Shown here: one piece after another, positions 1 to 46,386 of the stretch
How the letters are laid out: every line of letters begins with the position of its first letter
Numbering within the stretch: the stretch's first letter is position 1
IMG/VR virus record: IMGVR_UViG_2913167280_000002
Direction: 5' to 3' (one strand)
Length of the DNA: 46,386 nucleotides
DNA from: a virus
Taxonomy: Duplodnaviria; Heunggongvirae; Uroviricota; Caudoviricetes
Translations under genes and position numbers: made by a program
Notes under the pieces: generated by a model
The model's input: only the letters and a program-made list of their open reading frames with translations
Database searches by the model: none
Told to the model about the DNA's origin: nothing

Positions 1-3
1 CGT

Positions 4-29
4 TTCCTGTAAACCGAGGTTTTTGCGAA
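4..29. promoter_or_regulatory. Gin/Cin/Hin-type crossover site (26 bp, full)
   Basis: TTCCTGTAAACCGAGGTTTTTGCGAA matches the gix site as I recall it (TTCCTGTAAACCGAGGTTTTGGATAA) at 22 of 26 positions; lies directly upstream of the serine invertase gene. Confidence 0.75.
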
Positions 30-93
30 TTGCCTCTGTGTCGTCTGAACGATATTTTTTCCCGCTTTTAGCAACAATCGCGGTTTAGAAAGT

Positions 94-648
94 ATGCAAT
101 ATGGTTATGCGAGGGTGTCAACTTTTGACCAGAATTTGGAATTACAACTGGAGGCGCTCAGGAGTTCAGGATGTGACCGGATTTTTGAAGATAAAATATC
201 CGGTGCTAAATCAAAACGACCAGGACTTGATAAGCTACTGAAGGTGTTACGACCGGGCGATACGGTTATTGTCTGGAAGCTGGACCGAATGGGGCGTTCT
301 CTGATTCATCTTGTTGATTTACTTAACCATTTTTTATCAAACAACATTGAGTTTATTTCGATTACGGAAGGGATAAAAATTAGCACTTCAATTGGCCGCT
401 TTGCCTACACGATGCTGAGTGCAGTCGCAGAGATGGAGCGGGAAAATATGATTGAAAGAACGCGTGCAGGATTGGCGGTGGCAAGGGCTAACGGCAGGAT
501 AGGAGGACGCCGCTCAAAGCTGGCACCAGAGCAATGGGAACAGATCGGAAGGCTTATTGCGAATGGTGTTTCACGTAAGCGGATAGCGATTATCTTCGAT
601 GTTACCTTATCCACGCTTTACCGCAGGTTTCCGGCTGGGAATCATTGA
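94..648 (+). CDS. serine recombinase, DNA invertase (Gin/Cin/Pin/Hin family)
   Basis: N-terminal YARVSTFDQ catalytic-serine motif, resolvase core, C-terminal HTH; 184 aa; adjacent to crossover site. Confidence 0.9.
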   Translation: MQYGYARVSTFDQNLELQLEALRSSGCDRIFEDKISGAKSKRPGLDKLLKVLRPGDTVIVWKLDRMGRSLIHLVDLLNHFLSNNIEFISITEGIKISTSIGRFAYTMLSAVAEMERENMIERTRAGLAVARANGRIGGRRSKLAPEQWEQIGRLIANGVSRKRIAIIFDVTLSTLYRRFPAGNH

Positions 649-777
649 CTGGAGTTAGGCCAGTAGTATGATGCTCGCAAAACGAGATCCAATTTAGATC
701 CTTTTACTGGTGGATTATCGTTCGATCAGTGAGAGACTTCGTGCATGACCGAAAGTGTTGTGGTAGAGTTCTCTTAA

Positions 778-794
778 AACCACGTAACGTGGTT
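778..794. promoter_or_regulatory. operator-like palindrome AACCACGTAACGTGGTT upstream of repA
   Basis: Perfect 7-bp inverted arms; same AACCAC-N5-GTGGTT half-site pattern as the sites around the CI-like repressor gene. Confidence 0.45.
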
Positions 795-835
795 ATGATT
801 GTGGGTGTCTGGTTGGAAACTGACCAGATATGGAA

Positions 836-917
836 ACAAAAAGCCCGCAGATAAATCTGCGGGCTTCTTGCGACATCCACGGAAAAACCAACAAAAATAT
901 CCATGGGCGCCTCGACA
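836..917 (-). ncRNA. candidate CopA-like countertranscript antisense to the repA leader
   Basis: Minus-strand intrinsic terminator (stem GCCCGCAG/CTGCGGGC at 842-863 followed by a T-run on the minus strand) and minus-strand promoter-like TTGCGT-N16-TATAAT (-35 at 951-946, -10 at 929-924). Boundaries approximate. Confidence 0.4.
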
Positions 918-961
918 ACTCCCATTATACGTTGGTTTTCCGTGGACGCAAGAGCGAACAT

Positions 962-1810
962 ATGGATAGACCAATGCCGTCTCTACGTTCAGCTTACGTT
1001 TGTAATTTGTCGCCGGAGTTCCAGCCTCCAAAGCACCATACGCACAAGCTGCCGCTGGTGTTATCTGATGCTTTACAGCGCATTAATGGGCGTGATCTTA
1101 CGTGTGAGGTTGCGTTCTACGTTAATCAACCGTCAGAGCGGAAGCGCCGGATAAACGAGCATCGTCGTCGGGCGATTAATGCTGTGATCGCTGCGATTTT
1201 GCACCATGTAAACATCATTTCTAAGCGGGTTCTGGCTAGTGCTGAGGCGTTGGCTGATTTTTGCGGCCTGTCTACCGTATCCGAAGCAGGGAACAAGTCT
1301 ATAACGCGCTGTACAAGGGCGTTGTCGCAACTGAAAGCGTTAGGTTTTATTGATTATGAACGTCGCTGGGATCGGGTGAATAAACAGTATTGGCCAGCGA
1401 AAATAGAGATTCGTGATCAACTGCTGGAAACCGTTGGTATTACTGAACAAGCATGGAGACGTGCGGTTAGCCAGAAACTTAATTACTTCAATGCGAAGAA
1501 TAGCGAACGGCTTAAAAAAGCGATAACGGAGGCTGATTATAAGCGTATTGTTATTCAGGAGCAGATGGAGAATGTATGGCGTCAGAGGAAGACGGCCAGA
1601 GAGATAAAGGCAAAACAGAAAGCAGCGGAGAGAGCTGCGCGTCTTGTTCGGGAAAAGGGAGAGGCCGAACTTCGTCATCAAATCACTAGAGAGGTTAGCC
1701 AGGAATTTGCTGATGGCATGTATCCTGGAGCTGACCTTGCATATTTACGATCCCTCGTTGAGCAGCGTTATAACAGGTTAAGAAAGACCTGGAAATCACT
1801 CCAACATTAA
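962..1810 (+). CDS. repA: plasmid replication initiator RepA (IncFII RepA1 family)
   Basis: Central KSITRCTRAL...LGFIDYE region resembles the R100 RepA1 SITRATRAL...LGLITYQ signature from memory. Start at 962 (MDRPMP) chosen because the 830 start would place the antisense RNA structures inside the coding region; 830 remains possible. Confidence 0.8.
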   Translation: MDRPMPSLRSAYVCNLSPEFQPPKHHTHKLPLVLSDALQRINGRDLTCEVAFYVNQPSERKRRINEHRRRAINAVIAAILHHVNIISKRVLASAEALADFCGLSTVSEAGNKSITRCTRALSQLKALGFIDYERRWDRVNKQYWPAKIEIRDQLLETVGITEQAWRRAVSQKLNYFNAKNSERLKKAITEADYKRIVIQEQMENVWRQRKTAREIKAKQKAAERAARLVREKGEAELRHQITREVSQEFADGMYPGADLAYLRSLVEQRYNRLRKTWKSLQH

Positions 1811-1899
1811 CCCACCTGAATGATGAATCCGGTTTTACCGGAGGATTATCTACGTCGCAATAAAATATCTGTTCAAAAAACAATCTAAATTAATTTTCT

Positions 1900-2080
1900 C
1901 TAAACCTGAACACAGCAAAAATATCGCCTTTACAGGCATCGGCTAATAAAGTTATCCACAGTTTTGATATGTATATGCAAATGGTTTTTTATAATAGATG
2001 CACTAAACAAATAAATGCAAAATCACTTTCTTTTATTAAAACTTTCTTTATTTAACTTACGCAGGCTTTGCCTGTGAATA
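1900..2080. other. candidate vegetative origin (oriV) downstream of repA
   Basis: Perfect DnaA box TTATCCACA at 1952-1960 followed by ~120 bp of AT-rich sequence, in the position oriR occupies in IncFII replicons. Confidence 0.45.
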
Positions 2081-2343
2081 TGTTCGCCCTTGCAGCGAGC
2101 CAAAGCTCGCGCCGGTTCGAGTCGCTACGCTCAAATATACCTCCTCCGGCACTTGCCGGAGGCATGGAGCAGCCTGATCATCCTTTTCGAAACGGCGCGT
2201 TTCGAACTATACAAAATCAATTTATATAAGGCCGAAATAAGGCCTACGGCCGGGCTTTGCAGGAAGAAGGGGCGAGCCTTATCAATAAACGTCGATAAAT
2301 ACGCACACTGTAGCCATCAGAACGCGATAAAACGTAAGAAACA

Positions 2344-2432
2344 TCATTTCCTATTAGACATAGAAAACTTGTCTTATACGCAATGTAGTAAATTTCTATT
2401 GCCACATAGGAAAAGATTTCCTACCATCGTAG
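2344..2432 (+). repeat. three iteron-like direct repeats (ATTTCCTA...CATAG-type)
   Basis: catttcctattagacatag, aatttctattgccacatagg and gatttcctaccatcgtag directly upstream of the 2454 gene. Confidence 0.35.
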
Positions 2433-2453
2433 ATATAATAAATGGAGATGGTT

Positions 2454-2741
2454 ATGGATAAAGATACTGTTTTAAAAATGTTGAATCCGGCTTGTTTAAA
2501 AAAAGCGGATGAATGGGAATCTCCTACATGTGGAGAAGTTCGGGCAGTCATTGGCCTGACCGGAATGAGCGGCTCGCAGTTGGCCAAAAAACTTGGCTTA
2601 AAAGATAGTCGCAATGTTCGCAACTGGCAGATGTTAAAGGAGTCCACATCCAGATCCAGCATTCCGTATGCAGCCTGGGCGCTGCTGTGCTACTTCGCTG
2701 GGTTAGGGTTAATCTTCATTGATAACAAAACAGATGTTTGA
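2454..2741 (+). CDS. hypothetical protein, possible helix-turn-helix DNA-binding protein
   Basis: RBS GGAG 6 nt upstream; HTH-like segment GMSGSQLAKKLGLKDSRNVRNWQ. Confidence 0.4.
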   Translation: MDKDTVLKMLNPACLKKADEWESPTCGEVRAVIGLTGMSGSQLAKKLGLKDSRNVRNWQMLKESTSRSSIPYAAWALLCYFAGLGLIFIDNKTDV

Positions 2742-2764
2742 AACATGCAAATATGAGGTTTGTT

Positions 2765-3028
2765 ATGGAACTTGTACGCAAAACACGCAAAGAGTTCTTG
2801 GACCTGTATCGCATGGGCGCTTTCACTTGTGTTGTGGCTACCCAGGACGAAGTGACAAAAAGCTGGCGGCTTTTTGCTCTCAATAAAAAAGGGATTGCCG
2901 TTTTCATTGAAAAAGCCCGTGGTGGTATCCGCGAATGGGCGGGATTGAATTATGTGGCTGATTTTTGCGCAGCTATGGGGATTCGGCGCTGGGAAGTCCA
3001 TATGCCAGGAGTAAAGTCACAAAAATAG
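2765..3028 (+). CDS. hypothetical protein
   Basis: ORF with GAGG RBS; start chosen at third in-frame Met. Confidence 0.3.
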   Translation: MELVRKTRKEFLDLYRMGAFTCVVATQDEVTKSWRLFALNKKGIAVFIEKARGGIREWAGLNYVADFCAAMGIRRWEVHMPGVKSQK

Positions 3029-3217
3029 GGCTTTCGCGTCGAAAATAAGGCGAAACTGAAAACGAGATTTCATTAACAAATAAGCAACATAAAAAACGGT
3101 GGAAAACGCCCAGGAAAACATGATCTTTTGAGCGGATTTTTTAGATCCGACAACGAACGGTGATCCGGTGGTGCCGATAACGTCCATTATGTTAAATAGC
3201 CCCGTTTTTCTTGAAAT

Positions 3218-3263
3218 TATAACCTACGGGTTATATAGTTAGTGATATAAACTACAGGTTATA
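3218..3263. promoter_or_regulatory. two tandem operator-like palindromes (TATAACC-N4-GGTTATA) upstream of the toxin-antitoxin operon
   Basis: tataacctacgggttata (3218-3235) and tataaactacaggttata (3246-3263) immediately upstream of the toxin start. Confidence 0.4.
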
Positions 3264-3272
3264 GGATTGAGC

Positions 3273-3620
3273 ATGTGGACGGTACTTTTTAGCCAGCGAT
3301 TTGACGACTGGCTAAATGAGCAAGAAGACGCTCTTCAGGAAAAGGTTTTGGCTGATTTGAAAAAGCTACAGGTTTACGGACCTGAGTTACCCAGGCCATA
3401 TGCCGATACCGTAAAAGGTTCTCGGTACAAAAATATGAAAGAGCTTCGCGTTCAGTTTTCTGGCCGTCCGATAAGAGCCTTTTATGCGTTCGATCCGATT
3501 CGCCGGGCCATCGTTCTTTGTGCAGGAGACAAAAGTAACGATAAGCGGTTTTATGAAAAACTGGTGCGTATAGCTGAGGATGAGTTTGCAGCACATCTGA
3601 ACACACTGGAGAGCAAGTAA
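3273..3620 (+). CDS. higB: type II toxin, RelE/ParE superfamily (HigB-like)
   Basis: RAFYAFDPIRRAIVLCAGDKSNDKRFYE motif typical of HigB/Gp49-type toxins; toxin-first gene order; stop overlaps next start. Confidence 0.6.
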   Translation: MWTVLFSQRFDDWLNEQEDALQEKVLADLKKLQVYGPELPRPYADTVKGSRYKNMKELRVQFSGRPIRAFYAFDPIRRAIVLCAGDKSNDKRFYEKLVRIAEDEFAAHLNTLESK

Positions 3621-3919
3621 TGAGAACATTAGATGAGGCGATTGCCAGCCGTTCACCTGAAAGCCAGGCGCGAATTAAAGAAATGGCAGATGAGATGATT
3701 CTTGAGGTCGGCTTGCAGATGATGCGTGAAGAACTCCAGTTATCACAAAAACAGGTTGCTGAGGCGATGGGTATAAGCCAGCCAGCAGTAACAAAGCTGG
3801 AGCAGCGCGGAAATGATTTAAAGCTGGCGACATTAAAGCGTTACGTTGAAGCTATGGGAGGCAAATTAAGCCTGGATGTTGAGCTTCCCACAGGAAAACG
3901 AATAGCGTTTAACATCTGA
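3620..3919 (+). CDS. higA: HTH (XRE-family) antitoxin, HigA-like
   Basis: HTH segment LSQKQVAEAMGISQPAVTKLE; ATGA overlap with the upstream toxin gene. Confidence 0.6.
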   Translation: MRTLDEAIASRSPESQARIKEMADEMILEVGLQMMREELQLSQKQVAEAMGISQPAVTKLEQRGNDLKLATLKRYVEAMGGKLSLDVELPTGKRIAFNI

Positions 3920-3934
3920 TCAGAACGAATGATA

Positions 3935-3961
3935 AGCCCCTGTTGCAAAGGGGCTTTTTTG
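3935..3961 (+). terminator. rho-independent terminator
   Basis: Stem GCCCCT/AGGGGC followed by TTTTTT. Confidence 0.6.
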
Positions 3962-3965
3962 TGCT

Positions 3966-4082
3966 TATAGAATTATATAATTATATATTTATATAAAAAG
4001 TGCTTTACAGGTGGGAAAAAATTTCCTATGGTTATACCCGAAACCGAGCGATACCCGCCCTGGTTAAACCGGAGATAACCCG
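3966..4082 (+). promoter_or_regulatory. conserved promoter/leader module, copy A
   Basis: AT-rich octamer array, TTTACA (4004-4009), 17-bp spacer containing the GGAAAAAATTTCC inverted repeat, TATGGT (4027-4032), then a ~45-nt leader ending in GGAG-N8-ATG. Near-identical to copies B and C. Confidence 0.6.
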
Positions 4083-4463
4083 ATGAGCATGATTAAAATC
4101 CGCAAAAACGCTTTCCTTAAAATTCAAACTATCCTGGCTGGTTCTGTTGGCGTGATTTGCCGTTCTTCTTCAAGCCGCATCGATGACGGCTACGATGATG
4201 AGTATCGTGTGTCCTCGTGCGATGAGGCTTTAACCTGGCTGAAGGAGAATCAGGAACGTGCCCAGGTATATCTGGAAACAGAGAACGGCAATCAGATGTT
4301 GCGTATTAGCGGCCGTTATGGATTTGAAACTACATTCATTGCCTATTTTAATCAGGCTTACTTTGACAAGGAGCTGGCCTGGTACACTGATCGCATGATC
4401 AAAAGCGAGCCAGCCCCGATTACACCGCCGAACAATAAACCATTTTTATTCCTCGTTAAGTAA
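4083..4463 (+). CDS. hypothetical protein
   Basis: First gene behind module A; GGAG RBS. Confidence 0.45.
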   Translation: MSMIKIRKNAFLKIQTILAGSVGVICRSSSSRIDDGYDDEYRVSSCDEALTWLKENQERAQVYLETENGNQMLRISGRYGFETTFIAYFNQAYFDKELAWYTDRMIKSEPAPITPPNNKPFLFLVK

Positions 4464-4526
4464 ACACAATACGCAAAGTGTCATTTTGACACTTTGCGAG
4501 TGTTAATATTGTGCGAGGAGAATGCT

Positions 4527-4799
4527 ATGACGGGTTATGAATTGAAATTATGGCGTCGTGGGATGAACTGGACGCAGGAGCGAGCCGCCGAAGAATTTGG
4601 GATATCGTTGGCTACATATAAGCGATATGAGAAGGGGGAGCCGCCGAGGGTCATTGAGATGGCCATTCGCGTTCTGTCGTTTGACGATATGGTGAAGGAT
4701 CTTTCACACCTTGATAAAGACGCGATTCTGTTAAGGCTGCAAACCCTTGTATGGGAAAAGGTTAAAGTGTCGTCAGAATTGGAACAAGGGATCAAATGA
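4527..4799 (+). CDS. small HTH (XRE-like) transcriptional regulator
   Basis: GAGGAG RBS 6 nt upstream; HTH segment MNWTQERAAEEFGISLATYKRYEKG. Confidence 0.5.
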   Translation: MTGYELKLWRRGMNWTQERAAEEFGISLATYKRYEKGEPPRVIEMAIRVLSFDDMVKDLSHLDKDAILLRLQTLVWEKVKVSSELEQGIK

Positions 4800-4845
4800 T
4801 CCTTTACGGATCGTTTTATGGTGGTGTAATGTAAGCGCCAGAAAG

Positions 4846-4873
4846 ACAAAAACCGCCTTGCCGGGCGGTTTTC
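4846..4873. terminator. bidirectional rho-independent terminator
   Basis: Stem ACCGCC/GGCGGT flanked by an A-run and a T-run. Confidence 0.55.
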
Positions 4874-5571
4874 AGTCTGAAATTTAAATCTTGCTTGGTA
4901 GGCTGGATTTAAAAAGACACCTCTTGATTGGGGCGGCTTTCTTGCGTCTAAAGATAATCAAATCTTTTTGCGCCTGCAACCCCTTTTTTACTGGTGCCCA
5001 TTTCAGACTCACGCTCGCGTCGTTGTCTTTGCCACTTCGTTGGGTTCGGTGTTTTTGGGCGAAGTGGCGCGCGGGTATGCGTACAAGGGGAAAGTGTGCT
5101 GACGCAAGCCAGGAACAGCGATCTAAACTAAGTCGAGTCTGAGAAAGGCAGGAGTGCGACAACTCGCCTGTGCTCTATGAGCAGAAGAAGGTATATCAGA
5201 CGACCAATGGCATGATTGTGGGCCACAGGGCGCACACGGCGGCGAAGCATTGGAAACGATGTGGAGCTATCTGGTGGCATGAGTTCCGGTACTCGATCTC
5301 GAGCTTTTTTTGATGCTTTTGAGAAGGGGCCGGAACTCCGGTAAAGGGCACCCTGTATGGGGGGAGGGGGGGTTGTGTCTGAAGGGTGGTTATCGGTTAT
5401 GGTGGAATTATGATGCGTAGAAAAGCGAGTTTGCTGCAAGCTATTGGGTCCATTATTTCTTTGTTTCCGGCAGTTGATCATTTTCGTCATATGGCGACAC
5501 GTTCGAGTATGGGCTTGGCGCGTGACGCTGACGCTATTCGAAAGGATTTTCAGAAAGTCTCTGGCGTTGAT

Positions 5572-5604
5572 AAGAGAGAAAAGAGTAAGGGGCCGTAGCC
5601 CCTT
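5572..5604 (-). terminator. rho-independent terminator after the antirepressor gene
   Basis: Stem AAGGGGC/GCCCCTT; T-rich tract follows on the minus strand. Confidence 0.5.
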
Positions 5605-5608
5605 GTAG

Positions 5609-6760
5609 TTATGGTCTGCTTTTCTGTGCCAGCTTATCAGCACATGTTTTTATCAGATCCTGTAGTGTCCTGGCTGGCAGGTTTGCATCCAGAACGCTGA
5701 GTATGCTGTTGTGATCAGCTTGGTCGACTACTTTGCCTGTCGGTGGTAGTAGCTTGAGCTGAGGATTCAGGTTTTCGTCAAAGCTGATAAGTGCTCTGGC
5801 GTTTCTGAGCAGATCAAGAAGTAAGGCTGATATCACATTTTCCTGAGTCATTGCTGGCAGATTTAGCGCCGCTTTGGTTTTCCCTGTTGCCTTGTCAAAC
5901 TCCTTGATTAGTTCCTTTCTGTAGTTCGGTTCCGTTAATAGCCGATTATGCTCTGTTGCCGCGCGGATAATCGTTTTTTCCTGGTACAGTCGTTTAGCCA
6001 GATCGCGCTCGTACTGTGTTTTTAACACGCTGCTGATAGCGTTAAAGGCTTCAATGTAGGCCAGCTTGATATCTTTCACGCCTGGACCGTCGATGCTCTC
6101 CATGAGCAAGGTAAATCCGTCTTTTGTCATGCGATAGATTGTTATTTCGCGGTCGCTTCCTTCCAGCGGTCGTTGCTCTTTAAAGAAGTGACGCGCCGCA
6201 GCCGTGCGAGGAATGCGTAGCGCATCGATGGCCATAACGATGGAATTGTTTGTGGTGCTGAATGCCTGGGCAACATCGGCTGAGGTTGTGAGTGGCTCGT
6301 TGTTGCACACTTTAATGTAAAACATCGGTTTGGCGTTGAGCGTATCGACAACCTCACGAGCATTGTTTGGCGAGACGGTTACGGTCGCGGCCGTTTGCGC
6401 GTTCTGGCTGAAATAGCAGTCTTCCAGCCGTTCGAATACATCCCACGCCTGATCGGTTTCGAGCATTTTAGCGTGACGTGCAGCCCCGCGTTCTGTCCAG
6501 AGGATGAGAGAGCGAGTTTTGGGGGAAATTTGCACCTCATTTTGTGACTCGTTTAAAACTAGTCGCAAATTTTTGAGTTCATCACCAACAGCTTTAAAGA
6601 AGTGCTTCCCCTCAATGAACCGAGTTTTATTTTCATGGTGATTTTGCTGTATACGGATTGCTTCTGTTCCATAAAGGCGGGCGAGTAGCTCAGTTGTGAT
6701 TACTGGAATCTGATTATGCAGGATAGGCTGTAGGGTGTTAACGATCGGAAGCGTTTTCAT
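5609..6760 (-). CDS. phage antirepressor-like protein (Ant/Rha-type)
   Basis: 383 aa; N-terminal region resembles antirepressor/Rha regulatory domains; preceded by an overlapping small ORF as in P1 icd-ant. Confidence 0.5.
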   Translation of the reverse strand: MKTLPIVNTLQPILHNQIPVITTELLARLYGTEAIRIQQNHHENKTRFIEGKHFFKAVGDELKNLRLVLNESQNEVQISPKTRSLILWTERGAARHAKMLETDQAWDVFERLEDCYFSQNAQTAATVTVSPNNAREVVDTLNAKPMFYIKVCNNEPLTTSADVAQAFSTTNNSIVMAIDALRIPRTAAARHFFKEQRPLEGSDREITIYRMTKDGFTLLMESIDGPGVKDIKLAYIEAFNAISSVLKTQYERDLAKRLYQEKTIIRAATEHNRLLTEPNYRKELIKEFDKATGKTKAALNLPAMTQENVISALLLDLLRNARALISFDENLNPQLKLLPPTGKVVDQADHNSILSVLDANLPARTLQDLIKTCADKLAQKSRP

Positions 6761-6948
6761 TTTGCACCTCCCATAACAACTTTGGTTACGAGGGAGATTT
6801 TTGCGTCAGAAACAGCGTTATCGTTGCTGGCGATGCGCATAGCTTCGCGCTCGATGATTTCAGCCAGGCGGAATTTATCGGCGTATGAGGCTTTCTTGAG
6901 AAGGATCTTTACGAGGTTGACGTAATAGTCATGGGGTAGGTTTGTCAT
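6757..6948 (-). CDS. small protein translationally coupled to the antirepressor (icd-like position)
   Basis: 63 aa; ATGA overlap with the antirepressor start. Confidence 0.4.
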   Translation of the reverse strand: MTNLPHDYYVNLVKILLKKASYADKFRLAEIIEREAMRIASNDNAVSDAKISLVTKVVMGGAK

Positions 6949-7113
6949 TGTGATGATTCCCTTAAAGGTTAAGGATACTCACCACCGTCAGGTTCCAATC
7001 ATTGGGTGGTGAGACGTGCAGGGTTGGAACTACCGGACACAATGACGAACCGGCGAGTCTTACGACTCCCCCGCACGCCCCACCATAATTTGGGTGTAGC
7101 AGTGCTTTACGCA

Positions 7114-7200
7114 TAAAAAAACCGCTAACGCGGTATGCGCCATTGTGTCTACGGGGTTCCAATCCCGGCCGTAGATTTTGCTACGGCTCGGAAAGTGTCC
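7114..7200 (-). ncRNA. candidate small regulatory RNA upstream of the antirepressor operon (c4-like position)
   Basis: Minus-strand terminator (stem ACCGC/GCGGT at 7121-7134 plus T-run); hairpin 7149-7174 whose loop carries GGTTCCAAT; no ORF. Boundaries approximate. Confidence 0.3.
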
Positions 7201-7245
7201 ACCAATGGCGCATTCATGTCAATACGGCGGGATTTTAACAGACTA

Positions 7246-7263
7246 AACCACATAGTGTGGGTT
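7246..7263. promoter_or_regulatory. operator-like palindrome (ACCAC-N5-GTGGG)
   Basis: aaccacatagtgtgggtt between the divergent antirepressor region and the 7398 HTH gene. Confidence 0.35.
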
Positions 7264-7397
7264 TGAATGCGGGGCTTTTAATTTTCTTGATATGCTAAAA
7301 ACGGGAATGTATAGTTCCTGTAAGGAATCAATTAGTCCTGAGTTATGATGTTTTGTTAAAGTCGGGAACAAGAAAAAATTCAGTATGGGGATAAAAA

Positions 7398-7937
7398 ATG
7401 ATTGAACTGTCAAAAAACTCATGTTTTTCAACCATTCACCTAATGATCATAAAAGAACTTAGGCTAGAAAGAGGTGTGCATCAAGGAGTACTGGCTCAAG
7501 CTGCTGGAAAAACACCAAACGCATGGACAAAGATAGAGAACGGGCAGTCTATATTAACAGTTGACGCCCTTTTTGGTGCTTTCACAGCCCTTAATATTAC
7601 TCCAGTGAATTTCATGTCATTGGTAGAAAATCTTATTCCCGAATTTAACCGTTATGGTTACTTCTTTTTCCCTGGAACAATCAGTCAGGACGAGGATAAC
7701 CTTTTACCTCTGATGCTGCGTTACTTTAATAGCAAGGGGTTTGAAGCATTGAGAAATAGGCCATTAGAAAGAGTTAGCATTAGCTCAATGGGATTCTCAT
7801 TTGGGGGCGGCATCCCTGTTACTCCAACTGCTGTAATGTATTGTTGCGATGAAGCATATAGAAATTGGGTCGATAACGGTGCTGATGTGGATAATCGAGA
7901 TTATCTGGAGTCATCAACAGGTCGTGGACTGTTTTAA
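7398..7937 (+). CDS. HTH (XRE-family) domain protein with C-terminal domain of unknown function
   Basis: N-terminal HTH segment GVLAQAAGKTPNAWTKIENG; 179 aa. Confidence 0.5.
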   Translation: MIELSKNSCFSTIHLMIIKELRLERGVHQGVLAQAAGKTPNAWTKIENGQSILTVDALFGAFTALNITPVNFMSLVENLIPEFNRYGYFFFPGTISQDEDNLLPLMLRYFNSKGFEALRNRPLERVSISSMGFSFGGGIPVTPTAVMYCCDEAYRNWVDNGADVDNRDYLESSTGRGLF

Positions 7938-7950
7938 TGAGTGAAGAAAC

Positions 7951-7982
7951 AAAAAAACCGTCCTTTTGAGGACGGTTCTTTC
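7951..7982. terminator. bidirectional rho-independent terminator
   Basis: Stem ACCGTCC/GGACGGT with an A-run upstream and a T-run downstream. Confidence 0.6.
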
Positions 7983-8374
7983 GTGCTGATCGGATTCGCG
8001 GTCCTTTCAGCATTACGTTGTTGTATAAACAACCACGCAAGCACAAGCAGCAAGTTGATTTTACCCAAAAGGTAATAATAGTCCACTATTATGCTTCAAA
8101 AAATTGTGGTTCTTGTTGTGTCTGCAAACTCACAGATTGTGGGTAGGTTACTGATTTTGTGAAAATAAACTGGTTTTTTCGTTTAATTTATTTCCTATTA
8201 CTAATCTTAAAATAATCGTAAAATACCTGTGGACCTTCCCGCCGATTCGCACCCGGGCACCGACTTTAGGGGAGGATTTCCTGTTGCCGTACATGCAAGC
8301 ACAAGCAGCCGTGCTTGCTCTCGCGTTGTTTTCGTCGGTGGGGATGCCGTGAAACGGCCTGTAAGGGCCATACA

Positions 8375-8497
8375 ATGAAAAAATACTGTATGTGTATTTT
8401 TATCGTTGTTACTGGGGCTTTGTTTACGCCACATGGGGAGGGTTGGAAGATTACTGATAACGCTCTGAATGTGACGATAAACATTAGCAGCAAGTAG
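8375..8497 (+). CDS. candidate small hydrophobic peptide (40 aa)
   Basis: MKKYCMCIFIVVTGALFTPHG...; AAGGG about 8 nt upstream; ends just before the terminator at 8503. Speculative. Confidence 0.25.
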   Translation: MKKYCMCIFIVVTGALFTPHGEGWKITDNALNVTINISSK

Positions 8498-8502
8498 CGA
8501 TT

Positions 8503-8526
8503 AGGCCCCTTCGGGGGCCTTTTTTA
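8503..8526 (+). terminator. rho-independent terminator
   Basis: Stem AGGCCCC/GGGGCCT, loop TTCG, then TTTTT. Confidence 0.65.
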
Positions 8527-8535
8527 TGGTTGAAT

Positions 8536-8718
8536 TTAAACGCTGGAGCGCATTAAGCCTTTCAGAACTGCTTCACGTACCCATTCTGGCCTGGTGGATA
8601 GCAGGGCAAATAAGCGACCAGCTTGCAGCCGTTTGAGGTCGGTTAGACGAGTTTTCAGTAACCGTGTATATTGTTTCTCGGACATAACAAATTCCCCTTG
8701 TTGTGTCGCGACGGCCAA
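8536..8718 (-). CDS. hypothetical small protein
   Basis: ORF downstream of the partition genes on the same strand. Confidence 0.3.
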   Translation of the reverse strand: MAVATQQGEFVMSEKQYTRLLKTRLTDLKRLQAGRLFALLSTRPEWVREAVLKGLMRSSV

Positions 8719-8747
8719 CAGTTGGCGCTGGAGGCCGTCACCTTCTC

Positions 8748-8996
8748 TTACTTCTGGTTGTATTGAGCCTTGAGTAACTCAAAAGACTTTGTCAGCACTT
8801 CTTTCAATGACATATCCATTGAGCTGGCGAACGTTTTGTACTCGCGTTTAAATTCAGGGTCGACGTTAAACGCCATTTGTGCCCCACCTGATTTGGTTCT
8901 GGTTGGCGTTTCAGTCGGGTCGAAAACCTGCGGTTGTTCGATCGATGGCGGTACGCCTTTGCTGTTCTTCTTTGGTGGTTTTGATGGTGCGGCCAT
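8748..8996 (-). CDS. ribbon-helix-helix centromere-binding protein (ParG-like)
   Basis: 82 aa, basic flexible N-terminus then RHH-like MAFNVDPEFKREYKTFAS...; AGAGGGGA RBS; directly downstream of parA. Confidence 0.55.
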   Translation of the reverse strand: MAAPSKPPKKNSKGVPPSIEQPQVFDPTETPTRTKSGGAQMAFNVDPEFKREYKTFASSMDMSLKEVLTKSFELLKAQYNQK

Positions 8997-9039
8997 GTGT
9001 ATCCCCTCTTATATAAATCTATAAAACTATAATTATATA

Positions 9040-9693
9040 TTACGCGGCAGTAGTCAGAGCCTCAAGCTGGTTGATAATCCCCTGAATAACGTCGTCTGCC
9101 TTTTTGCGTGGCGCAACGTATGAGCACTCAATGAGGCTTAAGCCCTTATCCTGAGCTTTGCTCAGAGCTGGCTTGTGGGGAATGTACTTATCGACAACAA
9201 AGTATGGCGTATTAGCCAGGTACTCTTGGGCTTCGATGTAGTCAGCTTCGTTTTCAGCCGCGCCGGAAAACACCATGCAAATTTTCTTGATTGGTACGCC
9301 CTTTTTAACGATGCCGTGAGCAGTGTTAACGGTGGTTTCAAGGTCATCGGTAGAGAATCGGGTTGGCAAAATAACCATATCCAGAAATTCAGATAGCTTC
9401 GGTACTGATTCAGATGCGTAGGCACCGCCATCAACGATAACCAGGTCGTATACTTCTGATTCGATGATTTTCTGGACTTGTGATGGCGTGCCGCACGGCT
9501 GCGCCGCGATTGCAGGTTCGATATTGTTGGCCATTCTGCGTTGTACCCAACGCGTTACCGTTCCGTTAAGCACATCCATATCGATCAGGCATACATTCCA
9601 GCCAGCCTTTGCATAAGCAACTGCTAAAGCACGGGCAATGGTTGATTTGGTTACGCCGCCTTTTCCGTTGAAAATACCTACAGATATAGTCAT
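9040..9693 (-). CDS. parA: partition ATPase ParA (small type Ib)
   Basis: Deviant Walker A GKGGVTKST; about 217 aa; GGAG RBS before the second in-frame Met. Confidence 0.8.
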   Translation of the reverse strand: MTISVGIFNGKGGVTKSTIARALAVAYAKAGWNVCLIDMDVLNGTVTRWVQRRMANNIEPAIAAQPCGTPSQVQKIIESEVYDLVIVDGGAYASESVPKLSEFLDMVILPTRFSTDDLETTVNTAHGIVKKGVPIKKICMVFSGAAENEADYIEAQEYLANTPYFVVDKYIPHKPALSKAQDKGLSLIECSYVAPRKKADDVIQGIINQLEALTTAA

Positions 9694-9714
9694 TTGTCGA
9701 GACTCCATGTGTTT

Positions 9715-9825
9715 GATTATATAATTCTATAAATCTATATTTATAGAATGAGGTAAGCATAACCAACTTTTGAGCGGATGAAAAGCACTTTATATAATTA
9801 TATAAATCTATAATATTTAAGCGGG
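9715..9825. repeat. AT-rich octamer arrays upstream of parA (candidate centromere and promoter)
   Basis: Two clusters of TTATATAA/TTATAGAT-type units. Confidence 0.4.
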
Positions 9826-9904
9826 CTGGCGCCCGCTTGCAGTCAGAGGTCAGCTATTGTTGATATCAGTTGATTTGCTAGCTGTCGCTGTTTACGTGAG
9901 AGGG

Positions 9905-10216
9905 TTAGAGCAGCTTCTGAGCGGTCGCTAAGAGGGGGTTTTCATCGAGAATCATGAGGCATACAGAAATAATAGCCCTGTTATATGCCATCAATGGCTG
10001 GCACAGCTTCGATACCGCTGGCACATCGTATTGTAAGGCCGTTTTGAGGCAGACTTTTTGTTCTGATGCCAGATGAAGGATAGATTCTATCCAGTCGATA
10101 TCTTTCTCATTATCAATGATTTGGCATAACATACACTCAATCGCTATGTTCAACGCTTGGATTTCGATTCCAGCAGTGATCAGAGTTTCGTTTTTATTGG
10201 CTGTATGTAATTCCAT
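9905..10216 (-). CDS. hypothetical protein
   Basis: AAGAGG RBS 6 nt upstream of ATG at 10216; operator palindrome about 35 bp upstream. Confidence 0.35.
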   Translation of the reverse strand: MELHTANKNETLITAGIEIQALNIAIECMLCQIIDNEKDIDWIESILHLASEQKVCLKTALQYDVPAVSKLCQPLMAYNRAIISVCLMILDENPLLATAQKLL

Positions 10217-10250
10217 GCGTAGCCTCTTGTATACTTTCACATGTTGTCAA

Positions 10251-10267
10251 AACCACAAAATGTGGTT
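10251..10267. promoter_or_regulatory. operator palindrome AACCACAAAATGTGGTT
   Basis: Perfect 17-bp palindrome between the repressor stop and the next minus-strand gene. Confidence 0.45.
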
Positions 10268-10308
10268 TTTTTGAGCGTAGAAATGCACGGCTTTCGCCGT
10301 GCTGTGTA

Positions 10309-10965
10309 TCATAACCAGTTGACAACACTAACTACGCGGCCCAGAACTTTATAACGCTTAAATTCCTCGTTATTCAGATGCTTAGTGTTCATTTCAGCAT
10401 CCCTTTCGGTTGACAGCATAACAGCATTGTCACCCGGTATGACTCTACAGTGCCTCAAAACAACCAGGCCATTTCTGTCTTCAAGGGCATAGATCCCCTC
10501 ATGAATCTCTGTATCGTCTGTATCAATCAGGACTTGGGAGCCAGGGGATATTGTTGGTGACATTAACTCATCGTTGCTCTGGAGAACTGACAGAGACGAT
10601 GGGTTGATGTTCTTGCTTCGTAGAATCTCCTGTTCTATCGCCAGCACTGGCTTTTCTCCGGCGTGCGATGCTATGTCATTTTTTATAGCTACAAGCCCAG
10701 GAATAACAGGAGCGTTAGTATTCTGGGGTGGGAACGGGTTATCTGTTAAGCACGCGATATAAGGCGCTGATGCTTTCAGGGCGTGAGCGATTTTCTTGAT
10801 GGCAGGTATAGATGGTTGTCTTAATCCGGCCTCATAGTTCTGCAAGGTGCTTAAGCCTATTCCAGTGACTTGCTGGAGATCTCCGGCAGTCATGCCGGAT
10901 TGTTTCCGTAGAGTCTGAATGCGCAGACCTATTTCTTTCTTGATGTTCTCGTCGTTGCTTTTCAT
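10309..10965 (-). CDS. CI-like prophage repressor (HTH plus LexA/S24-like C-terminal domain)
   Basis: N-terminal HTH (LQQVTGIGLSTLQNYEAG) and C-terminal S24-like region; divergent from the early operon. Confidence 0.75.
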   Translation of the reverse strand: MKSNDENIKKEIGLRIQTLRKQSGMTAGDLQQVTGIGLSTLQNYEAGLRQPSIPAIKKIAHALKASAPYIACLTDNPFPPQNTNAPVIPGLVAIKNDIASHAGEKPVLAIEQEILRSKNINPSSLSVLQSNDELMSPTISPGSQVLIDTDDTEIHEGIYALEDRNGLVVLRHCRVIPGDNAVMLSTERDAEMNTKHLNNEEFKRYKVLGRVVSVVNWL

Positions 10966-11002
10966 GTCTCATCAATCGTGAATGGTGGGTTATTTATACA
11001 TT

Positions 11003-11121
11003 ACCACATTTAGTGGTTTTCACGCGGTAAGACGAGATGTGGACCACAAATAGAAGGCTATTTTTTGTTTCGCCCATTGAAAAACTCACGATATGTGGTT
11101 TTAATACCACATATCGTGGTT
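11003..11121. promoter_or_regulatory. immunity-switch operator cluster
   Basis: ACCACATTTAGTGGT (11003-11017), CTCACGATATGTGGTT (11085-11100) and ACCACATATCGTGGTT (11106-11121) in the divergent intergenic region; rightward promoter-like TTGAAA-N17-TTAATA overlaps the last two. Confidence 0.5.
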
Positions 11122-11138
11122 TAACTGGAGTTCGTTAA

Positions 11139-11633
11139 ATGACCTTTCAGGAGTGGGTTGACGAAAATGGAGGCCAAATTGGTGTTGCCAGAAAGTTTGG
11201 CTTTACGTCATCACTGATTGGTGCCTGGTATCGCTTCGAGAGATTCCCTCGTGCGGATAACCTGACGCTGCTGGTGGCGTATTCGGAAGGCCGGATTAAC
11301 GTCCAGCAATGGGCGGCAGATTTTGCCGAACGTCAGCGCCAGCGTAGCGATGGCACATCGGTTCGGCAGAACAAGATCAAAGGGAATCTCCCTGTTAACT
11401 GCTTATCAAGGCTGAAAGCGGTTTTCTCTGAGCTGGGGATGCCTGCGGAGCGTTGCAATCTACGCGGTCCGCGATTCATTGCTCGCTGGAAACACTCACA
11501 CGTAACCGTTTCAGAGGTTCGTGATGCGATTGCCGTGCTGGAGTTTAAGAATAAAGATTCCAGCGATATCGAGCTGATTCATAAGGAGATTAGCAACGCC
11601 CGGCGTTCAGCACTTGGGAGGCTTGAGGAATGA
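11139..11633 (+). CDS. first early-operon protein, putative Cro-like or regulatory protein
   Basis: Divergent from the repressor; N-terminal HTH-like segment; GGAG RBS. Confidence 0.35.
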   Translation: MTFQEWVDENGGQIGVARKFGFTSSLIGAWYRFERFPRADNLTLLVAYSEGRINVQQWAADFAERQRQRSDGTSVRQNKIKGNLPVNCLSRLKAVFSELGMPAERCNLRGPRFIARWKHSHVTVSEVRDAIAVLEFKNKDSSDIELIHKEISNARRSALGRLEE

Positions 11634-12145
11634 TGATTCTGGCCTTCTTTGGTGATAATCACCAGATTCAATCGCAGGTGGTGCACTACCTTGATCAAAC
11701 GATTAAGGGATTTGTTATCGATCATATTGATAACGATAGTAAACGTCTATCTGTAGAGCAGAAAATTGGACGTGTGCAGCGACTGGTTGCCAGCCGTAAC
11801 AGACGTGACACCGTAACAGTCGTCACGGGGATAACGGAGGTCATGGAGTACCAGATGTTGCTGCATCGTGGAGCTGTTTTCTGCGTTCTTCCTGGCATTC
11901 TGCCAGCAATTCTTGCTCGTGGTTTTGTCCCTATTGATGAGTCGTTTTTATATGTAACCCCAAGCCGTTCTCTTCTGGATACGGAGGCGAAGCGTCGCAT
12001 TTATATGCTGCCGGACGAGGCATTTTCTGAATGTTACCGCCGTGAAATGAGGTTGGGTAAACGAGATGTGTCTGTTTCTCGTAATGGCAGGTTTTTAAGC
12101 AGCCGCACGGTGAAAAGCACCAGAAATGACGGGGGCCATCAATGA
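11630..12145 (+). CDS. hypothetical protein
   Basis: Translationally coupled (ATGA overlap). Confidence 0.4.
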   Translation: MMILAFFGDNHQIQSQVVHYLDQTIKGFVIDHIDNDSKRLSVEQKIGRVQRLVASRNRRDTVTVVTGITEVMEYQMLLHRGAVFCVLPGILPAILARGFVPIDESFLYVTPSRSLLDTEAKRRIYMLPDEAFSECYRREMRLGKRDVSVSRNGRFLSSRTVKSTRNDGGHQ

Positions 12146-12375
12146 GTGGTTATGTTCGCGGTGCTGCGATGCATTGCCAGAATCCCCAATTCTGGCGCTT
12201 TCTGACCAGTAAAACAGGGAAGAACATTTCAAACAGTTCTGAGGCCTCTGTGATTCTGCGTGAGTTTTGCGGGATCTCATCCCGTAAAGAGCTGGCAAAG
12301 AACTACGCGGCCAGAAGCATGTATGTCCAGTTAATCAACGAGTTCAACCTCTTTATCAATGGTAAGGGGCGCTGA
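12142..12375 (+). CDS. hypothetical protein
   Basis: Coupled ORF in the early operon. Confidence 0.35.
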   Translation: MSGYVRGAAMHCQNPQFWRFLTSKTGKNISNSSEASVILREFCGISSRKELAKNYAARSMYVQLINEFNLFINGKGR

Positions 12376-12779
12376 TGAACGGACGTACACCAACGAAGAA
12401 AGAGAAACTTTATATACAAGCGGTGCTCACTCACGTGGGTTGCATAGCTTGCATTATTGATGGCCGTGAAATTGAGAATCCAGAGCTGTGGACGGAGCTA
12501 CATCACGATCCTGATTACGGCAGCGTTGATGAGAATTGCCACTTCCATAGCTTTGGGTTGTGCGCACCACATCATCGCGGTGTTGTGCCTGGTGGTGGGC
12601 GCGTGCCTCCGCATATTGCCGTTCGTCACCCTCCCCTGAGTAATTGTGCTCGCTTTGTTGAGCGTTATGGCACCGATGAATTTTTGTGTGCGCAGACGTG
12701 GGAGCTGTTACCGCAGTCAGTTAAAGACGAAATTGGGTTTGATCTTAGTCTTGGTGAAGTACCAGGGGATACCAAATGA
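12375..12779 (+). CDS. Cys/His-rich protein, possible HNH-type nuclease
   Basis: CIACIIDG...NCHFHSFGLCAPHHRG metal-binding-like pattern. Confidence 0.35.
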   Translation: MNGRTPTKKEKLYIQAVLTHVGCIACIIDGREIENPELWTELHHDPDYGSVDENCHFHSFGLCAPHHRGVVPGGGRVPPHIAVRHPPLSNCARFVERYGTDEFLCAQTWELLPQSVKDEIGFDLSLGEVPGDTK

Positions 12780-13108
12780 GATATACCGGCTTTCGCAAAC
12801 CAGCGACCAGGAAAAGCAAATACGGCAATAAAAAAACTGTTGTCGATGATATCGCTTTTGATAGCAAAAAAGAGGCTGATTACTACTGCGAACTGAAGCT
12901 ACTGAGAAAAGCTGGCCGCGTTGTGACGTTTCTTATGCAGGTGCCTTTTCATCTGCCAGGTGGTGTCGTTTATAAACTTGATTTCATGGTGTTTTATGAC
13001 GATGGGACGATTGATTGTGTCGACACTAAAGGTGTGCGAACAGACGTCTACATCATGAAGAAAAAGCAGGTAGAGGCGCTTTATCCCGTCACGATACGGG
13101 AGATCTGA
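12776..13108 (+). CDS. hypothetical phage protein
   Basis: YGNKKTVVDDIAFDSKKEADYY motif; coupled ORF. Confidence 0.4.
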   Translation: MRYTGFRKPATRKSKYGNKKTVVDDIAFDSKKEADYYCELKLLRKAGRVVTFLMQVPFHLPGGVVYKLDFMVFYDDGTIDCVDTKGVRTDVYIMKKKQVEALYPVTIREI

Positions 13109-13111
13109 ACA

Positions 13112-13489
13112 GTGAGACGCGATCTGGATAGCTTGTTTGAGCTATGGGCGCTGTGGGTGCGCAATGGCTGCAACGCCCGTAGCGGTTTCGCGTCGATGTT
13201 AGAAATGATGATGGTTACGCGTTGCCAGTTTACCGGAGGGGGCGGCGCACCAAATGACTCACTGGAAACCAGTATCGAGGGAGCGGTGACGGCCCTCACG
13301 GTAGTTGATGAGACTGCGGCGCTGGTTGTCCGAATTGAATACGGGGCGTGGGAGATTCGGGGCCTCGACATAAATGCACCGCATATTGATAAAGCCCACG
13401 CCCTTTCTCTTAGTCTCAGACAGTATCGCCGGAAGCTGGCAAAAGCCAGGGCGTATGTTGTCGACTATTTGAAAAAGCGAAGAGAGTAA
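13112..13489 (+). CDS. hypothetical protein
   Basis: GTG start with GGGAG RBS; last gene before module B. Confidence 0.3.
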   Translation: MRRDLDSLFELWALWVRNGCNARSGFASMLEMMMVTRCQFTGGGGAPNDSLETSIEGAVTALTVVDETAALVVRIEYGAWEIRGLDINAPHIDKAHALSLSLRQYRRKLAKARAYVVDYLKKRRE

Positions 13490-13542
13490 AAGTGTCATTT
13501 TGAGCTGTTTTGATGGTGTGTAGACATCGGGAACATCGAAAA

Positions 13543-13658
13543 TCTATAAATATATAATTATATATTTATATAAAAAGTGCTTTACAGGTAGGAAAAAATT
13601 TCCTAAGGTTATACCCGAAACCGAGCGATACCCGCCCTGGTTAAACCGGAGAAATCTG
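13543..13658 (+). promoter_or_regulatory. conserved promoter/leader module, copy B
   Basis: Near-identical to copy A, with differences in the -10 (TAAGGT), the spacer and the last 7 nt. Coordinates approximate to within 1 nt. Confidence 0.6.
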
Positions 13659-14726
13659 ATGAATAAACAAGTAATTATTTCTGACTGGATCAACAACCCT
13701 AACAGCCTGTTAAGCACTGATACTGGCTACCTATTACGCCATGTTAATGGTCGTATGGTCAAAAGCGATGAGCACGAAACCTTTTTCTTTGTTGAAGACG
13801 ATGGGCGCATCTATGAGGATGGTTACTCTTATGAAGCCCAAACTGGTTGTATCCCTGCGGAGCTGGTGGACGTAACAGAAGATCTGCGCAAAGCATGGCT
13901 TGAACAGCAGCAGCGCGGAGATGATTACGTAAACACCTATCAGGAACGCCAGAACGCGCGTCTTGCCCGATATATTGCTCGTGCAGAAAAAGCCAGAAAA
14001 GAAGGTGCGGTAGCGCATAAGCGAGCGCATGACCTGTTGGATGTGATCCCGTTAGGCCAGCCGATTTTAGTTGACCATTATAGCGCGAAAGGCCATCGCC
14101 GCCGTTTGTCTAAAGCTGATGCGTTATTCAGAAAAGCGTTTGTTGAATGCGAAAGTAAAGCATCACACTACGAGAGCAAAGCCGCAGGTGTTGGTCGTAA
14201 TGGAATTTCGTCTGATGATCCTGATGCGCTATTTAAGTTGCTTCGTAAGCTGCAAGGCTGCATGAAGTCACACGTCAAAATGAAGGCCGCAAATAAGGCC
14301 ATTCGCAAATACAAAAAAGACCAATTACAGCAGCTTTCTGCATTAATCGATCTCAGGTTTACAGAAAGCGAAGCCAAAGAGTTACTGGCCGGAGATTTCT
14401 GTGGGCGCATCGGATTCCCTTCATACGCACTGAGCAACAATAACGCCGAAATCAAACGACTACAGAGCCGTATTAAGGAGCTTGAATCGGTCAAGTCTGT
14501 AACAGGAGCACAGCGCGAAGAATACGACGGCTTTTCTATGGAGATAGATCCAGAGGATAACCGCATCCTGTTTTATTTCCCTGGCAAACCAGAGGCAAAC
14601 ATTCGTTCGCTGCTTAAATCACGCGCCTTTAAGTGGAGTCCAACCCGTAATGCATGGGTTCGCAAGATTACTCCAAACGCCCTGGCTGATGCCCGATATC
14701 TGAAAGAATCGCTATTGAAAGCCTGA
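13659..14726 (+). CDS. hypothetical protein (355 aa)
   Basis: First gene behind module B; GGAG RBS. Confidence 0.5.
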   Translation: MNKQVIISDWINNPNSLLSTDTGYLLRHVNGRMVKSDEHETFFFVEDDGRIYEDGYSYEAQTGCIPAELVDVTEDLRKAWLEQQQRGDDYVNTYQERQNARLARYIARAEKARKEGAVAHKRAHDLLDVIPLGQPILVDHYSAKGHRRRLSKADALFRKAFVECESKASHYESKAAGVGRNGISSDDPDALFKLLRKLQGCMKSHVKMKAANKAIRKYKKDQLQQLSALIDLRFTESEAKELLAGDFCGRIGFPSYALSNNNAEIKRLQSRIKELESVKSVTGAQREEYDGFSMEIDPEDNRILFYFPGKPEANIRSLLKSRAFKWSPTRNAWVRKITPNALADARYLKESLLKA

Positions 14727-14803
14727 CAGTAAGCCTACGGCGGGATGTCTCCCGCCGTATATAGAATTATATATTTATATAAATGTATAAGGACGCCTCG
14801 ACA

Positions 14804-15085
14804 ATGAAACGCAAAATTATTAACCCCCAAGATGTGATTAATTTCCTGACCGATCACCCATGTTCAAAAGTGGACGTAATCGCGGAGCACATTGGTGTGT
14901 CGCAGAACTCTATGCGTTGCAGACTGAGAAGCATGGTTGCCGAAGGACAGATAACAACCAGGAAAATAAATGGTTGCCTGTACTACTCCGCTAAACCGGA
15001 ATTGCCATTTGGCATGAATCCTAACTCCATGTTGTTTAACACCTTATTAGCCAAAGTTAAGCCGTTGAGAGGGGCTGTGGCATGA
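14804..15085 (+). CDS. small putative winged-helix DNA-binding protein
   Basis: Preceded by an AT-rich octamer array; start at second in-frame Met. Confidence 0.35.
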   Translation: MKRKIINPQDVINFLTDHPCSKVDVIAEHIGVSQNSMRCRLRSMVAEGQITTRKINGCLYYSAKPELPFGMNPNSMLFNTLLAKVKPLRGAVA

Positions 15086-15447
15086 GCATCAAAACCCATA
15101 CCGGAATAATCATCACCATTGATGGTGAGAAAAAAGTGAAGTTACGCGAAACGCCGACAACCTGGTGTGTTGGTCCGAAAGAAACATATCGCAAGGAAGA
15201 TGGGCGCCGTTGTGGGTCGCCACTTTCCAGCCGTCGCCTCCTTTTGAGCACGATAAAACCTATCGGGCAGGTTGAGCAACCAACGACTCCGGTAACGAAG
15301 ATTTCAGACAAGAGTCTGGCAAACCTGATCGCTGATGCGGACAAGGTGCTGGAGCGAAATACCCCCGTTGCAGATGAGGAATGGTGGCAGGATTTCCGAG
15401 CCGCAATGCTAGAGCTTCAGGAACGTCGTCGGGAGGAGTTGAAGTGA
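15082..15447 (+). CDS. hypothetical protein
   Basis: ATGA-coupled ORF. Confidence 0.4.
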   Translation: MSIKTHTGIIITIDGEKKVKLRETPTTWCVGPKETYRKEDGRRCGSPLSSRRLLLSTIKPIGQVEQPTTPVTKISDKSLANLIADADKVLERNTPVADEEWWQDFRAAMLELQERRREELK

Positions 15448-15698
15448 GTGGATCAAATTGTCGAATTAATGGCAATCGAATAGAGCCGTGTGCTGCATTG
15501 GCAAAGTCTCTTGAGCGTGATGCTGAATGCTCAGTAAGAAAAGGCTTACTGCTATACAAAATCTGGAATGAGAGTTTAACCCGTGGACCTGATTTGGTGA
15601 TGTTGCGTTCCGGTGAGTTTTCTAAATCACCGATTCGAGTTTCATTTTGCCCGTTCTGTGGTGAAAGTCTGAAAACGTGGGAGGAAACCAATGAGTGA
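15444..15698 (+). CDS. hypothetical protein with C-terminal CxxC pair
   Basis: GTG start with GGGAGGAG RBS; FCPFCG motif. Confidence 0.35.
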   Translation: MSGSNCRINGNRIEPCAALAKSLERDAECSVRKGLLLYKIWNESLTRGPDLVMLRSGEFSKSPIRVSFCPFCGESLKTWEETNE

Positions 15699-16227
15699 CC
15701 AATGGCGACCAGAAATTTGTCCGATAACCGGACGTGCATTTTTCATGTGGATTGAGCATCCAACATTGGGAAATGTGCCGACATATGGTGGCCCATTAGA
15801 TAGTTACACCATTCCAACAAAGGACGGTGACGGTGAGTTTTCATGTGAGCGTTACGATCATGATTTTGGCGGTTGGGTAGAAAGCGAATGTCTTGGGTTA
15901 TATCTGATTGATGATAGAGAACAATGCAGGGTCTACGAACTGGAGGAACGCATTGCAGAACTGGAAGCACGGGAAATAAAACCAGCCAAAGGTGAAGTTC
16001 TTGTCGTTGTATCTGGTTTTACTGGTTGCGGAAAAAGCGCCATCGCCGGGGAAATAGAAATCGCGATGAAGGCTATTGGTGTACCGGTTCAGTGGACTAA
16101 TGGTGATGCAGAAAAGCGCATGACCGGCGCTGACTGGCTGACAGCAATTGAGATGTACAAACCAACTGTGCGCATTGTGGAAGTTAATGTGCCACGCGTC
16201 GCTGGCGTTCGCATCAAAGGAGAGTGA
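15691..16227 (+). CDS. hypothetical protein
   Basis: Coupled ORF, 178 aa. Confidence 0.4.
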   Translation: MSDQWRPEICPITGRAFFMWIEHPTLGNVPTYGGPLDSYTIPTKDGDGEFSCERYDHDFGGWVESECLGLYLIDDREQCRVYELEERIAELEAREIKPAKGEVLVVVSGFTGCGKSAIAGEIEIAMKAIGVPVQWTNGDAEKRMTGADWLTAIEMYKPTVRIVEVNVPRVAGVRIKGE

Positions 16228-16228
16228 C

Positions 16229-16588
16229 GTGGAAATAAAACCAGAAGATGAGTTAAGTAATATTGTTTTATTTCCGGTAAAAGAGGATGACCCACGTAAT
16301 CAGGTTAATTTTCTTTATGAGCCATCGGAAAGACCATACTGCCATCACGCTTCTGTCCGGGTTGACGAAAAAGAGCGTCAGGTCCGCTGCAAAATCTGTG
16401 GTGCAGTTGTGGAGCCGTTTGACTGGATGCTCTCTGTGGCTAAAAGAGAAACCAGACTGGCAGATGATGTAAGGCTATTGCGCCAGGAGGAACAGGAAAG
16501 GCGAAAAAATATAGAAAAGCTAATTCAGATTGAGCGTAACGCGAAAGCGCGGATACGCAGGGCAACAAAAGCCAGAACTGAATATTAA
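16229..16588 (+). CDS. hypothetical protein with CxxC-type zinc-ribbon motif
   Basis: GTG start after AAAGGAGAGTGAC; RCKICG motif. Confidence 0.35.
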   Translation: MEIKPEDELSNIVLFPVKEDDPRNQVNFLYEPSERPYCHHASVRVDEKERQVRCKICGAVVEPFDWMLSVAKRETRLADDVRLLRQEEQERRKNIEKLIQIERNAKARIRRATKARTEY

Positions 16589-16633
16589 ATCAGCACTGTA
16601 AATAAAATTTAATCCTTAACCGGAGGTATATCT

Positions 16634-16846
16634 ATGTTAAATACACAGAAAACCATTAACGCGGAAAAATATAACGAGTGGGTAAAAAAATTCTCTGAGC
16701 AGATTTTTAAGATTACTGGTGACGAGAATGTAGCAAAAAATGAATTAGAGCCGTGGACACCTGAAGGAACCGACCCAAATTATTGCTGGTGGGAGGTTGA
16801 TCCGGTTGATGCTGCAAATGAAGCCATGAGTTACCACAACGATTAA
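16634..16846 (+). CDS. hypothetical protein
   Basis: GGAGG RBS. Confidence 0.4.
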   Translation: MLNTQKTINAEKYNEWVKKFSEQIFKITGDENVAKNELEPWTPEGTDPNYCWWEVDPVDAANEAMSYHND

Positions 16847-16908
16847 TGTCGGGATGCCGCCCGAAAGGGCGGTAATAAAAATGGCTGAACTAATCGGAGA
16901 ACAAAACG

Positions 16909-17097
16909 ATGAAAAACCGTAAAGCAAAAATTCTTTTGACCTGTAGAAATGCTCGCGGCATCCAGCAATGGTTAAAACTCAGTAACCGCAGAATGGGGCT
17001 GTTCACAAATACGGCTGATATTGTGATGTGTTCACTTAACAAGCCCAGCGCGGCGCAAAACCGCTGGAAAAACCACTTGCGCACTAAAGGAGAGTGA
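16909..17097 (+). CDS. hypothetical protein
   Basis: GGAGA RBS. Confidence 0.35.
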   Translation: MKNRKAKILLTCRNARGIQQWLKLSNRRMGLFTNTADIVMCSLNKPSAAQNRWKNHLRTKGE

Positions 17098-17098
17098 T

Positions 17099-17317
17099 GT
17101 GCCAACATTATTCAGGAAAAATTATCCGCGAAGAAGCAGAACGATAGAATTTCTGTTTTTCATTGTGTTTATCGTGTTGCTGATACCGATATCCCCGTTA
17201 ATCCTGGTCTGGGTAATCGGAAAATTAGTTGAACCAGTTATTGAGTTATATACCGACGTGACATCGGAGCCATTCAACGCACTGCACAGTAAAATTAATC
17301 CATATAAGGAAAACTGA
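17099..17317 (+). CDS. small membrane protein
   Basis: GTG start after AAAGGAGAGTGAT; one hydrophobic helix FLFFIVFIVLLIPISPLILVWVIG. Confidence 0.35.
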   Translation: MPTLFRKNYPRRSRTIEFLFFIVFIVLLIPISPLILVWVIGKLVEPVIELYTDVTSEPFNALHSKINPYKEN

Positions 17318-17318
17318 A

Positions 17319-17693
17319 ATGGCTTTTACCGACAAAGAAATGATTAAAGAAATCAAAGAACGTATCAGCAGCCTGGACGTGCGAGACAATATTGAGCGCC
17401 GGGCTTATGAAATAGCGTTAGCCTCGCTGGAAGCAGAACCGGTGGCATGGACTGATGACGAGGAACTGCGAGATGTTGAGCAAATTGGTTTAGGTTATTT
17501 ATTACCTTGTCCTCCAGATAAATACGCAGACCCGCGTCGTGTAATTCCTCTGTATCGCGAGCTGCCAGCACCGGTAGTGCCGGATGAAATGTATTGGCAG
17601 GATGCGCCAGTTGAAGGCAGCAGCAAAGCGGCTGCATACGCTACAGGCTGGAACGCCTGCCGCGCAGCCATGCTTCAGGGGAAAGGGAAGTGA
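17319..17693 (+). CDS. hypothetical protein
   Basis: Coupled ORF; shares an EPVAW segment with the next protein. Confidence 0.4.
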   Translation: MAFTDKEMIKEIKERISSLDVRDNIERRAYEIALASLEAEPVAWTDDEELRDVEQIGLGYLLPCPPDKYADPRRVIPLYRELPAPVVPDEMYWQDAPVEGSSKAAAYATGWNACRAAMLQGKGK

Positions 17694-17703
17694 TATGGCT
17701 ACT

Positions 17704-17970
17704 TTTACCAAAGAGCAATTGATTGCCCATATTCGTGAACGTAAGGAAGCGCGCCAGAGAATGTTGGATACGGTAACTATTAACCCCGGATTTCGTGAAT
17801 ATCTTGAAAGAGAGCTTGCTACAGATGAAATTGCACTGGCATCCCTGGCATCTGCACCTGTTGCATGGCTAGTTGGAGGGCGTTTGTTCACAACTGAGAT
17901 AGCTGCGGGGATGTACGCTAGTGAGGTGAGGAAAGCAGTTAAGCCGCTATTCTTTTCTGCACTACTGTGA
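17704..17970 (+). CDS. hypothetical protein (paralog-like to the preceding ORF)
   Basis: LASLASAPVAWLVG versus LASLEAEPVAWTDD in the 17319 protein. Confidence 0.35.
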   Translation, partial: FTKEQLIAHIRERKEARQRMLDTVTINPGFREYLERELATDEIALASLASAPVAWLVGGRLFTTEIAAGMYASEVRKAVKPLFFSALL

Positions 17971-18115
17971 GTATTGTTTTTTTATTGATCGATTAACCAC
18001 ATTTTGAAGGTTTTTTTTATGGGAAAACCTTGTTTTAGGTGGTAACTGGGTGTAGTGTTTCATTTAACGTAGTAAAACTGCGTTAAGCGATTACCGCGTA
18101 ATTTGTTGCTTTATG

Positions 18116-18147
18116 AAGCCCTGCCTTTTCGGCGGGGCTTTTTTTTT
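18116..18147 (+). terminator. rho-independent terminator immediately upstream of the lysis cassette
   Basis: 9-bp stem AGCCCTGCC/GGCGGGGCT followed by nine T; ends 14 nt before the holin ATG. Confidence 0.65.
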
Positions 18148-18160
18148 AACGAGGATTTCA

Positions 18161-18556
18161 ATGTCAGCAGAACCAATTTCCGGTACGGCCGTTGCTGCTG
18201 GTGGCCTGATGGGTGCCAGCGTTTTTGGTATTGCAACTGGTATTGATTACGGCGTTGTATTCGGGGCATTTGCTGGCGCTGTTTTCTATGTTGCTACAGC
18301 GGTGAATATTAGCCGTCTCAAGCTGATTGGCTATTTCTTTACATCGTTCATTGTTGGAGTGATTGGAGCGCCGTTAGTTGGCTCATTTCTTGCCAAATGG
18401 ACCAGCTACAACGATCGACCTCTTGATGCGCTTGGTGCGGTTATTGTGGCTGCATTGACAATTAAAATCCTCACGTTCGTAAACAGCCAGGATCTCGGTA
18501 GCATCTTTGGAATGCTTTCCCGCTTACGTGGAGGGGGTTCAAATGGTAAGCAGTGA
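18161..18556 (+). CDS. putative holin
   Basis: 132 aa, about three transmembrane segments, first gene of the lysis cassette. Confidence 0.5.
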   Translation: MSAEPISGTAVAAGGLMGASVFGIATGIDYGVVFGAFAGAVFYVATAVNISRLKLIGYFFTSFIVGVIGAPLVGSFLAKWTSYNDRPLDALGAVIVAALTIKILTFVNSQDLGSIFGMLSRLRGGGSNGKQ

Positions 18557-18839
18557 CCCGTCAGCACTGATTAATGCGGTGCTTTGCACAGTAATAGTAA
18601 TGGCGCTGATGCTTTATCGACGGAAAGACTCCAGGCATCGTCCAGTTGTTTCCTTTCTGGCTTATATCTACGTCATTGTATACGCCAATGTTCCCTTCCG
18701 TTATGTGTTCGGTCTTTATCAAGAATCCCACTGGCTGGTGGTTATTGGAAATCTGATTATCTGCGTCGTTGTTCTGTATTTCAGGGGAAATCTGGCGCGG
18801 ATAGTTGACGCATTAGGGTTTAATCATGACCAAAGATGA
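18543..18839 (+). CDS. membrane protein (holin-associated, possible second holin or antiholin)
   Basis: Two to three hydrophobic helices; overlaps both neighbours. Confidence 0.4.
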   Translation: MVSSDPSALINAVLCTVIVMALMLYRRKDSRHRPVVSFLAYIYVIVYANVPFRYVFGLYQESHWLVVIGNLIICVVVLYFRGNLARIVDALGFNHDQR

Positions 18840-19368
18840 GATTTTTAACAGCATTCTTGGAAAAGAGGGCGGCTATGTGGATCACCCTGACGACAAGGGA
18901 GGCCCAACAAAGTGGGGCATTACTCAGAACACTGCCCGTGCTCATGGATACCGTGGCGATATGCGCGATTTAACTCGCGAACAGGCTCTGGAAATCCTTG
19001 AGGCTGATTACTGGTACGGCCCACGTTTTGACCAGATAGCAACTCTGTCGCCGGATATTGCCGCAGAACTGTGCGACACGGGCGTCAACATGGGGCCAAC
19101 AGTGGCGTCAAAAATGCTTCAACGCTGGCTGAATGTGTTCAATCTGCGTGGGAAGCTGTATCCCGATTTGGATGCAGATGGACGAATTGGTCCACGTACC
19201 ATTAATGCGCTGCGTGCTTATCTTGGGAATCGGGGAAAAGACGGCGAACGGGTGATGCTGACGTCGCTGAACTGTACGCAGGGCGAACGCTATCTGGAGT
19301 TGGCGGAGAAGCGCGAGGCTAATGAGTCGTTTGTCTACGGCTGGATGAAAGAGCGAGTGGTGGTATGA
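18826..19368 (+). CDS. endolysin (glycoside hydrolase family 108-like with peptidoglycan-binding domain)
   Basis: N-terminal ILGKEGGYVDHPDDKGGPTKWGIT signature. Confidence 0.7.
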   Translation: MTKDEIFNSILGKEGGYVDHPDDKGGPTKWGITQNTARAHGYRGDMRDLTREQALEILEADYWYGPRFDQIATLSPDIAAELCDTGVNMGPTVASKMLQRWLNVFNLRGKLYPDLDADGRIGPRTINALRAYLGNRGKDGERVMLTSLNCTQGERYLELAEKREANESFVYGWMKERVVV

Positions 19369-19643
19369 CTGGTTTGAAGGCCGTTTTGTCATTTATTGGC
19401 ACAATTATATTGGTTGCATTCGGCGCGTTTGGTTTTGGTCGTATGAAGGGGCGAGAAAAGGCCGAAGATGAAGCTGAAAAGCAGCGCATTAATGAGAATG
19501 TAGCCGCCGTAAAAGCCACTGCGGAGCGGCGTATAGAAGTGACAAAAGAGGTGGGGAATGTACAGCAGAGTGTTAACCATATGGCTGATGACGATGTTGA
19601 TCGCGAGCTGCGGGAGTCGTGGAAGCGTCCCGGTGGTGGTTGA
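19365..19643 (+). CDS. i-spanin (Rz-like)
   Basis: N-terminal transmembrane helix then charged, coiled-coil-like region; follows the endolysin. Confidence 0.5.
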   Translation: MTGLKAVLSFIGTIILVAFGAFGFGRMKGREKAEDEAEKQRINENVAAVKATAERRIEVTKEVGNVQQSVNHMADDDVDRELRESWKRPGGG

Positions 19644-19767
19644 TACCGCCTGTGATTGGGTAAAGCCCATCTACCTGACTGATCACGACATCGATGTTAT
19701 GGACCGCCAGACAAAGAAAGATATTCTGGCTCATAACAGGGCATGGGAAATCAACTGCCGAAAGTAA
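19558..19767 (+). CDS. o-spanin lipoprotein (Rz1-like), overlapping the i-spanin gene in another frame
   Basis: Signal peptide with lipobox LIASC; starts inside the i-spanin gene in a different frame. Confidence 0.45.
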   Translation: MYSRVLTIWLMTMLIASCGSRGSVPVVVDTACDWVKPIYLTDHDIDVMDRQTKKDILAHNRAWEINCRK

Positions 19768-19936
19768 TATATATTTCTATAATTATATAAATATATAGTT
19801 ACAACATTCTATGCGCTTTTCTCATGGGTGCACGCATCAACCATGTTTGTCTGATATGCCGCCGCGCCCAAAAATCCTGAATTTATTGGCTGGGATTTTC
19901 GTGCGCGGCGCCACACCAGACAAACAAATCAAATAT

Positions 19937-20012
19937 GGCCCCTTAGCTCAGTGGTTAGAGCAGGCGACTCATAATCGCACGGTCATCGGTTCAAGTCCGG
20001 TAGGGGCCACCA
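19937..20012 (+). tRNA. tRNA with CAU anticodon (Met or lysidine-modified Ile)
   Basis: 76 nt; 7-bp acceptor stem, D-arm GCTC/GAGC, anticodon loop CTCATAA, T-loop TTCAAGT, encoded CCA; one G-A mismatch at the top of the anticodon stem. Confidence 0.75.
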
Positions 20013-20315
20013 ATTCACTCTCACACATAAAGATAAGCGCGGTGGAGTTACTTCTTCGTGCTCATCTTTATGCGTGCCTGGTGCACATTTCGGGAAGCCG
20101 TTGGTTAGTGAGTACAGGCAGGGCCTGTTATCCGCAAAGGGGTAAAAGCTGGAGCGGCACGGAACTGTAGCCGTGTTACCAAAACAGCGTTGTCGGGCGA
20201 TATCCGGCACACAACAGGCAAGGGCATTAATCAGTCTGGCTAGTGCCCTTTTCGTTGTGTCTGCTGTAGAGCTGGCCAGCGTTATGACTGCCTGAGCGGC
20301 GGAGACATAACTAAC

Positions 20316-20903
20316 ATGGAGGCAATTGCATTGTTTAATCTGATTTATGCAGATCCCCCCTGGGAATACAAAGACAAGTGTAAGGATGGGAATCGTGGCG
20401 CTGGTTTTAAGTATCCAACGATGAAAGCTGAGGAGATTGCTCGTATTCCTGTCTGGCAGCTTGCTAATCCTGAATCGTGTTTGTTGGCCATGTGGTGGGT
20501 TCCGACTCAGCCAGAAGAAGCGTTGCTGGTGGTGAAAGCATGGGGATTCAGGCTTATGACCATGAAGGGCTTCACATGGAACAAATGTGGTAGCCGACAA
20601 CCAGATAAGCTGGTGATGGGAATGGGGCATATGACTCGTGCAAACAGTGAAGATTGCTTGTTTGCAGTGAAAGGCAAACTACCGACACGTCTTGATGCGG
20701 GGATCATTCAGTCGTTTACATCGCCTCGTCTGGAGCATTCTCGGAAGCCTGATGTGGTCCGTGACAAGCTGGTAAAGCTGTTAGGCGATGTTCCTCGTAT
20801 TGAGCTGTTTGCTCGCGGTGATTTACCTGATGGCTGGCATGGCTGGGGCAACCAGTGCAACGGAGGTATCCAGTTGCATGATGCTCTCTGGCAAGTGTCA
20901 TAG
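20316..20903 (+). CDS. MT-A70-family DNA N6-adenine methyltransferase
   Basis: DPPW catalytic motif in LIYADPPWEY near the N-terminus; 195 aa. Confidence 0.7.
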   Translation: MEAIALFNLIYADPPWEYKDKCKDGNRGAGFKYPTMKAEEIARIPVWQLANPESCLLAMWWVPTQPEEALLVVKAWGFRLMTMKGFTWNKCGSRQPDKLVMGMGHMTRANSEDCLFAVKGKLPTRLDAGIIQSFTSPRLEHSRKPDVVRDKLVKLLGDVPRIELFARGDLPDGWHGWGNQCNGGIQLHDALWQVS

Positions 20904-21015
20904 AATTATATAATTATAGATTTATATAAAAAGTGCTTTACAGGTGGGAAAAAATTTCCTATGGTTATACCCGAAACCGAGCGATACCCGCCCTGGTTAA
21001 ACCGGAGATAACCCG
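20899..21015 (+). promoter_or_regulatory. conserved promoter/leader module, copy C
   Basis: Identical to copy A from the -35 region to the ATG, one substitution in the AT-rich box; TTTACA at 20937-20942. Confidence 0.6.
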
Positions 21016-21285
21016 ATGAAAGTACAAGACCGTGAAGTAGTAAAAAACCTCCTGCAATACCTGACCTCAAAAAACCTGACGGGCAGCGTTGAGTTCCGTG
21101 AAGCGTTAAAACATTTCAACGTCACTACGGTTTATCGTTGGGAAAACAAACATTCTGAAAGACCGTATGTGGTGGATGTTTTTGCGCCTGATATTGAGTG
21201 CGGTTTTGAGCGTCATTCGTTCAAGGAGAAACATTCCGCTGATGTTTTTTGTGAGGTTGTATGTGCGGCAGGAGATGATGAGTGA
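21016..21285 (+). CDS. hypothetical protein
   Basis: First gene behind module C. Confidence 0.4.
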   Translation: MKVQDREVVKNLLQYLTSKNLTGSVEFREALKHFNVTTVYRWENKHSERPYVVDVFAPDIECGFERHSFKEKHSADVFCEVVCAAGDDE

Positions 21286-21482
21286 TGCGTATTTCCTTCA
21301 AACGTGCGACTGAGCAGCAACGCAAAGAGCTTCTGGCTGATGATGTAGCGGCCGTTTATGACCTCATGAAAGAGGTTGTGGAATCAGGGAACTACACGGC
21401 GGCAAAGATGCTTAAACTGCAATTCTTGCTGGGCGACCTGAAATACAAATCCGAAGTTGTCGCCGGACGACGCGAGCATTAA
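21282..21482 (+). CDS. hypothetical protein
   Basis: ATGA-coupled ORF. Confidence 0.35.
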   Translation: MMRISFKRATEQQRKELLADDVAAVYDLMKEVVESGNYTAAKMLKLQFLLGDLKYKSEVVAGRREH

Positions 21483-21504
21483 ACCGTAACGATAACGAAC
21501 AACG

Positions 21505-21531
21505 AGCCTCGGCAATTGCCGGGGCTTTTTT
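21505..21531 (+). terminator. rho-independent terminator
   Basis: GC-rich palindrome GCCTCGGCAATTGCCGGGGC followed by TTTTTT. Confidence 0.55.
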
Positions 21532-21556
21532 ACATCCAGACAAAGGAGAACATGGG

Positions 21557-22012
21557 ATGCCTTCGACAAGCACCAAAAAAGAAATGGCGGTTAGTGATGT
21601 GCTTTACGCGCTTTCGACTATATGTGACGGAGCAATGATGAGGATGAAAGTCCTCCATGAAGCATACGGAAAAAGTCACGATGAGGCAGCTAAAGAATGC
21701 CTGAATGAGATTGTGGACTTCATTGATAGCCATCGGTCGCTGATAGCTCTCGATAACCAGCCGCAAGCCGAAGAATGCCAGAAGCGCGAGTATAAAACGA
21801 TATATGGGAATAAGTTCTTCTGTCTAAGCGAGTTGGCTGCAAAGGTGGCCGACATTCTGGAGAACAACGGCGGTCGAATGCGTCAGGTTAGCTATCTGGC
21901 TGAATATGAATCTCTAATCATGTTAGTTGATCATTTAGTTGATACAGGAGCTTTACAGCTCAACTGCCTAAGGCTATCTGGTCACCCGATAAAAATGAAT
22001 GGAAGGATATAA
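21557..22012 (+). CDS. hypothetical protein
   Basis: AAGGAG RBS 8 nt upstream. Confidence 0.4.
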   Translation: MPSTSTKKEMAVSDVLYALSTICDGAMMRMKVLHEAYGKSHDEAAKECLNEIVDFIDSHRSLIALDNQPQAEECQKREYKTIYGNKFFCLSELAAKVADILENNGGRMRQVSYLAEYESLIMLVDHLVDTGALQLNCLRLSGHPIKMNGRI

Positions 22013-22014
22013 CC

Positions 22015-22221
22015 GTGGACTTGCCGAGTGATTTGTTCTGGTTTCCGCTTCCAATAAGAGATTTGTTGGTATTTCTGGCTGGCGCTTACGTCTGGAGAAA
22101 AGCGAAGGACACCTCGTTATCTTTGAGGTTTGTCTTAGCTATATCGGTAGGAACCGCGCTGGGAACGGCGTATCTCTTGATATTACTGGAGATATTCATT
22201 GAAGAATGGATAGTTTCATGA
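22015..22221 (+). CDS. small membrane protein
   Basis: GTG start; two hydrophobic segments. Confidence 0.3.
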   Translation: MDLPSDLFWFPLPIRDLLVFLAGAYVWRKAKDTSLSLRFVLAISVGTALGTAYLLILLEIFIEEWIVS

Positions 22222-22382
22222 ATGGTGTTGGCATTTTTCTGATGGTTGTGGCCGTGTGTTTTTGTATCTCGCTGGTGGTTATCGCTGGTGTCCTGTGGCG
22301 CATCTTAGTGGCGCAGAGAGCTTTTCGGCGTAAGCGGGAGCAATTGCGGTCAGGGTGCGTTTCATTCAAGTCAATGAGATAG
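22218..22382 (+). CDS. small membrane protein (54 aa, not in the ORF track)
   Basis: ATGA overlap with the preceding ORF; hydrophobic helix then a basic tail. Confidence 0.3.
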   Translation: MNGVGIFLMVVAVCFCISLVVIAGVLWRILVAQRAFRRKREQLRSGCVSFKSMR

Positions 22383-22398
22383 ATGTAGGGTTATTTAT

Positions 22399-23112
22399 AT
22401 GATGCATTTAAAAAATATCAGTGCGCCGCTTATTGATCCCCGCGGCAAACATCCAGATGTGCTACAGCTTTTTACTGAAGACGGAAGAAATTGGTATGAG
22501 GAGCAGAAGAAATTTCAGCCTCACACTTTAAAGATGATGTATGACAATAACGGCATTATCCGCAGTGTTTCGAAAGATGTATCGTTGCTTTGCCCGGATG
22601 GGATGAGTGTTATTGAGTTACCTGATACCGATGAGTATCGAAAAGTAGATAACACAGGTGATTGGCTCGTCAAAGATGTTCAAATTGTGAAGCGTGAAGG
22701 TCCAGAGCAGCGAGAAAACTCACCGATATCTATTGGTGCCGAGGCTGTTCCGTTTAAGTTTGAATTATCCCAACTGGTAACAATGCGTATCAGTGACGAA
22801 TGGGGAGAAGTTCAAGCCCGTGCTCAGTATGCAAATGGCGAAAACCAGTATCTGATTCACTATCAGGCGGCTGATGGCCGTGCTACTACAGAGTGGTTCG
22901 GTGAGTCGATGCTGATTGCGATGGAGGATAAACGTCATCCTGGCTGTCCTGTTTTTGCTTGTATTGATCTGCCAGAAGGCGCGGTACTTGAAGACGACAA
23001 AGAAGAATGGTCGCCTGATGGCGAACTTGTCATTACCGGAATCGTGGATGGTAAGCCGAGATACTCTCGCATTGAGGTAAATAACGGTCACATCTGTTTG
23101 ATACCAGAGTGA
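22399..23112 (+). CDS. protein with tail-fibre-assembly-chaperone-like N-terminal region
   Basis: MMHLKNI...DGRNWYEEQKKFQP resembles the start of Mu/P1-type tail fibre assembly proteins as I recall them; C-terminal half unrelated. Confidence 0.35.
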   Translation: MMHLKNISAPLIDPRGKHPDVLQLFTEDGRNWYEEQKKFQPHTLKMMYDNNGIIRSVSKDVSLLCPDGMSVIELPDTDEYRKVDNTGDWLVKDVQIVKREGPEQRENSPISIGAEAVPFKFELSQLVTMRISDEWGEVQARAQYANGENQYLIHYQAADGRATTEWFGESMLIAMEDKRHPGCPVFACIDLPEGAVLEDDKEEWSPDGELVITGIVDGKPRYSRIEVNNGHICLIPE

Positions 23113-23346
23113 CGCATTACAGCAGCTCTTGTGCTAATCAGGGGCTGCGATAATGCGCAAACCAAAGCTGCCTCATTAACTCCAGCTCGCTGTGGAGTTA
23201 ATGCTGGTGGCTTTTTTATTACTGGAAGGTGGGCGACCGCCGTCAGTTGCGACCTGACGACAGTCATTCATACCCACAGGGTGCCGTGGATACAAACCGA
23301 GGCCCACTTGCTTGCACAAGCGAGGGGATTTTAGCGGATAAACGGC

Positions 23347-23970
23347 ATGACAAAACAACTTAATGTGGTTTCTTTACCACTTTCTGTGTTGATTGGTTAT
23401 GAAAAGAACGCTCGCACACACTCCGTGGAGCAGGTAGATCAGATTGTTGCCAGCATACAGGAGTACGGATGGACTAATCCGATCCTGATAGACGAGAACA
23501 ACGTTGTAATTGCTGGTCATGGTCGAATTGCTGCGGCCACTCAGTTGGGGATGGATGATGTTCCCTGCATTGTTCTGGCTGGGCTAACGGAGAATCAGAA
23601 GAAGGCATATCGTCTGGCCGACAACCGTATTCCGCTGAATGCTGGTTGGGATGAAGAGCTGTTAAGCGCGGAGCTTGCAGATCTTGCGGCCGATGATTTT
23701 GCTCTGGACTCAATTGGTTTTACTCAGCGCGAACTGGATAACTTATTGAGTGCGGCGGTCTACGATGACACAGAGGGTATGGATATCCCATTTGAGAAGG
23801 ATGAGGCCAAATCAGGCGTAAAAGTTCAGTACCTGTCATTTGGAGGTCATAAAATCCCGGCAACGGATGAGGAAGCGGATCGTTTTGACTGCGCGGTGTC
23901 TCGTTATGTTGATGATAATGGCAGCTATATCGGATTTGTATCCGCATTGCTGGCTGGGGAGGTGTGCTGA
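23347..23970 (+). CDS. ParB-like nuclease-domain protein
   Basis: ParB N-terminal-domain pattern ...NPILIDENNVVIAGHGRIAAA...; paralogous to the 26636 protein. Confidence 0.6.
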   Translation: MTKQLNVVSLPLSVLIGYEKNARTHSVEQVDQIVASIQEYGWTNPILIDENNVVIAGHGRIAAATQLGMDDVPCIVLAGLTENQKKAYRLADNRIPLNAGWDEELLSAELADLAADDFALDSIGFTQRELDNLLSAAVYDDTEGMDIPFEKDEAKSGVKVQYLSFGGHKIPATDEEADRFDCAVSRYVDDNGSYIGFVSALLAGEVC

Positions 23971-25343
23971 TGCTTCACCTGAATTACGACATAACGCACC
24001 TACGCGGCGCGGAATATAACCCGCGTTTTATCGGTGAGGATGATCTTGCGAGGCTGGAGGAAAGCGTCAGGGAGCTGGGGCTTGTGAAGCCATTGATAGT
24101 GCGCGGCGATTTGCTGGTGGCGGGACACCAAAGGACGAAGGCGCTACGTAAGTTGGGAATAACGCGTGCTGCGGTGTATGTGTTGCCCTGTGAAACGACG
24201 GTATACGACGAAGTTCGGTTTAACCAACTGCATAACGGAACGGATTTTGATAGCGGAGATGAGCGTTGCAGGGTGTCCGGTCTGGAAGATAAGCATGGTT
24301 TTGTTCAGGTATCGGCAAGCCAGATCTCAGGCAATATGCGCGCGAAAATGGCATATGTTCGAAAGAACATAGCGGAACTGGTTATCAAGTATGGTCCGTG
24401 GGGTGGTTGTGTTGCTACTCAGTCTGGCGAGGTTATTCACTGTGCTCAGTATGCATTAGCAGCGAAGATGACGCGCACACCGCTAACGGTGTTTGTGATC
24501 CCTGATGTTGAGAAGGAAAAATACCAAAGTTATCTGAATAAAACTTATGGTGTATTTGAGTATTCTCATCTGGAGAAAACAACATACATCCAGACGTATG
24601 CGCAGCTTATGCGGTTGCGTAATGGTGGCAGCCTGAAATCAAACCTGTATGAGTCGTTGATCCTCCCGATCATTGCCAAGACGCCAAGAGGAATTGATTT
24701 TGGTTCGGGGCAGGGAGACTACGCGCGAATGCTCAGGGCAAAGGGGTATAACCTGCATGATCTTGAGCTTTTCCGCCGTAAGGGCGCAGGAAACACTCTG
24801 GATAGGGCTGCAACAAACCGAATGATTGATACGCTGGTGGACGACTTAAAAACGCGAGGGCGTTACGACTACGTGATTTGCGATAGCGTTTTGAACTCGG
24901 TCGATAGTGTCGAGGCTGAATGGTCCGTTCTGACGGTTCTGAAAGGCCTGTGTAAAGCTGGTGGGTCAATATTCTTTTCTGGCCGTAGCCGTGGAGAGCT
25001 GGAGAGTGTGCTTAAACGAACGCAAGCTGCTAGCTCTATAAGTCGGCTTTATTTTATTGACCATAACGGTTTTTCTGCTTTGTACCGGAAGGGACACTGG
25101 TTTTATCAGAAGTTTCATTCTGATGAGGAAGTGAAGCAATTGTGCCGTGAGCATAGCTTCAGAATAAAGCGGTCGGTATTTAACGGTAAGAGCTGGTATT
25201 TGCACGTTATTAACGATGATTCTCTTCGCTGGGAGAGTCTGGAGAAAGCTGTTCGTTTTGAGTTTGAGTTGCCGTTGCCTGGTGGTTCAACAATCGGACG
25301 ATCTGATGATGTGTTGGCGGCTTTCCGGCCGTTGATTAAGTAG
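23970..25343 (+). CDS. fusion protein: ParB-like N-terminal domain plus class I SAM-dependent methyltransferase domain
   Basis: N-terminal ParB-like block (LVAGHQRTKALRKLG); C-terminal GIDFGSGQGDY motif I and YDYVICDSVLNSV motif II; no DPPY-type amino-methyltransferase motif seen. Confidence 0.55.
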   Translation: MLHLNYDITHLRGAEYNPRFIGEDDLARLEESVRELGLVKPLIVRGDLLVAGHQRTKALRKLGITRAAVYVLPCETTVYDEVRFNQLHNGTDFDSGDERCRVSGLEDKHGFVQVSASQISGNMRAKMAYVRKNIAELVIKYGPWGGCVATQSGEVIHCAQYALAAKMTRTPLTVFVIPDVEKEKYQSYLNKTYGVFEYSHLEKTTYIQTYAQLMRLRNGGSLKSNLYESLILPIIAKTPRGIDFGSGQGDYARMLRAKGYNLHDLELFRRKGAGNTLDRAATNRMIDTLVDDLKTRGRYDYVICDSVLNSVDSVEAEWSVLTVLKGLCKAGGSIFFSGRSRGELESVLKRTQAASSISRLYFIDHNGFSALYRKGHWFYQKFHSDEEVKQLCREHSFRIKRSVFNGKSWYLHVINDDSLRWESLEKAVRFEFELPLPGGSTIGRSDDVLAAFRPLIK

Positions 25344-25359
25344 TGTGTAGGAGGCGCTG

Positions 25360-26079
25360 GTGGCTGACAGAATTGAGATAAAGATGGATTTTTCTTCTCA
25401 GGATATTCAACGACAACTCCAGCGCCTTGAAGAACGCGAATTGCCATTCGCAATGGCGCTTGCGGCAACCAGAACGGCAAAGGCTTCTCAGGCTGCGATT
25501 AAGAATGAAATTAATCGGGTATTTGACAGGCCCACGCCGTGGATTCAGAACTCTACTTACGTTTTGGCCGCAAAGAAGAGTGATCCTACAGCCATTGTGT
25601 ATGCTCGTGAATGGGGAGGAACGCCAGCCCCTGTAACGTTGACTCCGCAAATCGAAGGTGGCCAACGACAGTACAAACGCTCAGAAGGGGCGCTAAGGGC
25701 TGGTGGATATTTGCCTAACGGCTGGCAGCTTGCTCCTGGTCCCGGCGCAAAGCTGGACAAATACGGGAATATTTCGCGGGGGCAATTACAGCAGGTCTTA
25801 TCTGGCCTAAGAGTTCAGCGAGATGCGCATCAAAATCGCCGTCAGGGCAAGCCTACGGAGTTTTTTGTTGTTCGACCTGGTACAAGTAACCCGCTTCAAC
25901 CAGGCGTCTGGCAGCGCGTTGGGCGGCGTCCTACGTTGATCCTTACGTTTATCCAGCAACCTAACTATTCGCAGCGTCTTGATTGGCATGGCGTGGCGCT
26001 ACGTGCTGGTGAGGATGCGTTTGCTGATGAAGTCACAAAGGCTATTGATGACATTCTTTCTAAGACGTTCTCTCGTTAA
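25360..26079 (+). CDS. hypothetical protein
   Basis: GTG start with AGGAGG RBS. Confidence 0.4.
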   Translation: MADRIEIKMDFSSQDIQRQLQRLEERELPFAMALAATRTAKASQAAIKNEINRVFDRPTPWIQNSTYVLAAKKSDPTAIVYAREWGGTPAPVTLTPQIEGGQRQYKRSEGALRAGGYLPNGWQLAPGPGAKLDKYGNISRGQLQQVLSGLRVQRDAHQNRRQGKPTEFFVVRPGTSNPLQPGVWQRVGRRPTLILTFIQQPNYSQRLDWHGVALRAGEDAFADEVTKAIDDILSKTFSR

Positions 26080-26635
26080 TCATCGTGTGGTTGATGGTGT
26101 TGTTATGCAGGGTGTATTCACTGTGTTCTGTAGCGTCGCTCGCTGGCTGTCTGTGGGTGAGCACGAGCATCGTTTCATCGTCCGGCAGAATTGGGTCCTT
26201 CTGGCCAAAAGCGTTGGATGCGGGTCATTCGAACCCCGATGTTCGGCTAGCTAAACGTGAAAAAAGTTAGGTTAAAAGTTGCGGTAAAAGAAATTTACTC
26301 ATCTCATTGAAAAATATCGGGAAAACGTGATTTTTTGCTGTATTTGTGCTGGTAAAAAGAAAGTAGAAAATTTTCTTTTAGATCATCAAGATACGCGCAG
26401 ATCTTTAACCAATGTGATGTTGTTCTGATAAAAATCGTTATAAATCATGCAAATACATCCAATCTTTTAACCAAAACACCATCTCAAGATCCTTTTCACT
26501 TATAAAAACTTAATAAAATCAGATAATTATGCTGGTTTGTGTGATTTTTTATGAGTAAAAAGATCGTCATTTTCTCTTTTAGTATCAATAAGTTAAACAG
26601 TTTTCTTTAACCTGTTGTGTTATGGCGGTTAAAAA

Positions 26636-27226
26636 ATGGCTCTAAAAATCGAATATTTACCAGTCGGTAAGCTGCTCAGATACGCCAAAAATTCACGGAC
26701 TCATTCAGATGAGCAGGTTGAACAGTTGGTGAACAGTATCCGTGAGTTCGGTTTCACTAATCCTGTGCTGATCGATGAAAAGAATGAACTGATTGCGGGG
26801 CATGGTCGGCTTGCAGCAGCCGAAATTCTGGAAATGGATAAAGTTCCGGCGATTCGGTTGAGTAACCTTTCTGAAAAACAGAAGAAGGCTTACAGGATTG
26901 CAGATAACAAGCTGGCCTTAAATGCTGGCTGGGATATGCAGCTTCTGGCCGAAGAAGTCAAAGAGTTAATGGATGATGATTTTGATATTGATCTGCTTGG
27001 GTTTAATGATGCAGAACTTGACGAAATGTTAAGCGATGAACAGCCGCAGGAAGAAGACGATAATTCTTCCCCTGTTGTTCAAATTAAGTACCTGGCTATT
27101 GATAAAGAACGTATTCCCGCGACGGATATGGAAATTGCATTGTTGCTGGATGTTTATCGTCAGTACCACGACGCGCATGAAACGCATGAGGGATTTGTTC
27201 AGTATCTTGCTAATGGTTGCAAGTAA
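26636..27226 (+). CDS. ParB-like nuclease-domain protein (second paralog)
   Basis: Same domain pattern as the 23347 protein; its stop overlaps the terminase small subunit start. Confidence 0.6.
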   Translation: MALKIEYLPVGKLLRYAKNSRTHSDEQVEQLVNSIREFGFTNPVLIDEKNELIAGHGRLAAAEILEMDKVPAIRLSNLSEKQKKAYRIADNKLALNAGWDMQLLAEEVKELMDDDFDIDLLGFNDAELDEMLSDEQPQEEDDNSSPVVQIKYLAIDKERIPATDMEIALLLDVYRQYHDAHETHEGFVQYLANGCK

Positions 27227-27777
27227 TGGCCATCGTCAGTAAGTCAGAGTTTGCCCGCCGGAAAGGTATTTCTCCGGCAATGGTTACGAAGCTCTGTCGT
27301 TCCGGTCGCATTCCAGTGCTGAAAAGCGGCAAGCTGGATTTTGATAAAGCTAGTGCGGCTTATGAAGCGAGCCGACAGGTTGGTCGTGAGGTATCTGCTG
27401 AAAACGGAAAAAGAGGGCATGGGATATCTTCGGAACAACCAGAGTTACCCGCTGATGATGCCGGATTAGCTGGTGGTACTTCCGGTGTTGCGGTGCAATT
27501 CAACAAGGCTAAGACCGCAGAAAAAATTTATCAGGCAAAGCTGAAACGCCTTGAATTTGAAGAAAAGGAAGGCTCTCTCATCGCTAAAGATGCGGTCAGG
27601 GATGATGCATTTCTGGCAGCTAATGAATTGCGTAGCCGCTTATTTAGTATTGCTCCAAGAGCAGCTCCCCGTTGTGAAGGCAAAACAGCCAGGGAGATCG
27701 AACGCATTATTGAAGACGAGATTAATTTTGCGCTTCAGGCGCTCCAGGAATCCCGATTTATTAAGCAGGAAGAATAA
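27226..27777 (+). CDS. terminase small subunit (lambda Nu1-like)
   Basis: N-terminal HTH (SKSEFARRKGISPAMVTKLCRSGRIPV) resembling the Nu1 N-terminus; directly upstream of the large subunit. Confidence 0.55.
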   Translation: MAIVSKSEFARRKGISPAMVTKLCRSGRIPVLKSGKLDFDKASAAYEASRQVGREVSAENGKRGHGISSEQPELPADDAGLAGGTSGVAVQFNKAKTAEKIYQAKLKRLEFEEKEGSLIAKDAVRDDAFLAANELRSRLFSIAPRAAPRCEGKTAREIERIIEDEINFALQALQESRFIKQEE

Positions 27778-27782
27778 ACCTC

Positions 27783-29639
27783 ATGGGCGAAACAGTATGG
27801 AGCACCGCTTTTTTCCGTGCGCTTCGCCCTAAATCACGGCTAACTGTTTCCGAATGGGCTGATAAGTATCGTCATGTAGCGCCGGGAACGTCTCCAGAGC
27901 CAGGGCCGTGGCGTACAAGCCGAGTGCCATATTTGCGTGAACCAATGGATGTTATTGGTGACGCTGATACAGAAACAGTAGTGATGCAATGTAGCTCGCA
28001 AATTGGTAAATCCGAATTACAGCTAAATGTTATGGGTTACTTTGCAGATCAGGAGCCATCTCCTCAGTTGATGATTTATCCAACGGTAGAGGCGGCTGAG
28101 GCTTTTTCAAAAGAGCGTATTGATCCGACGTTCAAATATTCCCCTGGTTTGAAACACAAGCTGCATGAAGGGAAAGAGGGGCGCGGTGCAGCCAAAAAGT
28201 CCAGCACGACTATACGTATGAAGCATTACGCTGGTGGATATATAGCACTTGTTGGTGCTAATTCCCCAGCAGGTCTTGCATCCAGGCCAATTCGAATACT
28301 GTTAGCTGATGAGATTGATCGTTACGGTGTGACGCAGGAGGGCGACCCACTAAAACTAGGTATTCAGCGTACTACCAACTTTCATAATCGTAAGAAAGTT
28401 TTTGTTTCTACTCCTGTTTTGGAGGAAACGAGCAAAATCCACAAGTGGTTTAAGCTCTCCGATCAGCGTTACTACCATGTTCCTTGCCCATGTTGTGGCA
28501 CCATGCAGGTGATGAAATGGTCGCAAGTCAGATGGGATAAGAGCGATTCAGGTGAGGCGTTACCGGAAACGGCCAGATATGAGTGCTGTGAGTGCGGCGG
28601 GATTATGCGCGGATCTGGTAAACCAGACGTTGATTGGTTGGCGAAGGGGGTATGGATAGCTGAACATACTGGAGTTAAAGGTATTGTTGGTTTTCATATT
28701 AACAGTCTTTACTCCCCGTGGGTTGCATTGTCAGAGCTGGTTGAAGAATTTACGGAAGCAACCAGAAACCGCGATAAAAATGGATTAATGGAGTTTATTA
28801 ACCTTAAGCTGGGTGAGCCATGGAAAGAGGATGCTAAAGACGATATCGATCCTGAATACTTGTTGCAACGCAGAATAAGGTTTGAAGAGTTTTTACCAGA
28901 TGATGTTTTATTGTTAAGTGCAGGTGTTGACGTACAGGACACGTATTTAGTTTGTGAATTGGTCGGTTGGGGAAAAGGTAAGGAATCATGGGGGATTGAA
29001 TATAAAATATTTCCTGGCGATCCCGCACAAGATGTTGTCTGGAAACAACTTGATGAATACTTACTCCGTAGCTGGTCATTTCGTGACGGTCGAAAATTAC
29101 AGATTTCTTCCGTTTGTATTGACTCTGGTGGGCATTTTACGACAGAGGTATATCGCTTTACTAAGCCGCGAGAATCAAGGCGAATATACTCTATCAGAGG
29201 TCGTGGTGGGGTAGGTTTACCGTTTATAGGAAAGCCAAGCAATAATAACCGTGTAGGCGCTATGTTGTTTAATTTGGGGGTTGATGATGGTAAAGGAACC
29301 ATCATGGCACGAATTAAGCTACATGATCCTGGTCCTGGTTATATGCATTTCCCATTAGATTCTGACAGAGGATATGATACCGAATACTTTAAAGGGCTAT
29401 TATCAGAGAAAAAAATATTTGAATATAAAAATGGGCAGACAAAAGAAAAGTGGGTGAAAGTCTACGAGCGTAACGAGCCTCTTGATTGCCGTAACTATGC
29501 AACTGCTGCGATGGAAATTCTGAACCCTAATTTTAACTGGCTTGCCGAACAGGAAATGCGAGGTAATGTGTATGTGCAGAACTCGTCAGGTATACGTAGA
29601 AGACGCCGTAGAGTTATAAGTAAAGGCGTAACCATATAG
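27783..29639 (+). CDS. terminase large subunit (lambda gpA family)
   Basis: 618 aa in the packaging-gene position with gpA-like N-terminal region. Confidence 0.8.
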   Translation: MGETVWSTAFFRALRPKSRLTVSEWADKYRHVAPGTSPEPGPWRTSRVPYLREPMDVIGDADTETVVMQCSSQIGKSELQLNVMGYFADQEPSPQLMIYPTVEAAEAFSKERIDPTFKYSPGLKHKLHEGKEGRGAAKKSSTTIRMKHYAGGYIALVGANSPAGLASRPIRILLADEIDRYGVTQEGDPLKLGIQRTTNFHNRKKVFVSTPVLEETSKIHKWFKLSDQRYYHVPCPCCGTMQVMKWSQVRWDKSDSGEALPETARYECCECGGIMRGSGKPDVDWLAKGVWIAEHTGVKGIVGFHINSLYSPWVALSELVEEFTEATRNRDKNGLMEFINLKLGEPWKEDAKDDIDPEYLLQRRIRFEEFLPDDVLLLSAGVDVQDTYLVCELVGWGKGKESWGIEYKIFPGDPAQDVVWKQLDEYLLRSWSFRDGRKLQISSVCIDSGGHFTTEVYRFTKPRESRRIYSIRGRGGVGLPFIGKPSNNNRVGAMLFNLGVDDGKGTIMARIKLHDPGPGYMHFPLDSDRGYDTEYFKGLLSEKKIFEYKNGQTKEKWVKVYERNEPLDCRNYATAAMEILNPNFNWLAEQEMRGNVYVQNSSGIRRRRRRVISKGVTI

Positions 29640-29650
29640 AGGAAATATAA

Positions 29651-29890
29651 ATGAACAATGAAGCATTTTCTCTGACTGAGGCCAGAGAGATGTTATCTGT
29701 CTGGCGGGAAGCATATCGCGCTATTGCTATTGGCGGTCAGTCATATAAATTTGGCACGCGGCAGTTAACTCGTGCGGATTTATCAGAAGTCAGAAAAGAG
29801 ATGGATTACTGGCGTAATGAAGTAGAAAGATTATCAGCAGGTATACGCCGAGGCCCACGAATTAAACGAGTGGTGATAAGAGATTTATGA
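29651..29890 (+). CDS. head-tail joining protein (lambda gpW-like)
   Basis: 79 aa between terminase and portal, the gpW position in lambda. Confidence 0.5.
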   Translation: MNNEAFSLTEAREMLSVWREAYRAIAIGGQSYKFGTRQLTRADLSEVRKEMDYWRNEVERLSAGIRRGPRIKRVVIRDL

Positions 29891-31461
29891 ATATTCTTGA
29901 TCGAGTTATTGCACCGTTTTCACCTCAGAGGGCATTAAATCGAGCTTTGGCAAGAAAACGGTTAGAAGCACTTGAAAGTATTAATAACCTTGGATATTCA
30001 CGTCATGGTGCAAGCACTCATAAAAAATCATTAAGGGGTTGGTTTAGTAAAGCTGGTTCTCCTGATGATGATATTGTTAAAAATATAGATAAATTGCGTG
30101 AGCGTTCTCGTGATCTCTTCATGGGAAACCCGCTATCGGTTGGCGCAATAAAAACTATCAGGACAAACGTTGTTGGTTCCGGTTTAAAACTAAATGCGAA
30201 CATTGATGCCGATTTTTTGGGGATGACGCAGGAAGAAGCGCGGGCATGGGAAAAGCATGTTGAGCGTGAGTTTAGATTATGGGCTGATTCTCCAAATTGT
30301 GATGCATCAAGAATGTGTACTTTTGGACAATTGCAATCATTGGTCCAAATATCTGCGTTAACATCTGGCGATATATTTGCTGCGCTACCAGTTATTAAGC
30401 GTAAGGGTGTTATATATGATTTGTGCGTCTATTTGATTGAAGGTGATCGTGTTTGCAATCCAGAGGATCGTTTTATACCAAATCTTTACGGTGGCGTAGA
30501 GGTTGGTGAATTTAGCGAGCCTGTGGCGTACTGGGTTGCAAAACATCACCCAGCCGGGACTTCTGGTTTTGTAACCCGCAAGTGGGAACGTATTCCCGCA
30601 TATGGGAGTAAAACAGGAAGAAGAAATATTCTGCATGTTATGCAGGATTTTGAAAGGCCTGGGCAACGCCGTGGCGTTCCTGTCCTTGCTCCTGTAATTG
30701 AAGCATTGAAGCAGTTAGGACGATACACCGATGCTGAATTGGTTGCTGCGGTTGTGTCAGGGATGTTTACAGTTTTTATTAAAACAGACGCTCCTGATGG
30801 ACCAGTAGGTGAATCAGGTATCCCTCAGTACGAGCAGATCGATAACCATGATGATAACACCCAAGAAATGGGGAATGGCTCCATAGTAAGTTTGGGGGAA
30901 GGTGAGTCGATAGATACAGCAAATCCCGGGCGACCAAATACGGCATTTGATGGTTTTGTTGTCGCTATATGCCGTCAAATTGGGGCTGCTTTAGAACTCC
31001 CTTACGAACTCTTGGTAAAGCATTTTACAGCAAGTTATAGCGCAAGCAGGGCCGCATTACTTGAAGCCTGGAAAATGTTCCGTATGCGACGTGACTGGAT
31101 GGTTCAGTCATTTTGCCAACCGATCTATGAGGAATGGTTGGCTGAAGCTGTTGCTAAAGGTCGTGTTATTGCCCCTGGTTTTTTTTATGGGCCAGAATAT
31201 CGCGCTGCATGGAGTGGCGCTCAATGGTATGGCCCATCACAAGGTCAATTAGATCCCCTTAAAGAAGTCAAAGCTGCAAAACTGCGTGTTGAAGAAACAT
31301 TCTCTACCCGTGAAAAAGAAGCGGCTGAAATGTCAGGTCTTAACTGGGAAGAAACCGCACAAATTTGTGGCAGGGAGGAGAGTGCTCGCCGTGAATTGGG
31401 GCTGATTACGCCTCCTGTTTCTGAGGTAAATGAACAAAATATGGAGACAGATGATGCCTAA
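29887..31461 (+). CDS. portal protein (lambda gpB family)
   Basis: 524 aa following terminase and gpW-like genes. Confidence 0.75.
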   Translation: MNILDRVIAPFSPQRALNRALARKRLEALESINNLGYSRHGASTHKKSLRGWFSKAGSPDDDIVKNIDKLRERSRDLFMGNPLSVGAIKTIRTNVVGSGLKLNANIDADFLGMTQEEARAWEKHVEREFRLWADSPNCDASRMCTFGQLQSLVQISALTSGDIFAALPVIKRKGVIYDLCVYLIEGDRVCNPEDRFIPNLYGGVEVGEFSEPVAYWVAKHHPAGTSGFVTRKWERIPAYGSKTGRRNILHVMQDFERPGQRRGVPVLAPVIEALKQLGRYTDAELVAAVVSGMFTVFIKTDAPDGPVGESGIPQYEQIDNHDDNTQEMGNGSIVSLGEGESIDTANPGRPNTAFDGFVVAICRQIGAALELPYELLVKHFTASYSASRAALLEAWKMFRMRRDWMVQSFCQPIYEEWLAEAVAKGRVIAPGFFYGPEYRAAWSGAQWYGPSQGQLDPLKEVKAAKLRVEETFSTREKEAAEMSGLNWEETAQICGREESARRELGLITPPVSEVNEQNMETDDA

Positions 31462-32518
31462 TTGGTGGGAAATAAAAAATAGCACGGGTGAAGATGACTC
31501 ACCGGCTGAACTTTTAATCTACGGATATATTGGCGAATTTGATGAGGTTTCTTCTTCTGATATAGTGAATAAGTTAAAGGATATTTCATCAAATACTATC
31601 AACGTAAAAATTAATAGTTATGGCGGTTCTGTTTTTACTGCTCAAGCTATTCTTTCATCATTAAAACGCCATAAGGCGAATATTACTGTTTATATCGACG
31701 GCATTGCTGCATCGGCTGCAACTATTATTGCAATGGCGGGTGATAAAATTATTATTCCATCTAATGCTATGATGATGATCCATAATCCGTGGACATGGGC
31801 AATGGGGGATGCGGATGAATTGCGTGATATTGCTGAGATGATGGATAAGATACGAAATAGTATTTTATCTGCATATAAGGAGAAAACAGGGCTTTCTGAG
31901 GATAAATTAATTGAACTAATGGATCAGGAAACATGGCTAAATGCAGAAGAAGCTGTTGAGCTTGGCTTTGCTGACGAGGTTGAAAAACCAATACGGCTAT
32001 CTGCTTCCATAAAGGAAGGGATGCTTTCGCTCAATGGAATAACTTTTGAAGCATCAAGGTTTTCAAAATTACCTGATTCGCTCGCAAAGTTGCCACAAAA
32101 TAAAAATGAATTATCTACTGAATTAAATGAACAAAATGAGGACGATGTTGTGACTCTTGATGAATTAAAGAATAAACATCCAGAATTATACAATCAGGTT
32201 TTTAATGCTGGTAAAGACGAGGGCGTTAAATCAGAGCGCGAGCGCATTGAGACAATCGAGAATAGCGTGATTCCAGGTCATGACGACCTAGTTAAGAATG
32301 CAAAATTCAAAACGGGTGTTTCTGCTGCTGAACTTGCTTTGGAAATTATGAATGCAGAGCGAGCGCGTAACAAAAACTTTCTTAATCAACGTCAAGAAGA
32401 CGCAAATGAGGTGAATGATTCAGTTGATGTTAATCAACCAGAAAACAACGGCGATAAACAAGCTGAAGCAGTAAAAAATGTTATTGGATCAGTATTTAAA
32501 AACCGCGATAAAAATTAA
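31451..32518 (+). CDS. ClpP-like head maturation protease with C-terminal scaffold-like region
   Basis: ClpP-type GIAASAAT serine and MMMIHNP histidine motifs; acidic low-complexity C-terminus. Confidence 0.65.
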   Translation: MMPNWWEIKNSTGEDDSPAELLIYGYIGEFDEVSSSDIVNKLKDISSNTINVKINSYGGSVFTAQAILSSLKRHKANITVYIDGIAASAATIIAMAGDKIIIPSNAMMMIHNPWTWAMGDADELRDIAEMMDKIRNSILSAYKEKTGLSEDKLIELMDQETWLNAEEAVELGFADEVEKPIRLSASIKEGMLSLNGITFEASRFSKLPDSLAKLPQNKNELSTELNEQNEDDVVTLDELKNKHPELYNQVFNAGKDEGVKSERERIETIENSVIPGHDDLVKNAKFKTGVSAAELALEIMNAERARNKNFLNQRQEDANEVNDSVDVNQPENNGDKQAEAVKNVIGSVFKNRDKN

Positions 32519-32527
32519 GGTGAGTTT

Positions 32528-32911
32528 ATGCGAGAGTCTTTTTCATTTGAACCAGATAATCTGATTATTTCTGGTGGTATGCCAGCAATTTCAACAAGTA
32601 TTAAACTTGCCAGCGGTAAAGTAAAACGAGGTGAGTTACTTGCTTTTGTCAGTATTGATCAGACAACAAATGTTGTCACTGTGGCTCCGATAAATCTCTC
32701 TGGAGAGGGAGTGGCAAAAGAACCGTATTGTATTGCTCAACACAGTATTGATGCGACTGATTCAGCGCAAGTAGGAACAGCATGGTTGACCGGAATGTTC
32801 AATGCACGTGCGGTTATCCTTCCTGAATCAGCAAAGGTTGCCGATGTATATCTGGCTTGCCGGAAGGTTGGAATATTCCTTAATACCGCACAACAAAATC
32901 CATCTGCATAA
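32528..32911 (+). CDS. head decoration protein (lambda gpD-like)
   Basis: 127 aa immediately upstream of the major capsid gene. Confidence 0.6.
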   Translation: MRESFSFEPDNLIISGGMPAISTSIKLASGKVKRGELLAFVSIDQTTNVVTVAPINLSGEGVAKEPYCIAQHSIDATDSAQVGTAWLTGMFNARAVILPESAKVADVYLACRKVGIFLNTAQQNPSA

Positions 32912-32931
32912 TATAAAGAGGTCGTATTTTT

Positions 32932-33975
32932 ATGCCGAATATTGATATTTTTGAACGACGTACAATGCTTGAGCCTGTTATTCAGAATTTCAAGGCTCGT
33001 CGTTTTCTTCTTCGTACTTTTTTTCCTGGTGTTCAGACCTTTAATTCAAAGAAAGTTGATCTGGATTTTGTTCGCGGTGGCCGTACTATGGCTCCGTTTG
33101 TTGGTAAAGGTTTTGGCTCAAAAACCGTTGAGCGACGCGGCTTTGTAACGAGAACTCTGGAGCCACCACTTGTTGCACCTGATTTGGTAACAACAGCAGA
33201 GCTGCTTTTAAACAGGCTTCCGGGTGAGAATATTTACAACGCAAAATCGCCAGCAGAACGAGCCGCCGAGCAATTAGGTAAAGATTTGCTTGAGCTTGAT
33301 GAAATGGTTAACCGCCGTGAAGAATGGATGTGTGCACAAGTCTTGTTTACGGGGCAGGTTGATATTGTTGGTGAAGGAGTGGATAACACAGTTTATTTTT
33401 GGCCTGAAGAGGAAGGAGATAAACCATATCTTGAACTGACAGGTGATGATTTATGGAGTGCAGCAAAATCAGATCCGTTGGTCAATGTTCGCAACTGGAA
33501 ACGTCGTGTATCACTAACTTCAGGTTTTACTCCTCGTGTTGCCGTAATGGGGGCAAAAGTTGTTGATGCATTCGTTAAAAATGAAGCAGTAACTAAATAT
33601 CTTGATAATCGCCGAAAAGAGTTTGGGTATATTAAGCCAGAGGACTTAGAAGAAGGCGTAACTCATTATGGTAATGTTGAGGGACTCGATTTTTATGGTT
33701 ACGACGAGCTTATTCTCAGTGATAAAACAGGAAAGCCAGAACCATTAGTGCCGGAGGATAAGATTCTCCTTGGCTCTCCGGGGCGGGGAACGATGCTGTA
33801 TGGAGCTGTAGAACTTGTAGATGAGGTTGAAAAGTCTCTGACTATTGTTGAGTCACCACGAGTTCCAGACACCTGGGTATCTCGTAAGGCGGGAGGCCGT
33901 TATGTTGCCATGAAGTCATCTCCACTGCCTAATCCTGGTGTAGCTGACGCCTATCTGGTGGCTAAGGTGGTTTAA
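32932..33975 (+). CDS. major capsid protein (lambda gpE family)
   Basis: 347 aa in the capsid position of the head module. Confidence 0.7.
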   Translation: MPNIDIFERRTMLEPVIQNFKARRFLLRTFFPGVQTFNSKKVDLDFVRGGRTMAPFVGKGFGSKTVERRGFVTRTLEPPLVAPDLVTTAELLLNRLPGENIYNAKSPAERAAEQLGKDLLELDEMVNRREEWMCAQVLFTGQVDIVGEGVDNTVYFWPEEEGDKPYLELTGDDLWSAAKSDPLVNVRNWKRRVSLTSGFTPRVAVMGAKVVDAFVKNEAVTKYLDNRRKEFGYIKPEDLEEGVTHYGNVEGLDFYGYDELILSDKTGKPEPLVPEDKILLGSPGRGTMLYGAVELVDEVEKSLTIVESPRVPDTWVSRKAGGRYVAMKSSPLPNPGVADAYLVAKVV

Positions 33976-34368
33976 ATGGCCAGACTGGTTAAAAACATTG
34001 ATACGATAAGCCACGGCTCGCTAAAAGCGGGCCGTTTGCTTAATGGGCTAATGGATAACTCCAGGATTGCCGAACTGATTGCGTCAGGACATGCTATTGC
34101 CACCGAAGGGGATGGTGATTTGGCATCGGCTGGGAGCTATGATGCGGCTAAGTTAGCTTTTGAGCATGGATACGCATCTGCTGTTAATGATGCTGTGGCC
34201 GCGGGGTTGATTACGCGAACGGAGGCGTGTAGCTGTGTATTCGAGGTTGAGTTTGAGGATGATGGCGGCAATGAGGAAACAGTTGCTGATGATTCATCTG
34301 AATCTGTAGCTACTTCTGATACCAGTAATGCGAAAAAATCAACGCAAAAAAAAGGTAATAAGAAGTAA
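33976..34368 (+). CDS. hypothetical head-module protein
   Basis: Between capsid and tail genes. Confidence 0.4.
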   Translation: MARLVKNIDTISHGSLKAGRLLNGLMDNSRIAELIASGHAIATEGDGDLASAGSYDAAKLAFEHGYASAVNDAVAAGLITRTEACSCVFEVEFEDDGGNEETVADDSSESVATSDTSNAKKSTQKKGNKK

Positions 34369-34712
34369 TGAACTCCTTCAAAGAGGTTATAGCGCAAGAT
34401 ATTTCTGCAATATTCCTCAATGAAAAAGAGTTTGCCGATACATATAACATAGACGGCAAGGATATCCTTGCCGTAATTGATACAGACCTTATTCATGAGC
34501 GGAATAAACGCTCATATGCTGAGTTTGCAGAGGGAATAAATCAGGGGCAAATAATATTATTTGTTTCAAGAAAAGATTTTCCTGTTCTCCCTGTCAAAGA
34601 CCAGTCAATGAAAATCAACGGTAAAAATTATATTGTTGATGAAGTGTCAGATAATGTTGGTGTATTGGAAATAACTCTTACTGTTAATACTAACAGAGGA
34701 ATGCCGATTTGA
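34368..34712 (+). CDS. hypothetical head-tail connector or completion protein
   Basis: Position between capsid and tail genes. Confidence 0.4.
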   Translation: MNSFKEVIAQDISAIFLNEKEFADTYNIDGKDILAVIDTDLIHERNKRSYAEFAEGINQGQIILFVSRKDFPVLPVKDQSMKINGKNYIVDEVSDNVGVLEITLTVNTNRGMPI

Positions 34713-35194
34713 TTAATCTTTTGATAGATGCAATAAAAAATCGGTTGGAGCATGAGGTTTTCAATGATTTATTAGTACAGGGGCCTCCTTATGATGAAAC
34801 AGACAGTGATATTAAATTGTTTGTTCCAACAATATTTAAAGGGTACTTGCCTCCTAAATCACAACCATCTCCAGATAAACCGCCAGAATTTCCTCATGTA
34901 ATTATCAGGCCCACGGAAGGAGGAATGCAGCCTGAAACGGATGAAGTTAAGGTTAAGTTTCTTCTAGGTGGTTTTTGTGAGGACCATACTGGATATGAAT
35001 GGGTAATGGCTCTTCTTGAAAGGATGATGTTTCATTTTCAGGAGAAGCCTTTACTTGAAGAGAAATTTCTCTTTCAGGGTGATATCAGATGGCGAATGTT
35101 TGATGATCAACCATATCCATACTGGATAACGGAAGCAACTGGAACGTGGCTAGTATTAAAGCCTCAGAATATTCAGTCTCAGGAGTTTATCTAA
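34709..35194 (+). CDS. hypothetical head/tail completion protein
   Basis: TTG start with AGAGGA RBS. Confidence 0.4.
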   Translation: MINLLIDAIKNRLEHEVFNDLLVQGPPYDETDSDIKLFVPTIFKGYLPPKSQPSPDKPPEFPHVIIRPTEGGMQPETDEVKVKFLLGGFCEDHTGYEWVMALLERMMFHFQEKPLLEEKFLFQGDIRWRMFDDQPYPYWITEATGTWLVLKPQNIQSQEFI

Positions 35195-35485
35195 ATGGCT
35201 AATAAGAAAATTAGTAAAGAAGATATAGAAAAGAAGGAAGATGTTGATCAAACATTTGTGTATATAGGTCCAACAATCCCTCAAATCTCACTTTTGAAGC
35301 ATAAACTATTCAAGAATGGTTTATCTCCAGAGTGTGAAAAATTAATTTCATATATTCCTGGTGCAAAGTGTTTGTTTGTGGCAACCAGTGACTTTGCAGA
35401 TGCAGAAAAAAGACTTTCTGATAAAACCAGCGTTGAGTATGTAATGTACTCTCGTGTTTCTTCTTCTATCATGGAGATTAAATAA
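35195..35485 (+). CDS. hypothetical protein
   Basis: Coupled to the sheath gene (TAATG). Confidence 0.4.
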   Translation: MANKKISKEDIEKKEDVDQTFVYIGPTIPQISLLKHKLFKNGLSPECEKLISYIPGAKCLFVATSDFADAEKRLSDKTSVEYVMYSRVSSSIMEIK

Positions 35486-36948
35486 TGGGATATCGCCACG
35501 GTATTTATATATCTGAGCTGGCTACGTCTATAACTCCTCCTGTGCAAGTTAGTGCTGGGTTGATTGTTGCATTTGGCACGGCTCCTGTTAATCAGTTAGA
35601 AGATCCAGCATCAGCGGTAAATAAACCAATAATTGCTTATACCTACGCAGAGGCCGTATCTAAAATAGGATATAGCACAAACTTCGAGAAATATACTTTA
35701 AGCGAAGTAATTAAAGTCGCATTTGGCATATATGGTGTTGCGCCAGTTGTATTTATTAATGTGCTTGACCCAGCAAAGCATAAGAAAGACGTTACTGATG
35801 AGTTAGTAAAACTTTCTGGCGGGAAAGGTACGCTCTCTAACGATGGTGTCTTATATAAATCTGTTGTTGTGAAAAAAGCAGATGGTGATTCGCCTGGGTT
35901 AACGGTTGATACCGATTATGTGCTGGCGCTGGATGATAATGGCTATACGGTCATTACAGCTATTAGCGGAGGAAAAATTACCGAAAAAGACGCTACTCTT
36001 AAGGTTAGTTATACGCATCTTGATCCCGGTGCCGTAACTAAAAATGACGTTATCGGTGGTGTGGATTCCAACACTAAAGCCAATACAGGGCTTGAGTTAC
36101 TGTCAGATGTGTATCCCCGCTTCAAGTTAGTTCCTGGACAAGTGATTGCACCTGGATTTAGTTCTGATAGTGAAGTTGGTCAGCTAATGGCGGCTAAGGC
36201 CGCGCTGATTAGTGAATTGTTCAAAGCAGAAGCTATAACGGATGCGCCGACCGATAAATCTACTATCAGTGATTACTCGGCTGTTCCTGAATGGAAACAG
36301 AACAATAATCACATGGCCGCTAACCAGACAGTGTGCTGGCCGATGGTGAAACTTGGAGACAATATTTACCATCACTCAACCCATTTAGCGGCCGCAACAT
36401 GCTTGCTGGATAGTCAGTATGGTGATATTCCATCACGTTCTCCGTCAAATATAAAACTACAGATGGACGGTGCTGTACGTAAAGATGGCAGTGAAGTATG
36501 GCTTAACATTAGCCAGGCAAACTACTTAAATGGACAGGGGATTGTAACAAGCCTTAATTTTGATGGTTGGAAATCATGGGGAAACCGTAATGCTATTTAT
36601 CCAACATCTACAGACCCCAAAGACGCATTTCGTGTTTGCCGACGTATGTTTAACTGGGTGGGTAATACGTTAATTCTTTCGCATTGGTCAAAAATAGACA
36701 ATCCTGCAAACCGTCGATTAATTGAATCGATTGTTACAAGTGCGAATATTTGGCTTAACGGCCTCACAGGTAATCAGGATATTGCAGGTGGTGTTGTTAC
36801 CTTTGATCAGTCTGAAAACACGATTACGTCATTGATGGACGGGATTGTTAAATTCCATGTAAAAATGACACCATTCTCACCTGCCAGAGATATAGAGTTC
36901 GTCATGGAATATAATCCTGATTATCTGCTGAACTTGTTTTCTGAATAA
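35485..36948 (+). CDS. contractile tail sheath protein
   Basis: 487 aa, directly followed by the tube, chaperone and tape-measure genes. Confidence 0.75.
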   Translation: MGYRHGIYISELATSITPPVQVSAGLIVAFGTAPVNQLEDPASAVNKPIIAYTYAEAVSKIGYSTNFEKYTLSEVIKVAFGIYGVAPVVFINVLDPAKHKKDVTDELVKLSGGKGTLSNDGVLYKSVVVKKADGDSPGLTVDTDYVLALDDNGYTVITAISGGKITEKDATLKVSYTHLDPGAVTKNDVIGGVDSNTKANTGLELLSDVYPRFKLVPGQVIAPGFSSDSEVGQLMAAKAALISELFKAEAITDAPTDKSTISDYSAVPEWKQNNNHMAANQTVCWPMVKLGDNIYHHSTHLAAATCLLDSQYGDIPSRSPSNIKLQMDGAVRKDGSEVWLNISQANYLNGQGIVTSLNFDGWKSWGNRNAIYPTSTDPKDAFRVCRRMFNWVGNTLILSHWSKIDNPANRRLIESIVTSANIWLNGLTGNQDIAGGVVTFDQSENTITSLMDGIVKFHVKMTPFSPARDIEFVMEYNPDYLLNLFSE

Positions 36949-36964
36949 ATAATAGGAGGTTGCT

Positions 36965-37486
36965 TTGAGCAATCAAATTCCTGAGAGACTTATTAACTTT
37001 ACAGTATACGGTGAGGGAAACCGTATTATCGGTGTTGCTGACGCAAAGCTGCCATCAATTGAGATGATGACAGAGACAGTTAGTGGTGCAGGTATTGCTG
37101 GAGAGCTTGATAGCGGAACGCTGGGGCATTTCAAACCAATGACTGTCTCTCTTAAATGGCGAACCCTAACCTCTGCTGGTACAAAATTATTTCTATCCTC
37201 ATCGCATCAGGTAGATTTTCGCGGTAGCCAGCAGGTTTATGATGCCGGAACAGGAAAATATAAAACGGTTCCTATTCGAGCTTCAATGAAGCTAAACCCT
37301 AAAAAACTGGATTTGGGTTCGCTACAGGTAGCAAAGGCCACTGATTCAGAAAATGAATTCGAAGTTCTCTATATCAAATTATTTATTGATGGGAAAGAAG
37401 TTTTAGAAATTGATAAGTTGAACTTTATTTGTATCTTTGATGGCGAAGATATATTAAATACTGTTCGTGATGATTTAGGTTTATAA
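36965..37486 (+). CDS. tail tube protein
   Basis: 173 aa after the sheath gene; TTG start with AGGAGG RBS. Confidence 0.7.
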   Translation: MSNQIPERLINFTVYGEGNRIIGVADAKLPSIEMMTETVSGAGIAGELDSGTLGHFKPMTVSLKWRTLTSAGTKLFLSSSHQVDFRGSQQVYDAGTGKYKTVPIRASMKLNPKKLDLGSLQVAKATDSENEFEVLYIKLFIDGKEVLEIDKLNFICIFDGEDILNTVRDDLGL

Positions 37487-37495
37487 GGTGAAAAA

Positions 37496-37777
37496 ATGGA
37501 AACCGTTAAATTAAGTAAAGAATATCGTTTTGAAGACTTTGAGCCAGTGACTGAACTCAACCTTGATTTAGACAACCTAAAAGGCAGTGATATTTTAGAG
37601 GTATCGGACTTACTGCAATCTCAAGGGCATGTTTCAGTTCAAACATCACTTGATAATAAAGTCCATGTTGCCCTGGCAGCTCGCTGTATTGGCTGTCCAA
37701 TAGAGTATCTGAATGGATTGCCAGCGAAAGACTTTGTTAAAGTTTGTCAAAAGGTACAGAATTTTTTGCTCTCGTAG
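37496..37777 (+). CDS. tail assembly chaperone (P2 gpE-like position)
   Basis: Small acidic protein between tube and tape-measure genes; slippery heptamer near its 3' end. Confidence 0.5.
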   Translation: METVKLSKEYRFEDFEPVTELNLDLDNLKGSDILEVSDLLQSQGHVSVQTSLDNKVHVALAARCIGCPIEYLNGLPAKDFVKVCQKVQNFLLS

Positions 37778-37926
37778 GTTTTGATGAGCAAAAACCTATT
37801 GATAAGCAAATAATGAGGGCCGCGAGTTCTCTATCTCAATCATCTCAATCAACACCTATATCCTACTGGCTTTCGCTTCGGTTGAGGCGAATCGTCGCAT
37901 GGATTGATGTGTTTAATGAGGATTAA
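37744..37926 (+). CDS. frameshift extension of the tail assembly chaperone (P2 E+E'-like)
   Basis: Overlapping -1 frame ORF ending just before the tape-measure start. Confidence 0.4.
   Translation: MSKGTEFFALVGFDEQKPIDKQIMRAASSLSQSSQSTPISYWLSLRLRRIVAWIDVFNED
37762..37768 (+). other. programmed -1 ribosomal frameshift slippery site T_TTT_TTG
   Basis: Heptamer in the zero frame of the chaperone gene; the -1 frame continues as ORF 37744-37926. Confidence 0.5.
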
Positions 37927-37931
37927 TACTA

Positions 37932-40724
37932 ATGGCCAGCAATAAGAACTTTAAGCTGGCTTTTGAAATTGGCGGCAAAGTTGCCGCCTCTCTCCCCAAA
38001 AGTTTTACTACAGCTAATCAGGCTGTTGCTAAATTAAATGCCGAGCTTGCTGGATTAACGAAAGAACATGGGGAAATTCAAAAGCTACAATCTGTAAAAG
38101 TAAAGGTTGGACAGACTGCCCTCGAATATCATAAAGCTGCCGCTCGCGTTGAAGAGTTACAGAAGCAAATAAAAAACACGGCCAATCCAACCAGAGCGAT
38201 GCTTCGTGACTTTGAGAAGGCAAAAACACATTCATCGAATTTACGAGCATCACTACGTTCTCAGCGTGAAGAACTGGCCGCTTTAAAGTCTGCCTATCAG
38301 GGAGCTGATACATCTGCCAGAGCTTTGGCCTCAAGAGAGAAAGAGCTTAAAGCCAGCATTGATCGTAATCGTGAGGCTCAGGCCCGTAGCGTTGAGCAGG
38401 TTAACCGCTACAGAACGGCTTTGGCTTTAGCCAGAGCAAATGTTCAGCAAGTGAAAAAACAGCAGGAGGAACTTAACCGGGCATTAGAAAAACAACGTAT
38501 TGATAAAATTAACAGCTATAAAAATGCGTTGGCTGAAGCACGGAAAAATGTTCTTGCAGTAAAACGTGCTCAGGAGGAGTTAAACCGCGCGTTGGAAAGG
38601 CAGCGTGAATTGAAGCGAGAGCATCTTGGTGAGGCAAAGAGTCAACTTGTAAGGTCAGGATTACAAACTGGTGCTGTAGCTGCTGGTGCATTTGCTGCTG
38701 CTAACAATGCAGCAAATTTTAATCGTGAAAACAAAATGATTGGTCTTACGGCAGATATGAAGCCGGAAGAAGTTCAGGCGATGGGGCAGGCGATGCTTGT
38801 TACCGGAACGGCTACCAACCAGTTTGCATCTGATATTCAGGCCGCTCAGGGGTTTCTCGTCGCTGCTGGGCAGGATTATAAAGAGGCTCAGGCGAATCTA
38901 CTAACTATTGGACGAACAGCTACAGCTACTGGCTCTGATATCCTCGATGTCTCGAAAGCATCATTTACATTAAGTGACTCATTGAAGATTGATCCATCTC
39001 AAATGAAGTCTGCAATGGGGATTCTGGTTCAGGCAGGGAAAGAGGGAAACTTTGAATTTAAAGATATGGCCAAAAATCTTCCTGTGCTTGGTGCTCAGTT
39101 CCAGGCATTAAAAATGGGAGGTAAAGAAGCCGCCGCGACGATGGGGGCAGCTTTGCAGATAGCTCGCAAAGGTGCTGCAACTTCGGATGAGGCTGCTAAT
39201 AATATGAACAACTTTTTGGCGAAAATACTTTCCCCTGAAACACTAAAAAAAGCAAAGAAAAATTTCGGTGTAGATTTATATAAAATTGTCACAACAGCGC
39301 AGAAAAAAGGGAAGAATCCATTCGAAGCTGCAATGCATTCTGTCATGAAAATGACTAAGAACGGAGATCAGAAGTTACTTGGTGAGCTATTTGGCGATAT
39401 GCAGGTTCAGAACTTTGTTCGTCCGATGATTCAAAACTGGAAGGAATACCAGAGAATCAAAGCAACATCTCTTGGGGCTGGAAGTGCTGTTATTGACCGC
39501 GATTTTGCCAACATAACGAAAGACAATGCGGAGCGATTGAAACAATTACGTATTCAGGCTAGCAATGCATCATTAAGTTTTGGTCAGGCCTTGCAACCTG
39601 CTTTGAATGCCGCGCTTAGTGTTTTGGTTCCGCTGATTACAAAAATTAGTGAATTTGTAGCTAACAACCCCAATTTTGTGTCTCAGATTGTGATGGCGGC
39701 AGGTGCGTTTCTAACCATGAAAAGTGTGGTTATAGCGTGTAGGGTAGCTATGCTGGCTTTATCTGTAGCGACAAAGCTAACACCCTTCGGGTGGATTCAG
39801 ATGGCTATATCTGCGCTGGTTGCCGCAGGAATATTGCTCTATCAGAATTGGGATAAGATCAGAGATTATGCTGTCAGAGTTTGGCCTTCTGTTAAGGAAT
39901 ATACAGTTAAATCATTTGAGGCTATAAAAAACTTTATCTTAAACTTTGATCTCAATGGATGGATTATATCTATGTTTGGTAAAACATGGGATTATCTTTC
40001 CAACATAAACTGGAGTTCGGCAGGAGTAAGAATTTACAGTACATTAATTAGTGTTTTTAAATGGATGTCTCCGCTTCCGTTCTTAATTAAAGCATTTAAA
40101 CTTACAACAAATTACCTTTCTGGTATTAACTGGAGCGAAACAGGAAAGAAGATCATAGATACACTGGTATCTGTTTTTATGCGTTTTTCACCAGTTGGAC
40201 TCTTTATAAGAGCATTCCAATCTGTAACGGCTTATTTATCTGGAATAAACTGGAGTGAGTCAGGTGCAAAAATAATTGAGACGTTAATCACTGGGATAAA
40301 ATCAAAAGCAAATGCTTTAATTAATGAAGTGAAAGGCGTTTTTTCTTCTGTACGTGAGTATTTACCGTTCTCTGACGCGAAAAAAGGTCCATTCTCACAG
40401 CTAACAAAGTCAGGTGGTGCAATAATGACTACTCTGGCATCAGGCGTTAGCAGGAATAACAGCTTACAGAATGCAATAGCAACCAAGTTCGGGCAATCAA
40501 ATTTATCACCTCACGGGATATCTGCCGCCGGGACTTCTGGACCTCGCCAGAACGTTAACGCTGTGACTGGTGGAATAACCTATTCACCTGTAATCAATCT
40601 TCCGGCTGGTTCACCAAAGGAAACTGAGGCGGCAGCTAAAAGAGCATTAGATGCGGGATATTCTGATTTTGAGAAGAAATTGAGTGCTCATATGTTCCAA
40701 CAACGGAGATTAAGTTTTGGATGA
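37932..40724 (+). CDS. tail tape measure protein
   Basis: 930 aa, coiled-coil-rich N-terminal third, hydrophobic segments mid-protein. Confidence 0.8.
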   Translation: MASNKNFKLAFEIGGKVAASLPKSFTTANQAVAKLNAELAGLTKEHGEIQKLQSVKVKVGQTALEYHKAAARVEELQKQIKNTANPTRAMLRDFEKAKTHSSNLRASLRSQREELAALKSAYQGADTSARALASREKELKASIDRNREAQARSVEQVNRYRTALALARANVQQVKKQQEELNRALEKQRIDKINSYKNALAEARKNVLAVKRAQEELNRALERQRELKREHLGEAKSQLVRSGLQTGAVAAGAFAAANNAANFNRENKMIGLTADMKPEEVQAMGQAMLVTGTATNQFASDIQAAQGFLVAAGQDYKEAQANLLTIGRTATATGSDILDVSKASFTLSDSLKIDPSQMKSAMGILVQAGKEGNFEFKDMAKNLPVLGAQFQALKMGGKEAAATMGAALQIARKGAATSDEAANNMNNFLAKILSPETLKKAKKNFGVDLYKIVTTAQKKGKNPFEAAMHSVMKMTKNGDQKLLGELFGDMQVQNFVRPMIQNWKEYQRIKATSLGAGSAVIDRDFANITKDNAERLKQLRIQASNASLSFGQALQPALNAALSVLVPLITKISEFVANNPNFVSQIVMAAGAFLTMKSVVIACRVAMLALSVATKLTPFGWIQMAISALVAAGILLYQNWDKIRDYAVRVWPSVKEYTVKSFEAIKNFILNFDLNGWIISMFGKTWDYLSNINWSSAGVRIYSTLISVFKWMSPLPFLIKAFKLTTNYLSGINWSETGKKIIDTLVSVFMRFSPVGLFIRAFQSVTAYLSGINWSESGAKIIETLITGIKSKANALINEVKGVFSSVREYLPFSDAKKGPFSQLTKSGGAIMTTLASGVSRNNSLQNAIATKFGQSNLSPHGISAAGTSGPRQNVNAVTGGITYSPVINLPAGSPKETEAAAKRALDAGYSDFEKKLSAHMFQQRRLSFG

Positions 40725-40935
40725 TTATAGAACGGTTCAAGGGGACTCATGGGATAGTATCGCGTTAAAGTTGTATGGTAATGAGTACCTGTCTTATCTT
40801 CTTATTGATGCTAATACTGAGCACCGCTTTACGGTGCTTTTTTCTGCGGGAATTATTCTTAAAGTTCCTGATGCTCCGGTTATGCCAATATCAGTAAACA
40901 ATTTGCCTCCGTGGAGACGCAATAGTGTTACGTAA
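40717..40935 (+). CDS. small tail protein (P2 gpX-like)
   Basis: 72 aa with TVQGDSWDSIALKLYG pattern; TTG start. Confidence 0.45.
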   Translation: MDDYRTVQGDSWDSIALKLYGNEYLSYLLIDANTEHRFTVLFSAGIILKVPDAPVMPISVNNLPPWRRNSVT

Positions 40936-41926
40936 AACGCTTTTTGATGTTATATATCAGAATGTAAATATTACCGCTCATATGTCACCTGATGTTTTGT
41001 CAATGTCTTATACAGATAATGAAGATGGTCAGGTCGATGATGTTTCTATTATATTAAAAAATGATGATGGGAAATGGTCTGGAGACTGGACACCTAAAAA
41101 GGGTGATTTTATTGATTTGAGCTTTAAGCCTATAAATCAAATCGTCCTTGAGTGCGGGAAATTCCAGGTAGATGGCATAACTTGCTCTGGACCACCTTCT
41201 GTTGTTGAGGTGACTGCTGTTTCTGTTCCTGTTTCATCAGGCATTAGACGTGATTTAAAAAGTAATGCATGGGAAAAAACAACTCTTAAAGATATAGCAA
41301 CTTCTATAGCTAAATTAGCTAACCTTGAACTGTTGTTTCTTATTGATGGTGATAGTAATCCATATTATGCGCGTGAAGATCAAATGGAGGAAAGCGATTT
41401 AAAATTTCTCCATCGACTTTGCCAGGATGAAGGGTTGTCGTTAAAGGTCACTGATAGCCAATTAATAATATTTGCTCAAGAGATGTTTGAGCAAAAAGAT
41501 CCTATCGCTACGCTTACGTTAGGTATTGATGAGATAATCAGATATAGCTTTAGCACACAATCTACAGATTTGTATAAAAGTTGCACGTGCAAATATCGCG
41601 TACCTAAAAAAAGAAAGTCGCTTTCGTATACTTGGGTAGATCCATCCGTAGAAGAAGGGGCGAATCTTAAGATAAGAAAACTGGTAGCTAATTTAGATGA
41701 AGCAAAACGTAAGGCAAAGGCTGCTTTGCGGCTTAAAAATAGATATCAAAATACCGGATCTTTAGTATTGGTTGGAGACACCAGATTGGTAGCTGGTGTA
41801 ACTATAAATCTGGGCGGATTCGGTTCATTTTCTGGAAAATATCTTATATCGAAAGCTGTGCATTCAATTGGGGCTAGTGGTTATACCACCTCGATTGATG
41901 TCCGAAGAGTAATTAATGGGTATTAA
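40925..41926 (+). CDS. tail/baseplate hub protein (P2 gpD-like)
   Basis: 333 aa after the tape-measure gene; GTG start. Confidence 0.55.
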   Translation: MLRKTLFDVIYQNVNITAHMSPDVLSMSYTDNEDGQVDDVSIILKNDDGKWSGDWTPKKGDFIDLSFKPINQIVLECGKFQVDGITCSGPPSVVEVTAVSVPVSSGIRRDLKSNAWEKTTLKDIATSIAKLANLELLFLIDGDSNPYYAREDQMEESDLKFLHRLCQDEGLSLKVTDSQLIIFAQEMFEQKDPIATLTLGIDEIIRYSFSTQSTDLYKSCTCKYRVPKKRKSLSYTWVDPSVEEGANLKIRKLVANLDEAKRKAKAALRLKNRYQNTGSLVLVGDTRLVAGVTINLGGFGSFSGKYLISKAVHSIGASGYTTSIDVRRVINGY

Positions 41927-41928
41927 TT

Positions 41929-42549
41929 ATGAATGATTTAGAAACATTATTACGTCAGACTATAAGAGTTGGCGTTGTTTCTGATATTGATGATGGTGAT
42001 GTTACAGCAAGAGTTACTTTCGATGATCAGGATAACGTCACTTCGGCAAAGTTATCAGTTATTGTGAAAAATACAGATAAGAATGCTGATTACTGGATGC
42101 CAGATATTGGTGAGCAAGTTTTGTGTATCTTTCATCCCGCAGGGCCGCAACAAGGTTTTATTCTTGGTAGTTTTTATGATGAAACACAGAAGCCGCCATC
42201 TAATACTGTTAATAAACGCGTCATTAGATTTAATAACGGAACTCGTATTGAGATAGACAGAGAATCTAATTTACTCCTTGTTGATGCTGTCGGAGATGTA
42301 ACCGTTAAGGCTACAGGAACCGTAACTATTGATGCTCCAGAAACCATCATTACCGGAAATGCTACAGTTGAAGGATTACTAACCTTCAAAGGTGGAATGA
42401 AAGGATCTTCTGCTGGAGGTGTTGCAGCTACAATTTCTGGGAATGTTAAGGTTGTTGGTGGTGATATAGATGTTGATGGGATTAAATCTAAAGGCCACCA
42501 TCACACAGCTCAGGGGGAATACGCTCAGACAACGGAGGCTCAGGCATGA
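41929..42549 (+). CDS. baseplate spike/assembly protein (P2 gpV-like)
   Basis: 206 aa with C-terminal repetitive Gly/Val-rich region. Confidence 0.55.
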   Translation: MNDLETLLRQTIRVGVVSDIDDGDVTARVTFDDQDNVTSAKLSVIVKNTDKNADYWMPDIGEQVLCIFHPAGPQQGFILGSFYDETQKPPSNTVNKRVIRFNNGTRIEIDRESNLLLVDAVGDVTVKATGTVTIDAPETIITGNATVEGLLTFKGGMKGSSAGGVAATISGNVKVVGGDIDVDGIKSKGHHHTAQGEYAQTTEAQA

Positions 42550-43013
42550 TTGTGGGTATGCTTGGTACAATGCCTTTTGTTGCCTCATCAATAGTGGTGA
42601 ATACGTTCAACAATTTTAAAAGGACGTCAAAGCGTCGTGTAGCGCGCCATGATGTTATTGGGCTTAAACCTGTTCTGGAGGATATAGGTCCAGATCTGGA
42701 TGAAGTTAGTTTTAATATGCGGTTGGATACAACACTTGGCATTGTTCCATTGGCTGCGCTTTCATTACTTAGGACAATGCAATCAATTCAGGAAGTAAAT
42801 CCTGTTGTAATTGGTATTCAGTATTTTGGTAATTTTATAATTACAGATATAGAGGAATCATGGACTTATTTCGGTCCAACTGGGAATCCACGAGTGATTA
42901 TCGTCGGCATTAAATTACAGGAAGTCGGACAGACCTCTCTGAAAGAAGCATTAGTTGATATTGCTGGCAATATAGAGTCAAAAACTAGAAGTGCGTTAGG
43001 TAAATTATTATGA
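42546..43013 (+). CDS. baseplate/tail protein
   Basis: Coupled ORF within the baseplate cluster. Confidence 0.4.
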   Translation: MIVGMLGTMPFVASSIVVNTFNNFKRTSKRRVARHDVIGLKPVLEDIGPDLDEVSFNMRLDTTLGIVPLAALSLLRTMQSIQEVNPVVIGIQYFGNFIITDIEESWTYFGPTGNPRVIIVGIKLQEVGQTSLKEALVDIAGNIESKTRSALGKLL

Positions 43014-43330
43014 ATAATACGTTTACCATATCATCACCTTCTTACTCGATTGATTGGTCGCCCAAAACAGTTGTAGAAGAAGTTTTGCAAAATGTCTCTA
43101 CTATTATTAATACTCAGATTGGCACTGTACCATATGCCAGAAAATTAGGAGTTAATTCAAGTCTTGTTGATAGCCCCAGTCCAATTTTTATTGCTACAGC
43201 AACACGAGAAATAATTCAAAAAATTAGTGAGTTTGAGCCTAGAGCGATTATCCATTCTGTTAGTTTTGAAAGAACAGACGTTTCTGATGGTTTTATTAGG
43301 CCAAAAGTTGTGATAGGAGTTAGAGAATGA
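43010..43330 (+). CDS. baseplate protein (gpW/gp25 family)
   Basis: 106 aa directly upstream of the J-like gene. Confidence 0.55.
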   Translation: MNNTFTISSPSYSIDWSPKTVVEEVLQNVSTIINTQIGTVPYARKLGVNSSLVDSPSPIFIATATREIIQKISEFEPRAIIHSVSFERTDVSDGFIRPKVVIGVRE

Positions 43331-44451
43331 CGTTGCCGCGTGGTGGTTTGCCAGATATTACTTTCGCAGATTCTAACCCGACTGATATAACAACTCGTTC
43401 AATCAGGGCTTTTGAGAGTATAACAGGTGAAACATTAGCACCTGCTGATCCACGTAGATTATTCATCTTATCATTGTGTGAGATTATTATACAGCAAAGA
43501 AAAGCTATCGATTTTTCTGCAAAACAAAACCTTCTTACATATGGTGAAGGTGAATATCTCGACCATATAGGCTATCTGACGGATACGCCTAGGTTGGAAG
43601 CTCAATCTGCCTTGACTACATTTGAGTTTAATCTGTCAACAAAATTATCGGGGATATATACAATACCTTCTGGCACTCAAGTTTCAACTGGAAATGGTGT
43701 TATTTTCCAAACAGATGTTTTGTTGGAAATACCTGCTGGGAAAACAGTTGGTACAGTCTCAGGATATGCTGTTATACCTGGTTTATCGGGGAATGGCTTT
43801 TTACCAGGGCAAATAAATGAGTTGGTGACTCCGTTGCCGTATGTTTCCAGCGTAAGGAATCTAACAACATCTAATTCTGGTGCTGATACAGAGTCAGATG
43901 ATAATTATGCTGAAAGAATAAAACTGTCGCCGGAAAAACTGTCTACAGCAGGGCCGGAGGATTCTTATAAATATTGGACAAGAACAGCCAATCAGAATAT
44001 AAAAGATGTGAATGTATATACACCATCGCCCGGAACTGTAGAAATCCGTTCTTTGTTAGAGAACGGAGATATACCTTCTGATGAACTATTGGAGCAGATA
44101 AATAGCGTTCTCTCTGCAACTAATATTCGACCATTCACAGATAAAGTTCTTGTTAAGAAACCAGAGAGCATTGAATACGATATAATAATTAAATACTGGA
44201 TTAACTCATCGGACAAAAACAGAACAACATTAATTCAAAGTGAGGTTGAGAAAGCTATTGATGAGTATAAACAATGGCAACGTTCGGTTATGGGAAGAGA
44301 TATAAATCCAGATGAAATTATTCAACGTTTAAAAAATGCCGGGGCTAAAAGATTAGAAATATCAAGTCCTGTATTTACTGTGGTTGGAGAGACGCAGGTC
44401 GCCAGAGAGAGAAATATAAATTGCCAGTATGCGGGGTTAGAGGATGGCTGA
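43327..44451 (+). CDS. baseplate J-like protein
   Basis: 374 aa in the baseplate cluster. Confidence 0.6.
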   Translation: MTLPRGGLPDITFADSNPTDITTRSIRAFESITGETLAPADPRRLFILSLCEIIIQQRKAIDFSAKQNLLTYGEGEYLDHIGYLTDTPRLEAQSALTTFEFNLSTKLSGIYTIPSGTQVSTGNGVIFQTDVLLEIPAGKTVGTVSGYAVIPGLSGNGFLPGQINELVTPLPYVSSVRNLTTSNSGADTESDDNYAERIKLSPEKLSTAGPEDSYKYWTRTANQNIKDVNVYTPSPGTVEIRSLLENGDIPSDELLEQINSVLSATNIRPFTDKVLVKKPESIEYDIIIKYWINSSDKNRTTLIQSEVEKAIDEYKQWQRSVMGRDINPDEIIQRLKNAGAKRLEISSPVFTVVGETQVARERNINCQYAGLEDG

Positions 44452-45025
44452 TATCTTTAATGTTAGCTTGTTGGATGTTTTACCTCCTAACTTAGCTAGA
44501 GATCCCAACGTGATAGCTATGTCGAAAGCTATCGATGATGAACTACAAGCAATTAATAATTTAATATATAAGACAGAAATATATAGCGTTGTTGATAACC
44601 TGGACTCAGTTGTTCTCGATCATTTAGCCTGGCAATGGAATGCTGATACATGGAGGGATAGTTGGCCTGTATCGTTAAAGCGTTCTGTTTTTAAATCAAT
44701 AATACGAACAAAGCGAATAAAGGGTACAAGGGCAGCGGTTGAAGATGTAGTAAATAGCTTGGGTGGAGAGGTAAACATAACAGAATGGTTTGAAACATCA
44801 CCACCTGGCGAACCATATACAGCCTCAATTGTTGCTTCGATTAACTCTTTTGATGGTGCCGTTCCTTCGAAAGAGATGTTGGAAGATACGTTAAGAAGTA
44901 TCAAGAGCGCAAAGTCGGCAAGAACATTATTTACATTTTCGCAAGCTGCCAATGTTTCTGGTGGTGTTGGTATTGTTGGTGCTTGTCAGCCTGTGTCCTA
45001 TGTACGATTAATTGGCGAGTGCTAA
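44444..45025 (+). CDS. tail protein (P2 gpI-like)
   Basis: 193 aa immediately upstream of the tail fibre gene. Confidence 0.5.
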   Translation: MADIFNVSLLDVLPPNLARDPNVIAMSKAIDDELQAINNLIYKTEIYSVVDNLDSVVLDHLAWQWNADTWRDSWPVSLKRSVFKSIIRTKRIKGTRAAVEDVVNSLGGEVNITEWFETSPPGEPYTASIVASINSFDGAVPSKEMLEDTLRSIKSAKSARTLFTFSQAANVSGGVGIVGACQPVSYVRLIGEC

Positions 45026-45055
45026 TTCGCAATTTGTTAATTCAAGGAATTAAGC

Positions 45056-46386
45056 GTGAGTAAATTATTATTTACGATGACTGACGCCGGGCGTCAGGAG
45101 TTGGTTAATGCCAACAAAACAGGAACAAATAAAGTTGAGATTGTTTCTGTTGGTTTAGGTAGTAGATATTATGTCACGTCAACCTCACAAACAAATATAA
45201 CAGACGAAATAAAACGACTTACCACAATAGGTGGCAAAGTTGTTTCCCCTGATACAATTCATGTAACGGCGAAGGATGATAGTAAAGATGAGTATGTTGT
45301 CCATACAATAGGATTGTATACAAATAAGGGAACGTTGTTTGCTGTATACTCGCAAGAACAAGCAATAATAAATAAAGCATCATCTACTATTGCTTTAATA
45401 TCAAGTGACATAGCAATCAAGACTCTTGATACTAAAAATATTACATTTGGTGATATTGAGTTTATTAATCCTCCCGCAACCGAAACTGTTGTTGGGGTAG
45501 CAAGATTTGCCAATGAACAAGAAATTGATGCAGGTACAGATGATTCCCTTGCTGTTTCAGCAAAGCGGCTTAAGCAAGCCATTGTGAAACATGAGCAATC
45601 ACGTAATCATCCCGATGCTACTTTAACCTCAAAAGGCTTTGTTCAACTTAGCAGCGCCACCAATAGCTCGTCTGAAACGCTTGCTGCGACGCCTAAGGCT
45701 GTTAAGGCAGCATATGACCTTGCTAACGCTAAATACACCGCACAGGACGCTACCACGGCGCGAAAAGGGATTGTTCAGCTCAGTAGCGCAACTAACAGCG
45801 ATTCTGAAACGCTTGCTGCGACGCCTAAGGCTGTTAAGGCAGCATATGACCTTGCTAACGCTAAATACACCGCACAGGACGCTACCACAGCGAAAAAAGG
45901 GATTGTTCAGCTCAGTAGCGCCACCAACAGCACGTCTGAAACGCTGGCTGCGACACCAAAAGCTGTTAAGGCGGTAATGGATGAAACGAACAAGAAAGCG
46001 CCCTTAAACAGTCCTGCGCTGACCGGAACACCAACAACACCAACTGCGCCAAAAGGTACTAACAATACTCAGATCGCAAGCACGGCTTATGTTATGGCTG
46101 CGATCGCTGCCCTCGTGGATTCGTCGCCTGATGCACTGAATACGCTGAACGAGCTGGCGGCTGCGTTGGGCAACGACCCGAATTTTGCGACCACCATGAC
46201 TAACGCGCTTGCGGGTAAGCAACCTAAGGATGCCACCCTGACGGCGCTGGCTGGGCTTGCTACTGCGGCAGACAGGTTTCCGTATTTTACGGGGAATGAT
46301 GTCGCCAGCCTGGCAACTCTGACAAAAGTCGGGCGGGATATTCTTGCGAAATCGACCGTTGCCGCCGTTATCGAATACCTCGGTTT
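45056..46386 (+). CDS. tail fibre protein, constant N-terminal part (P2 gpH / Mu S-like), 3' end truncated by the window
   Basis: GTG start after AAGGA; N-terminus P2 H-like; ...ASLATLTKVGRDILAKSTVAAVIEYLG conserved junction reaches the window end with no stop. Not in the ORF track (no stop; GTG start). Confidence 0.8.
   Translation, partial: MSKLLFTMTDAGRQELVNANKTGTNKVEIVSVGLGSRYYVTSTSQTNITDEIKRLTTIGGKVVSPDTIHVTAKDDSKDEYVVHTIGLYTNKGTLFAVYSQEQAIINKASSTIALISSDIAIKTLDTKNITFGDIEFINPPATETVVGVARFANEQEIDAGTDDSLAVSAKRLKQAIVKHEQSRNHPDATLTSKGFVQLSSATNSSSETLAATPKAVKAAYDLANAKYTAQDATTARKGIVQLSSATNSDSETLAATPKAVKAAYDLANAKYTAQDATTAKKGIVQLSSATNSTSETLAATPKAVKAVMDETNKKAPLNSPALTGTPTTPTAPKGTNNTQIASTAYVMAAIAALVDSSPDALNTLNELAAALGNDPNFATTMTNALAGKQPKDATLTALAGLATAADRFPYFTGNDVASLATLTKVGRDILAKSTVAAVIEYLG
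45636..45980 (+). repeat. tandem ~120-bp (40-aa) coding repeats in the tail fibre gene
   Basis: About 2.7 copies of KGIVQLSSATNS.SETLAATPKAVKAAYDLANAKYTAQDATTA; in frame and protein-coding. Confidence 0.8.
46368..46386. promoter_or_regulatory. Gin/Cin-type crossover site, truncated at the window end
   Basis: TTATCGAATACCTCGGTTT is the inverted counterpart of the left-end site core AAACCGAGG; 19 of about 26 bp present. Confidence 0.7.

Follow-up and report, generated by a model that had tools for sequence, protein, structure and literature searches.

A probable timP-timR toxin-antitoxin cassette beside the partition gene of an Escherichia phage-plasmid

What might a stretch of phage DNA do that lies between two terminators, carries a direct repeat and holds no gene of ordinary length? 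Such a stretch occurs at 7983-8530 of the window, by which we mean the whole 46,386 nt of viral DNA that was analysed (IMG/VR record IMGVR_UViG_2913167280_000002). An earlier note on this DNA had seen no credible long ORF there, and the ORF list agrees, with only mechanical ORFs in the region and none above 75 aa. It had also suggested that the stretch fits a type I toxin-antitoxin or small-RNA locus, a reading that is strengthened here by a full-length ryfA match, an end-to-end TimP alignment and a divergent TimR upstream. Judged from sequence, and with a probability of roughly 85%, positions 7945-8535 represent a timP-timR (RyfA/TimR) type I toxin-antitoxin cassette on a temperate myovirus kept as a ~48-kb phage-plasmid in Escherichia. 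The TimP/TimR family and its mechanism have already been described (PMC7667032, PMC11228461, PMC13000454); the phage-plasmid copy is a divergent member of it and brings no new mechanism.

Work in Salmonella has recast RyfA as the toxin mRNA (timP) of a type I toxin-antitoxin system, in which the divergently encoded sRNA TimR acts as the repressor (PMC7667032). On the plus strand of the window, the Rfam model RF00126 (ryfA) matches 8229-8525 over its entire length (model positions 1-296 of 296), scoring 143 bits (E 7e-37) where the gathering score is 80, and a ryfA match is likewise present in every related plasmid and phage checked. When complete E. coli genomes were searched by blastn with the locus, the plasmid family was retrieved but chromosomal ryfA was not; DNA similarity alone would not have given the identity, for which a covariance model was needed. 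The cassette as a whole and the features of its plus strand are as follows.

7945-8535, both strands: whole timPR cassette (591 bp), its limits being the 3' ends of the two RNAs
8229-8526, plus strand: timP toxin mRNA, ~298 nt, placed by the Rfam ryfA match
8235-8274, plus strand: SL1, lower stem 8235-8240 with 8269-8274, from the Rfam alignment and pair counts
8258-8264, plus strand: pseudoknot site 1, CACCGAC, within SL1
8286-8290, plus strand: site 2, GCCGU, which can pair with site 4 to open SL4
8292-8318, plus strand: SL2, stem 8295-8302 with 8311-8318, containing the predicted TimR target 8292-8309 (repeat copy 2)
8321-8352, plus strand: SL3, with pseudoknot site 3, GUCGGUG, at 8334-8340
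8354-8358, plus strand: site 4, ACGGC, partner of site 2
8354-8371, plus strand: SL4, whose 3' arm holds the Shine-Dalgarno sequence AAGGG (8363-8367); Rfam alignment, helix 6
8375-8497, plus strand: timP ORF, 40 aa plus TAG stop, ATG at +147 as in K-12
8503-8526, plus strand: timP intrinsic terminator found by scan, 7-bp stem (8503-8520) with six G-C pairs and a T6 tail, the terminal hairpin of the Rfam model

The 40-aa ORF with a hydrophobic N-terminus that had been noticed just before the terminator is indeed present at 8375-8497. Its product is MKKYCMCIFIVVTGALFTPHGEGWKITDNALNVTINISSK, with a strongly hydrophobic segment at residues 4-17 (mean Kyte-Doolittle value 2.4). For comparison, Salmonella TimP is a 38-aa inner-membrane toxin encoded from +145 to +261 (PMC7667032). 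The peptide aligns end to end with five other TimPs, with ten invariant columns (M1, C7, I8, V12, G14, A15, L16, V33, N36 and K40), and shares 40% identity with K-12 TimP and 49-51% with the TimPs of Yersinia and Serratia plasmids, the closest found outside the family. Pfam holds no model matching the 40-aa peptide. The NCBIfam model NF040796 (toxic_TimP) matches it over all of residues 1-40 with 23 bits (E 7e-5) and so misses the cut-off of 45 bits, compared with 86.8 bits for K-12 TimP; such a significant but sub-threshold match is indicative of a divergent TimP subgroup. Among 15 homologues, differences are most frequent at third codon positions, then at first and then at second ones (1692, 1276 and 789, respectively), which is a coding signature, and all family members detected by tblastn have an intact ORF. 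By these comparisons the predicted product of 8375-8497 is a divergent TimP. A TTG-initiated in-frame ORF of 60 aa (8315-8497) was dropped, as the two RNAs account for the region and the TimP start aligns with that of K-12 at +147; three 75-aa minus-strand ORFs were set aside because the two RNAs account for the whole region.

We counted base pairs in an alignment of 19 distinct timP 5'UTRs, with the pairing partners slid as a control. For SL1-SL4 and the pseudoknot taken together, 94.6% of cells are paired versus 42-46% in the slid controls, and 14 pairs have changed on both sides. The 7-bp SL1-SL3 pseudoknot is 100% paired in the 19 sequences with compensatory changes at four of its seven pairs; in the window clade, A-U and C-G replace the G-C and A-U of most other sequences. 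The hairpin that the second repeat copy had been said to form with GTGCTTGC (8311-8318) turns out to be SL2 of the ryfA model, an 8-bp stem whose helix (helix 4) is paired in 98.7% of cells over the 19 sequences. The SL4 stem carries one C-A mismatch in the window. [quoted passage not shown] The former retains five of its six published pairs in the window clade and its helix is 95.6% paired overall, while the latter, in a guessed register, is 77.9% paired, no better than shuffles, with one pair broken in the window clade. At the far end of the RNA, the strong plus-strand terminator suspected at 8503-8526 was recovered by the terminator scan, with a T-run following the stem.

On the minus strand we searched with a TimR covariance model built from 11 loci outside the plasmid family, namely chromosomes or contigs of K-12, Erwinia, Pantoea and Kalamiella and plasmids of Yersinia and Serratia. 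In the 46-kb window it gave one strong full-length match, at 7951-8049 on the minus strand, with 65.7 bits (E about 9e-15 by a rough calibration) and a runner-up of 21 bits. The 5' end was placed at G8051 from the annotated 5' end of K-12 timR and from promoter geometry. The putative RNA folds with z = -5.9; its 5' tail is for the most part single-stranded and is followed by a small hairpin, a conserved GCUGAAAGGACCGCGAAUCCGAUCAGC hairpin and a terminator. It shares the core GCTGAAAGGACCGCGAATCCGATCAGCA with K-12 TimR. In E. coli K-12 the corresponding locus is annotated as timR (b4811), ryfA (b4440) and timP (b4812). By the model match, the predicted minus-strand RNA is a TimR homologue, beyond its mere complementarity to the mRNA. 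The remaining features are listed below.

7945-8051, minus strand: TimR-like antitoxin sRNA, about 105 nt, from the TimR covariance model and the fold
7951-7982, minus strand: TimR intrinsic terminator, an inverted repeat followed by U7 in the minus-strand reading
8034-8051, minus strand: TimR 5' recognition sequence, 5'-GCUGCUUGUGCUUGCGUG-3', repeat copy 1, from complementarity and co-variation
8052-8228, both strands: spacer between the divergent promoters, about 177 nt, highly variable between plasmid subtypes
8058-8085, minus strand: promoter-like site for timR from the consensus scan, TGGACT, 16 nt, TAAAAT, 6 nt to G8051
8219-8224, plus strand: candidate timP -10, TAAAAT, 4 nt upstream of +1, with no good -35

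This assignment changes the left border of the locus. The hairpin at 7951-7982 had been described as a bidirectional terminator bounding the region. A hairpin is there as described, but it is not an outer border: the TimR match and fold on the minus strand identify it as the terminator of TimR itself. Its arms occupy 7949-7964 and 7969-7984 and, read on the minus strand, run into a perfect U7 tail. The hairpin is missing from the output of the consensus terminator scan and was confirmed by repeat finding and folding. It accompanies timR even in plasmids without the HTH gene, and it may also terminate that convergent gene. As it ends the minus-strand sRNA, this hairpin has to be counted as part of the locus, which makes the unit 7945-8535 and not 7983-8530. 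Natural variants place the edges similarly: in two plasmids without the HTH gene (L002 and L021) homology restarts at exactly 7945, and in a relative from Salmonella salamae (L028) 17 nt replace window positions 7224-8535 and ryfA is absent, which leaves an empty site.

The promoter-like timR site resembles in its geometry the K-12 timR promoter (TTGACA, 17 nt, GAGTAT, 6 nt, G). For timP, the consensus promoter scan found no promoter; the candidate -10 agrees in position with the TACAAT or TATTAT -10 of other timP loci, and the window-type promoter lacks both a -35 and the TGTACAAT motif present at those loci. A plus-strand promoter match at 8349-8376 was rejected as a chance hit lying inside the 5'UTR, directly before the ATG. 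Between subtypes the spacer is 44-53% identical and the transcribed parts 84-100%.

The direct repeat, GCAAGCACAAGCAGC, stands at both positions given earlier, 8037-8051 and 8295-8309, and these plus-strand copies are the only two in the 46-kb window; allowing up to two mismatches uncovers no further copies there, with 0.14 matches predicted from shuffles. The repeat lengthens to 18 nt (8034-8051 and 8292-8309) with a single C/T difference. An exact direct repeat of 15 nt was reached in only one of 2000 dinucleotide-preserving shuffles of 7900-8560. Its meaning as an antitoxin-mRNA pairing site formed no part of the earlier note's reading. Transcription reads one copy from each strand, so that a direct repeat in the DNA becomes complementarity between antitoxin and mRNA. 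Nucleotides 1-18 of TimR (GCUGCUUGUGCUUGCGUG) can form 18 contiguous base pairs, one of them G-U, with timP +64 to +81, a stretch made up of the loop and the 5' arm of SL2. In Salmonella, an 18-nt stretch at the TimR 5' end base-pairs with the 5'UTR of timP (PMC7667032), and the binding site is likewise SL2 (PMC11228461).

The same arrangement recurs elsewhere with other sequences. When the timP 5'UTR of each of 12 other loci is compared with the opposite strand upstream of it, the longest complementary stretch begins between +63 and +67 and measures 16-28 nt, with a sequence that differs between loci. Over 13 loci, 16-24 contiguous pairs are possible between cognate partners, and 5.2 on average between non-cognate ones. 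We used contiguous pairing as the measure because RNAduplex energies discriminated only moderately, with -36 kcal/mol for cognate and -21 to -25 kcal/mol for non-cognate fragments of 30 x 50 nt, and were uninformative for full-length RNAs. Within the plasmid family, comparison of the 15-mer across related plasmids reveals that both copies change together, at matching positions, on two independent occasions: G8047A accompanies G8305A in L001, L004 and L007 (the Yersinia-phage, ATCC 25922 and p222 subtype), and A8049G accompanies A8307G in L005 and L006 (the pHN68-3 subtype). The remaining differences, T8294 against C8036 and A8298G in L001, are G-U-compatible, and such tolerated differences are a signature of RNA rather than of DNA. 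Taken together, there is strong comparative evidence that the repeat copies would work by pairing as RNA. The compensatory changes in these divergent phage-plasmid sequences also lend independent backing to the published pseudoknot and TimR-SL2 pairing. Between plasmid and host, recognition appears to have diverged, as K-12 TimR can form only 6 contiguous base pairs with plasmid timP, and plasmid TimR 10 with host timP. Cross energies between the plasmid subtypes are similar, with no sign that these are insulated from one another.

The carrier of the cassette is a temperate myovirus maintained as a plasmid. The structural half of the window is 98% identical to the Yersinia phages vB_YpM_39/41/44 and to the E. 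coli phage vB_EcoM-613R2. To the left of the cassette lie a P1-type immI region (C4 RNA, isrK and an ORF6N/Rha antirepressor-like gene) and then the HTH gene, and to the right an 82-aa ORF and parA; chromosomal flanking genes such as sseA and sseB are absent beside it. In PLSDB the locus region matches 59 plasmids, all circular, non-mobilizable and 46-52 kb in size. Of 5,426 complete E. coli genomes, 72 contain it, one of them that of the reference strain ATCC 25922. Searches of PLSDB return the par segment from 59 records; about 58 family records have the TimP ORF, which is always intact. Three Yersinia phages are the only phage records with the cassette; tblastn with the Yersinia-type TimP detected no further phage, and a search of plasmids with the K-12-type TimP matched only mislabelled chromosomes.

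None of the annotated family records that we inspected places any feature on the cassette, likely because the peptide falls under the NCBIfam cut-off and these records carry no ryfA RNA feature. Another toxin, higB2, is annotated elsewhere in related phage records, which counts against the reading preferred here. In the searchable literature we found no paper linking timP or ryfA to phage-plasmids or to these phages. The annotation gap thus concerns a family of ~48-kb phage-plasmids with a toxin-antitoxin cassette that is listed in none of the records checked.

Comparison with chromosomal timPR of Salmonella Typhimurium and K-12, whose timR was formerly named STnc2070/RyfB, brings out both kinship and distance. 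Shared are the Rfam family of the mRNA and the ORF start at +147, the hydrophobic N-terminus and the SSK C-terminus of the peptide, a divergent non-overlapping sRNA whose 5' end is complementary to the SL2 loop and arm (18 bp in the phage-plasmid, 18-20 bp there), the SL1-SL3 pseudoknot, the Shine-Dalgarno sequence in SL4 and intrinsic terminators on both RNAs. In contrast, the phage-plasmid peptide is only 40% identical to K-12 TimP and stays under the NCBIfam cut-off, the Rfam score is 143 bits compared with 315, and the recognition sequence is another one, which limits cross-pairing to 6 and 10 contiguous base pairs. The spacer measures about 178 nt in the phage-plasmid, 399 nt in K-12 and 61-82 nt at most other loci, and the site is beside parA on a phage-plasmid and not between sseA and sseB.

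In Yersinia and Serratia, timPR likewise resides on a mobile replicon, namely on conjugative IncFII plasmids such as pGDT4 (NC_011759). Their TimPs are 49-51% identical to that of the phage-plasmid, with the G-x-G-W-x-I and V-T-I-N motifs common to both, and their loci give full-length ryfA matches of 214-236 bits with a TimR complementarity of 20-28 nt. Unlike the cassette described here, these loci lie near tra and phospholipase D genes on conjugative plasmids rather than on a phage, and their TimP passes the NCBIfam threshold, at least one record being annotated by PGAP as 'small toxic inner membrane protein TimP'.

More distantly, tisB/istR-1, zorO/orzO, shoB/ohsC and dinQ/agrB share the arrangement of a toxin mRNA with a divergent, adjacent, non-overlapping sRNA and a short pairing in the 5'UTR far from the ribosome-binding site (PMC7667032). 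Those systems need mRNA processing or standby sites, whereas timP uses a processing-independent pseudoknot switch, and none of their Rfam families reaches the gathering score in the window. With hok/sok of plasmid R1 and phd/doc of the phage-plasmid P1 there is no sequence or structural kinship; they are functional analogues only of the role proposed below. Both are addiction modules in which a long-lived toxin, as message or as protein, is countered by a short-lived antidote, and both are found on low-copy replicons close to maintenance functions; hok/sok consists of overlapping antisense RNAs with mok coupling, and phd/doc is a type II system of proteins. The antitoxin of the phage-plasmid differs from Sok in being divergent and non-overlapping, and no hok/sok family reaches the gathering score anywhere in the window. 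A likeness to P1 does exist nearby, in the P1-type immI RNAs (C4) close to the cassette.

By analogy with Salmonella, TimR would bind SL2 and destabilise the pseudoknot-containing active fold, and initiation would then be blocked from a site far upstream of the ribosome-binding site. When TimR is missing, pairing of site 1 with site 3 and of site 2 with site 4 would free the Shine-Dalgarno sequence and TimP would be made. The toxin would then enter the inner membrane via its signal-like N-terminus and render the membrane leaky.

As to what the cassette does for its carrier, we tentatively favor post-segregational killing, an addiction role that might help to keep the phage-plasmid, though we put it at somewhat below even odds. 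This role is suggested by the position beside parA, by near-universal presence in the family and by Salmonella TimR being reported as less stable than timP mRNA (PMC7667032). In addition, the host's chromosomal TimR is not expected to silence the cassette, as it can form no more than 6 contiguous base pairs with plasmid timP. On the other hand, deletion of timR in Salmonella permits TimP synthesis without a growth defect (PMC7667032), which makes toxicity at native levels uncertain. The weak-looking promoter of window-type timP counts against an addiction role too. The fuller version, a working addiction module recruited beside par as a minimal 591-bp cassette and insulated from host timPR via its diverged recognition sequence, is a more doubtful proposition.

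Among other readings, the one that fares best, while still unlikely, is a part in defence or competition, in which host transcription shut-off and decay of TimR would trigger abortive infection or the exclusion of related phage-plasmids. It draws on a link between the hok/sok type I system and abortive infection against T4, as cited in PMC13000454, and on the cassette slot, which is variable (an HTH cassette present or absent, and an empty site in the Salmonella relative) as are those slots of temperate phages that often hold defence cargo. However, Salmonella timPR had no effect on P22 infection (PMC7667032), and adjacency to parA with near-universal presence suits maintenance equally well or better.

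It is less probable again, at a slim chance, that the plus-strand RNA serves as a RyfA-type regulator of host stress, biofilm or virulence, with the small ORF incidental or non-toxic at native levels. Effects of RyfA on virulence and on resistance to stress have been reported for UPEC, APEC and Shigella, and native de-repression of TimP in Salmonella causes no growth defect (PMC7667032). Against such a role, the ORF is intact in all family members found, its codon differences follow the order third, first, second and its N-terminal hydrophobic segment is conserved; moreover, the pseudoknot, the SL4 that sequesters the Shine-Dalgarno sequence and the TimR site are all preserved via compensatory changes.

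We consider it quite improbable that an enterobacterial replicon supplied the cassette and that it now persists without function, as a neutral passenger or in decay. The Salmonella relative that lacks it, in a backbone otherwise not obviously changed, and the apparently weak promoter of window-type timP would both fit such a history, yet about 58 of 59 plasmids of the family and three phages carry the cassette with the ORF always intact, its two RNAs co-vary, the spacer has fallen to about 50% identity but the transcribed parts remain conserved, and no chromosomal flanks such as sseA or sseB came along. Finally, it is very improbable that proteins bind the two 15-mers as DNA, be it as a par centromere, as iterons or as an operator of the neighbouring HTH protein: direct repeats do lie near the partition operon and paired binding sites could co-vary too, but the window holds only two copies even with two mismatches, these coincide with the 5' end of the TimR homologue and with SL2 of ryfA, a position used in 12 unrelated loci of differing sequence, and many plasmids retain the repeats though the HTH gene is absent.

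If the locus is an addiction module, this would be the first clear natural function for timPR. If so, plasmid TimR, with 10 contiguous pairs to host timP, may also interfere with the host system. A mobile timPR beside a partition operon, together with a natural relative carrying the empty site, offers a convenient test system for plasmid stabilisation or phage defence.

By comparing related records, we found that the segment carrying the HTH_3 protein gene (window 7265-7944) is a variable cassette separate from timPR. Two related plasmids/viral contigs (L002 and L021) are without the HTH gene and keep timPR from 7945 on. The HTH gene itself is convergent with the TimR terminator. A natural empty site was observed at 2779-2797 of L028, the Salmonella salamae plasmid CP053324, which has the same phage-plasmid backbone as the window; here, window 7224-8535 is replaced by 17 nt, and no ryfA was detected in this plasmid even at an E value of 0.01. 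To the left of the cassettes lies a P1/P7-type immI-like immunity region at window 5609-7187 (minus strand). The features on both sides of timPR are as follows.

Features flanking the timPR cassette (window coordinates)
5609-6760, minus strand: antirepressor-like gene with ORF6N and Rha domains, 383 aa, part of the immI-like region
6757-6948, minus strand: 63-aa ORF, part of the immI-like region
7002-7090, minus strand: C4 antisense RNA, part of the immI-like region
7115-7187, minus strand: isrK, part of the immI-like region
7398-7937, plus strand: HTH_3 protein gene, 179 aa, within 7265-7944
8536-8718, minus strand: 60-aa ORF, directly right of timPR

The DNA of this last ORF is conserved in the Salmonella relative. 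Among the related records, NZ_CP024865 alone annotates the ORF, calling it a hypothetical protein of 49 aa. It lies downstream of the 82-aa par-adjacent ORF.

Within timPR, the 10-nt sequence AGCAGCAAGT occurs twice, in the region of the TimR 5' end (window 8046-8055) and in the final timP codons (8486-8495; SSK plus stop). At the end of the timP ORF it would give TimR roughly 6 nt of additional pairing, or it may just reflect the conserved TimP C-terminus. An 11-nt tandem repeat, TAATCTTAAAA / TAATCGTAAAA, was found at 8202-8223 only in the window subtype of the spacer; it overlaps the inferred timP promoter.

In Kalamiella and Erwinia genomes, ryfA/timP genes stand in tandem duplicate, about 500 bp apart.

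Tandem ryfA/timP copies in other loci
L013, 1353-2145
L017, 1354-2221
L020, 1354-2151

The TimR candidate of Pantoea latae (L015 1188-1268, minus strand) matches Rfam AgrB with 40.7 bits, against a gathering threshold of 40; AgrB is the antitoxin sRNA of dinQ. This match hints either that TimR resembles AgrB or that the terminator drives the score.

Elsewhere in the window, the TimR covariance model gave a second, weak match at 18046-18142 (plus strand; 21 bits, E about 0.001), probably due to a terminator-like hairpin. A tRNA-Met gene is present as listed below, and the structural half (window 20001-45000) shows 98% identity to Yersinia and E. coli myoviruses.

19937-20012, plus strand: tRNA-Met gene

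The matching region of those myovirus records is annotated with the toxin higB2, the invertase hin and clpP. The element may therefore carry a second toxin system.

Follow-up and report, generated by a model that had tools for sequence, protein, structure and literature searches.

The window, by which we mean the whole 46,386-nucleotide stretch of DNA that was analysed, is a circular phage-plasmid of about 46 kb that is matched by roughly 60 near-identical E. coli plasmids and three Yersinia phages. The sequenced Escherichia plasmids carrying the element, likewise about 60, measure 46-51 kb, and one of them is found in the reference strain ATCC 25922. Its immunity region holds a leftward gene for a CI-like repressor, a rightward gene in the position of cro and, leftward of the cI terminator, a gene of about 103 codons followed by parA (Table 1). 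Elsewhere lie a repA gene of the IncFII type and an antirepressor gene, ant, headed by two small RNAs and a short ORF; no further recognisable replication gene besides repA was present among the ORFs scanned. A sequence-only reading of this DNA had claimed six palindromes of the form AACCAC-N5-GTGGTT, four flanking the repressor gene, one at repA and one in the antirepressor region, and all six were found, with boundaries at most 1 nt from those claimed. Relatives for comparison were drawn from PLSDB and IMG/VR and carry L numbers (e.g., L002); L002 and L013 are Salmonella lineages, L003 is a Serratia lineage, and the relatives compared span CI identities from 66% down to about 30%. A profile search of genome contigs with the CI alignment yielded no confirmed relatives. 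Promoters and start sites were assigned by their resemblance to consensus, the 5' end of isrK being the one with outside support, from its Rfam model.

Table 1. Genes, RNAs, predicted operators and putative promoters of the window (mismatches are to AACCAC-N5-GTGGTT)
Feature	Position	Strand	Remarks
Upstream repA promoter, operator-free (putative)	645..672	+	TTGACT, 16 nt, TATGAT
Extended -10 TGGTAGAGT of operator-bearing repA promoter (putative)	761..769	+	TGnTAGAGT
Predicted operator at repA promoter, AACCACGTAACGTGGTT	778..794		0 mismatches; about +3 to +19 of putative start
repA, IncFII_repA family	830..1810	+	Pfam PF02387, E=1.3e-43, match from residue 53
CopA-like antisense RNA unit in repA leader (putative)	836..952	-	promoter TTGCGT, 16 nt, TATAAT; terminator
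Antirepressor gene ant	5609..6760	-	Pfam ORF6N 3.3e-20, Phage_pRha 3.8e-12; PHROG anti-repressor families down to 3e-62
63-aa ORF	6757..6948	-	between C4 RNA and antirepressor
C4 antisense RNA	7002..7090	-	Rfam 77.8 bits (gathering score 45)
isrK	7115..7187	-	Rfam 70.0 bits (gathering score 50); model begins at 7187
Promoter P1, operator-free (putative)	7194..7222	-	TTGACA, 17 nt, GACACT; start at isrK 5' end (7187)
ant promoter P2, extended -10 TGTTAAAAT (putative)	7232..7240	-	TGGTAGATT at same place in L014
Predicted operator upstream of antirepressor operon, AACCACATAGTGTGGGT	7246..7262		1 mismatch; about -37 to -21 of putative extended -10 promoter
OL-like predicted operator, AACCACAAAATGTGGTT	10251..10267		0 mismatches; between cI terminator and next leftward gene
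Hairpin after cI stop codon (terminator)	10287..10304	-	from folding; T-run degenerate in the window's clade
cI, CI-like repressor, 218 aa	10309..10965	-	HTH_3 domain, degenerate S24-like C-terminal domain
OR3-like predicted operator, TACCACATTTAGTGGTT	11002..11018		1 mismatch; overlaps likely leftward cI promoter
Lone ACCAC half-site between OR3 and OR2	11043..11047		invariant in alignment of window, L001, L002, L014
Rightward promoter PR of cro-like gene (putative)	11077..11105	+	TTGAAA (11077-11082), 17 nt, TTTAAT (11100-11105)
OR2-like predicted operator, ACTCACGATATGTGGTT	11084..11100		2 mismatches; inside spacer of rightward promoter
OR1-like predicted operator, TACCACATATCGTGGTT	11105..11121		1 mismatch; over -10 and start site of rightward promoter
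Cro-position gene, 164 aa, phrog_7452	11139..11633	+	syntenic in all relatives
Candidate seventh site, AACCACATTTTGAAGGT	17995..18011		upstream of holin gene (18113); PWM 12.4 bits

The genome-wide motif scan that had been suggested alongside the six sites shows AACCAC-N5-GTGGTT to be strongly enriched, the window having 2 perfect matches, 6 when 1 mismatch is allowed and 9 when 2 are. None of 300 simulations under a Markov null reached these counts, the corresponding means being 0, 0.087 and 1.49. Under dinucleotide shuffling 1.54 matches were expected at up to 2 mismatches, and none of 100 shuffles attained the 9 observed. The six sites rank as the six best, their top PWM scores being circular because the PWM was trained on those very sites. 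Two of the 2-mismatch matches, at 9627 and 41190, lie inside genes in line with the chance expectation and were set aside as chance. A match with 1 mismatch at 23354, within the start of a ParB_N gene, is doubtful, and a synonymous change in L002 weakens it. Across the relatives, and over the whole range of CI identity, the positions of the sites are kept and their half-sites are fixed while the spacers drift. The candidate seventh site retains an invariant AACCAC and GAAGG around a variable spacer in L002, L013, L014, and L007, and its score is to be read on a scale where 0.12 PWM matches of at least 12 bits are expected per genome. This conserved variant, lying ahead of the lysis genes, may also belong to the regulon.

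That a CI-like repressor gene is flanked by palindromes, as had been claimed, is supported by the HTH_3 and PHROG repressor matches of its product and by flanking sites that keep their positions, with variable spacers, in five lineages. Between cI and the cro-position gene lie three sites and one half-site, all conserved across lineages. The half-sites of OR1 are invariant in the window, L001, L002, and L014 with a varying spacer, the weak left half of OR2 (CTCAC or CCCAC) is a conserved trait of that position, and the two sites stand 21 bp apart, centre to centre, in all three clades. The claim that this pair overlaps a rightward promoter agrees with a direct reading of the putative PR, the elements of which are conserved in L002 and L014 as TTGAnA...TTTAAT or TTAAAT; a simple promoter scan misses PR because it accepts only -10 elements with A as their second base. 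For the likely cI promoter, the minus strand offers an extended -10, TGGTAATGT (11006-10998), which reads TGGTAAAGT in L002 and TGGTAATGT in L014. On the far side of cI, OL is a perfect palindrome in the window, L002, L013, and L014, with spacers that differ, and close relatives vary in the spacer alone; L003, L015, L016, and L018 have two tandem GTGGT or GTAGT sites in its stead. At OL, no sequence qualified convincingly as a sigma-70 promoter. In L002, L014, L003, L015, and L016 the terminator hairpin of cI is followed by a T-run.

The repressor itself carries an N-terminal helix-turn-helix (Pfam HTH_3, E=4.5e-11, 43 bits against a cut-off of 23) and a C-terminal part that matches Peptidase_S24 weakly (5.7e-4, 20.0 bits, under the curated cut-off of 23.3). 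Among the PHROG families it matches phrog_4 ("transcriptional repressor," 1.8e-27) and, over residues 110-214, phrog_6201 ("CI-like repressor," 1.4e-9); querying solved structures with the sequence of its C-terminal domain returned nothing useful. All five lineages share an identical recognition helix, STLQNYEAG, while overall identity drops to 30%, an invariance that matches the persistence of GTGGT or GTAGT half-sites. The 164-aa protein encoded opposite cI has no match in Pfam, and its position together with a helix-turn-helix-like N-terminal segment suggests a Cro analogue.

Ahead of repA, the element TGnTAGAGT is invariant in the window, L002, L003, L015, and L016, and an operator-type sequence always stands directly after it, at a position conserved in these five lineages. 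Moreover, in distant lineages with altered operators the repA site follows that genome's own variant, as in L016, where ACTAC occurs at repA and in the immunity region alike. Compared with its own immunity regions, the repA site shares an exact match of 14 nt in L002 and L003, which none of more than 6000 control windows equalled. For L015 and L016 the shared stretch measures 11 nt (p about 0.008 to 0.009), and the test is weakest for the window itself (10 nt, p=0.02). In four of five lineages the repA site best matches its own genome. At the sequence level, the claimed link of the palindrome family to repA is well supported in every lineage of this comparison. Further upstream lies a putative repA promoter free of operators, which reads TTGACG, 17 nt, TAGAAT in distant lineages, and no ORF, copB-like or other, lies between it (645-672) and the TGnTAGAGT promoter. 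The true start of repA is probably near 965 or 977, the equivalent of 977 being where the annotation of L002 begins the gene. The intervening leader contains a predicted CopA-like antisense unit whose terminator hairpin and promoter-region block (CCTCGACAACTCC, plus strand) are conserved in five lineages; Rfam did not match CopA, or any family at threshold, in the repA leader.

The antirepressor arm fared less uniformly. The E. coli clade and L014 have the site claimed for this region, and it lies over the -35 region of the putative promoter P2 in the window, L001, L005, L007, and L014, with differing spacers. It is absent from the Salmonella lineages L002 and L013, the Serratia lineage L003, and L016, and L002 is missing the extended -10 of P2 as well. 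With the site missing in four of the lineages examined, the ant arm is no core feature of the system. The operator-free P1 is conserved in the window, L001, L002, and L014. The SOS response, which had been suggested as an inducing condition, finds no sequence support. In a MAFFT alignment to provisional lambda CI and LexA references (15-19% identity), the catalytic Ser of GxSM corresponds to Leu134 (ELM, DLL) and the Lys to Arg174, and the window's CI has Pro-Gly where the Ala-Gly of the cleavage site is expected. A search for LexA boxes that allowed up to 3 mismatches to the consensus gave no match, and neither ant nor cI has such a box nearby. A single CTGT-N8-ACAG was rejected as an SOS link, as it lies inside a structural gene at chance level. 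Given a CI devoid of self-cleavage residues and this lack of LexA boxes, induction probably proceeds through the antirepressor rather than by self-cleavage.

From the observed sites, their enrichment, conservation and co-variation, and their positions relative to promoter elements, we infer a binder and the regulatory outcomes that would follow. The reading that we favor, and consider likely, is that the CI-like repressor of this circular phage-plasmid uses the palindromes as its operators, through which it would control the cro-like operon, cI, repA, and ant. A CI dimer would recognise (A/T)ACCAC-N5-GTGGT(T/A). In the prophage state, two dimers seated 21 bp apart on OR1 and OR2 would silence transcription of the cro-like early operon from PR, and a dimer on OR3, overlapping the extended -10 promoter of cI, would limit CI synthesis; a dimer on OL, past the cI terminator, could control the next leftward gene or loop to OR. 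At repA, the TGnTAGAGT promoter would be blocked by a dimer bound immediately past it, and prophage replication would then depend on the operator-free upstream promoter, restrained by the CopA-like antisense RNA. The E. coli clade has a putative extra promoter ahead of isrK-C4-orf63-ant, and a dimer seated on its -35 region would reduce transcription into that operon. Ant, once made, would release all CI-held promoters at once and so raise RepA for lytic replication. Of the small regulon originally proposed, the lysogeny and repA arms are supported at the sequence level, and the antirepressor arm does not extend to four lineages.

Other explanations merit consideration. The sites could be bound mainly or only by another product of the immunity region, be it the 164-aa protein in the cro position, the 171-aa protein next to it or the protein of about 103 aa downstream of cI. 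The genes of these candidates keep their synteny with the sites in every lineage, the cro-position protein contains an invariant and helix-turn-helix-like stretch (GFT-S--G-W-R-ERFP), and lytic repressors usually have at least one operator in common with CI; in phiKO2, Cro binds OR3 only and CB and Cro differ in specificity (PMC4997575). However, CI is the only candidate in which a DNA-binding domain is recognised and which matches repressor families, its recognition helix has not changed despite the divergence around it, and a 17-bp palindrome with half-sites of 5-6 bp fits a dimeric HTH_3 repressor. We therefore regard a binder other than CI as unlikely. A narrower doubt concerns repA, where the palindrome sits at the promoter corresponding to the CopB-controlled one in IncFII plasmids. 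It might be an independent replication-control operator, served by a CopB-like protein or a RepA-type autoregulator, with only a coincidental likeness to the cI-flanking sites. This is very improbable in our estimation, as no copB-like ORF separates the two repA promoters, the site follows the immunity-operator variant of its own genome in L002, L003, L015, and L016, and chance would not be expected to give two matches perfect at all 12 bases within 46 kb.

The remaining alternatives deny the palindromes a role as repressor operators altogether. N15 has dispersed palindromic centromeres and KorB of RK2 binds dispersed operators, and with a ParA gene (9040-9708) near OL the palindromes might likewise be dispersed partition (centromere) sites of the ParA system, resembling N15 sopC or the RK2 KorB operators. 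Yet the AACCAC sites occupy promoter elements of cI, cro, repA, and ant rather than the par locus, which has 8-bp TATAAATC-type repeats of its own (9009-9039 and 9709-9820) flanking parA, so that a centromeric role was rejected as highly improbable. Nor do we give appreciable credence to the idea that the palindromes are RNA hairpins, terminators or chance matches. OL, which lies immediately beyond the cI terminator, does fold into a 9-bp stem with U residues after it, and OR1 and OR2 jointly fold at -24 kcal/mol and are listed as a terminator-like pair by the scan. Single sites nonetheless fold weakly (-5.5 to -8.4 kcal/mol, one of them at z = -0.6), and the large OR1-OR2 hairpin is lost in L002 and L014, where the half-sites are kept. 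Free variation of the spacers and the placement of sites in untranscribed promoter spacers likewise argue against a structured RNA, and the enrichment rules out chance; for the family as a whole, the hairpin reading was rejected on its weak single folds and unconserved hairpin.

Operators of the CI-like repressor thus remain our preferred reading, and a broader one may be built upon it, which we offer as tentative and rather doubtful. A single non-cleavable CI might occupy the position of CopB in an IncFII replicon and there set the lysis-lysogeny decision, the copy number and the switch to lytic replication, along with ant in some lineages and possibly the lysis region, with a frozen recognition helix and largely homoimmune members. 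Were this so, STLQNYEAG would have stayed frozen at 30% overall identity because the regulon is dispersed, and homoimmunity would largely hold among the members in E. coli, Salmonella, and Serratia, an unusual situation for temperate phages. No plasmid pairing this repA with a different repressor, as a natural immunity swap would, was encountered; repA and cI always occur together (62 and 61 records). We found no published study on the regulation of this widespread phage-plasmid family in the literature searched, by phage names and by the accession of the ATCC 25922 plasmid. The operator map yields testable predictions about the coupling of lysogeny to copy number in a circular IncFII-type phage-plasmid, about its route of induction and about the mutual immunity of its members.

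The arrangement can be set against several well-known systems. As in lambda, the cI and cro-position genes are divergent, the predicted operators are 17 bp long and two-fold symmetric, one half being stronger than the other, adjacent sites lie on the same helix face over the putative PR, a third lies over the likely cI promoter, and there is a distal OL. Operators of lambda read TAYCAC-N5-GTGRTA, a resemblance that is a lead only. Unlike lambda, the element has a CI without the autocleavage dyad, an OL of a single site in the window's clade, a cro-position protein of 164 aa with no Pfam match, and extra predicted operators at repA and ant; moreover, OR3 is 82 bp from OR2, which makes lambda-style activation of PRM by OR2-bound CI unlikely. 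The replicon is comparable to those of the IncFII plasmids R1 and R100 in its RepA family, in its two putative tandem repA promoters with a predicted repressor site at the downstream one, and perhaps in a predicted countertranscript in the leader with its own promoter and terminator. In R1 and IncFII plasmids the downstream repA promoter is under a dedicated repressor, CopB, whereas here the copB gene is absent, the predicted repressor site has the sequence of a prophage operator, and the Rfam CopA model is unmatched.

Parallels to the dispersed operators come from other plasmid prophages. The C1 repressor of P1 is not known to be related to CI-type HTH_3 proteins and binds asymmetric 17-bp sites; it controls a separate lytic replicon, repL, and is not known to control the plasmid repA. 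P1 nevertheless resembles the present element, as read here, in placing the operators of a single master repressor at scattered positions on a plasmid prophage, and in an antirepressor operon (immI) in which a C4 antisense RNA and a small ORF come before ant. C1 represses this c4-icd-ant operon, which is repressed by C4 RNA too (PMC8198154); here, isrK precedes C4, and a predicted repressor site at ant exists in some lineages only. The repressor of N15 and phiKO2 reduces plasmid copy number and has a binding site at the repA promoter (PMC4997575). Here as there, a helix-turn-helix repressor has a C-terminal domain without the Ser/Lys dyad, a cluster of known or predicted operators lies between the repressor gene and cro, with more of them beyond the repressor gene, and an antirepressor is encoded; a predicted operator also overlaps the repA promoter, pointing to a similar control of repA. 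Nevertheless, CI is only 24% identical to CB of N15 (pairwise E=9e-5), the predicted operators are of the 17-bp ACCAC-N5-GTGGT type rather than the 16-bp TA-N10-TA type of N15 and phiKO2 (PMC4997575), and repA belongs to the IncFII family, with a predicted antisense RNA, on a circular rather than a linear plasmid. The distance of 9.5 kb between repA and cI sets the predicted repA operator apart from OL, unlike in N15. No new principle is revealed, the control logic being already known from N15 (CB, control of repA) and P1 (C1, control of immI); the element would instead be a third worked example, after these two, of a prophage repressor reaching into plasmid replication, here by joining a lambda-like repressor to an R1-like replicon.

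The AACCAC-N5-GTGGTT palindromes flanking the CI-like repressor gene (cI) recur at repA and ahead of the antirepressor gene (ant), and all six that the sequence-only reading claimed are present, with coordinates off by at most 1 nt. The genome-wide scan shows the motif to be enriched, with nine matches at ≤2 mismatches where 1.54 were expected, a count reached by none of 100 shuffles; at 0, ≤1 and ≤2 mismatches the observed counts were 2, 6 and 9 and the null means 0, 0.087 and 1.49. A symmetric 21-nt weight matrix scored the six named sites at 25-31 bits, values that are circular because those sites trained it. Three untrained matches were also recovered, at 23354 (19.7 bits), 17995 (12.4) and 8128 (12.0), with noise below 8.5 bits and 0.12 matches at ≥12 bits expected per genome.

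Features of the window that bear on the operator map
Feature	Position	Strand	Remarks
repA	830-1810		IncFII_repA 1.3e-43
repA site	778-794		palindrome
CopA-like countertranscript (candidate)	836-952	-	promoter TTGCGT, 16 nt, TATAAT (952-925); strong terminator about 871-836
ant	5609-6760	-	ORF6N + Rha domains; PHROG anti-repressor matches down to 3e-62
C4 antisense RNA	7002-7090	-	Rfam, 77.8 bits
isrK	7115-7187	-	Rfam, 70 bits
ant site	7246-7262		palindrome
179-aa HTH_3 protein gene	7398-7937	+	own promoter-like sequence 7287-7315
ryfA-family RNA	8229-8525	+	full-length, 143 bits
ParA gene	9040-9708	-	
OL	10251-10267		palindrome
CI-like repressor	10309-10965	-	HTH_3 4.5e-11; S24 5.7e-4 (below cut-off); phrog_4 'transcriptional repressor' 1.8e-27
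OR3	11002-11018		palindrome
OR2	11084-11100		palindrome at PR (inferred rightward promoter)
OR1	11105-11121		palindrome at PR
cro-position gene	11139-11633		164 aa, conserved
tRNA-Met (CAT)	19937-20012	+	between lysis genes and MT-A70 methyltransferase gene

Window region 9800-11700 is matched at 98.7-99.0% identity by 58 plasmids of ~46-51 kb, all 58 non-mobilizable and hosted by Escherichia species (57, mostly E. coli) or Klebsiella (one). Yersinia phages vB_YpM_39, 41 and 44 match it as well, and a further plasmid, of 48,488 bp and from E. coli ATCC 25922, was found by tblastn with CI. Those relatives that are annotated are phage-plasmids and carry a structural module for a contractile tail; along their genomes a tail-fibre invertase, IncFII-type repA, a RelE/ParE toxin-antitoxin pair, a Rha/ORF6N antirepressor, ParA and an HTH repressor follow in order, with a rightward early operon carrying Ref and DUF1064 genes diverging from the repressor gene. 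We compared syntenic relatives at several CI distances: Salmonella pAR-0407-1 (L002) and the near-identical L013 (CI 66% identical), L014 (62%), and Serratia marcescens YL4 p2 (L003), L015 and the L016/17/18 group (about 30-36%).

In L002, L013 and L014 all immunity sites are kept in place, with half-sites intact and spacers changed (for example, AAAAT versus GAAAC at OL and GTAAC versus GTTGT at repA), and OR1 and OR2 lie 21 bp apart, centre to centre, in all three clades. Near-identical E. coli copies of OL likewise change only in the spacer. The distant lineages retain the sites in the form of GTGGT or GTAGT half-sites whose partner half is weak, and these come in pairs 19-21 bp apart at PR as well as after cI. 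In CI, the recognition helix (TGI..STLQNYEAG.R; residues about 34-49) is invariant in five lineages while overall identity falls to ~30%, which fits the conserved half-site; the invariance of STLQNYEAG at such distances suggests conserved specificity across genera and, possibly, cross-immunity among them. The operator reading of the palindromes is supported, and we infer that CI binds them.

The strongest evidence that one factor would read the repA site as well as the immunity sites is their co-variation. An extended -10, TGnTAGAGT (761-769 in the window), is invariant ahead of repA in every lineage and is always directly followed, at about +3 to +19 of the predicted start, by an operator-type sequence in each genome's own operator dialect: CGAAATGTGGTTTT in L003 is a 14-nt stretch of that genome's OL, CAATTTGTGGT in L015 matches its own OR, and the ACTAC-type TGACTACAAAA in L016 matches two sites in its own OR. 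In each genome we compared the 40 nt that follow TAGAGT with its own immunity regions, recorded the longest exact match and set it against control windows. This match measured 14, 14, 11 and 11 nt in L002, L003, L015 and L016, and the share of control windows doing as well was 0 in L002 and L003 (each of >6000), 0.008 in L015 and 0.009 in L016; the window itself gave 10 nt (p=0.02). In the cross-genome match matrix, four of five rows were highest on the diagonal. Positional conservation and own-dialect matching thus support the earlier inclusion of repA in the regulon.

Other control elements surround this site. An upstream promoter (TTGACT, 16 nt, TATGAT at 645-672) is found in every lineage, and between the two repA promoters a GATC pair (686-700 and 724-727) is invariant in all five, with a third GATC nearby; repA transcription may accordingly be Dam/SeqA-sensitive. 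The repA leader, conserved in every lineage with its minus-strand promoter and terminator, would yield a predicted ~80-nt antisense RNA, a probable CopA-like countertranscript that is kept in five lineages and has no match among Rfam families. A repA start at 965 or 977 is more likely than the annotated one at 830, which probably lies too far upstream. Of the other ORFs scanned, none was recognised as a phage-type replication gene; RepA may therefore serve lytic replication as well, although many ORFs carry no assignment.

Co-variation of the repA site with the immunity sites contradicts the idea that repA has a CopB-like operator of its own, and no copB ORF was found. Nor are the palindromes likely to be partition sites, since parA has 8-bp repeats of its own on either side, arrays of TATAAATC or TATAATTC at 9009-9039 and 9709-9820 that are the likely partition centromere and par operator. 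Hairpins or terminators might be suspected from OR2 and OR1, which together (11087-11118) make up a perfect palindrome, its 13-bp arms taking in the spacers, and a strong hairpin (-24 kcal/mol). However, this joint palindrome is seen in the E. coli clade alone, and neither Salmonella nor L014 conserves it, whereas the half-sites are conserved, and single palindromes fold weakly; such a role is unlikely. Some sites may be bound by the cro-position protein.

The antirepressor arm appears, on this comparison, to be real but lineage-specific. isrK and C4 lie in tandem, followed by a 63-aa ORF and ant; the stretch 7002-7187 (-) combines a P1 immI-like C4 with a Gifsy-1-like IsrK. A promoter-like TTGACA, 17 nt, GACACT, conserved in the window, L001, L002 and L014, would have its start precisely at the 5' end of isrK and carries no operator. 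Some 8 nt downstream of the ant palindrome, on the minus strand, comes an extended -10, TGTTAAAAT (7240-7232), which would place the palindrome over the -35 region of a second promoter, farther upstream. In L014 a site (AACCACAATGCGTGATT) and a -10 (TGGTAGATT) stand in the same place, and in the close relative L001 the site is kept next to an upstream flank of different DNA; site and -10 are both absent from L002, L013, L003 and L016. The claim that the antirepressor belongs to the regulon may therefore apply to the window, L001 and L014 and does not extend to those four. The 179-aa HTH_3 gene adjoining the ant operator is an accessory gene and is absent from L001.

An SOS link is unsupported. 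Aligned with lambda CI and LexA at 15-19% identity, CI has Leu at the catalytic Ser position (ELM or DLL in all lineages) and Arg174 at the Lys position; in the window, Pro-Gly stands where Ala-Gly is expected. The surroundings of cI and ant contain no LexA box. The antirepressor is thus the probable driver of induction.

As for the untrained matches, the one-mismatch site AACAACTTAATGTGGTT (23354-23370) lies within a ParB_N-domain gene, the first of a new transcription unit, and begins 7 nt into it; its function is doubtful because the match is made poorer in Salmonella by a synonymous change. The AACCAC-N5-GAAGGTT sequence ahead of the holin gene keeps its flanks unchanged in four other lineages while its spacer varies, and after it comes a block of ~70 nt (18030-18100) with hardly any variation; 17995-18100 may be a control region for late or lysis functions. 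The weak site ACTCACAGATTGTGGGT (8128-8144, 12 bits), seen only in the E. coli clade, lies ~85 nt upstream of the ryfA-family RNA, a family that encodes a small toxic peptide.

The operator map is testable and concerns a common E. coli element, and its regulatory design is not surprising: it appears to be of a known kind, a prophage master repressor whose operators sit at the switch, at repA and at ant. In P1, C1 with C4 RNA represses c4-icd-ant (PMC8198154), and the layout of P1 immI is that of the isrK-C4-ORF-ant region here. In N15 and phiKO2, binding of the repressor at the repA promoter reduces copy number (PMC4997575). With respect to N15, CI is only 24% identical to CB, the two sets of operators show no sequence relationship, the replicon resembles IncFII and not that of N15, and 9.5 kb separates the repA operator from cI. 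The element would thus work like the N15 and P1 systems without being a homologous member of either.

Follow-up and report, generated by a model that had tools for sequence, protein, structure and literature searches.

An accessory region with a conserved DUF3560 head and an exchangeable tail of small genes in an IncFII-type phage-plasmid of Escherichia coli

Eleven genes (g1–g11) at positions 13659–17970 of a ca. 46-kb IncFII-type E. coli phage-plasmid were found to consist of a fixed head, g1–g3, and an exchangeable tail, g4–g11; the tail cassettes are common to the pL exo-xis ('ea') region of lambdoid and Stx prophages and to the C1-controlled hea operon of P7. The region is of an ordinary accessory kind. 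It is read here, with a probability of roughly 55%, as a transcription domain of the phage-plasmid that is accessory and takes no part in structure or replication; its head would serve in establishment and its tail would modulate the host. Functions are assigned here by association throughout.

The window, i.e., the whole stretch of DNA analysed (46,386 nt), encodes IncFII RepA, ParA, a resolvase and HigBA and also contains genes for lysis, terminase and tail, in agreement with the phage-plasmid identity given in the initial annotation; three orphan methyltransferase or ParB-like genes are also present. The run sits between an early rightward operon, located upstream together with a CI-like repressor gene, and the lysis cassette (holin, start at 18161; endolysin; Rz). 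A Ref-like nuclease and a DUF1064 protein are encoded upstream of the block and outside it, and the gene of the RepA initiator is located elsewhere in the element. Neither oriT nor relaxase nor T4SS was found in the element, all 58 of 58 family plasmids were typed as non-mobilizable, and the DNA enters double-stranded, via the phage tail.

The run is filled by eleven tightly packed ORFs of the + strand (Table 1). Three starts were shifted on the basis of ribosome-binding sites and the annotation of relatives (g4 to GTG 15444, g6 to GTG 16229, g11 to ATG 17695); for g2, 14804 is the most likely start. With the revised starts, seven of the ten junctions (g2/g3, g3/g4, g4/g5, g5/g6, g8/g9, g9/g10, g10/g11) overlap or are 1–2 nt apart; the remaining gaps are 77 nt (g1/g2), 45 nt (g6/g7) and 62 nt (g7/g8). 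Comparison with homologues gave dN/dS of 0.01–0.46 for all eleven genes, hence purifying selection (the value for g1 was taken from a 95% E. albertii copy; dS was saturated for g2), and each gene matched a PHROG family (11/11). The tight coupling claimed earlier was thus confirmed, as were the descriptions of a 355-aa protein (g1), a winged-helix protein (g2), two zinc-ribbon proteins (g4, g6), a membrane protein (g9) and two paralogues (g10, g11). The statement that no function could be called was essentially right: Pfam thresholds were passed by DUF3560 and DUF4014 only; NCBIfam and PADLOC gave no match; searches of Pfam, NCBIfam and PADLOC revealed no replication, recombination, defence or known anti-defence domain in any of the eleven genes and no match above threshold to a characterised regulatory or enzymatic family.

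Table 1. Coordinates of genes and putative signals of the run and its flanks (positions in the window).
Feature	Position	Strand	Remarks
Four 8-bp iterons ATCTATAA ATATATAA TTATATAT TTATATAA	13542..13573	.	end 7 nt upstream of the −35 of P_g1
Putative sigma-70 promoter P_g1	13581..13609	+	−35 TTTACA, 17-nt spacer, −10 TAAGGT; consensus match only
Leader and ribosome-binding site (…TTAAACCGGAGA…)	13610..13658	+	conserved within cassette; fold z −0.6, not significantly structured
g1, 355 aa	13659..14726	+	PF12083 (DUF3560) E 3.8e-31; AF2 pLDDT 90.7
GC-rich hairpin after g1	14736..14759	+	10-bp stem; z −3.0
Second iteron array ATATAGAA TTATATAT TTATATAA ATGTATAA	14759..14790	.	abuts the g2 ribosome-binding site
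g2, 93 aa, winged helix-turn-helix protein	14804..15085	+	phrog_1687 E 3e-31; weak HTH_24/FaeA hits
g3, 121 aa, two-module protein	15082..15447	+	conserved in nine relatives
g4, 84 aa, Cys-rich, C-terminal CPFC	15444..15698	+	phrog_4030; in 2/9 relatives
g5, 178 aa	15691..16227	+	two C-terminal modules of ead/Ea22-like (PF13935) proteins
Module junction CGCATCAAAGGAGAGTGACGTG (…IKGE stop, RBS, GTG start)	16210..16231	+	second copy at 17080-17101
g6, 119 aa, zinc ribbon then coiled coil	16229..16588	+	weak Zn_Ribbon_TF (TFIIB Zn-ribbon) hit, E 1.7e-4
g7, 70 aa	16634..16846	+	phrog_4659; 90% identity to ArgO145 gp16
g8, 62 aa, basic, end …TKGE	16909..17097	+	phrog_1380; in 5/9 relatives
g9, 72 aa, single-pass membrane protein (DUF4014)	17099..17317	+	PF13198 E 1.2e-22; phrog_1832
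g10, 124 aa, 'EPVAW' protein	17319..17693	+	phrog_5117
g11, 91 aa, 'APVAW' protein	17695..17970	+	phrog_5117; 100% identity to an ORF in pMS21199B
First hairpin after g11, terminator-like, then GUUUUAGG	18007..18031	+	intergenic fold z −4.2
Strong intrinsic terminator, 11-bp stem and T9 run	18115..18150	+	10 nt before the holin ribosome-binding site

Genes g1–g3 were present at 95–100% identity in all nine close relatives examined, g2 being 100% identical throughout; a K. aerogenes relative (L021) at 70% identity keeps the same architecture, with g1 at 70% and g2 at 47%. The tail is patchy among the nine relatives (g6, g7 and g9 in none), and the distance from g3 to the holin gene varies from 1.8 to 3.9 kb. 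Coverage of the region reached at most 61% in plasmid records and at most 67% in complete E. coli genomes; pieces of it were present in 3059 of 5426 genomes. Modular build was seen within genes as well: residues 1–63 of g3 match free-standing prophage proteins of 67–70 aa and residues 71–120 match other proteins; g5 is devoid of the Ea22 N-terminus, carries a Walker-A-like GFTGCGKS inside and ends in …RIKGE; g10 and g11 are paralogues (BLASTP, 40% identity over 55 aa, E 2e-6). The PF13935 threshold was not reached by g5, g10 or g11. Two cassette boundaries carry conserved junction sequences, and an …AGIRIKGE tail is common to the Ea22-like proteins of lambda, P7, pMS21199B and ArgO145.

The closest likeness of the tail was found in two known systems. 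The exo-xis region (ea22, orf60a, orf61, orf63, orf73 and a variable downstream set) likewise consists of small same-strand genes of unknown biochemistry, in part conserved and in part variable; g6 (dN/dS 0.014), g7 and g9 are 99%, 90% and 68% identical to gp17, gp16 and gp12 in that region of Stx phage ArgO145; g6–g9 recur as a 99.9% identical block in the pL operon of a chromosomal lambdoid prophage, between cIII-kil-RecT…Ea22-like and xis/int genes; and g5 has the C-terminal modules and tail of the Ea22 type. In contrast to exo-xis, which lies between recombination genes and int, the present block follows the early rightward operon, precedes the lysis genes and is headed by a DUF3560 gene with its own iteron promoter; lambda's own exo-xis genes showed no BLAST similarity to g1–g11. 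The hea operon of P7 (upf86.8 to upf91.7; C1 operator Op(hea)) also belongs to a phage-plasmid and is an accessory operon of small genes without assigned function; in it, g4 has a 76% identical homologue (Upf87.4), and g5 matches the C-terminal part of the Ead/Ea22-like Upf88.3 at 69% identity; however, P7 is a 100-kb P1-type element, its operon has a C1 operator whereas no repressor operator was seen here, and no DUF3560 gene stands at its head.

For g1, a solo DUF3560 protein, the AF2 model predicts an N-terminal beta domain (residues 1–60), followed by the helical bundle of DUF3560 and, C-terminally, an alpha/beta domain; structure comparison gave no informative neighbour. Elsewhere, DUF3560 was found in ArdC-N fusions and one LPD30-DUF3560-LPD29 protein, inside ArdC-N and MPTase-PolyVal proteins of 1,100–1,800 aa and in LPD25-LPD29-DUF3560 proteins. 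The core of g1 is accordingly a domain that occurs within polyvalent proteins (ArdC-N – MPTase – … effector domains); phages and plasmids also have such domains in solo form (Iyer et al. 2017, PMC5512222); DUF3560 is not named or assigned in the main text of that paper. Unlike polyvalent proteins, g1 lacks a protease, an LPD domain and the ArdC-N 'header', for which Pfam gave no hit and hhalign a probability of 0.3%. Of the plasmid DUF3560 hits, 229 of 415 were on conjugative plasmids, with genes of SSB, DNA methylase and T4CP as neighbours in one setting and kleA/kfrA/ssb/korA-incC-korB in another. The family is typical of conjugative-plasmid establishment/leading regions and of anti-restriction-type polyvalent proteins.

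The establishment/leading regions of pO157, PromA pSN1104-34 (kle/kfr) and Pseudomonas and Proteus elements resemble the present block in that a DUF3560 gene is followed by many small same-strand ORFs (PMC11125564); in pO157 the neighbouring plasmid genes with which it is listed bear the annotations antirestriction protein and SSB (PMC11125564). Its neighbours in such regions are ssb, orphan methylase and ParB-like genes and kor/par regulators, whereas the present block is without ssb, psiB, ardA and klcA, and g1 carries a private 90-aa N-terminal domain. The earlier comparison with early leading regions holds for an accessory, hypervariable block headed by DUF3560; since the element has no oriT or relaxase, 'leading region' can be used only as an analogy.

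The suggestion, made with it, of anti-defence or host-takeover genes leads to a counter-defence island, in which g1 would be an anti-restriction factor and the tail a set of inhibitors of host immunity expressed first after DNA entry. In its favour are the fusions of DUF3560 to ArdC-N and polyvalent domains, some database entries reading 'Antirestriction protein' or 'ArdC', the three orphan methyltransferase or ParB-like genes, and the hypervariability of the tail, anti-defence loci being typically hypervariable runs of tiny same-strand genes. It is nevertheless considered unlikely: known anti-defence families were matched by no protein of the run, g1 lacks ArdC-N and the metalloprotease, a true leading region would require oriT, and the only tested exo-xis members (Ea22, orf60a/61/63), homologues of the tail class, affect the lysis-lysogeny decision and not defence (PMC7093339, PMC8614690). 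Support for the suggestion comes by association only; the tail consists of exo-xis/ea homologues. The 'ArdC' label on solo DUF3560 proteins was rejected as annotation transfer, not experiment.

A PHROG family labelled 'primase' (phrog_19458) matched residues 173–351 of g1 (E 2e-37) and, together with the GFTGCGKS of g5, the zinc ribbons and an early operon in which no O/P-type replication genes were recognisable, could indicate a lytic replication or recombination module. This reading was largely refuted and is given very little credence: Pfam and NCBIfam gave no hit to a domain of primase, helicase, polymerase, TOPRIM, AEP or recombinase type, the structure modelled for g1, a helical bundle, lacks primase-like neighbours, g4–g11 are dispensable across relatives, and RepA, the Ref-like nuclease and the DUF1064 protein are all encoded outside the block. 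Profile and structure searches found no characterised replication or recombination homologue.

The hairpin after g1, a putative partial terminator or RNA end-stabiliser, keeps its stem in the K. aerogenes relative, where the loop is different. This conserved hairpin and the iteron array between g1 and g2 make two transcription units likely, g1 and then g2–g11; of the single operon proposed initially, the same-strand coupled run stands. A near-identical promoter/leader cassette of ca. 118 bp occurs three times in the window, P_g1 being the second copy; the other two (4004-4032 and 20937-20965), both found by the promoter scan, carry TATGGT. Arrays with three or more of the iteron 8-mers number six in the window, vs 0.02 in shuffles; the layout seen at g2, array before gene, also precedes the parG-like gene (9009-9026), and the parA promoter is flanked by TTATATAA-type iterons as at P_g1. 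The threefold cassette and the iterons common with the partition operon are the most interesting side result.

Global regulons of partition proteins are represented by omega of pSM19035, ParG/parH of TP228, KorB of IncP and the dispersed sopC sites of N15. As in these, short-repeat arrays bracket the par promoter and recur before other operons of the replicon, the 8-bp period resembles ParG box spacing, and a small protein with a ribbon-helix-helix-like C-terminus is encoded beside parA; in contrast to them, the repeat here is TTATATAA, and for the predicted binder (82 aa, ParG-like) neither Pfam nor PDB gave a match. With these iterons on both sides of the parA promoter, this protein is the best candidate binder.

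No CI or other repressor operator was seen at P_g1, so expression could fall in the plasmid state and not in early infection. The promoter was not upheld as one of early type, early expression having been only inferred. Lysogenic conversion, i.e., expression from the resident plasmid-prophage that would confer superinfection exclusion, defence or a fitness trait on the host, would fit such a promoter, the iterons and −35 region of which are common with the par operon, necessarily on in the plasmid state; the small membrane protein g9 and the terminators insulating the block from the lysis genes fit as well. It is judged somewhat less probable than counter-defence: the same cassettes occur in repressor-controlled early operons of lambdoid prophages and P7, PADLOC found no defence protein, and no strong terminator was found between the early promoter and the run, read-through being not blocked.

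The lysis genes are preceded by two terminators, and no good sigma-70 promoter was found ahead of these genes. A late regulator, Q-like or other, was not recognised elsewhere in the element; the 125-aa protein encoded at 13112-13489 matched nothing in Pfam or PDB. The DNA-binding-type g2, conserved in all relatives, perhaps with g1 or g3, might on these grounds be an activator or antiterminator for lysis and late genes, and the tail passenger DNA. This is improbable: g2 has no homology to a known late activator or antiterminator; it diverges in the K. aerogenes relative (47%, vs 91% for the ParG-like protein) while the iterons, its candidate targets, are unchanged; and the 355-aa DUF3560 protein is left without a role.

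The reading favoured as a whole is the accessory domain with an establishment head and a host-modulating tail. As DUF3560 occurs as a domain of the effector type in ArdC-N/metallopeptidase polyvalent proteins and in the ssb/methylase/kor regions of conjugative plasmids, g1 in the head module probably targets element DNA that is entering the cell or newly replicating, or else a host factor attacking that DNA. Expression would probably start from P_g1, with a possible contribution of transcripts running through from the early promoter, and would probably be modulated by the TTATATAA-iteron binder, predicted to be the ParG-like partition protein. The tail would provide small Ea22-type proteins, exchangeable for one another, that modulate the host; shortly after entry or induction these may adjust the outcome between lysis and lysogeny or the physiology of the host.

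The eleven plus-strand genes g1–g11 constitute a genuine, well-delimited accessory gene block of a familiar type, in which a plasmid-style DUF3560 head (g1–g3) precedes cassettes (g4–g11) of the exo-xis/'ea' kind, i.e. of the early small-gene set of lambda and Stx phages; all its parts are already in public databases, though uncharacterised. The 4.3-kb run of tightly coupled genes described in the initial annotation was confirmed: with starts set by ribosome-binding sites and the relatives' annotation (g2, 14804; g4, GTG, 15444; g6, GTG, 16229; g11, 17695), most junctions overlap or are 1–2 nt wide, and its descriptions of the individual proteins held as well. Each product matched a PHROG family and pairwise dN/dS against homologues was 0.01–0.46 for all eleven genes (the g1 value was taken from a 95% identical E. 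albertii copy; dS of g2 was saturated); the genes are real. Coordinates of the features are collected in the table.

Features of the element (positions in nt; strand where reported)
Feature	Position	Strand	Remarks
RepA, IncFII-type	830–1810		PF02387, E 1e-43
ORF6N + Rha antirepressor	5609–6760	−	
C4 antisense RNA	7002–7090	−	77.8 bits
isrK	7115–7187	−	
82-aa ParA partner	8748–8996		ParG-like, RHH-like
ParA ATPase	9040–9708		
CI/S24 repressor	10309–10965		immunity
Palindromes ACCACAT-N3-GTGGT	10252–10266, 11003–11017, 11106–11120		likely CI operators, immunity region
Early rightward operon	11139–13489		also encodes three unknown proteins
Ref-like RecA-dependent nuclease	12375–12779		early rightward operon
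DUF1064 protein	12776–13108		early rightward operon
Conserved 125-aa protein	13112–13489		early rightward operon
Promoter/leader cassettes, near-identical, ~118 bp	3965–4082, 13542–13658, 20898–21015		
Iteron arrays outside cassettes	9009–9026, 9715–9748, 9788–9815, 14759–14790, 19767–19798		TTATAKAW 8-mers
Eleven ORFs, g1–g11	13659–17970	+	
Repeated junction CGCAYYAAAGGAGAGTGAYGTG	16210–16231, 17080–17101		encodes …(I/T)KGE tail
Terminator-like hairpin	18007–18031		after g11
Strong terminator	18115–18150		directly before holin
Holin, endolysin, Rz	18161–19767		
MT-A70 methyltransferase	20316–20903		upstream of terminase genes
ParB_N protein	23347–23970		upstream of terminase genes
ParB_N-methyltransferase fusion	23964–25343		upstream of terminase genes

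The boundary signals (promoter cassette, hairpins and terminators) delimit g1–g11 as one terminator-bounded domain. Within it, g1 is separated from the co-oriented, mostly overlapping genes that follow by an iteron array and a conserved 10-bp GC hairpin, the stem of which is kept in a Klebsiella aerogenes relative with a different loop; g1 and g2–g11 are probably transcribed as two units. The 190-nt spacer between g11 and the holin gene (17971–18160) is strongly structured (z −4.2; three hairpins), and no good sigma-70 promoter was found in it; lysis and late genes therefore probably need antitermination or an activator. The conserved 125-aa protein was considered as a Q-type antiterminator, with the cassette as a PR'-like late promoter; Pfam and PDB gave no support for this.

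Comparison of nine close relatives divided the run after g3: g1, g2 and g3 were found at the same coordinates with 95–100% amino-acid identity; g4 was present in two of the nine, g5 in four, g8 in five and g11 in one; g6, g7 and g9 were present in none, and the distance from g3 to the holin gene ranged from 1.8 to 3.9 kb. The K. aerogenes element (g1 70% identical) has the same architecture, with early operon, DUF3560 gene and a gene for a 93-aa winged-helix protein, after which come different small genes, Ead_Ea22 proteins, lysis genes and MT-A70. Coverage of the region did not exceed 61% in any PLSDB plasmid or 67% in any complete E. coli genome; pieces of it turned up in 3059 of 5426 genomes, for the most part within prophages of the chromosome. 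Pfam searches with ten cargo proteins from the relatives gave no matches.

Phage sources were recognised for the tail cassettes. A chromosomal lambdoid prophage of E. coli E1 contains the g6–g9 block with 99.9% identity, as a segment of its leftward early operon with cIII-kil-RecT…Ea22-like on one side and xis/int on the other. In Stx phage ArgO145 the counterparts of g6, g7 and g9 are gp17, gp16 and gp12, flanked by exo/ssb and the antirepressor/int end; in the P7 hea operon, an accessory operon with a C1 operator, g4 has its match in Upf87.4 and g5 in the C-terminal part of Upf88.3. Homologues in exo-xis regions were found for g5–g9 and g11; g1–g3 are outside this set as whole genes, with a resemblance to ArgO145 gp20 confined to the N-terminal module of g3. 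g5 consists of two C-terminal modules that sit behind an Ead/Ea22 N-terminus in PF13935 proteins (AF2 model of low pLDDT, 42.6); its likeness to these proteins is limited to their variable C-terminal modules, and g5, g10 and g11 had no match above threshold to Ead_Ea22 (PF13935) or NCBIfam ead/Ea22-like. BLAST of the lambda exo-xis genes against the eleven proteins showed no similarity; g5 ends in …RIKGE, as does lambda Ea22. Ea22-like proteins share the …(I/T)KGE tail in lambda, P7 and Stx phages alike, and the DNA that encodes it (CGCAYYAAAGGAGAGTGAYGTG) also includes the stop codon and, for the next gene, the ribosome-binding site and GTG start; the junction AAAGGAGAGTGAYGTG follows g5 and has a copy at the g8/g9 junction. 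To judge from the sequence, this repeat may mark a module boundary and could serve as a recombination linker when cassettes are exchanged. The setting differs from the classical one: exo-xis genes belong to the pL operon between recombination genes and xis/int; g1–g11 are preceded by the rightward early operon and followed by the lysis genes. Tested genes of the exo-xis/ea class alter the lysis-lysogeny balance (PMC7093339, PMC8614690, PMC10834534).

Head proteins: g1 matched DUF3560 (PF12083) with 108.2 bits (gathering cutoff 27.2) over residues 94–216 and has all invariant columns (I130, P131, G133, Q134, P135, L137, H140, S142, R147, S184, D187, P188 … S327, R335), corresponding to the family motifs IPxGQPIL..H.S….R, SSDDP and C-terminal F.W.P…W.R. 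The family numbers 8,956 cluster representatives at 50% identity (profile of 54 homologues); the usual homologue of ~265 aa corresponds to g1 residues 90–355, and the extra 90-aa N-terminal domain occurs in Enterobacterales-type copies only. The AF2 model of g1 is a helical bundle with a small alpha/beta domain. g2 is a winged-helix protein, the sole remote relatives of which are annotated as MarR-like regulators of Klebsiella phages; g3 joins two small modules that other prophages encode separately.

DUF3560 occurs fused to ArdC-N, within ArdC-N + MPTase-PolyVal proteins of 1,100–1,800 aa, and together with LPD domains in LPD25-LPD29-DUF3560 proteins. All of these are polyvalent proteins of conjugative elements, for which Iyer et al. 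(PMC5512222) proposed entry into the recipient with the DNA and a role against restriction; the main text of that paper does not name DUF3560. Conjugative plasmids made up 229 of the 415 with a tblastn match. Neighbouring genes include SSB, DNA methylase and T4CP; series of very short ORFs next to Rep and ParE; ParA-KorB-KorA and LPD29; and kleA/kfrA/ssb/korA-incC-korB in a PromA plasmid; in pO157 the DUF3560 gene stands among neighbours annotated as antirestriction protein, DUF1380 protein and SSB (PMC11125564). g1 itself had no Pfam match to ArdC-N (PF08401) and no zincin-like metalloprotease domain in Pfam; a cryptic ArdC-N in its N-terminal domain was ruled out (hhalign probability 0.3% against the ArdC-N part of the fusions), and the PHROG label 'primase' has no domain or fold behind it. 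Literature searches for DUF3560 and DUF4014 returned no functional study.

The initial annotation had likened g1–g11 to an early leading-type region with anti-defence and host-takeover genes. This likeness was upheld in one respect, the genes being small, co-oriented and variable between related elements, but not in others: no recognised anti-defence or SOS-inhibition gene (ardA, klcA, psiB, ssb, methylase) was found among g1–g11; the methylases sit elsewhere in the element. In conjugation, the leading region of a plasmid adjoins oriT and is transferred ahead of all other DNA; since this element has no conjugative transfer origin, the term is an analogy, and no relaxase or T4SS genes were seen among the window ORFs examined. 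The replication or recombination homologues that would speak against the earlier reading were likewise missing from g1–g11 in domain searches (primase, helicase, polymerase, initiator, recombinase). PADLOC-DB defence models gave no match for ten proteins (all except g8), NCBIfam gave nothing useful for ten of the eleven, and PDB sequence searches gave none for the concatenated eleven proteins, the DUF3560 profile, the conserved 125-aa protein and the ParG-like partner of ParA. By association, g1–g11 may have an anti-defence role. In the favoured reading, g1–g3 probably serve establishment of the element, g4–g11 are probably interchangeable host- or decision-modulating proteins, and the block is probably on early or constitutively, not late.

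The element is a temperate myovirus that also encodes plasmid functions, and the label 'phage-plasmid' proved apt: IncFII-type RepA, ParA ATPase with its 82-aa partner, serine resolvase and HigBA accompany lysis, terminase and structural genes; the element has no integrase. A P1/P7-like secondary immunity region (5609–7187, minus strand) carries C4 antisense RNA, isrK and an ORF6N-Rha antirepressor. The ryfA sRNA family is matched over its full length (8229–8525, 143 bits) between an HTH gene (7398–7937) and the par genes. O/P-type replication genes were not recognised in the early rightward operon. The lysis genes are followed by tRNA-Met and by three genes of methyltransferase or ParB-like type; the terminase and structural genes come next. 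In the stretch 19844–19926 and 19937–20012 an inverted repeat (34 nt, 85% complementary) lies directly upstream of tRNA-Met, and a second one (20022–20076) directly downstream. The MT-A70, ParB_N and ParB_N-methyltransferase genes could have a self-methylation or anti-restriction role and, speculatively, might lie on the first-injected end if cos/pac is directly upstream of terS. Close relatives are Yersinia phages vB_YpM_39/41/44 and, almost all of them from Escherichia, 58 plasmids of 46–52 kb and a further record of 94 kb, among them the plasmid of E. coli ATCC 25922; all 58 family plasmids were typed non-mobilizable. A scan of genome contigs for close relatives returned distant Clostridia matches only.

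The promoter/leader cassettes precede a 126-aa ORF, g1 and an 89-aa ORF; each consists of four 8-bp TTATAKAW iterons, AAAGTGC, −35 TTTACA, a 17-nt spacer and −10 TATGGT (TAAGGT in the g1 copy), and leader and ribosome-binding site are identical between copies up to the ATG; the leader fold is not significantly structured. Further iterons stand on both sides of the parA promoter and before the ribosome-binding sites of the parA partner gene and g2; the scan gave six arrays versus 0.02 in shuffles. The K. aerogenes relative keeps the same iteron and cassette positions, and its cassette copies are alike but unlike those of the E. coli element, a sign of concerted evolution. Between the two elements the ParG-like protein is 91% conserved as against 47% for g2, and the iterons are unchanged. 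These correlations suggest that an iteron-binding protein co-regulates the g1–g11 block, the par operon and the two other cassettes, and that this protein is most likely the ParG-like partner of ParA; the arrays may be operators and/or dispersed centromeres for it. CI-type operators (ACCACAT-N3-GTGGT) were absent at the g1 and g2 regions. Related palindromes at 779–793 (just upstream of repA) and 7247–7261 (near the C4 region) hint that replication and immI are under the repressor's control.

A joint reading, to which we give a probability of about 0.2 and which is thus unlikely as a whole, would combine a DUF3560 counter-restriction/establishment module (g1–g3), a partition-protein regulon and a cassette-trading hotspot (g4–g11). 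The module would act on double-stranded tail-injected DNA and conjugative ssDNA alike; the g1 cassette and two identical cassettes would be under the partition-protein regulon, the TTATATAA arrays doubling as dispersed centromeres; the g4–g11 slot would be a recombination hotspot trading counter-defence/host-takeover cassettes with lambdoid and P1-type phages.

Current concepts are unchanged by the g1–g11 findings; the worth of the region is modest and lies mainly in opening DUF3560 and the iteron/partition regulon to genetic study. DUF3560 is a large, unexplained family, widespread in conjugative plasmids and polyvalent proteins and now found in a common E. coli phage-plasmid family; as this includes the plasmid of a quality-control strain, ATCC 25922, DUF3560 function becomes accessible to tractable genetics. 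By its shuffled tail, lambdoid prophages, P1-type elements and an IncFII-type phage-plasmid share one pool of 'ea' genes, the same junction sequence at two cassette boundaries accompanying this cross-phage gene exchange, and the iterons common to par and accessory genes suggest that control of the accessory genes is tied to partition.

Follow-up and report, generated by a model that had tools for sequence, protein, structure and literature searches.

What reads a short AT-rich repeat that recurs between the genes of a tailed phage? The DNA analysed here is a 46,386-nt stretch of a virus of the Caudoviricetes (IMG/VR record IMGVR_UViG_2913167280_000002), hereafter the window. The initial annotation had placed arrays of a unit (A)TTATA(T/G)A at eight or more operon boundaries, always in intergenic or promoter positions, and had suggested a shared DNA-binding factor rather than chance AT-richness. 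All eight of the arrays it listed are present, and there are exactly eight in the window (A1 to A8; Table 1). Each consists of four contiguous, in-phase 8-bp units with the consensus T(A/C)TA(T/G)A(A/T)(A/T), or TMTAKAWW, which is the originally described unit in another register. For example, the units of A1 are TATAGAAT, TATATAAT, TATATATT and TATATAAA. Across 31 units, positions 3, 4 and 6 (T, A and A) never vary; in A4, the fourth unit is degenerate in the window and intact (CATATAAG) in relatives. The 6-bp core is TATATA, TCTATA or the inverse TATAGA. Because this core is quasi-palindromic, a match on one strand has a counterpart on the other, shifted by 2 nt, and units are found in either orientation; A3, for example, holds TCTATA and TATAGA boxes, direct and inverted. 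All eight arrays are indeed non-coding, overlapping coding sequence by only 0–5 nt. The description “operon boundaries” is roughly right, but two of the arrays, A3 and A4, lie on either side of one promoter, and A2 is internal to the par operon.

Table 1. Positions of the arrays, promoter cassettes and genes in the window
Feature	Position	Strand	Context
A1	3966-3997		After terminator 3934-3956 and directly before the -35 of cassette promoter 1 (promoter 4004-4032)
A2	9010-9041		Within the par operon, after the parA stop codon and before the SD of the RHH gene
A3	9718-9749		Directly after the parA -10, covering ~+1 to +32 of the predicted transcript
A4	9791-9822		Immediately upstream of the parA -35; array-AAGTGCTTTnCA junction same as in the three cassettes
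A5	13543-13574		Upstream of cassette promoter 2
A6	14760-14791		After a hairpin, ~13 nt before the start of the MarR-like wHTH gene
A7	19768-19799		After the lysis genes, with tRNA-Met ~140 nt downstream
A8	20899-20930		At the MT-A70 methylase stop codon; cassette promoter 3 follows
Cassette copy 1	3967-4086	+	Ahead of gene 4083-4463 (126 aa, phrog_8090)
Cassette copy 2	13544-13663	+	89% identical to copy 1; ahead of gene 13659-14726 (DUF3560, primase-like C-terminus)
Cassette copy 3	20900-21019	+	99% identical to copy 1; ahead of gene 21016-21285 (89 aa, phrog_6143)
IncFII-type RepA	830-1810	+	Plasmid-replication context
Small HTH proteins	4527-4799, 7398-7937
82-aa RHH gene	8748-8996	-	Candidate centromere-binding protein and array reader; “hypothetical protein” in RefSeq
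parA	9040-9708	-	Deviant-Walker-A ATPase (GKGGVTKST), type Ib, 217-222 aa
Predicted parA core promoter	9756-9784	-	-35 TTTTCA (9784-9779), 17-nt spacer, -10 TATGCT (9761-9756); sequence reading
CI-like repressor	10309-10965	-
MarR-like wHTH gene	14804-15085
tRNA-Met (CAT)	19937-20012		Between the lysis genes and the MT-A70 methylase gene

Could AT-rich DNA have produced such arrays by chance? Three tandem copies of TMTAKAWW, with up to two mismatches allowed, give 30 overlapping matches on the two strands, all at the eight loci, against 0.00 in 100 dinucleotide shuffles. A separate count found 14–15 arrays of at least three units, compared with none in 200 whole-window shuffles. Intergenic AT content does not account for the density either: the pooled intergenic sequence (6.8 kb, 57.5% AT) contains 7 plus-strand arrays, and none appeared in 500 shuffles. 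Even dinucleotide shuffling of each array's own 40 bp, which is 80–95% AT, yielded at least three in-phase units in just 0–3 of 2000 trials. Strict detection by period-8 self-similarity misses most of the arrays. OR545055, a complete relative, has the same eight arrays and no others. A chance origin of the arrays is excluded.

What kind of element carries these arrays? The Yersinia phages vB_YpM_39/41/44, whose genomes are circular and 49 kb long, are 97–99% identical to the window, and the structural module of the window is shared with E. coli myoviruses. It encodes lysis genes, an MT-A70 methylase, a contractile-tail structural module, a HigB/HigA pair and an Ant/Rha-type protein. The same par region occurs among the complete plasmids of PLSDB in 59 circular, non-mobilizable plasmids of 47–50 kb, almost all from E. 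coli. Because the window encodes RepA, because no integrase was found among its genes, and because its par region is found on these plasmids, the element is, judged by gene content, a phage-plasmid. The element type is absent from the ten defined phage-plasmid types of PMC12977533. The “pseudolysogenic” Yersinia phage HQ103, at 32 kb, is unrelated.

An element that replicates as a plasmid with an IncFII-type RepA needs partition, and three of the eight arrays bracket or sit inside a par operon, two of them sandwiching its core promoter. The order on the minus strand is the terminator hairpin of the upstream gene, A4, AAGTGCTTTTCA (-35), a 17-nt spacer, TATGCT (-10), A3, GGAG, the parA ATG, the parA stop codon, A2, an SD and the gene for an 82-aa protein, which begins 44 nt past the parA stop and belongs to the same operon. 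The true start of parA is likely the ATG at 9693, which is preceded by the GGAG SD. ParA falls within the ~200–230 aa of type Ib systems and has no N-terminal HTH domain; it matches Pfam CbiA/ParA/MipZ and the PHROG “ParA-like partition protein”, and ParF of TP228 (4dzz) is among its nearest solved relatives in the PDB. The partner gene next to parA is likewise a type Ib trait, and the same arrangement of parA and a small gene is found in the relatives L012–L016, L018, L021 and L022. The operator/centromere of type Ib systems classically lies at the par promoter, and on the sequence reading the par operon arrays occupy precisely this place. A type Ia ParB/parS system, like that of N15 SopB, in which a large ParA is followed by a large HTH ParB with a ParB_N domain and parS is a 16-bp palindrome, does not fit, since ParA is small, the ParB_N-domain proteins of the window are encoded more than 13 kb from parA, with one of them fused to a methyltransferase, and the sites are tandem 8-mers rather than single palindromes.

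Several other proteins of the element were considered as readers of the arrays. The CI-like repressor is rejected because its operators differ (ACCACA-N-GTGGT) and its own divergent region contains these other palindromes and no arrays. Between the repressor gene and the rightward genes (11139 on) there are three to four copies of an ACCACA-N5-6-GTGGT palindrome (11002-11122), which are probably immunity operators, and a 16+16 nt perfect-type inverted repeat at 11087-11118. Arrays serving as RepA iterons are also rejected: none adjoins repA, and the nearest is ~2 kb off. The ParB_N-domain proteins are unlikely readers. There are three of these ParB_N/Srx-domain proteins (23347-25343 and 26636-27226), whose genes immediately precede the terminase genes and have no relation to the parA operon; the one with the fused methyltransferase domain has 459 aa, and a packaging or DNA-modification role is possible.

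Is the 82-aa protein a plausible reader? A disordered, basic Pro/Lys-rich tail (residues 1–39) is followed by a strand-helix-helix domain (40–80), in which QMAFNV, with alternating hydrophobics, precedes PEFKREYKTFASSM, a D-M-S turn and LKEVLTKSFELLKAQ. Its close homologues (79–96% identity) are all annotated as “hypothetical”. An exhaustive HMM search collected 102 cluster representatives, nearly all of 70–90 aa, and their alignment conserves an N-terminal MA..P.K...KG.PP and LNFKV..EF.REFK..AA..MSM..LL...FE. When 82 members of this family were scanned singly against Pfam, RHH_10 matched 33/82, Antitox_RHH 21/82, 56B_RHH 8/82 and ParG (PF09274; best E 2.7e-4) 5/82; the window protein itself had no Pfam match in the same scan. 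The two best PDB matches of the family profile are both RHH proteins, 2kel (E 0.11) and ParG 1p94 (E 0.16), with the strand-helix-helix in register. An AlphaFold model built on a deep alignment places two helices after an extended segment in residues 41–80 (pLDDT 89–94) and leaves the tail disordered; the β-ribbon of RHH proteins forms only in the dimer. Taken singly, each of these lines is weak or indirect; together they point to a ParG-like RHH protein whose N-terminal tail is flexible, so that by its predicted features the 82-aa protein resembles the partner protein of a type Ib system.

How do the arrays compare with the sites of known systems? The geometry of four TATATAWW units is that of the metbox, a palindromic 8-bp site bound by an RHH dimer of MetJ, which occurs in two to five tandem units with 8-bp centre-to-centre spacing and cooperative contacts between dimers. 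In contrast to the protein proposed here, MetJ is a metabolic repressor of chromosomal origin, depends on a co-repressor and has neither a ParA partner nor an N-terminal tail. A second likeness is dispersal. As here, N15, RK2 and pMF1 have partition sites scattered over the replicon in place of one centromere, and N15, too, is a plasmid-prophage. N15 and RK2 use a large HTH ParB (type Ia) with single 16-bp-type palindromes, whereas the window has an RHH protein and tandem 8-bp arrays; the pMF1 unit is an 8-bp quasi-palindrome, AGATGTCT. PMC3235114 names N15, RK2 (KorB), pSM19035 and pMF1 as having dispersed partition sites.

The ParF/ParG system of TP228 (parH, OF) shares the box geometry. ParG binds a 4-bp ACTC box with a 4-bp AT spacer, one dimer per box, with boxes direct and inverted, and its sites serve as operator and centromere (PMC3130281). 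The 8-bp period and mixed orientation are the same as in the arrays. In TP228, however, the box is ACTC and 20 boxes lie in one locus, rather than TATATA-like units in eight dispersed arrays of four; TP228 has no known regulon outside parFG, and the similarity of the window protein to ParG is marginal. The δ/ω system of pSM19035 (Streptococcus pyogenes) provides a further parallel: a small Walker ParA is paired with an RHH protein of ~70–80 aa whose N-terminal tail is flexible, the sites consist of short repeats in uninterrupted succession, direct and inverted, and several arrays overlap par and non-par promoters. Specifically, six parS arrays overlap three promoters, and at least four contiguous repeats are needed for full ParA activation (PMC9499535). 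The window likewise has several arrays of that length at par and non-par promoters: all eight have four units, and four abut a -35. The constant four-unit length fits the ω threshold of four, by analogy. The differences are also clear. The ω repeat is a 7-bp WATCACW in arrays of 7–10, as opposed to an 8-bp TMTAKAWW in a fixed four; pSM19035 is a Firmicute plasmid that controls copy control and toxin-antitoxin genes, whereas the window is an enterobacterial phage-plasmid with arrays at early-region operons. The units are not WATCACW heptads, there is no detectable sequence similarity to ω, and no ω-family Pfam match was found among the 25 most frequent families of the scan described above. The system proposed here works like ω and ParG but is not an ω-family member.

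What do the arrays outside the par operon accompany? A1, A5 and A8 form the 5' parts of a 120-nt cassette present in three copies. Each cassette comprises an array, AAAGTGC, TTTACA-17-TATGGT and an identical ~50-nt leader with an SD up to the ATG, and the predicted parA promoter is a homologue of the cassette promoters. A promoter-consensus scan as a whole was not enriched over shuffles (20 vs 25), and the promoter calls therefore rest on the repeated cassette and the homology to the parA promoter. The cassette 5'UTR has no significant RNA structure (z = -1.2). Of the other dispersed arrays, A6 leaves no space for a promoter before the MarR-like gene, and the sequence from A7 to tRNA-Met shows no convincing sigma70 promoter. 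In the phage collection, the cassette is confined to the three Yersinia phages, which also carry the close RHH gene; this co-occurrence is uninformative, though consistent, because the three genomes are near-identical. A GGAAA-AAA-TTTCC palindrome lies in the 17-nt spacers of the cassettes (4010-4026, 13587-13603 and 20943-20959), is absent from the parA promoter spacer, and could be the site of a second regulator acting on the cassettes only.

The location of these cassette arrays raises the possibility that no dedicated protein is involved, and that the arrays act as UP elements for the α-subunit, as flexible or curved TA-step DNA, or as sites for H-NS, IHF or Fis. Indeed, A1, A4, A5 and A8 lie at ~-37 to -68 of sigma70-like promoters, matching the UP-element zone (~-40 to -60) exactly, and the high AT content of the arrays comes with many TA steps. 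This position does not fit A2, A3, A6 and A7, none of which is upstream of a promoter. Moreover, a strict 8-bp phase and a four-unit length are needless for UP or H-NS function, and composition does not produce them. Relatives from the same host family have switched all of their sites together to another unit, and L018 has a GC-containing box; this lineage-specific switching argues for a specific reader. Action without a dedicated element protein is accordingly rated improbable. A UP-like array that is masked by an RHH protein would be compatible with the partition-protein reading; the two roles are not exclusive.

Relatives provide further indications of a specific reader. In close relatives, substitutions are limited to the degenerate unit positions (1–2, 5 and 7–8), and in L010 and L011 the in-phase arrays persist while their flanks drop to 73–86% identity. 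In L009 (IMGVR_UViG_2657245570_000011, ~8334-8500), A2 has five units, including an exact duplicate of the 8-bp TCTATAAA; arrays can therefore grow unit by unit. More diverged are five syntenic relatives, L012–L016, whose RHH proteins are 40–46% and backbone proteins 26–67% identical to those of the window. No complete records of these types were found in PLSDB, and they were judged on loci of 13–20 kb. All five keep the layout of terminator, array, core promoter, array, SD, parA and RHH gene, and each has six to nine dispersed intergenic arrays of its own unit type: TCTTTAAn and the inverse TAAAGA in L012 and L016, and TTAAATAA/TATTTAAA-like units in L014 and L015. An array directly follows the MT-A70 gene in the window (A8), L016 and L015, each time with the element's own unit.

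To quantify this covariation, 12-mers from the par-promoter arrays of each element were counted outside the par region; 8-mers were swamped by AT-rich background in the cross-matrix, and 11- and 12-mers were used instead. The window's 12-mers occur 32 times outside par in the window and 0 times across all five relatives, those of L012 occur 28 times in L012, 35 times in L016 and twice in the window, and those of L014 and L015 are concentrated in L014 and L015. The exception is L013, whose units are more degenerate. In this element (IMGVR_UViG_3300025711_000016; 9226-9257, 5565-5600 and 4118-4147), the par-promoter words are window-like and the other arrays WTAAATRT-like; its β-strand reads M-H-F-N-V. 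Diverged relatives thus keep the 8-bp phase, the unit number and part of the positions, yet switch their units together, as expected of a single element-encoded reader. Together with the shuffles, this concerted switch supports the shared DNA-binding factor that had first been suggested for the arrays.

More distant elements extend the pattern. In L018, L021 and Erwinia phage LS-2018a, a member of the 82-aa protein's family directly follows a small ParA, and 8-bp-spaced TAGCGA/TCGCTA boxes, direct and inverted, lie at the parA promoter. The L018 box (TTCGCTAA) contains GC, and AT-richness is therefore not an essential property of the sites. This box is dispersed in L018 (24 matches vs 5.5 expected, with spacings of 8, 16 and 24) and is not dispersed genome-wide in LS-2018a (27 vs 24 expected); dispersal is therefore common but lineage-specific, not universal.

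Does the unit type follow the candidate reader? In the predicted β-strand x-[L/M]-X1-F-X2-V-D, the L/M, F and V positions are invariably hydrophobic and X1 and X2 are variable, so that X1 and X2 would face outward, toward the DNA. They are A/N with TMTAKA in the window clade (strand A-F-N-V), N/N with TCTTTA/TTTAAA in four elements (N-F-N-V), N/K with TAGCGA in three independent elements (N-F-K-V), and H/N in the ambiguous L013. Across these sequences, the unit type appears to track the DNA-facing strand residues. In light of what is generally known of RHH–DNA complexes, a lysine accompanying the G/C-containing box would be chemically sensible.

A different reader encoded by the element would also switch all sites at once. 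The arrays could be operators of the MarR-like protein or of one of the small HTH proteins: A6 directly precedes the MarR-like gene, several HTH proteins are encoded nearby, and since all of the relatives' proteins have diverged, concerted switching does not by itself single out the reader. However, all relatives examined have arrays on both sides of the parA promoter, among them the distant L018, L021 and L022, which share little beyond ParA and the RHH protein, and tblastn detected no MarR homologue in L012–L016. RHH proteins such as ParG typically bind tandem 8-bp boxes of mixed orientation, whereas HTH and wHTH dimers usually use palindromes of 14–20 bp, like the CI-like operators in the window. 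A reader of this kind is unlikely.

We therefore favour the 82-aa RHH protein. That the arrays are sites for some protein encoded by the element is very probable given the sequence comparisons, and that this protein is the RHH partner of ParA, acting in partition and regulation, is probable. The eight arrays would be the cognate sites of the element's own type Ib partition system, and we infer binding, stoichiometry, direction of regulation and centromere activity as follows. One RHH dimer would bind each quasi-palindromic 6-bp core; with core centres 8 bp apart, a 32-bp array would be covered by four dimers binding cooperatively. At the par operon, occupied A4 and A3 would occlude the UP/-35 zone and the start site of the parA promoter, leading to autoregulation, and A4, A3 and A2 would together form the partition complex, on which the basic, conserved N-terminal tails of the coating dimers would stimulate ParA. 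The same protein would bind the five dispersed arrays. Since three of these abut the -35 of an identical cassette promoter, it may also be a multi-promoter regulator, which at the cassettes would most likely repress by filling the UP-element/-35 zone. All eight arrays could serve as additional centromere-like loading sites.

A further extension is tentative, and we consider it possible rather than probable. The RHH protein might provide a second, partition-coupled layer of prophage control, with expression tied to copy number and segregation state, and the switching of box and strand might generate specificity types that let relatives coexist. If so, three identically wired operons, the par operon, the MarR-like regulator and the tRNA/methylase region would all be under partition-coupled control, and the specificity types would be analogous to immunity or incompatibility groups.

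What are the implications of assigning the arrays to a partition system? The sequence evidence suggests an uncharacterised family of ParA-linked RHH proteins with a TATA-like 8-bp unit and fixed four-unit arrays at eight sites of a phage-plasmid. First, this ~49-kb type of phage-plasmid is common, being represented by the 59 PLSDB plasmids and by infectious Yersinia phages, and the assignment would give it a centromere and a candidate global regulator. Second, it defines a family of ~100 sequence clusters of small ParA-linked proteins. Third, the pairs A-F-N-V/TATATA, N-F-N-V/TCTTTA and N-F-K-V/TAGCGA would form a natural specificity series, which may be useful for studying or re-engineering DNA recognition by RHH proteins and plasmid incompatibility. 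Fourth, an enterobacterial phage-plasmid with a type Ib system would join the known cases of two phenomena: centromere-like sites that are dispersed, as known for N15, and a partition protein that doubles as a regulator of several promoters, as known for pSM19035.

One more explanation is that the arrays and cassettes are mainly recombination substrates, module-boundary sequences for mosaic exchange, or a spreading selfish mini-repeat. The near-identity of the three cassettes suggests gene conversion, and one of the breakpoints that separate the window from OR545055 is found ~20 nt past cassette 3 (21039). Other breakpoints (4524-4536, 15448, 17968 and 26234-26451) are away from arrays, and recombination explains neither the 8-bp period within the arrays, nor their conserved position around the parA core promoter, nor the link to the β-strand residues. 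This explanation is very improbable, and recombination at the arrays would be at most a side effect. At the cassette 3 breakpoint, window 21039-21281 corresponds to 44085-44088 of the Yersinia phage OR545055 (L001), and the cassette-driven gene differs between the two, so the cassette may serve as a recombination junction. Elsewhere, the window segment 15448-17968 is replaced in OR545055. The first genes behind the three cassettes are unrelated to one another, though the 120-nt block is 89–99% identical, which points to gene conversion or to strong selection that keeps the expression signals identical.

Two other sets of repeats in the window are separate from the arrays. A 132-nt unit is repeated three times in tandem (100/89/67% identity) at 45631-46026, at the start of the tail-fibre region, and on the closed circular map these repeats adjoin a Hin-type invertase (94-648). 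They likely represent a repeated fibre domain or an invertible host-range segment. The gene for the 930-aa tape-measure protein (37932-40724) contains three 45-nt repeats at an exact spacing of 120 nt (39989-40273), indicating, from the sequence, a 40-aa internal periodicity of the protein.

Follow-up and report, generated by a model that had tools for sequence, protein, structure and literature searches.

Immediately ahead of the terminase genes of the viral sequence IMGVR_UViG_2913167280_000002, positions 23347-27226 carry three ParB-like genes, one of them fused to a class I SAM methyltransferase, and the question that this locus raises is whether these genes form a single module for DNA modification or for recognition of DNA during packaging, as an earlier note on the sequence had suggested. 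The window, that is, the whole stretch of 46,386 nucleotides that was analysed, is a cos-packaging phage-plasmid that encodes its own ParA/RHH partition pair. All open reading frames described in the earlier note were found at the same coordinates, and the presence of three ParB-like genes was borne out by profile matches to ParB/Srx folds. The demonstrated anatomy, domain content and synteny of the region, together with the presence or absence of a two-gene cassette among its relatives, resolve it into separate parts.

Composition of the region and the candidate cos site

The region is located inside a rightward gene block that spans the lysis through the packaging genes and is a composite of four units, namely the cassette of ParB#1 and the fusion gene, the p239 gene, the cos site, and ParB#2 at the head of the packaging operon. 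The three ParB-like genes cannot be regarded as one module because the protein encoded between them is a probable neck protein that tracks gpA terminases in phages without the ParB genes or the fusion, because the probable cos site splits the gene set and because ParB#1 and the fusion constitute an indel cassette.

The 239-aa protein p239 (25360-26079, plus strand; pI 10.1) is probably an HK97-gp10-like neck or tail-completion structural protein, as suggested by the similarity of its fold to a solved member of the HK97 gp10 family (SaPI1 neck, PDB 9mu2 chain P). Searches of Pfam, NCBIfam and PDB sequences gave no match that would place p239 in this family at the level of sequence profiles, and its sole profile match is to phrog_1924, “minor tail protein” (PHROGs). 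p239 has double the length of HK97 gp10 family proteins and bears long helices at both termini, and its gene is located upstream of cos and the gene for the terminase small subunit (TerS), not among the head-tail genes. Among phages with gpA terminases, some encode p239 but no ParB gene, so that p239 follows the terminase independently of the ParB genes.

Between p239 and ParB#2 there is a probable 12-nt cohesive end (cosN core), GGTCATTCGAAC (26223-26234), indicated by two Yersinia phage records that differ solely in which end bears these 12 nt; the end is thus deduced from the way the phage records were deposited rather than from a biochemical end determination. The downstream leader (26235-26635; GC 0.399) is AT-rich, contains repeated CTTT(T)AACC motifs along with other direct and inverted repeats (4 of the 19 motif matches in the window fall inside the leader, over ~370 nt), includes a 90-bp insertion relative to the Yersinia phages (26361-26450), and may have a cosB-like function. 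Because the cohesive end lies inside the region, the ParB genes and the fusion would be distributed between opposite chromosome ends in virion DNA. The window possesses the features of lambda-like cos packaging, namely a gpA-type terminase large subunit (TerL), a small subunit, a portal of the lambda B type and 12-nt ends (as deduced from the records). With the HK97-like HNH-cos-terminase arrangement (PMC3592412) it shares an accessory gene at the right chromosome end and cos and terminase at the left, but it differs in that there is no HNH domain, the right-end gene is p239 with its neck fold, and the gpA terminase has a nuclease of its own.

The first gene after cos, ParB#2 (26636-27226, plus strand), encodes a stand-alone ParB/Srx-fold protein of 196 aa (pI 4.54) that matches Pfam ParB_N above the cut-off (33.7 vs 26.3 bits) and is covered by the phrog_620 profile (E 5e-75; residues 1-195 on profile positions 5-210 of 217); in an alignment with Noc/ParB, GHGR corresponds to box II and N91 to box III. 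The stop codon of ParB#2 overlaps the ATG of TerS by 1 nt (TAATG, 27224-27228), in agreement with the translational coupling that had been pointed out before. The TerS gene (27226-27777, plus strand; phrog_57, E 7e-42) starts with the ATG at 27226, to which the annotated start of TerS in a Yersinia phage record (903-1454) also maps, and is followed by the gene for a lambda gpA-type TerL (27783-29639, plus strand) with GpA_ATPase and GpA_nuclease domains (PF05876, E 7e-76; PF20454, E 1e-84). ParB#2 is retained in close relatives that lack the cassette, and in locus L090 the slot between p239 and TerL is filled by a 502-aa ParB-DPPY protein. By sequence, ParB#2 appears to be a methylase-less member of the ParB-domain family that elsewhere is fused to DPPY DNA methylases, and a packaging-linked role may apply to ParB#2 alone.

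The ParB#1-fusion cassette

The cassette begins with ParB#1 (23347-23970, plus strand), a stand-alone ParB/Srx-fold protein of 207 aa (pI 4.25) for which the Pfam ParB_N score (23.9 bits) is just under the cut-off of 26.3, while the phrog_620 profile covers residues 1-198 (E 4e-74; profile positions 3-196 of 217). ParB#1 and ParB#2 are indeed paralogs, with 48% identity over their full length (E 5e-62) and a conserved C-terminal segment of 50 aa in which E166, G186 and F187 are kept. Both are strongly acidic, and Pfam detected ParB_N alone, with no recognizable DNA-binding domain. Residues 1-140 of the two proteins show 50-64% identity to the N-terminal domain of ParB-[D/S]PPY DNA methylases, which account for ~42 of the 80 closest viral loci, and both also match the N-terminal part of phrog_498 and of PADLOC MTase_II. 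Upstream, between a tail-fibre-assembly-like gene and ParB#1, RNA folding predicts a terminator-like hairpin with a U-run (23164-23223, plus strand; -27.5 kcal/mol, z -5.4, none of 200 shuffles as stable), so that co-transcription of the cassette with the upstream genes is uncertain. This hairpin was not listed by the consensus terminator scan, and the consensus scan for promoters and terminators over 19600-27400 showed no excess over chance.

ParB#1 and the fusion (phrog_620 and phrog_5475) are a conserved, translationally coupled gene pair. The stop of ParB#1 overlaps the ATG of the fusion by 1 nt (TGATG, 23968-23972), the same arrangement as that of ParB#2 and TerS, which the earlier note had missed. 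The pair is found across 69 viral loci, upstream of terminases from three families. ORF clustering places a ParB#1 homolog immediately 5′ of the fusion in 46 of 54 loci, a count that rises to ~52 when tblastn matches are added; the stop of the partner lies -14 to +5 nt from the start of the fusion in 33 of 42 loci. As a near-universal abutting partner of the fusion, ParB#1 is not a dispensable duplicate. TerL follows the cassette at a distance of 0.2-1.5 kb in 30 of 54 loci and belongs to the gpA, Terminase_6 or TerL_ATPase family; hence the cassette is not specific to lambda-like phages, and what it is linked with is where the packaging genes lie and how they are expressed rather than any single packaging chemistry. 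Two siblings of the window (L078 and L079), with TerL 87-88%, ParB#2 79% and p239 83-84% identical, lack the cassette, and their homology to the window begins at 25349. The cassette is therefore accessory and not needed for packaging, and this speaks against the part of the original proposal that would give ParB#1 and the fusion a role in packaging recognition.

Many other phages with the pair encode a conserved Cys/His protein of ~145 aa downstream, which belongs to no family in Pfam, PHROGs or PADLOC; no homolog was found in the window. The profile match of this protein to polyubiquitin (PDB, E 1.8e-12) was rejected as an artefact, the sum of eight 4.7-bit repeats. Likewise rejected was an apparent co-occurrence of the fusion with ParB-DPPY methylases, which consisted of cross-matches produced by the ParB domain within the fusion itself (query residues 1-74).

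The fusion (23970-25343) consists of three domains, all encoded on the plus strand. Residues 1-95 (23970-24254) form a ParB/Srx NTP-binding fold with invariant box I YNPR and box II AGHQR; N17-P18-R19 and G52-H53-Q54-R55 are invariant in the family alignment, the family profile matches Bacillus subtilis Spo0J (6sdk; E 1.8e-8), and the Pfam ParB_N score of the fusion itself is 23.2 bits, just below the cut-off of 26.3. Residues 96-200 (24255-24569), delineated by invariant alignment columns (GPWGG, HCAQYALA), form a conserved alpha/beta middle domain with no assigned fold family. The order of secondary structure elements in this domain repeats that of residues 1-90; an internal duplication was considered and rejected, a second ParB fold not being demonstrated because profile-profile comparison of residues 1-95 with 96-200 gave E 0.077. 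Residues 201-457 (24570-25343) comprise the class I SAM methyltransferase domain and, at its C-terminal end, an extension that is particular to the family; together with the ParB fold, the PF13489 match above cut-off (31.2 vs 27 bits) confirms the fusion, and its SAM-binding motif I reads IDFGSGQGDY. The protein is a full-length member of phrog_5475 (E 5e-261; residues 1-457 on profile positions 1-457 of 458), and the same PF02195 plus PF13489 architecture is present in at least 820 homologs. Unlike the acidic ParB#1, the fusion is basic. It is conserved throughout, with a mean column identity of 57% in 40 sequences down to 44% identity, which suggests an active enzyme under selection.

The reported lack of a DPPY-type motif extends across the family alignment: neither the fusion nor any of the 40 aligned members contains [DNS]PP[YFWH], which is also missing from ParB#1 and ParB#2. 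PC[QN] is present in none of the 40 members, ENV occurs in three, at non-homologous positions, and Pfam gave no match to PF00145. Profile, structure and motif searches place the fusion outside the standard amino- and C5-methyltransferases of DNA. The best PDB matches of the methyltransferase domain, both in sequence and in structure, are UbiG-like, toxoflavin, tRNA (Trm9, METTL6) and cap methyltransferases. A search for stand-alone relatives of this domain among 1.84 billion proteins yielded 401 representatives; most of the 150 listed are ~440-530 aa long with the methyltransferase part at ~200-460, and these 150 gave no clue to the substrate. The other listed proteins are shorter and may represent either fragments or stand-alone forms.

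Possible functions of the cassette

The reading that we favor, with a probability of roughly 0.45, is that the cassette encodes a complex that acts late, is gated by NTP and methylates nucleic acid as an anti-defence measure. ParB#1 and the three-domain fusion would form the NTP-gated complex via their ParB folds, the complex would act on nucleic acid, most probably phage DNA that has been replicated but not yet encapsidated, and the methylation would serve as an anti-restriction or anti-defence mark. Given that the catalytic motifs of amino- and C5-methyltransferases are lacking, the chemistry or the target would be non-canonical. What appears to be the closest functional parallel to ParB#1 and its fusion partner is the pair of the phage thymidine dioxygenase 5mYOX176 and ParB176: DNA T-dioxygenases are activated by ParB-like proteins of phages in which no DNA-binding domain is obvious, and ParB176, which is such a stand-alone protein, is needed to activate 5mYOX176 (PMC13229309). 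Both systems combine a stand-alone ParB-like gene with an adjacent gene for a modifying enzyme, but the enzyme here is a SAM methyltransferase with a ParB fold of its own. A DNA-modification role, as originally proposed, is plausible by analogy and context. Several observations weigh against the favored reading. The nearest matches of the methyltransferase domain are methyltransferases that act on small molecules, tRNA or caps, and no clear close stand-alone relatives were among the listed matches to guide an assignment; the two stand-alone ParB proteins are acidic and lack a recognizable DNA-binding domain; and a canonical MT-A70-type DNA adenine methyltransferase (20316-20903, plus strand; DPPW at residue 13; full-length PF05063 domain, E 2.9e-23; PADLOC MTase_II, E 7.5e-69) is already encoded in the same rightward gene block, which leaves no obvious need for another DNA methylase. 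Apart from matches to the ParB portion of MTase_II, PADLOC gave no assignment to a defence system. It is doubtful whether the scheme can be made as specific as the following: ParB#1, the ParB-middle-MT23 enzyme and the Cys/His protein of many other phages would together carry out NTP-gated methylation of DNA or packaged nucleic acid other than m6A, m4C and m5C (for example, at a ring nitrogen, an oxygen or the backbone) on concatemers just before packaging, with protection against defence as the outcome and ParB#2 as a possible second loader tied to the terminase.

The same PDB matches, the presence of the DPPW methylase and the absence of DNA methyltransferase motifs from all 40 family members speak for a target other than DNA. 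The fusion would then methylate a small molecule, nucleotide, RNA or protein, either of the host or of the phage, and its ParB fold would be a module for NTP binding or phosphotransfer, as in SerK and sulfiredoxin. Such a protein would be an anti-defence or host-takeover effector, possibly virion-borne like the P1 Dar proteins; for ParB-like domains beside virion genes, a role as injected effectors has been proposed (PMC5512222), and ParB folds, which bind ATP, GTP or CTP, are also put to use in enzymes that do not act on DNA (PMC12704722). We regard this alternative as rather unlikely. Still less probable is a packaging accessory, in which the ParB-like proteins would be NTP-dependent nickases or DNA-loading factors that aid the terminase at cos, as HNH proteins do for HK97-type terminases, with ParB#2 as the core and ParB#1 plus the fusion as a regulator. 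The position of ParB-type genes immediately upstream of TerS/TerL in many phages, the overlap of ParB#2 with TerS and its retention in all close relatives, the repeated motifs between cosN and ParB#2, and a ParB-methyltransferase gene next to TerS in a Bacillus cereus prophage (Bce_0392), the ParB domain of which nicks DNA non-specifically (PMC3592412), are all in its favor. However, the siblings package DNA in the absence of ParB#1 and the fusion, the cassette is found with TerL proteins of three unrelated families, gpA has its own nuclease domain and TerS its own N-terminal HTH-like region (weak matches), some gpA phages with p239 lack any ParB gene, and cos cleavage offers no obvious place for a methyltransferase.

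Some ParB-fold proteins are NTP-dependent regulators, and ParB#2 heads the packaging operon, 3′ of a repeat-rich leader; control of the late or packaging genes in the manner of VirB, KorB or IbrB is nevertheless very unlikely, since the proteins are strongly acidic with no DNA-binding domain detected and the fused methyltransferase would be left unexplained. DndB is mentioned among ParB-fold proteins in PMC12704722. Partition of the plasmid, with the ParB-like proteins as centromere-binding partners of the ParA of the phage-plasmid, was rejected as highly improbable. The window encodes an IncFII RepA and a ParA-type ATPase, and RefSeq and phage records call the genes ParB or “partitioning protein”, but this small, type-Ib-like ATPase (9040-9708, minus strand), the only ParA in the window, is followed by its own 82-aa RHH-like gene and lies ~14 kb away from the ParB genes on the other strand. 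Moreover, the same gene pair is widespread beside terminases in viral contigs. With canonical ParB and Noc, the proteins share the N-terminal NTPase fold, box I Arg, the last Arg of box II and box III Asn, whereas box II is GHGR/GHQR instead of GERR, there is no HTH, no match to the C-terminal dimerisation domain and no adjacent parA, the ParA-interaction motif [LFI]G[KR]G[LFI] is absent from ParB#1 and ParB#2, and the TIGR00180 scores of these two (29.6 and 40.1 bits) are below the cut-off of 58.45.

Catalogued relatives and implications

The fusion belongs to a catalogued but uncharacterized phage family, and the earlier suggestion that such a module is not described was overstated. ParB-CTPase-fold fusions with Methyltransf_23 are listed as phage-enriched in a survey (PNAS 2025; PMC12704722), which also reports enrichment of ParB-MT23 and ParB-N6N4 fusions in phages and prophages, ATP binding by some ParB-SAM-MTase fusions, and ParB-methyltransferase fusions among the commonest phage ParB architectures, none of the Methyltransf_23 type having an assigned substrate or role there. 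The fusion described here is a member of these phrog_5475 fusions with no structural difference and in the same phage and prophage context; an obligate ParB partner encoded upstream, the middle domain, the Cys/His protein encoded downstream and synteny with the terminase receive no account in the part of the survey consulted. The ParB-N6/N4 fusions (phrog_498; Bce_0392, PMC3592412; PADLOC MTase_II PDLC03229) are likewise found just upstream of TerS/TerL but differ from the stand-alone proteins, which have no methylase domain and end in the distinct conserved 50-aa segment, and from the fusion, whose methyltransferase domain belongs to another class I clade without [D/S]PPY.

For annotation, “chromosome partitioning protein” is a mislabel for these ParB-like genes, the 239-aa “unknown” is probably structural, and 26223-26234 is the probable position of cos in this group of phage-plasmids. 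The cassette is present in culturable phage-plasmids of E. coli and Yersinia which, together with the natural cassette-minus siblings, provide a convenient system for determining the substrate of the enzyme and the role of its ParB partner. If the target is DNA, the cassette would represent methylation chemistry outside the three classical motif-defined classes and would broaden an emerging rule by which DNA-modifying enzymes have ParB folds as their loaders or activators.

Gene order and the probable cos site

The window is a phage-plasmid: genes at 94-1810, 8748-9708 (minus strand) and 10309-10965 (minus strand) encode a resolvase, a RepA of the IncFII type, a small ParA with its own RHH-like gene (82 aa, phrog_6024) after it, and a CI-like repressor. 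The segment 23000-27800 matches 62 non-mobilizable enterobacterial plasmids of 47-50 kb at ~98% identity (full-length in 59 of them). Escherichia phage vB_EcoM-613R2 likewise shares 98% identity with this segment, and three Yersinia pestis myophages share 97.5-97.8% within the extent of their records. RefSeq names the genes in question ParB N-terminal domain proteins.

Within this segment, on the plus strand, two stand-alone ParB-fold paralogs, ParB#1 (23347-23970, 207 aa) and ParB#2 (26636-27226, 196 aa), lie on either side of the fusion of a ParB fold, a middle domain and a class I SAM methyltransferase (23970-25343, 457 aa counted from the ATG; an alternative GTG at 23964 is likewise open) and of p239, a 239-aa protein with an HK97-gp10-like neck fold (25360-26079). 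A non-coding stretch of 556 nt separates p239 from ParB#2, which is followed by TerS and then by a gpA-type TerL (27783-29639), both also on the plus strand. The ORFs listed in the earlier note are found at its coordinates, and the coupling of ParB#2 to TerS that it described takes the form of a 1-nt stop/start overlap (TAATG). ParB#1 and the fusion are joined by a 1-nt overlap as well (TGATG).

Ahead of ParB#1, the rightward order is holin, endolysin, Rz, tRNA-Met, MT-A70 methylase, a tail-fibre-assembly-like chimera and a hairpin. The tRNA-Met (CAT) and, after it, the stand-alone MT-A70-family DNA adenine methylase, which has a DPPW motif, occupy 19937-20903; among the PHROG relatives of this methylase is phrog_21315, a fusion of a ParB fold with such a domain. 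The chimera (22399-23112) combines an N-terminus of the Caudo_TAP/phrog_136 type with a C-terminus matching phrog_1935, and is encoded before cos; the tail gene block has its tail-fibre end ~20 kb away, counted across cos. The hairpin just upstream of ParB#1 (23164-23223; -27.5 kcal/mol, z -5.4), followed by the U-run UUUUUUAUU, is a possible intrinsic terminator or antitermination target; a consensus terminator scan did not return it. Upstream of the holin, two overlapping ORFs in different frames (17319-17970) both match phrog_5117/phrog_660 and could represent a frameshift or a programmed slip.

Both termini of the Yersinia phage records fall within the 556-nt gap. The record of vB_YpM_44 ends in ...GCGGGTCATTCGAAC and starts with CCCGATG, that of vB_YpM_41 ends in ...GGATGCG and starts with GGTCATTCGAACCCCGATG, and the sole difference between them is which end holds the 12 nt. 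A terminal difference of this kind is the classic signature of cohesive ends. Judged from these two records, positions 26223-26234, 144 nt past p239 and 401 nt ahead of ParB#2, are the probable cosN, with the 12-nt cohesive end GGTCATTCGAAC. With cosN at this position, the right end of the virion DNA would carry ParB#1, the fusion and p239, and the left end ParB#2, TerS and TerL. The 12-nt end is part of a short palindrome with imperfect arms, CGGGT CATTCGA ACCCCG. The stretch between cosN and ParB#2 is AT-rich, contains CTTT(T)AACC in both orientations (26270, 26402, 26464, 26604 and 26627) along with other repeats, includes an insertion of 90 bp (26361-26450) when compared with the Yersinia phages, and may be cosB-like.

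The ParB folds and the methyltransferase fusion

ParB#1 and ParB#2 are paralogous along their full length (48% identity, E 5e-62), and each matches phrog_620 at ~1e-74. The scores against Pfam ParB_N (cut-off 26.3 bits) are weak, at 33.7 bits for ParB#2, 23.9 for ParB#1 and 23.2 for the fusion. Alignment of ParB#2 to structures of Noc and ParB shows conservation of the Arg of box I, the final Arg of box II and the Asn of box III, although box II reads GHGR instead of the GERR of Noc/ParB; a profile of 40 fusion sequences matches Bacillus subtilis Spo0J (E 1.8e-8). Despite the weak Pfam scores, the assignment of the ParB fold is solid. Both stand-alone proteins are strongly acidic (pI 4.25 for ParB#1 and 4.54 for ParB#2), with a charge of -14 to -18 over residues 96-150 and a conserved C-terminal 50 aa; the fusion is basic (pI 9.07).

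Over residues 1-140, ParB#1 and ParB#2 share 50-64% identity with the N-terminal domains of proteins of 390-520 aa that contain [D/S]PPY at residue ~190-260, that is, ParB-DNA amino-methylase fusions. Such fusions account for ~42 of the best 80 viral loci among at least 600 matches. Partial matches of ParB#1 and ParB#2 to phrog_498 and to PADLOC MTase_II are consistent with this methylase kinship.

The fusion itself matches phrog_5475 over its full length. Its homologs number more than 820, come from across the Proteobacteria and, in most of those listed, carry PF02195 and PF13489. Conservation is strong in all three parts: the ParB fold, the middle domain (RFNQLHNGTD, GPWGG, HCAQYALA) and the methyltransferase domain with its C-terminal extension (YRKGxWFYQKFH). 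The absence of a DPPY motif, pointed out before for this one protein, applies family-wide, since neither [DNS]PP[YFWH] nor PC[QN] occurs in any of 40 members. A search of 1.84 billion representative proteins with the methyltransferase part returned only 401 matches at E <= 1e-3, and these relatives gave no hint as to the substrate. Most of the 150 matches listed are ~440-530 aa long and are hit at residues ~200-460, and so share the architecture of the fusion; the remainder are shorter and could be either fragments or stand-alone proteins.

An accessory cassette next to diverse terminases

Fusion relatives were collected from 69 viral loci, at identities down to 33%, and 54 of these have sufficient upstream sequence. 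In 46 of the 54, ORF clustering places a phrog_620-type ParB gene directly upstream of the fusion, and adding tblastn raises the count to ~52; in 33 of 42 cases, the fusion start lies -14 to +5 nt from the ParB stop. TerL starts 0.2-1.5 kb downstream of the fusion in 30 of the 54 loci and belongs to three families (gpA, Terminase_6 and TerL_ATPase/TerL_nuclease). Partner paralogs also occur two per fusion elsewhere, one on each side (L035:6913-10520) or in tandem upstream (L060:6581-7983), and partner duplication is therefore recurrent. Directly downstream of the fusion, 33 loci encode a conserved Cys/His protein of ~145 aa (for example, L015:1610-2041 and L066:9949-10374; alignment A2) with the motif W..HCxxC..YxCGV..NxH..CRNFQF, in which W, HC, Y.C, N.H and CRN are invariant. 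This protein has no relative in Pfam, PHROG, PADLOC or PDB, and no homolog in the window.

Two siblings, L078 and L079 (IMG/VR UViG_2718218113_000001 and 2825473869_000001; locus 3240-6359), lack the cassette formed by ParB#1 and the fusion, and yet are 87-88% identical to the window in TerL, 79% in ParB#2 and 83-84% in p239. L079 has a tail-fibre-assembly-like gene, p239, ParB#2 and TerS in this order; L078 matches from p239 on, and homology between siblings and window begins at window position 25349. Judged from these alignments, the cassette is an indel. It is therefore accessory and dispensable for packaging by this terminase.

The order p239, ParB-type gene, TerL recurs in L090, where the middle gene encodes a 502-aa ParB-DPPY protein, and in L091, and a gpA TerL lies shortly 3' of the ParB-type gene in several ParB-methylase loci. 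The slot that a ParB-DNA methylase fills in other phages is thus taken here by ParB#2, which has no methylase domain. As for p239, it belongs to phrog_1924, labelled 'minor tail protein' in PHROGs, and all of its 106 homologs either have no source name or are called hypothetical or uncharacterised; its probable role is structural, in the neck or in tail completion. In phages that lack the ParB genes as well as the fusion, genes for distant homologs (32-41% identity) directly precede those for a Nu1-like TerS and a gpA TerL. p239 is linked to the gpA packaging neighbourhood and does not belong to a ParB module, which leaves the single trio module of the earlier note unsupported.

Proposed function and relation to known systems

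The best-supported reading, to which we assign a probability of about 0.45, is of an NTP-gated complex of ParB#1 with the fusion that methylates nucleic acid late in infection. The two proteins would bind each other via their ParB folds, the complex would be gated by NTP, the target would most likely be phage DNA before packaging, and methylation would most likely serve anti-defence. ParB-dependent phage T-dioxygenases offer a precedent (PMC13229309). A second is a survey in which ParB-MT23 and ParB-N6N4 fusions are enriched in phages and prophages and some ParB-SAM-MTase fusions bind ATP (PMC12704722). Three points speak against this reading: in its fold, the methyltransferase is similar to enzymes that act on small molecules and RNA, a DPPW methylase is already encoded by the phage, and the partner proteins, which are acidic, have no DNA-binding domain.

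Action of the fusion on a non-DNA substrate, or as an injected effector, is unlikely, and a role as a packaging accessory, which would chiefly concern ParB#2, is doubtful and slightly less probable. Regulation of transcription appears quite improbable. Plasmid partition is hardly credible: ParB#1 and ParB#2 have no HTH, their TIGR00180 scores are under the cut-off, a ParA-binding motif was not found in them, and a distinct ParA/RHH pair is present elsewhere in the window.

The ParB-MT23 architecture is already on record (phrog_5475; PMC12704722), and a ParB-MTase adjoining TerS was reported in 2012 for a B. cereus prophage (PMC3592412). The suggestion that such a module had not been described was therefore overstated, and it is a known, functionally uncharacterised kind that gains a member. 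New here, as far as we could find, are the ParB partner that accompanies the fusion almost without exception, the link of the cassette to terminases of three families, its variable occurrence among siblings, the Cys/His protein as a third partner in other phages, the position of cos and the fold assignment of p239. Nothing in these results contradicts current expectations; the biology is directly testable in culturable phages, and L078 and L079 represent natural deletion controls for the cassette.

Follow-up and report, generated by a model that had tools for sequence, protein, structure and literature searches.

A probable lambda-like cos site with a different 12-base cohesive end upstream of the packaging genes of a temperate myovirus plasmid

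What is the function of a long interval without genes that directly precedes the packaging genes of a phage-plasmid? In the 46,386-nucleotide stretch of caudoviricete DNA analyzed here (IMG/VR record IMGVR_UViG_2913167280_000002, hereafter the window), the stop codon of an upstream open reading frame at 26079 and the start codon of a ParB-like reading frame at 26636 enclose a gap of 556 bp (26080-26635), the largest between the lysis genes and the tail genes. The initial annotation had described an ORF-free, AT-rich interval of about 550 bp, the largest of the structural region, in front of ParB-like and terminase genes. Its size, rank and position are borne out, and the genes directly downstream encode a ParB_N-domain protein, a small terminase subunit and a gpA-family large terminase subunit. 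The AT-rich character belongs only to the right 376 bp (26260-26635, 28.5% GC), whereas the left 180 bp (26080-26259) contain 53.9% GC, compared with 44.4% for the whole window.

The gap holds only short reading frames of 20-91 aa. These are disrupted by indels in relatives and unannotated in RefSeq, where the gap of a 99% identical plasmid carries no annotated gene, and a small gene was rejected on these grounds. A tRNA-like or attP element was also considered, because GGGTCATTCGAACCCC resembled a tRNA fragment, and was rejected: ARAGORN placed a tRNA only at 19937, and an Rfam scan of 25950-26750 (E up to 1) matched no family. We consider the interval to be a lambda-like cos site of a temperate myovirus plasmid of about 48 kb, with a 12-base sticky end of a different sequence, and assign this reading a probability of about 0.85. 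The cut would be located in the GC-normal left part and not, as first proposed, in the AT-rich, GATC-bearing part, which is at most a terminase-binding (cosB-like) arm (Table 1).

Table 1 Features of the gap and of the packaging genes that follow it (positions in the window; slashes mark nicks)
Feature	Position	Strand	Description
Spacer	26080..26188	.	GC-normal, poorly conserved; separates the upstream stop codon from the cos core
cosQ-like element	26189..26202	+	TTGGGTCCTTCTGG; core GGGTCCT 26193-26199, -30 to -24 from the top-strand nick
Spacer, cosQ core to nick	26200..26222	+	23 bp; ends ...GGATGCG
cosN (presumed)	26223..26234	+	putative 12-nt cohesive end GGTCATTCGAAC; nicks top 26222/26223, bottom 26234/26235
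I2-like segment	26235..26269	+	CCCGATGTTCGGCTAGCTAAACGTGAAAAAAGTTA; between cosN and first repeat; TTCG.CTAGCT block, then A-tract
First 9-mer repeat pair, m1 and m2	26270..26291	+	GGTTAAAAG (m1), GGTAAAAGA (m2); bp 48-69 of the mature left end; candidate R3 equivalent
Extended cosB-like array	26351..26635	.	further GGTWAAARR copies in 28.5%-GC DNA
m3	26351..26359	+	GGTWAAARR copy
m4	26402..26410	-	GGTWAAARR copy
m5	26464..26472	-	GGTWAAARR copy
m6	26554..26562	+	AGT in the window, GGT in relatives
m7	26604..26612	-	GGTWAAARR copy
m8	26627..26635	+	GGTWAAARR copy; overlaps the RBS
Dispensable segment	26361..26450	.	90 bp; holds GATC 26381, GATC 26400 and m4
IHF-like site (possible)	26517..26529	+	AATCAGATAATTA, differs from WATCAANNNNTTR at one position; flanked by the inverted repeats m5 and m6
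IHF consensus match (possible site)	26583..26595	+	TATCAATAAGTTA, exact match
ParB/Srx N-terminal-domain protein	26636..27226	+	196 aa; first gene 3' of cos
Small terminase subunit (TerS)	27226..27777	+	183 aa; PHROG 57 'terminase small subunit', 7.4e-42
Large terminase subunit (TerL)	27783..29639	+	618 aa; lambda gpA family (Pfam)

Genome ends of relatives and the elements around the putative cosN

The genome ends were located from the database records of relatives, namely seven virion-derived genomes that include close (Yersinia) and distant (Vibrio) phages. All seven break within one 12-bp segment, 26223-26234 or its Vibrio homologue. In the records of vB_YpM_39 and vB_YpM_41 (OR545053, OR545054), the first base corresponds to 26223 and the last to 26222, and in that of vB_YpM_44 (OR545055) they correspond to 26235 and 26234, with exactly 12 bp between the two Yersinia breakpoints. 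Among the Vibrio phages, the PVP-XSN record breaks at the homologous top nick, and XM1 carries its own 12-mer, GGTGCTCGCGAC, on both record ends, just as 12 nt are duplicated on the ends of the N15 record. The X29 and R19R records break at +11 and +10, respectively. Since the right-hand breakpoint thus differs among the Vibrio records (+10, +11 and +12), the overhang length rests mainly on vB_YpM_44, XM1 and the analogy with lambda. The X29 genome has defined physical ends, seen as drops in read coverage (PMC5690320). Genome ends are not addressed in the XM1 paper or in the preprint naming vB_EcoM-613R2, and a literature search for vB_YpM_39, 41 or 44 found no paper. Members of the family in IMG/VR all run across the site, since they are derived from cellular assemblies.

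The 12-mer GGTCATTCGAAC is invariant across all enterobacterial relatives. From the gpA family of the terminase and the duplicated 12-mer of XM1, we infer that the overhang has 5' polarity. Three additional 16-mer matches in viral contigs were discarded as chance, the contigs being unrelated, and Yersinia phage HQ103, described as 'plasmid-like', proved to be an unrelated P2-like phage. Folding of the cos core as a DNA hairpin (-8.2 kcal/mol, z = 0.37) was no better than that of shuffled sequences, and this candidate was rejected as well.

The flanks of the 12-mer show the layout of a lambda cos site. The heptamer GGGTCCT occurs a single time in the 46-kb window, both strands included. It does not vary among 22 enterobacterial relatives, and Vibrio XM1 and X29 have it too. 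Its distance of 23 bp to the nick is equal in lambda and N15, whose ends were compared directly. We take cosQ of lambda to be exactly GGGTCCT, at bp 48473-48479. cosQ is a highly conserved element of 7 bp (PMC4669245), and by analogy with lambda GGGTCCT may function in packaging termination (PMC4669245, PMC4856287). A CG lies directly 5' of the top-strand nick, as is conserved at the nick of lambda-like phages (PMC4669245), but the right nick reads AC/CC, so that the base pair after it is CC and not the conserved CG.

Sequence conservation follows the same layout. Among relatives of about 63% identity, the most conserved parts of the gap are 26190-26240, including the block 26210-26240, and the block 26261-26280, one of the four top-conserved blocks. 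The I2-like segment is conserved in Salmonella and Vibrio relatives, and at equal offset lambda and N15 have TTTTCGCTAT and TTCTCGCTAT followed by A/T tracts, corresponding to the AT-rich I2 segment that separates cosN from cosB (PMC4856287). The spacer upstream of the cos core has few conserved columns, 14-nt and 20-nt indels relative to Salmonella relatives, and no conserved ORFs.

Terminase genes and the AT-rich repeat arm

The product of the first gene downstream matches Pfam ParB_N (3.8e-8) and PHROG 620 (4.6e-75), and the order of cos, ParB-like gene, terS and terL is the same in Vibrio phages. In TerL, the Pfam domains GpA_ATPase (7.1e-76) and GpA_nuclease (1.1e-84) together occupy residues 37-583 of 618, and this protein is the presumable enzyme that nicks cosN. 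The portal, protease and capsid genes are lambda-type as well (Pfam). TerL is about 28% identical to the proteins of N15 and lambda-like phages and 63-65% identical to those of Vibrio X29 and XM1. TerS did not match Pfam Phage_Nu1 even at E up to 10, and its Pfam matches were weak HTH models at residues 3-36. A single-sequence AlphaFold model predicts a small HTH with beta elements for residues 1-50 (pLDDT near 87). The matches of this model in Foldseek to the winged-HTH proteins Xis, RacA and BldC were not significant (E near 1-2), and PDB sequence searches with TerS and TerL gave nothing useful. TerS is a candidate reader of the GGTWAAARR repeats described below. With the record ends of relatives inside the interval, a gpA-type terminase and the cosQ-cosN geometry of lambda, the earlier proposal of a cos just upstream of the terminase genes is upheld.

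Seven of the 12 exact GGTWAAARR matches of the whole window are clustered inside 366 bp of the arm, compared with 0.09 expected and a maximum of 3 in 2000 local dinucleotide shuffles, for a motif that was defined post hoc. The repeat copies are kept in the relatives of about 63% identity, where the spacers have diverged. All 22 relatives carry m1, the first copy, unchanged, and m2 is conserved as well. In lambda and N15, R3 spans bp 48-65 (PMC9026076), and by position the m1/m2 pair is the candidate R3 equivalent, that is, the proximal terminase-binding site. Vibrio relatives have another repeat, GTTAACAC, in five copies at the equivalent place. Not all of the arm is needed: since the Yersinia phage vB_YpM_44 (OR545055) forms plaques although it lacks 26361..26450, these 90 bp are dispensable for lytic growth.

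According to a pattern scan, two IHF sites may also be present in the arm. The site at 26517 lies inside a block, AATAAAATCAGA.AATTATG, that is conserved in Salmonella relatives, and its analogue in lambda is the I1 site between R3 and R2 (PMC4669245). The site at 26583 is only partly conserved in Salmonella relatives. We regard both as tentative, and the former is a weak candidate since IHF-like matches are common in AT-rich DNA.

These elements suggest the following packaging reaction. Late in replication, TerL and the small HTH-bearing TerS would assemble on the AT-rich GGTWAAARR arm, and TerL would introduce two nicks 12 bp apart. The virion DNA would then have 5'-GGTCATTCGAAC cohesive ends, and packaging would run to the right, through the ParB-like gene and the terminase, head and tail genes. 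When the next cos arrives, GGGTCCT would serve as a cosQ-type termination signal.

Other readings of the arm, the record ends and the GATC sites

The arm might have a role other than terminase binding. A late promoter had been proposed in the interval, but a scan of 25800-26900 for sigma-70-like promoters, which does not cover activator-dependent ones, gave 0 sites compared with 1.6 expected in shuffles, and none was found in the homologous Salmonella and Vibrio regions; the late promoter proposed there gained no support, although an activator-dependent promoter is conceivable. Since no terminator was found on the + strand of the gap, transcription from upstream is possible, and by analogy with lambda late transcription probably reads through cos. 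No Q-type antiterminator or late activator was recognized upstream of the lysis genes.

The absence of sigma-70-like sites also bears on a reading in which cos is located at 26189-26234, but the arm (26260-26635) is mainly regulatory, as an activator-dependent or ParB-like-bound promoter/operator for the packaging and head operon, with the GGTWAAARR repeats as sites of a regulator rather than of TerS. The arm is about three times as long as lambda cosB, 90 bp of it are dispensable, and its repeats reach the RBS of the first gene, which in all relatives encodes a ParB_N-domain protein directly downstream. Moreover, a strong + strand terminator at 21504-21527 makes a restart of transcription further down conceivable. 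However, the first repeats are found at the R3 position of lambda relative to the nick, and no late activator could be identified among the neighbouring genes. We consider a mainly regulatory arm unlikely, although credible enough to be kept in mind.

A plasmid function of the AT-rich array, as an iteron origin or a partition centromere for ParB-like proteins with cos adjacent by chance, is very improbable. In E. coli genomes, 72 of 73 matches are on plasmids, the combination of AT richness, short repeats and GATC sites is reminiscent of an origin, and three ParB_N-domain proteins are encoded around the array. The 9-mers, however, occur in both orientations with irregular spacing and do not form tandem iterons. 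No replication initiator gene is adjacent, and the partition ATPase ParA is encoded 16 kb away (9040-9708). Vibrio X29 and XM1 have an analogous array in the same place, and the X29 paper reports integrases. In addition, the 90-bp deletion in the array occurred in a phage selected only for lytic growth.

The cos reading depends on the record ends, which could in principle be a matter of convention: depositors often rotate genomes to begin near the terminase genes, and the three Yersinia records are labelled circular, so that the deposited genomes would start in the gap merely for being upstream of these genes and no packaging site would exist. We give this explanation hardly any weight. Several submissions break in the same 12 bp of the most conserved block, 140-413 bp 5' of the first gene, exactly 12 nt are repeated on the two ends of one record, the X29 ends were seen in the reads themselves, and the breakpoints match the cosQ spacing of lambda.

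Finally, the GATC sites had suggested a Dam-controlled pac site. The P1 pac site is a cluster of Dam-regulated TGATCA/G hexamers that is cut by PacA/PacB, followed by headful packaging. Four GATC sites, each in the context AGATCN, are indeed present at 26381, 26400, 26488 and 26562, within 185 bp (26381-26565), but the clustering is not unusual for the window: it contains 3 runs of four GATC in at most 185 bp, random placement of its 133 sites gives a mean of 2.0, and at least one such run appears in 81% of trials. Relative to local dinucleotide content, the gap is mildly enriched (4 observed, 0.78 expected; 0.35% of shuffles reach 4). Three of the four sites adjoin a repeat or repeat-like sequence. 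Only GATC 26488 and 26562 are widely conserved. GATC 26381 and 26400 are missing in nearly all Salmonella-type relatives, with the second carried by 2 of 22 sequences, and among the plaque-forming Yersinia phages YpM_41 has lost 26381, YpM_39 has lost 26400 and YpM_44 has lost both. We do not regard the GATC sites as a required regulatory element, and the cluster is mostly incidental.

A P1-type pac, in which Dam methylation of clustered GATC controls cleavage before headful packaging, is next to impossible here: the several GATC sites in a short AT-rich stretch beside packaging genes, the P1-like immunity RNA elsewhere in the window (a C4 antisense RNA, in a phage-plasmid as P1 is) and the DNA methyltransferases encoded by the element recall P1, but 26080-26635 contains no TGATCA/G hexamer, the terminase is of the gpA family and not PacA/PacB, each of the three viable phages lacks at least one GATC site, and the ends of relatives are defined and not headful (PMC5690320). 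The GATC/Dam idea can be dropped.

Relation to lambda and Vibrio phages

Taken as a lambda-like cos, the site resembles lambda cos, the substrate of gpNu1/gpA, in that it lies immediately upstream of the packaging genes, has a terminase with gpA ATPase and nuclease domains and accompanies lambda-type head genes, with nicks 12 bp apart, GGGTCCT 23 bp and CG directly 5' of the top nick, a TTCG.CTA block with an A-tract after cosN, and a first repeated site at about bp 48-65 of the left end. The cos sites of N15, 21 and Gifsy-1 are of the lambda kind. The cohesive end, on the other hand, is GGTCATTCGAAC here and GGGCGGCGACCT in lambda. Feiss et al. 2015 defined 'lambda-like phages' by a cohesive end significantly identical to GGGCGGCGACCT (PMC4669245), and because only 3 of 12 end positions match, the element is outside this group. 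Further differences from lambda are the low TerL identity, a TerS that is not recognizable as Nu1, a repeat motif unrelated to the R sites, an arm of about 400 bp instead of about 120 bp, the ParB-like gene between cos and terS, a contractile P2-like tail and a prophage that is a plasmid. Since the presumed cosQ, the 23-bp spacing and the R3 position hold despite a TerL identity of about 28%, the comparison suggests that site geometry and the gpA-family terminase fold have been conserved together.

The closest characterized phages are the Vibrio myophages X29, phi 2, Rostov 7, XM1, PVP-XSN and R19R, for which the family 'Weiviridae' was proposed (PMC11432961). In addition to the gene order and the TerL similarity, they share a homologous cos core, TTGGGTCCT..GCG/GGTnnTCGnnAC/CCCG..TTCG.CTAGCTA, and a short repeat array between cosN and the first gene. 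Their 12-mer is GGTGCTCGCGAC, and their GTTAACAC repeats extend over about 100 bp compared with about 370 bp here. Unlike X29, which encodes integrases, the present element encodes ParA and is maintained as a plasmid. In the literature searched, we found no description of a cos site for the Vibrio myophages or of the packaging site for the E. coli phage-plasmid family.

A search of 5,426 complete E. coli genomes found this family in 72, among them the reference strain ATCC 25922. Salmonella, Klebsiella, E. fergusonii and E. albertii carry it too, and it infects Yersinia pestis as a free phage. The cos site and its 12-nt end fix the natural genome start of these elements, predict cos-specific and not generalized headful packaging, and delimit the sequence that would be required by a cosmid-type vector or a hijacking satellite. 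In other respects the finding is unremarkable.

A bolder proposal is that the ParB/Srx-domain protein encoded between cos and terS is a third packaging component, and that the cosQ heptamer and the 23-bp spacing of lambda are conserved beyond the 'lambda-like' group. We hold this combination to be speculative and rather doubtful. The protein may load on the array beside cosN, GGTWAAARR here and GTTAACAC in Vibrio. If so, it could mark or condense the DNA end for the terminase, or couple packaging to plasmid maintenance, and the heptamer and its spacing would be deeply conserved in gpA-type terminases, including those of GC-rich uncultured phages with TTGGGTCCTTCYGG.

The synteny of cos, the ParB/Srx gene and terS extends from E. 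coli phage-plasmids to Vibrio myophages and apparently to some more distant viral contigs. In several of these distant contigs, the ParB/Srx gene lies very close to the contig end.

Genome ends and the cos site

The interval 26080‒26635 (556 bp; hereafter the gap) is free of genes, as the initial annotation had described, and it holds a lambda-type cos site, the elements of which are collected in the table.

Elements of the cos site in the gap.
Element	Position in the window
cosQ-like	26189‒26202
cosN	26223‒26234
I2-like segment	26235‒26269
cosB-like arm, repeat-bearing	26270‒26635

Three free phages grown on Yersinia pestis (vB_YpM_39, 41 and 44) are deposits of this same genome. Records OR545053 and OR545054 start with GGTCATTCGAACCCCGATG... 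(window 26223) and finish with ...GTTGGATGCG (26222), and OR545055 (vB_YpM_44) starts with CCCGATG... (26235) and finishes with ...GCGGGTCATTCGAAC (26234). The breakpoints are separated by exactly 12 bp, and the 12-mer GGTCATTCGAAC, which is unchanged in every enterobacterial relative, forms the left end of the first two records and the right end of the third. Among characterised phages, Vibrio myophages are the nearest (TerL identity 63‒65%), and their linear records break at the homologous site: PVP-XSN at the inferred top-strand nick, R19R at +10 and X29 at +11 from it, while XM1 carries its own 12-mer, GGTGCTCGCGAC, at both record ends. Such a duplication is the pattern that would be expected of filled-in 5′ overhangs; the N15 record shows the same duplication and describes its sticky end as a 5′ extension.

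We aligned the window with the terminal sequences given in the lambda and N15 records. The left flank, cohesive end and right flank, separated by the two nicks, are ACGGGTCCTTTCCGGTGATCCGACAGGTTACG, GGGCGGCGACCT and CGCGGGTTTTCGCTATTTATGAAAA in lambda and TTGGGTCCTTCTGGCCAAAAGCGTTGGATGCG, GGTCATTCGAAC and CCCGATGTTCGGCTAGCTAAACGTGAAAAAA in the window. The heptamer GGGTCCT occupies −30 to −24 in lambda, N15 and the window alike, as well as in the Salmonella relatives and Vibrio phages X29 and XM1, which places it 23 bp upstream of the nick; the two strands of the window contain it only once. Wieczorek and Feiss, in 2001, reportedly gave lambda cosQ as exactly GGGTCCT. The cosQ element is a highly conserved 7-bp sequence required for packaging termination, and a conserved CG at the nick has been described by Feiss and colleagues (PMC4669245, PMC4856287); in the window, CG precedes the left nick, but the right nick is followed by CC. 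Since the window 12-mer matches the lambda cohesive end at only 3 of 12 positions, this is not a "lambda-like cohesive end" phage by Feiss's definition. The cos architecture is the same as that of lambda although the cohesive end differs, and the persistence of this geometry at ~28% TerL identity may mildly interest specialists.

The cos site proposed in the initial annotation is present in the gap, but the reason given for it does not hold: cutting takes place outside the part that is AT-rich and carries the GATC sites. The description "AT-rich" fits 26260‒26635 (28.5% GC) but not 26080‒26259 (53.9% GC; whole window, 44.4%). Among five non-redundant lineages, with intergenic regions ~63% identical to the window, the most conserved blocks of the gap are 26190‒26208, 26210‒26240, and 26261‒26280; 26080‒26188 is poorly conserved, with indels. 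GGGTCATTC is kept at the corresponding place in two more distant IMG/VR viral contigs, L040 and L043 (ParB-like identity 50‒53%). The 14-mer TTGGGTCCTTCYGG is also found in unrelated GC-rich uncultured viral contigs of IMG/VR (L066, L070, L071, L088, and L091) with different sequence downstream, and this distribution suggests that the cosQ-like element may be widespread among gpA-type phages. The stored L070 sequence stops 16 nt past the 23-nt pattern used in the search, possibly at a contig end. In L040 and L043, the GGGTCATTC core is accompanied by an AAGGTAC.CC element ~25‒30 bp upstream of it, and their downstream repeats are of a different, AGTTAGTG type.

The order cos, ParB-like gene, TerS, TerL is the same in Vibrio phages X29 and XM1. 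Three proteins with ParB/Srx N-terminal domains are encoded around cos (23347‒23970, 23964‒25343, and 26636‒27226), the middle one fused to a methyltransferase domain, and several more distantly related viral contigs have the ParB-like gene ~100 bp or less from a contig end. The gene immediately upstream of cos (25360‒26079) matches no Pfam or NCBIfam family, and its labels conflict: PHROG 1924 "minor tail protein", RefSeq "hypothetical protein", and, in one Salmonella record, "glycosyltransferase family 1".

Repeats and GATC sites in the AT-rich arm

The motif GGTWAAARR, which we defined after seeing the data, has 12 matches in the window, seven of which lie within 26270‒26635 in both orientations; local dinucleotide shuffles averaged 0.09 copies, with a maximum of three. 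An eighth copy, AGTAAAAAG in the window, reads GGTAAAAAG in relatives. Relatives retain the copies, whereas the intervening DNA has diverged. The first two occupy bp 48‒69 of the mature left end, a position that coincides with R3 of lambda and N15 (bp 48‒65; PMC9026076). The Vibrio phages have a different short repeat, GTTAACAC, in five copies between cosN and the first gene, as would be expected if such repeats determined packaging recognition in a lineage-specific way. At 26517, an IHF-like site that differs from the consensus by one mismatch lies inside a conserved block between two inverted repeat copies, and an exact consensus match lies at 26583; in AT-rich DNA, both are weak evidence. 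TerS belongs to PHROG 57 "terminase small subunit" and its single-sequence model has a confident small HTH at residues 1‒50. Since its N-terminal HTH signals are weak and fold matches of the model were not significant, we only infer that TerS reads the repeats; the ParB-like protein, encoded beside them, is an alternative reader.

The initial annotation had listed four GATC sites in the gap, with correct positions, and likened them to the Dam-controlled pac of P1. As a cluster, they are unremarkable at the scale of the window, in which three runs are as dense and random placement of its 133 sites averages two. Against the local AT-rich composition, the enrichment is mild (4 observed, 0.78 expected). 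GATC is slightly depleted in the whole window (133 vs 161.5 expected; at least 133 in 99 of 100 shuffles), although the window encodes an MT-A70-family DNA methyltransferase (20316‒20903). The P1/Dam analogy failed each test applied. The four sites all have the context AGATCN, which differs from the TGATCA/G hexamer of P1 pac. GATC 26381 and 26400 are missing in nearly all Salmonella-type relatives, while 26488 and 26562 are mostly retained. Among the three plaque-forming Yersinia phages, vB_YpM_41 lacks GATC 26381, vB_YpM_39 lacks GATC 26400, and vB_YpM_44 has a clean 90-bp deletion of 26361‒26450 (at about position 126 of OR545055) that removes both sites and one repeat. Three of the four sites abut a repeat copy or repeat-like sequence, and the GATC sites could in part be components of an extended repeat.

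Late transcription

A late promoter had been suggested for the gap, but no sigma-70-like promoter was predicted there or in the homologous Salmonella and Vibrio regions. The gap likewise contains no predicted (+) strand terminator, and an Rfam search of it matched no family. Strong (+) strand terminators lie at 18115‒18141, immediately ahead of the holin gene, and at 21504‒21527. The former, an 11-bp stem followed by a T-run, ends a 190-bp gap (17970‒18145) that resembles the lambda pR′-tR′ late control region. No antiterminator gene was recognised. A lambda-like scheme, in which late transcripts would start upstream and read through cos, is plausible but unproven.

The phage-plasmid carrying the site

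Circular plasmids of 46‒52 kb are 98‒99% identical to the window sequence. A search of 5,426 complete E. coli genomes found matches in 72, ATCC 25922 among them; of the 73 matches, 72 are plasmid-borne. Similar plasmids are also present in E. fergusonii, E. albertii, and Klebsiella, and, at ~70% identity, in Salmonella. Annotation of a 99% identical plasmid and profile searches identified a ParA partition ATPase, a CI-like repressor and an anti-repressor, a lysis cassette, a lambda-type head module (gpA-family TerL, lambda-family portal, ClpP-type protease, and gpE-type capsid), and a P2-type contractile tail module. From this gene content and the plasmid matches, the element is a temperate myovirus maintained as a plasmid, and the location of its cos site is useful for annotating this widespread phage-plasmid family.

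The ParA gene (9040‒9708) is followed in a related plasmid by an 82-aa gene; since this arrangement is typical of type Ib partition systems, the plasmid centromere is probably there and not at cos. Rfam matches to C4 antisense RNA (7002‒7090, −), isrK (7115‒7187, −), and ryfA (8229‒8525, +) adjoin the anti-repressor gene (5609‒6760, −), and this region resembles the antisense immunity modules of P1/P7 type, here in a phage with lambda-type heads. The tRNA gene at 19937‒20012 is tRNA-Met (anticodon CAT) according to ARAGORN; its positional counterpart in a related plasmid is tRNA-Ile in RefSeq, which presumably reflects a lysidine-modified reading of CAT.
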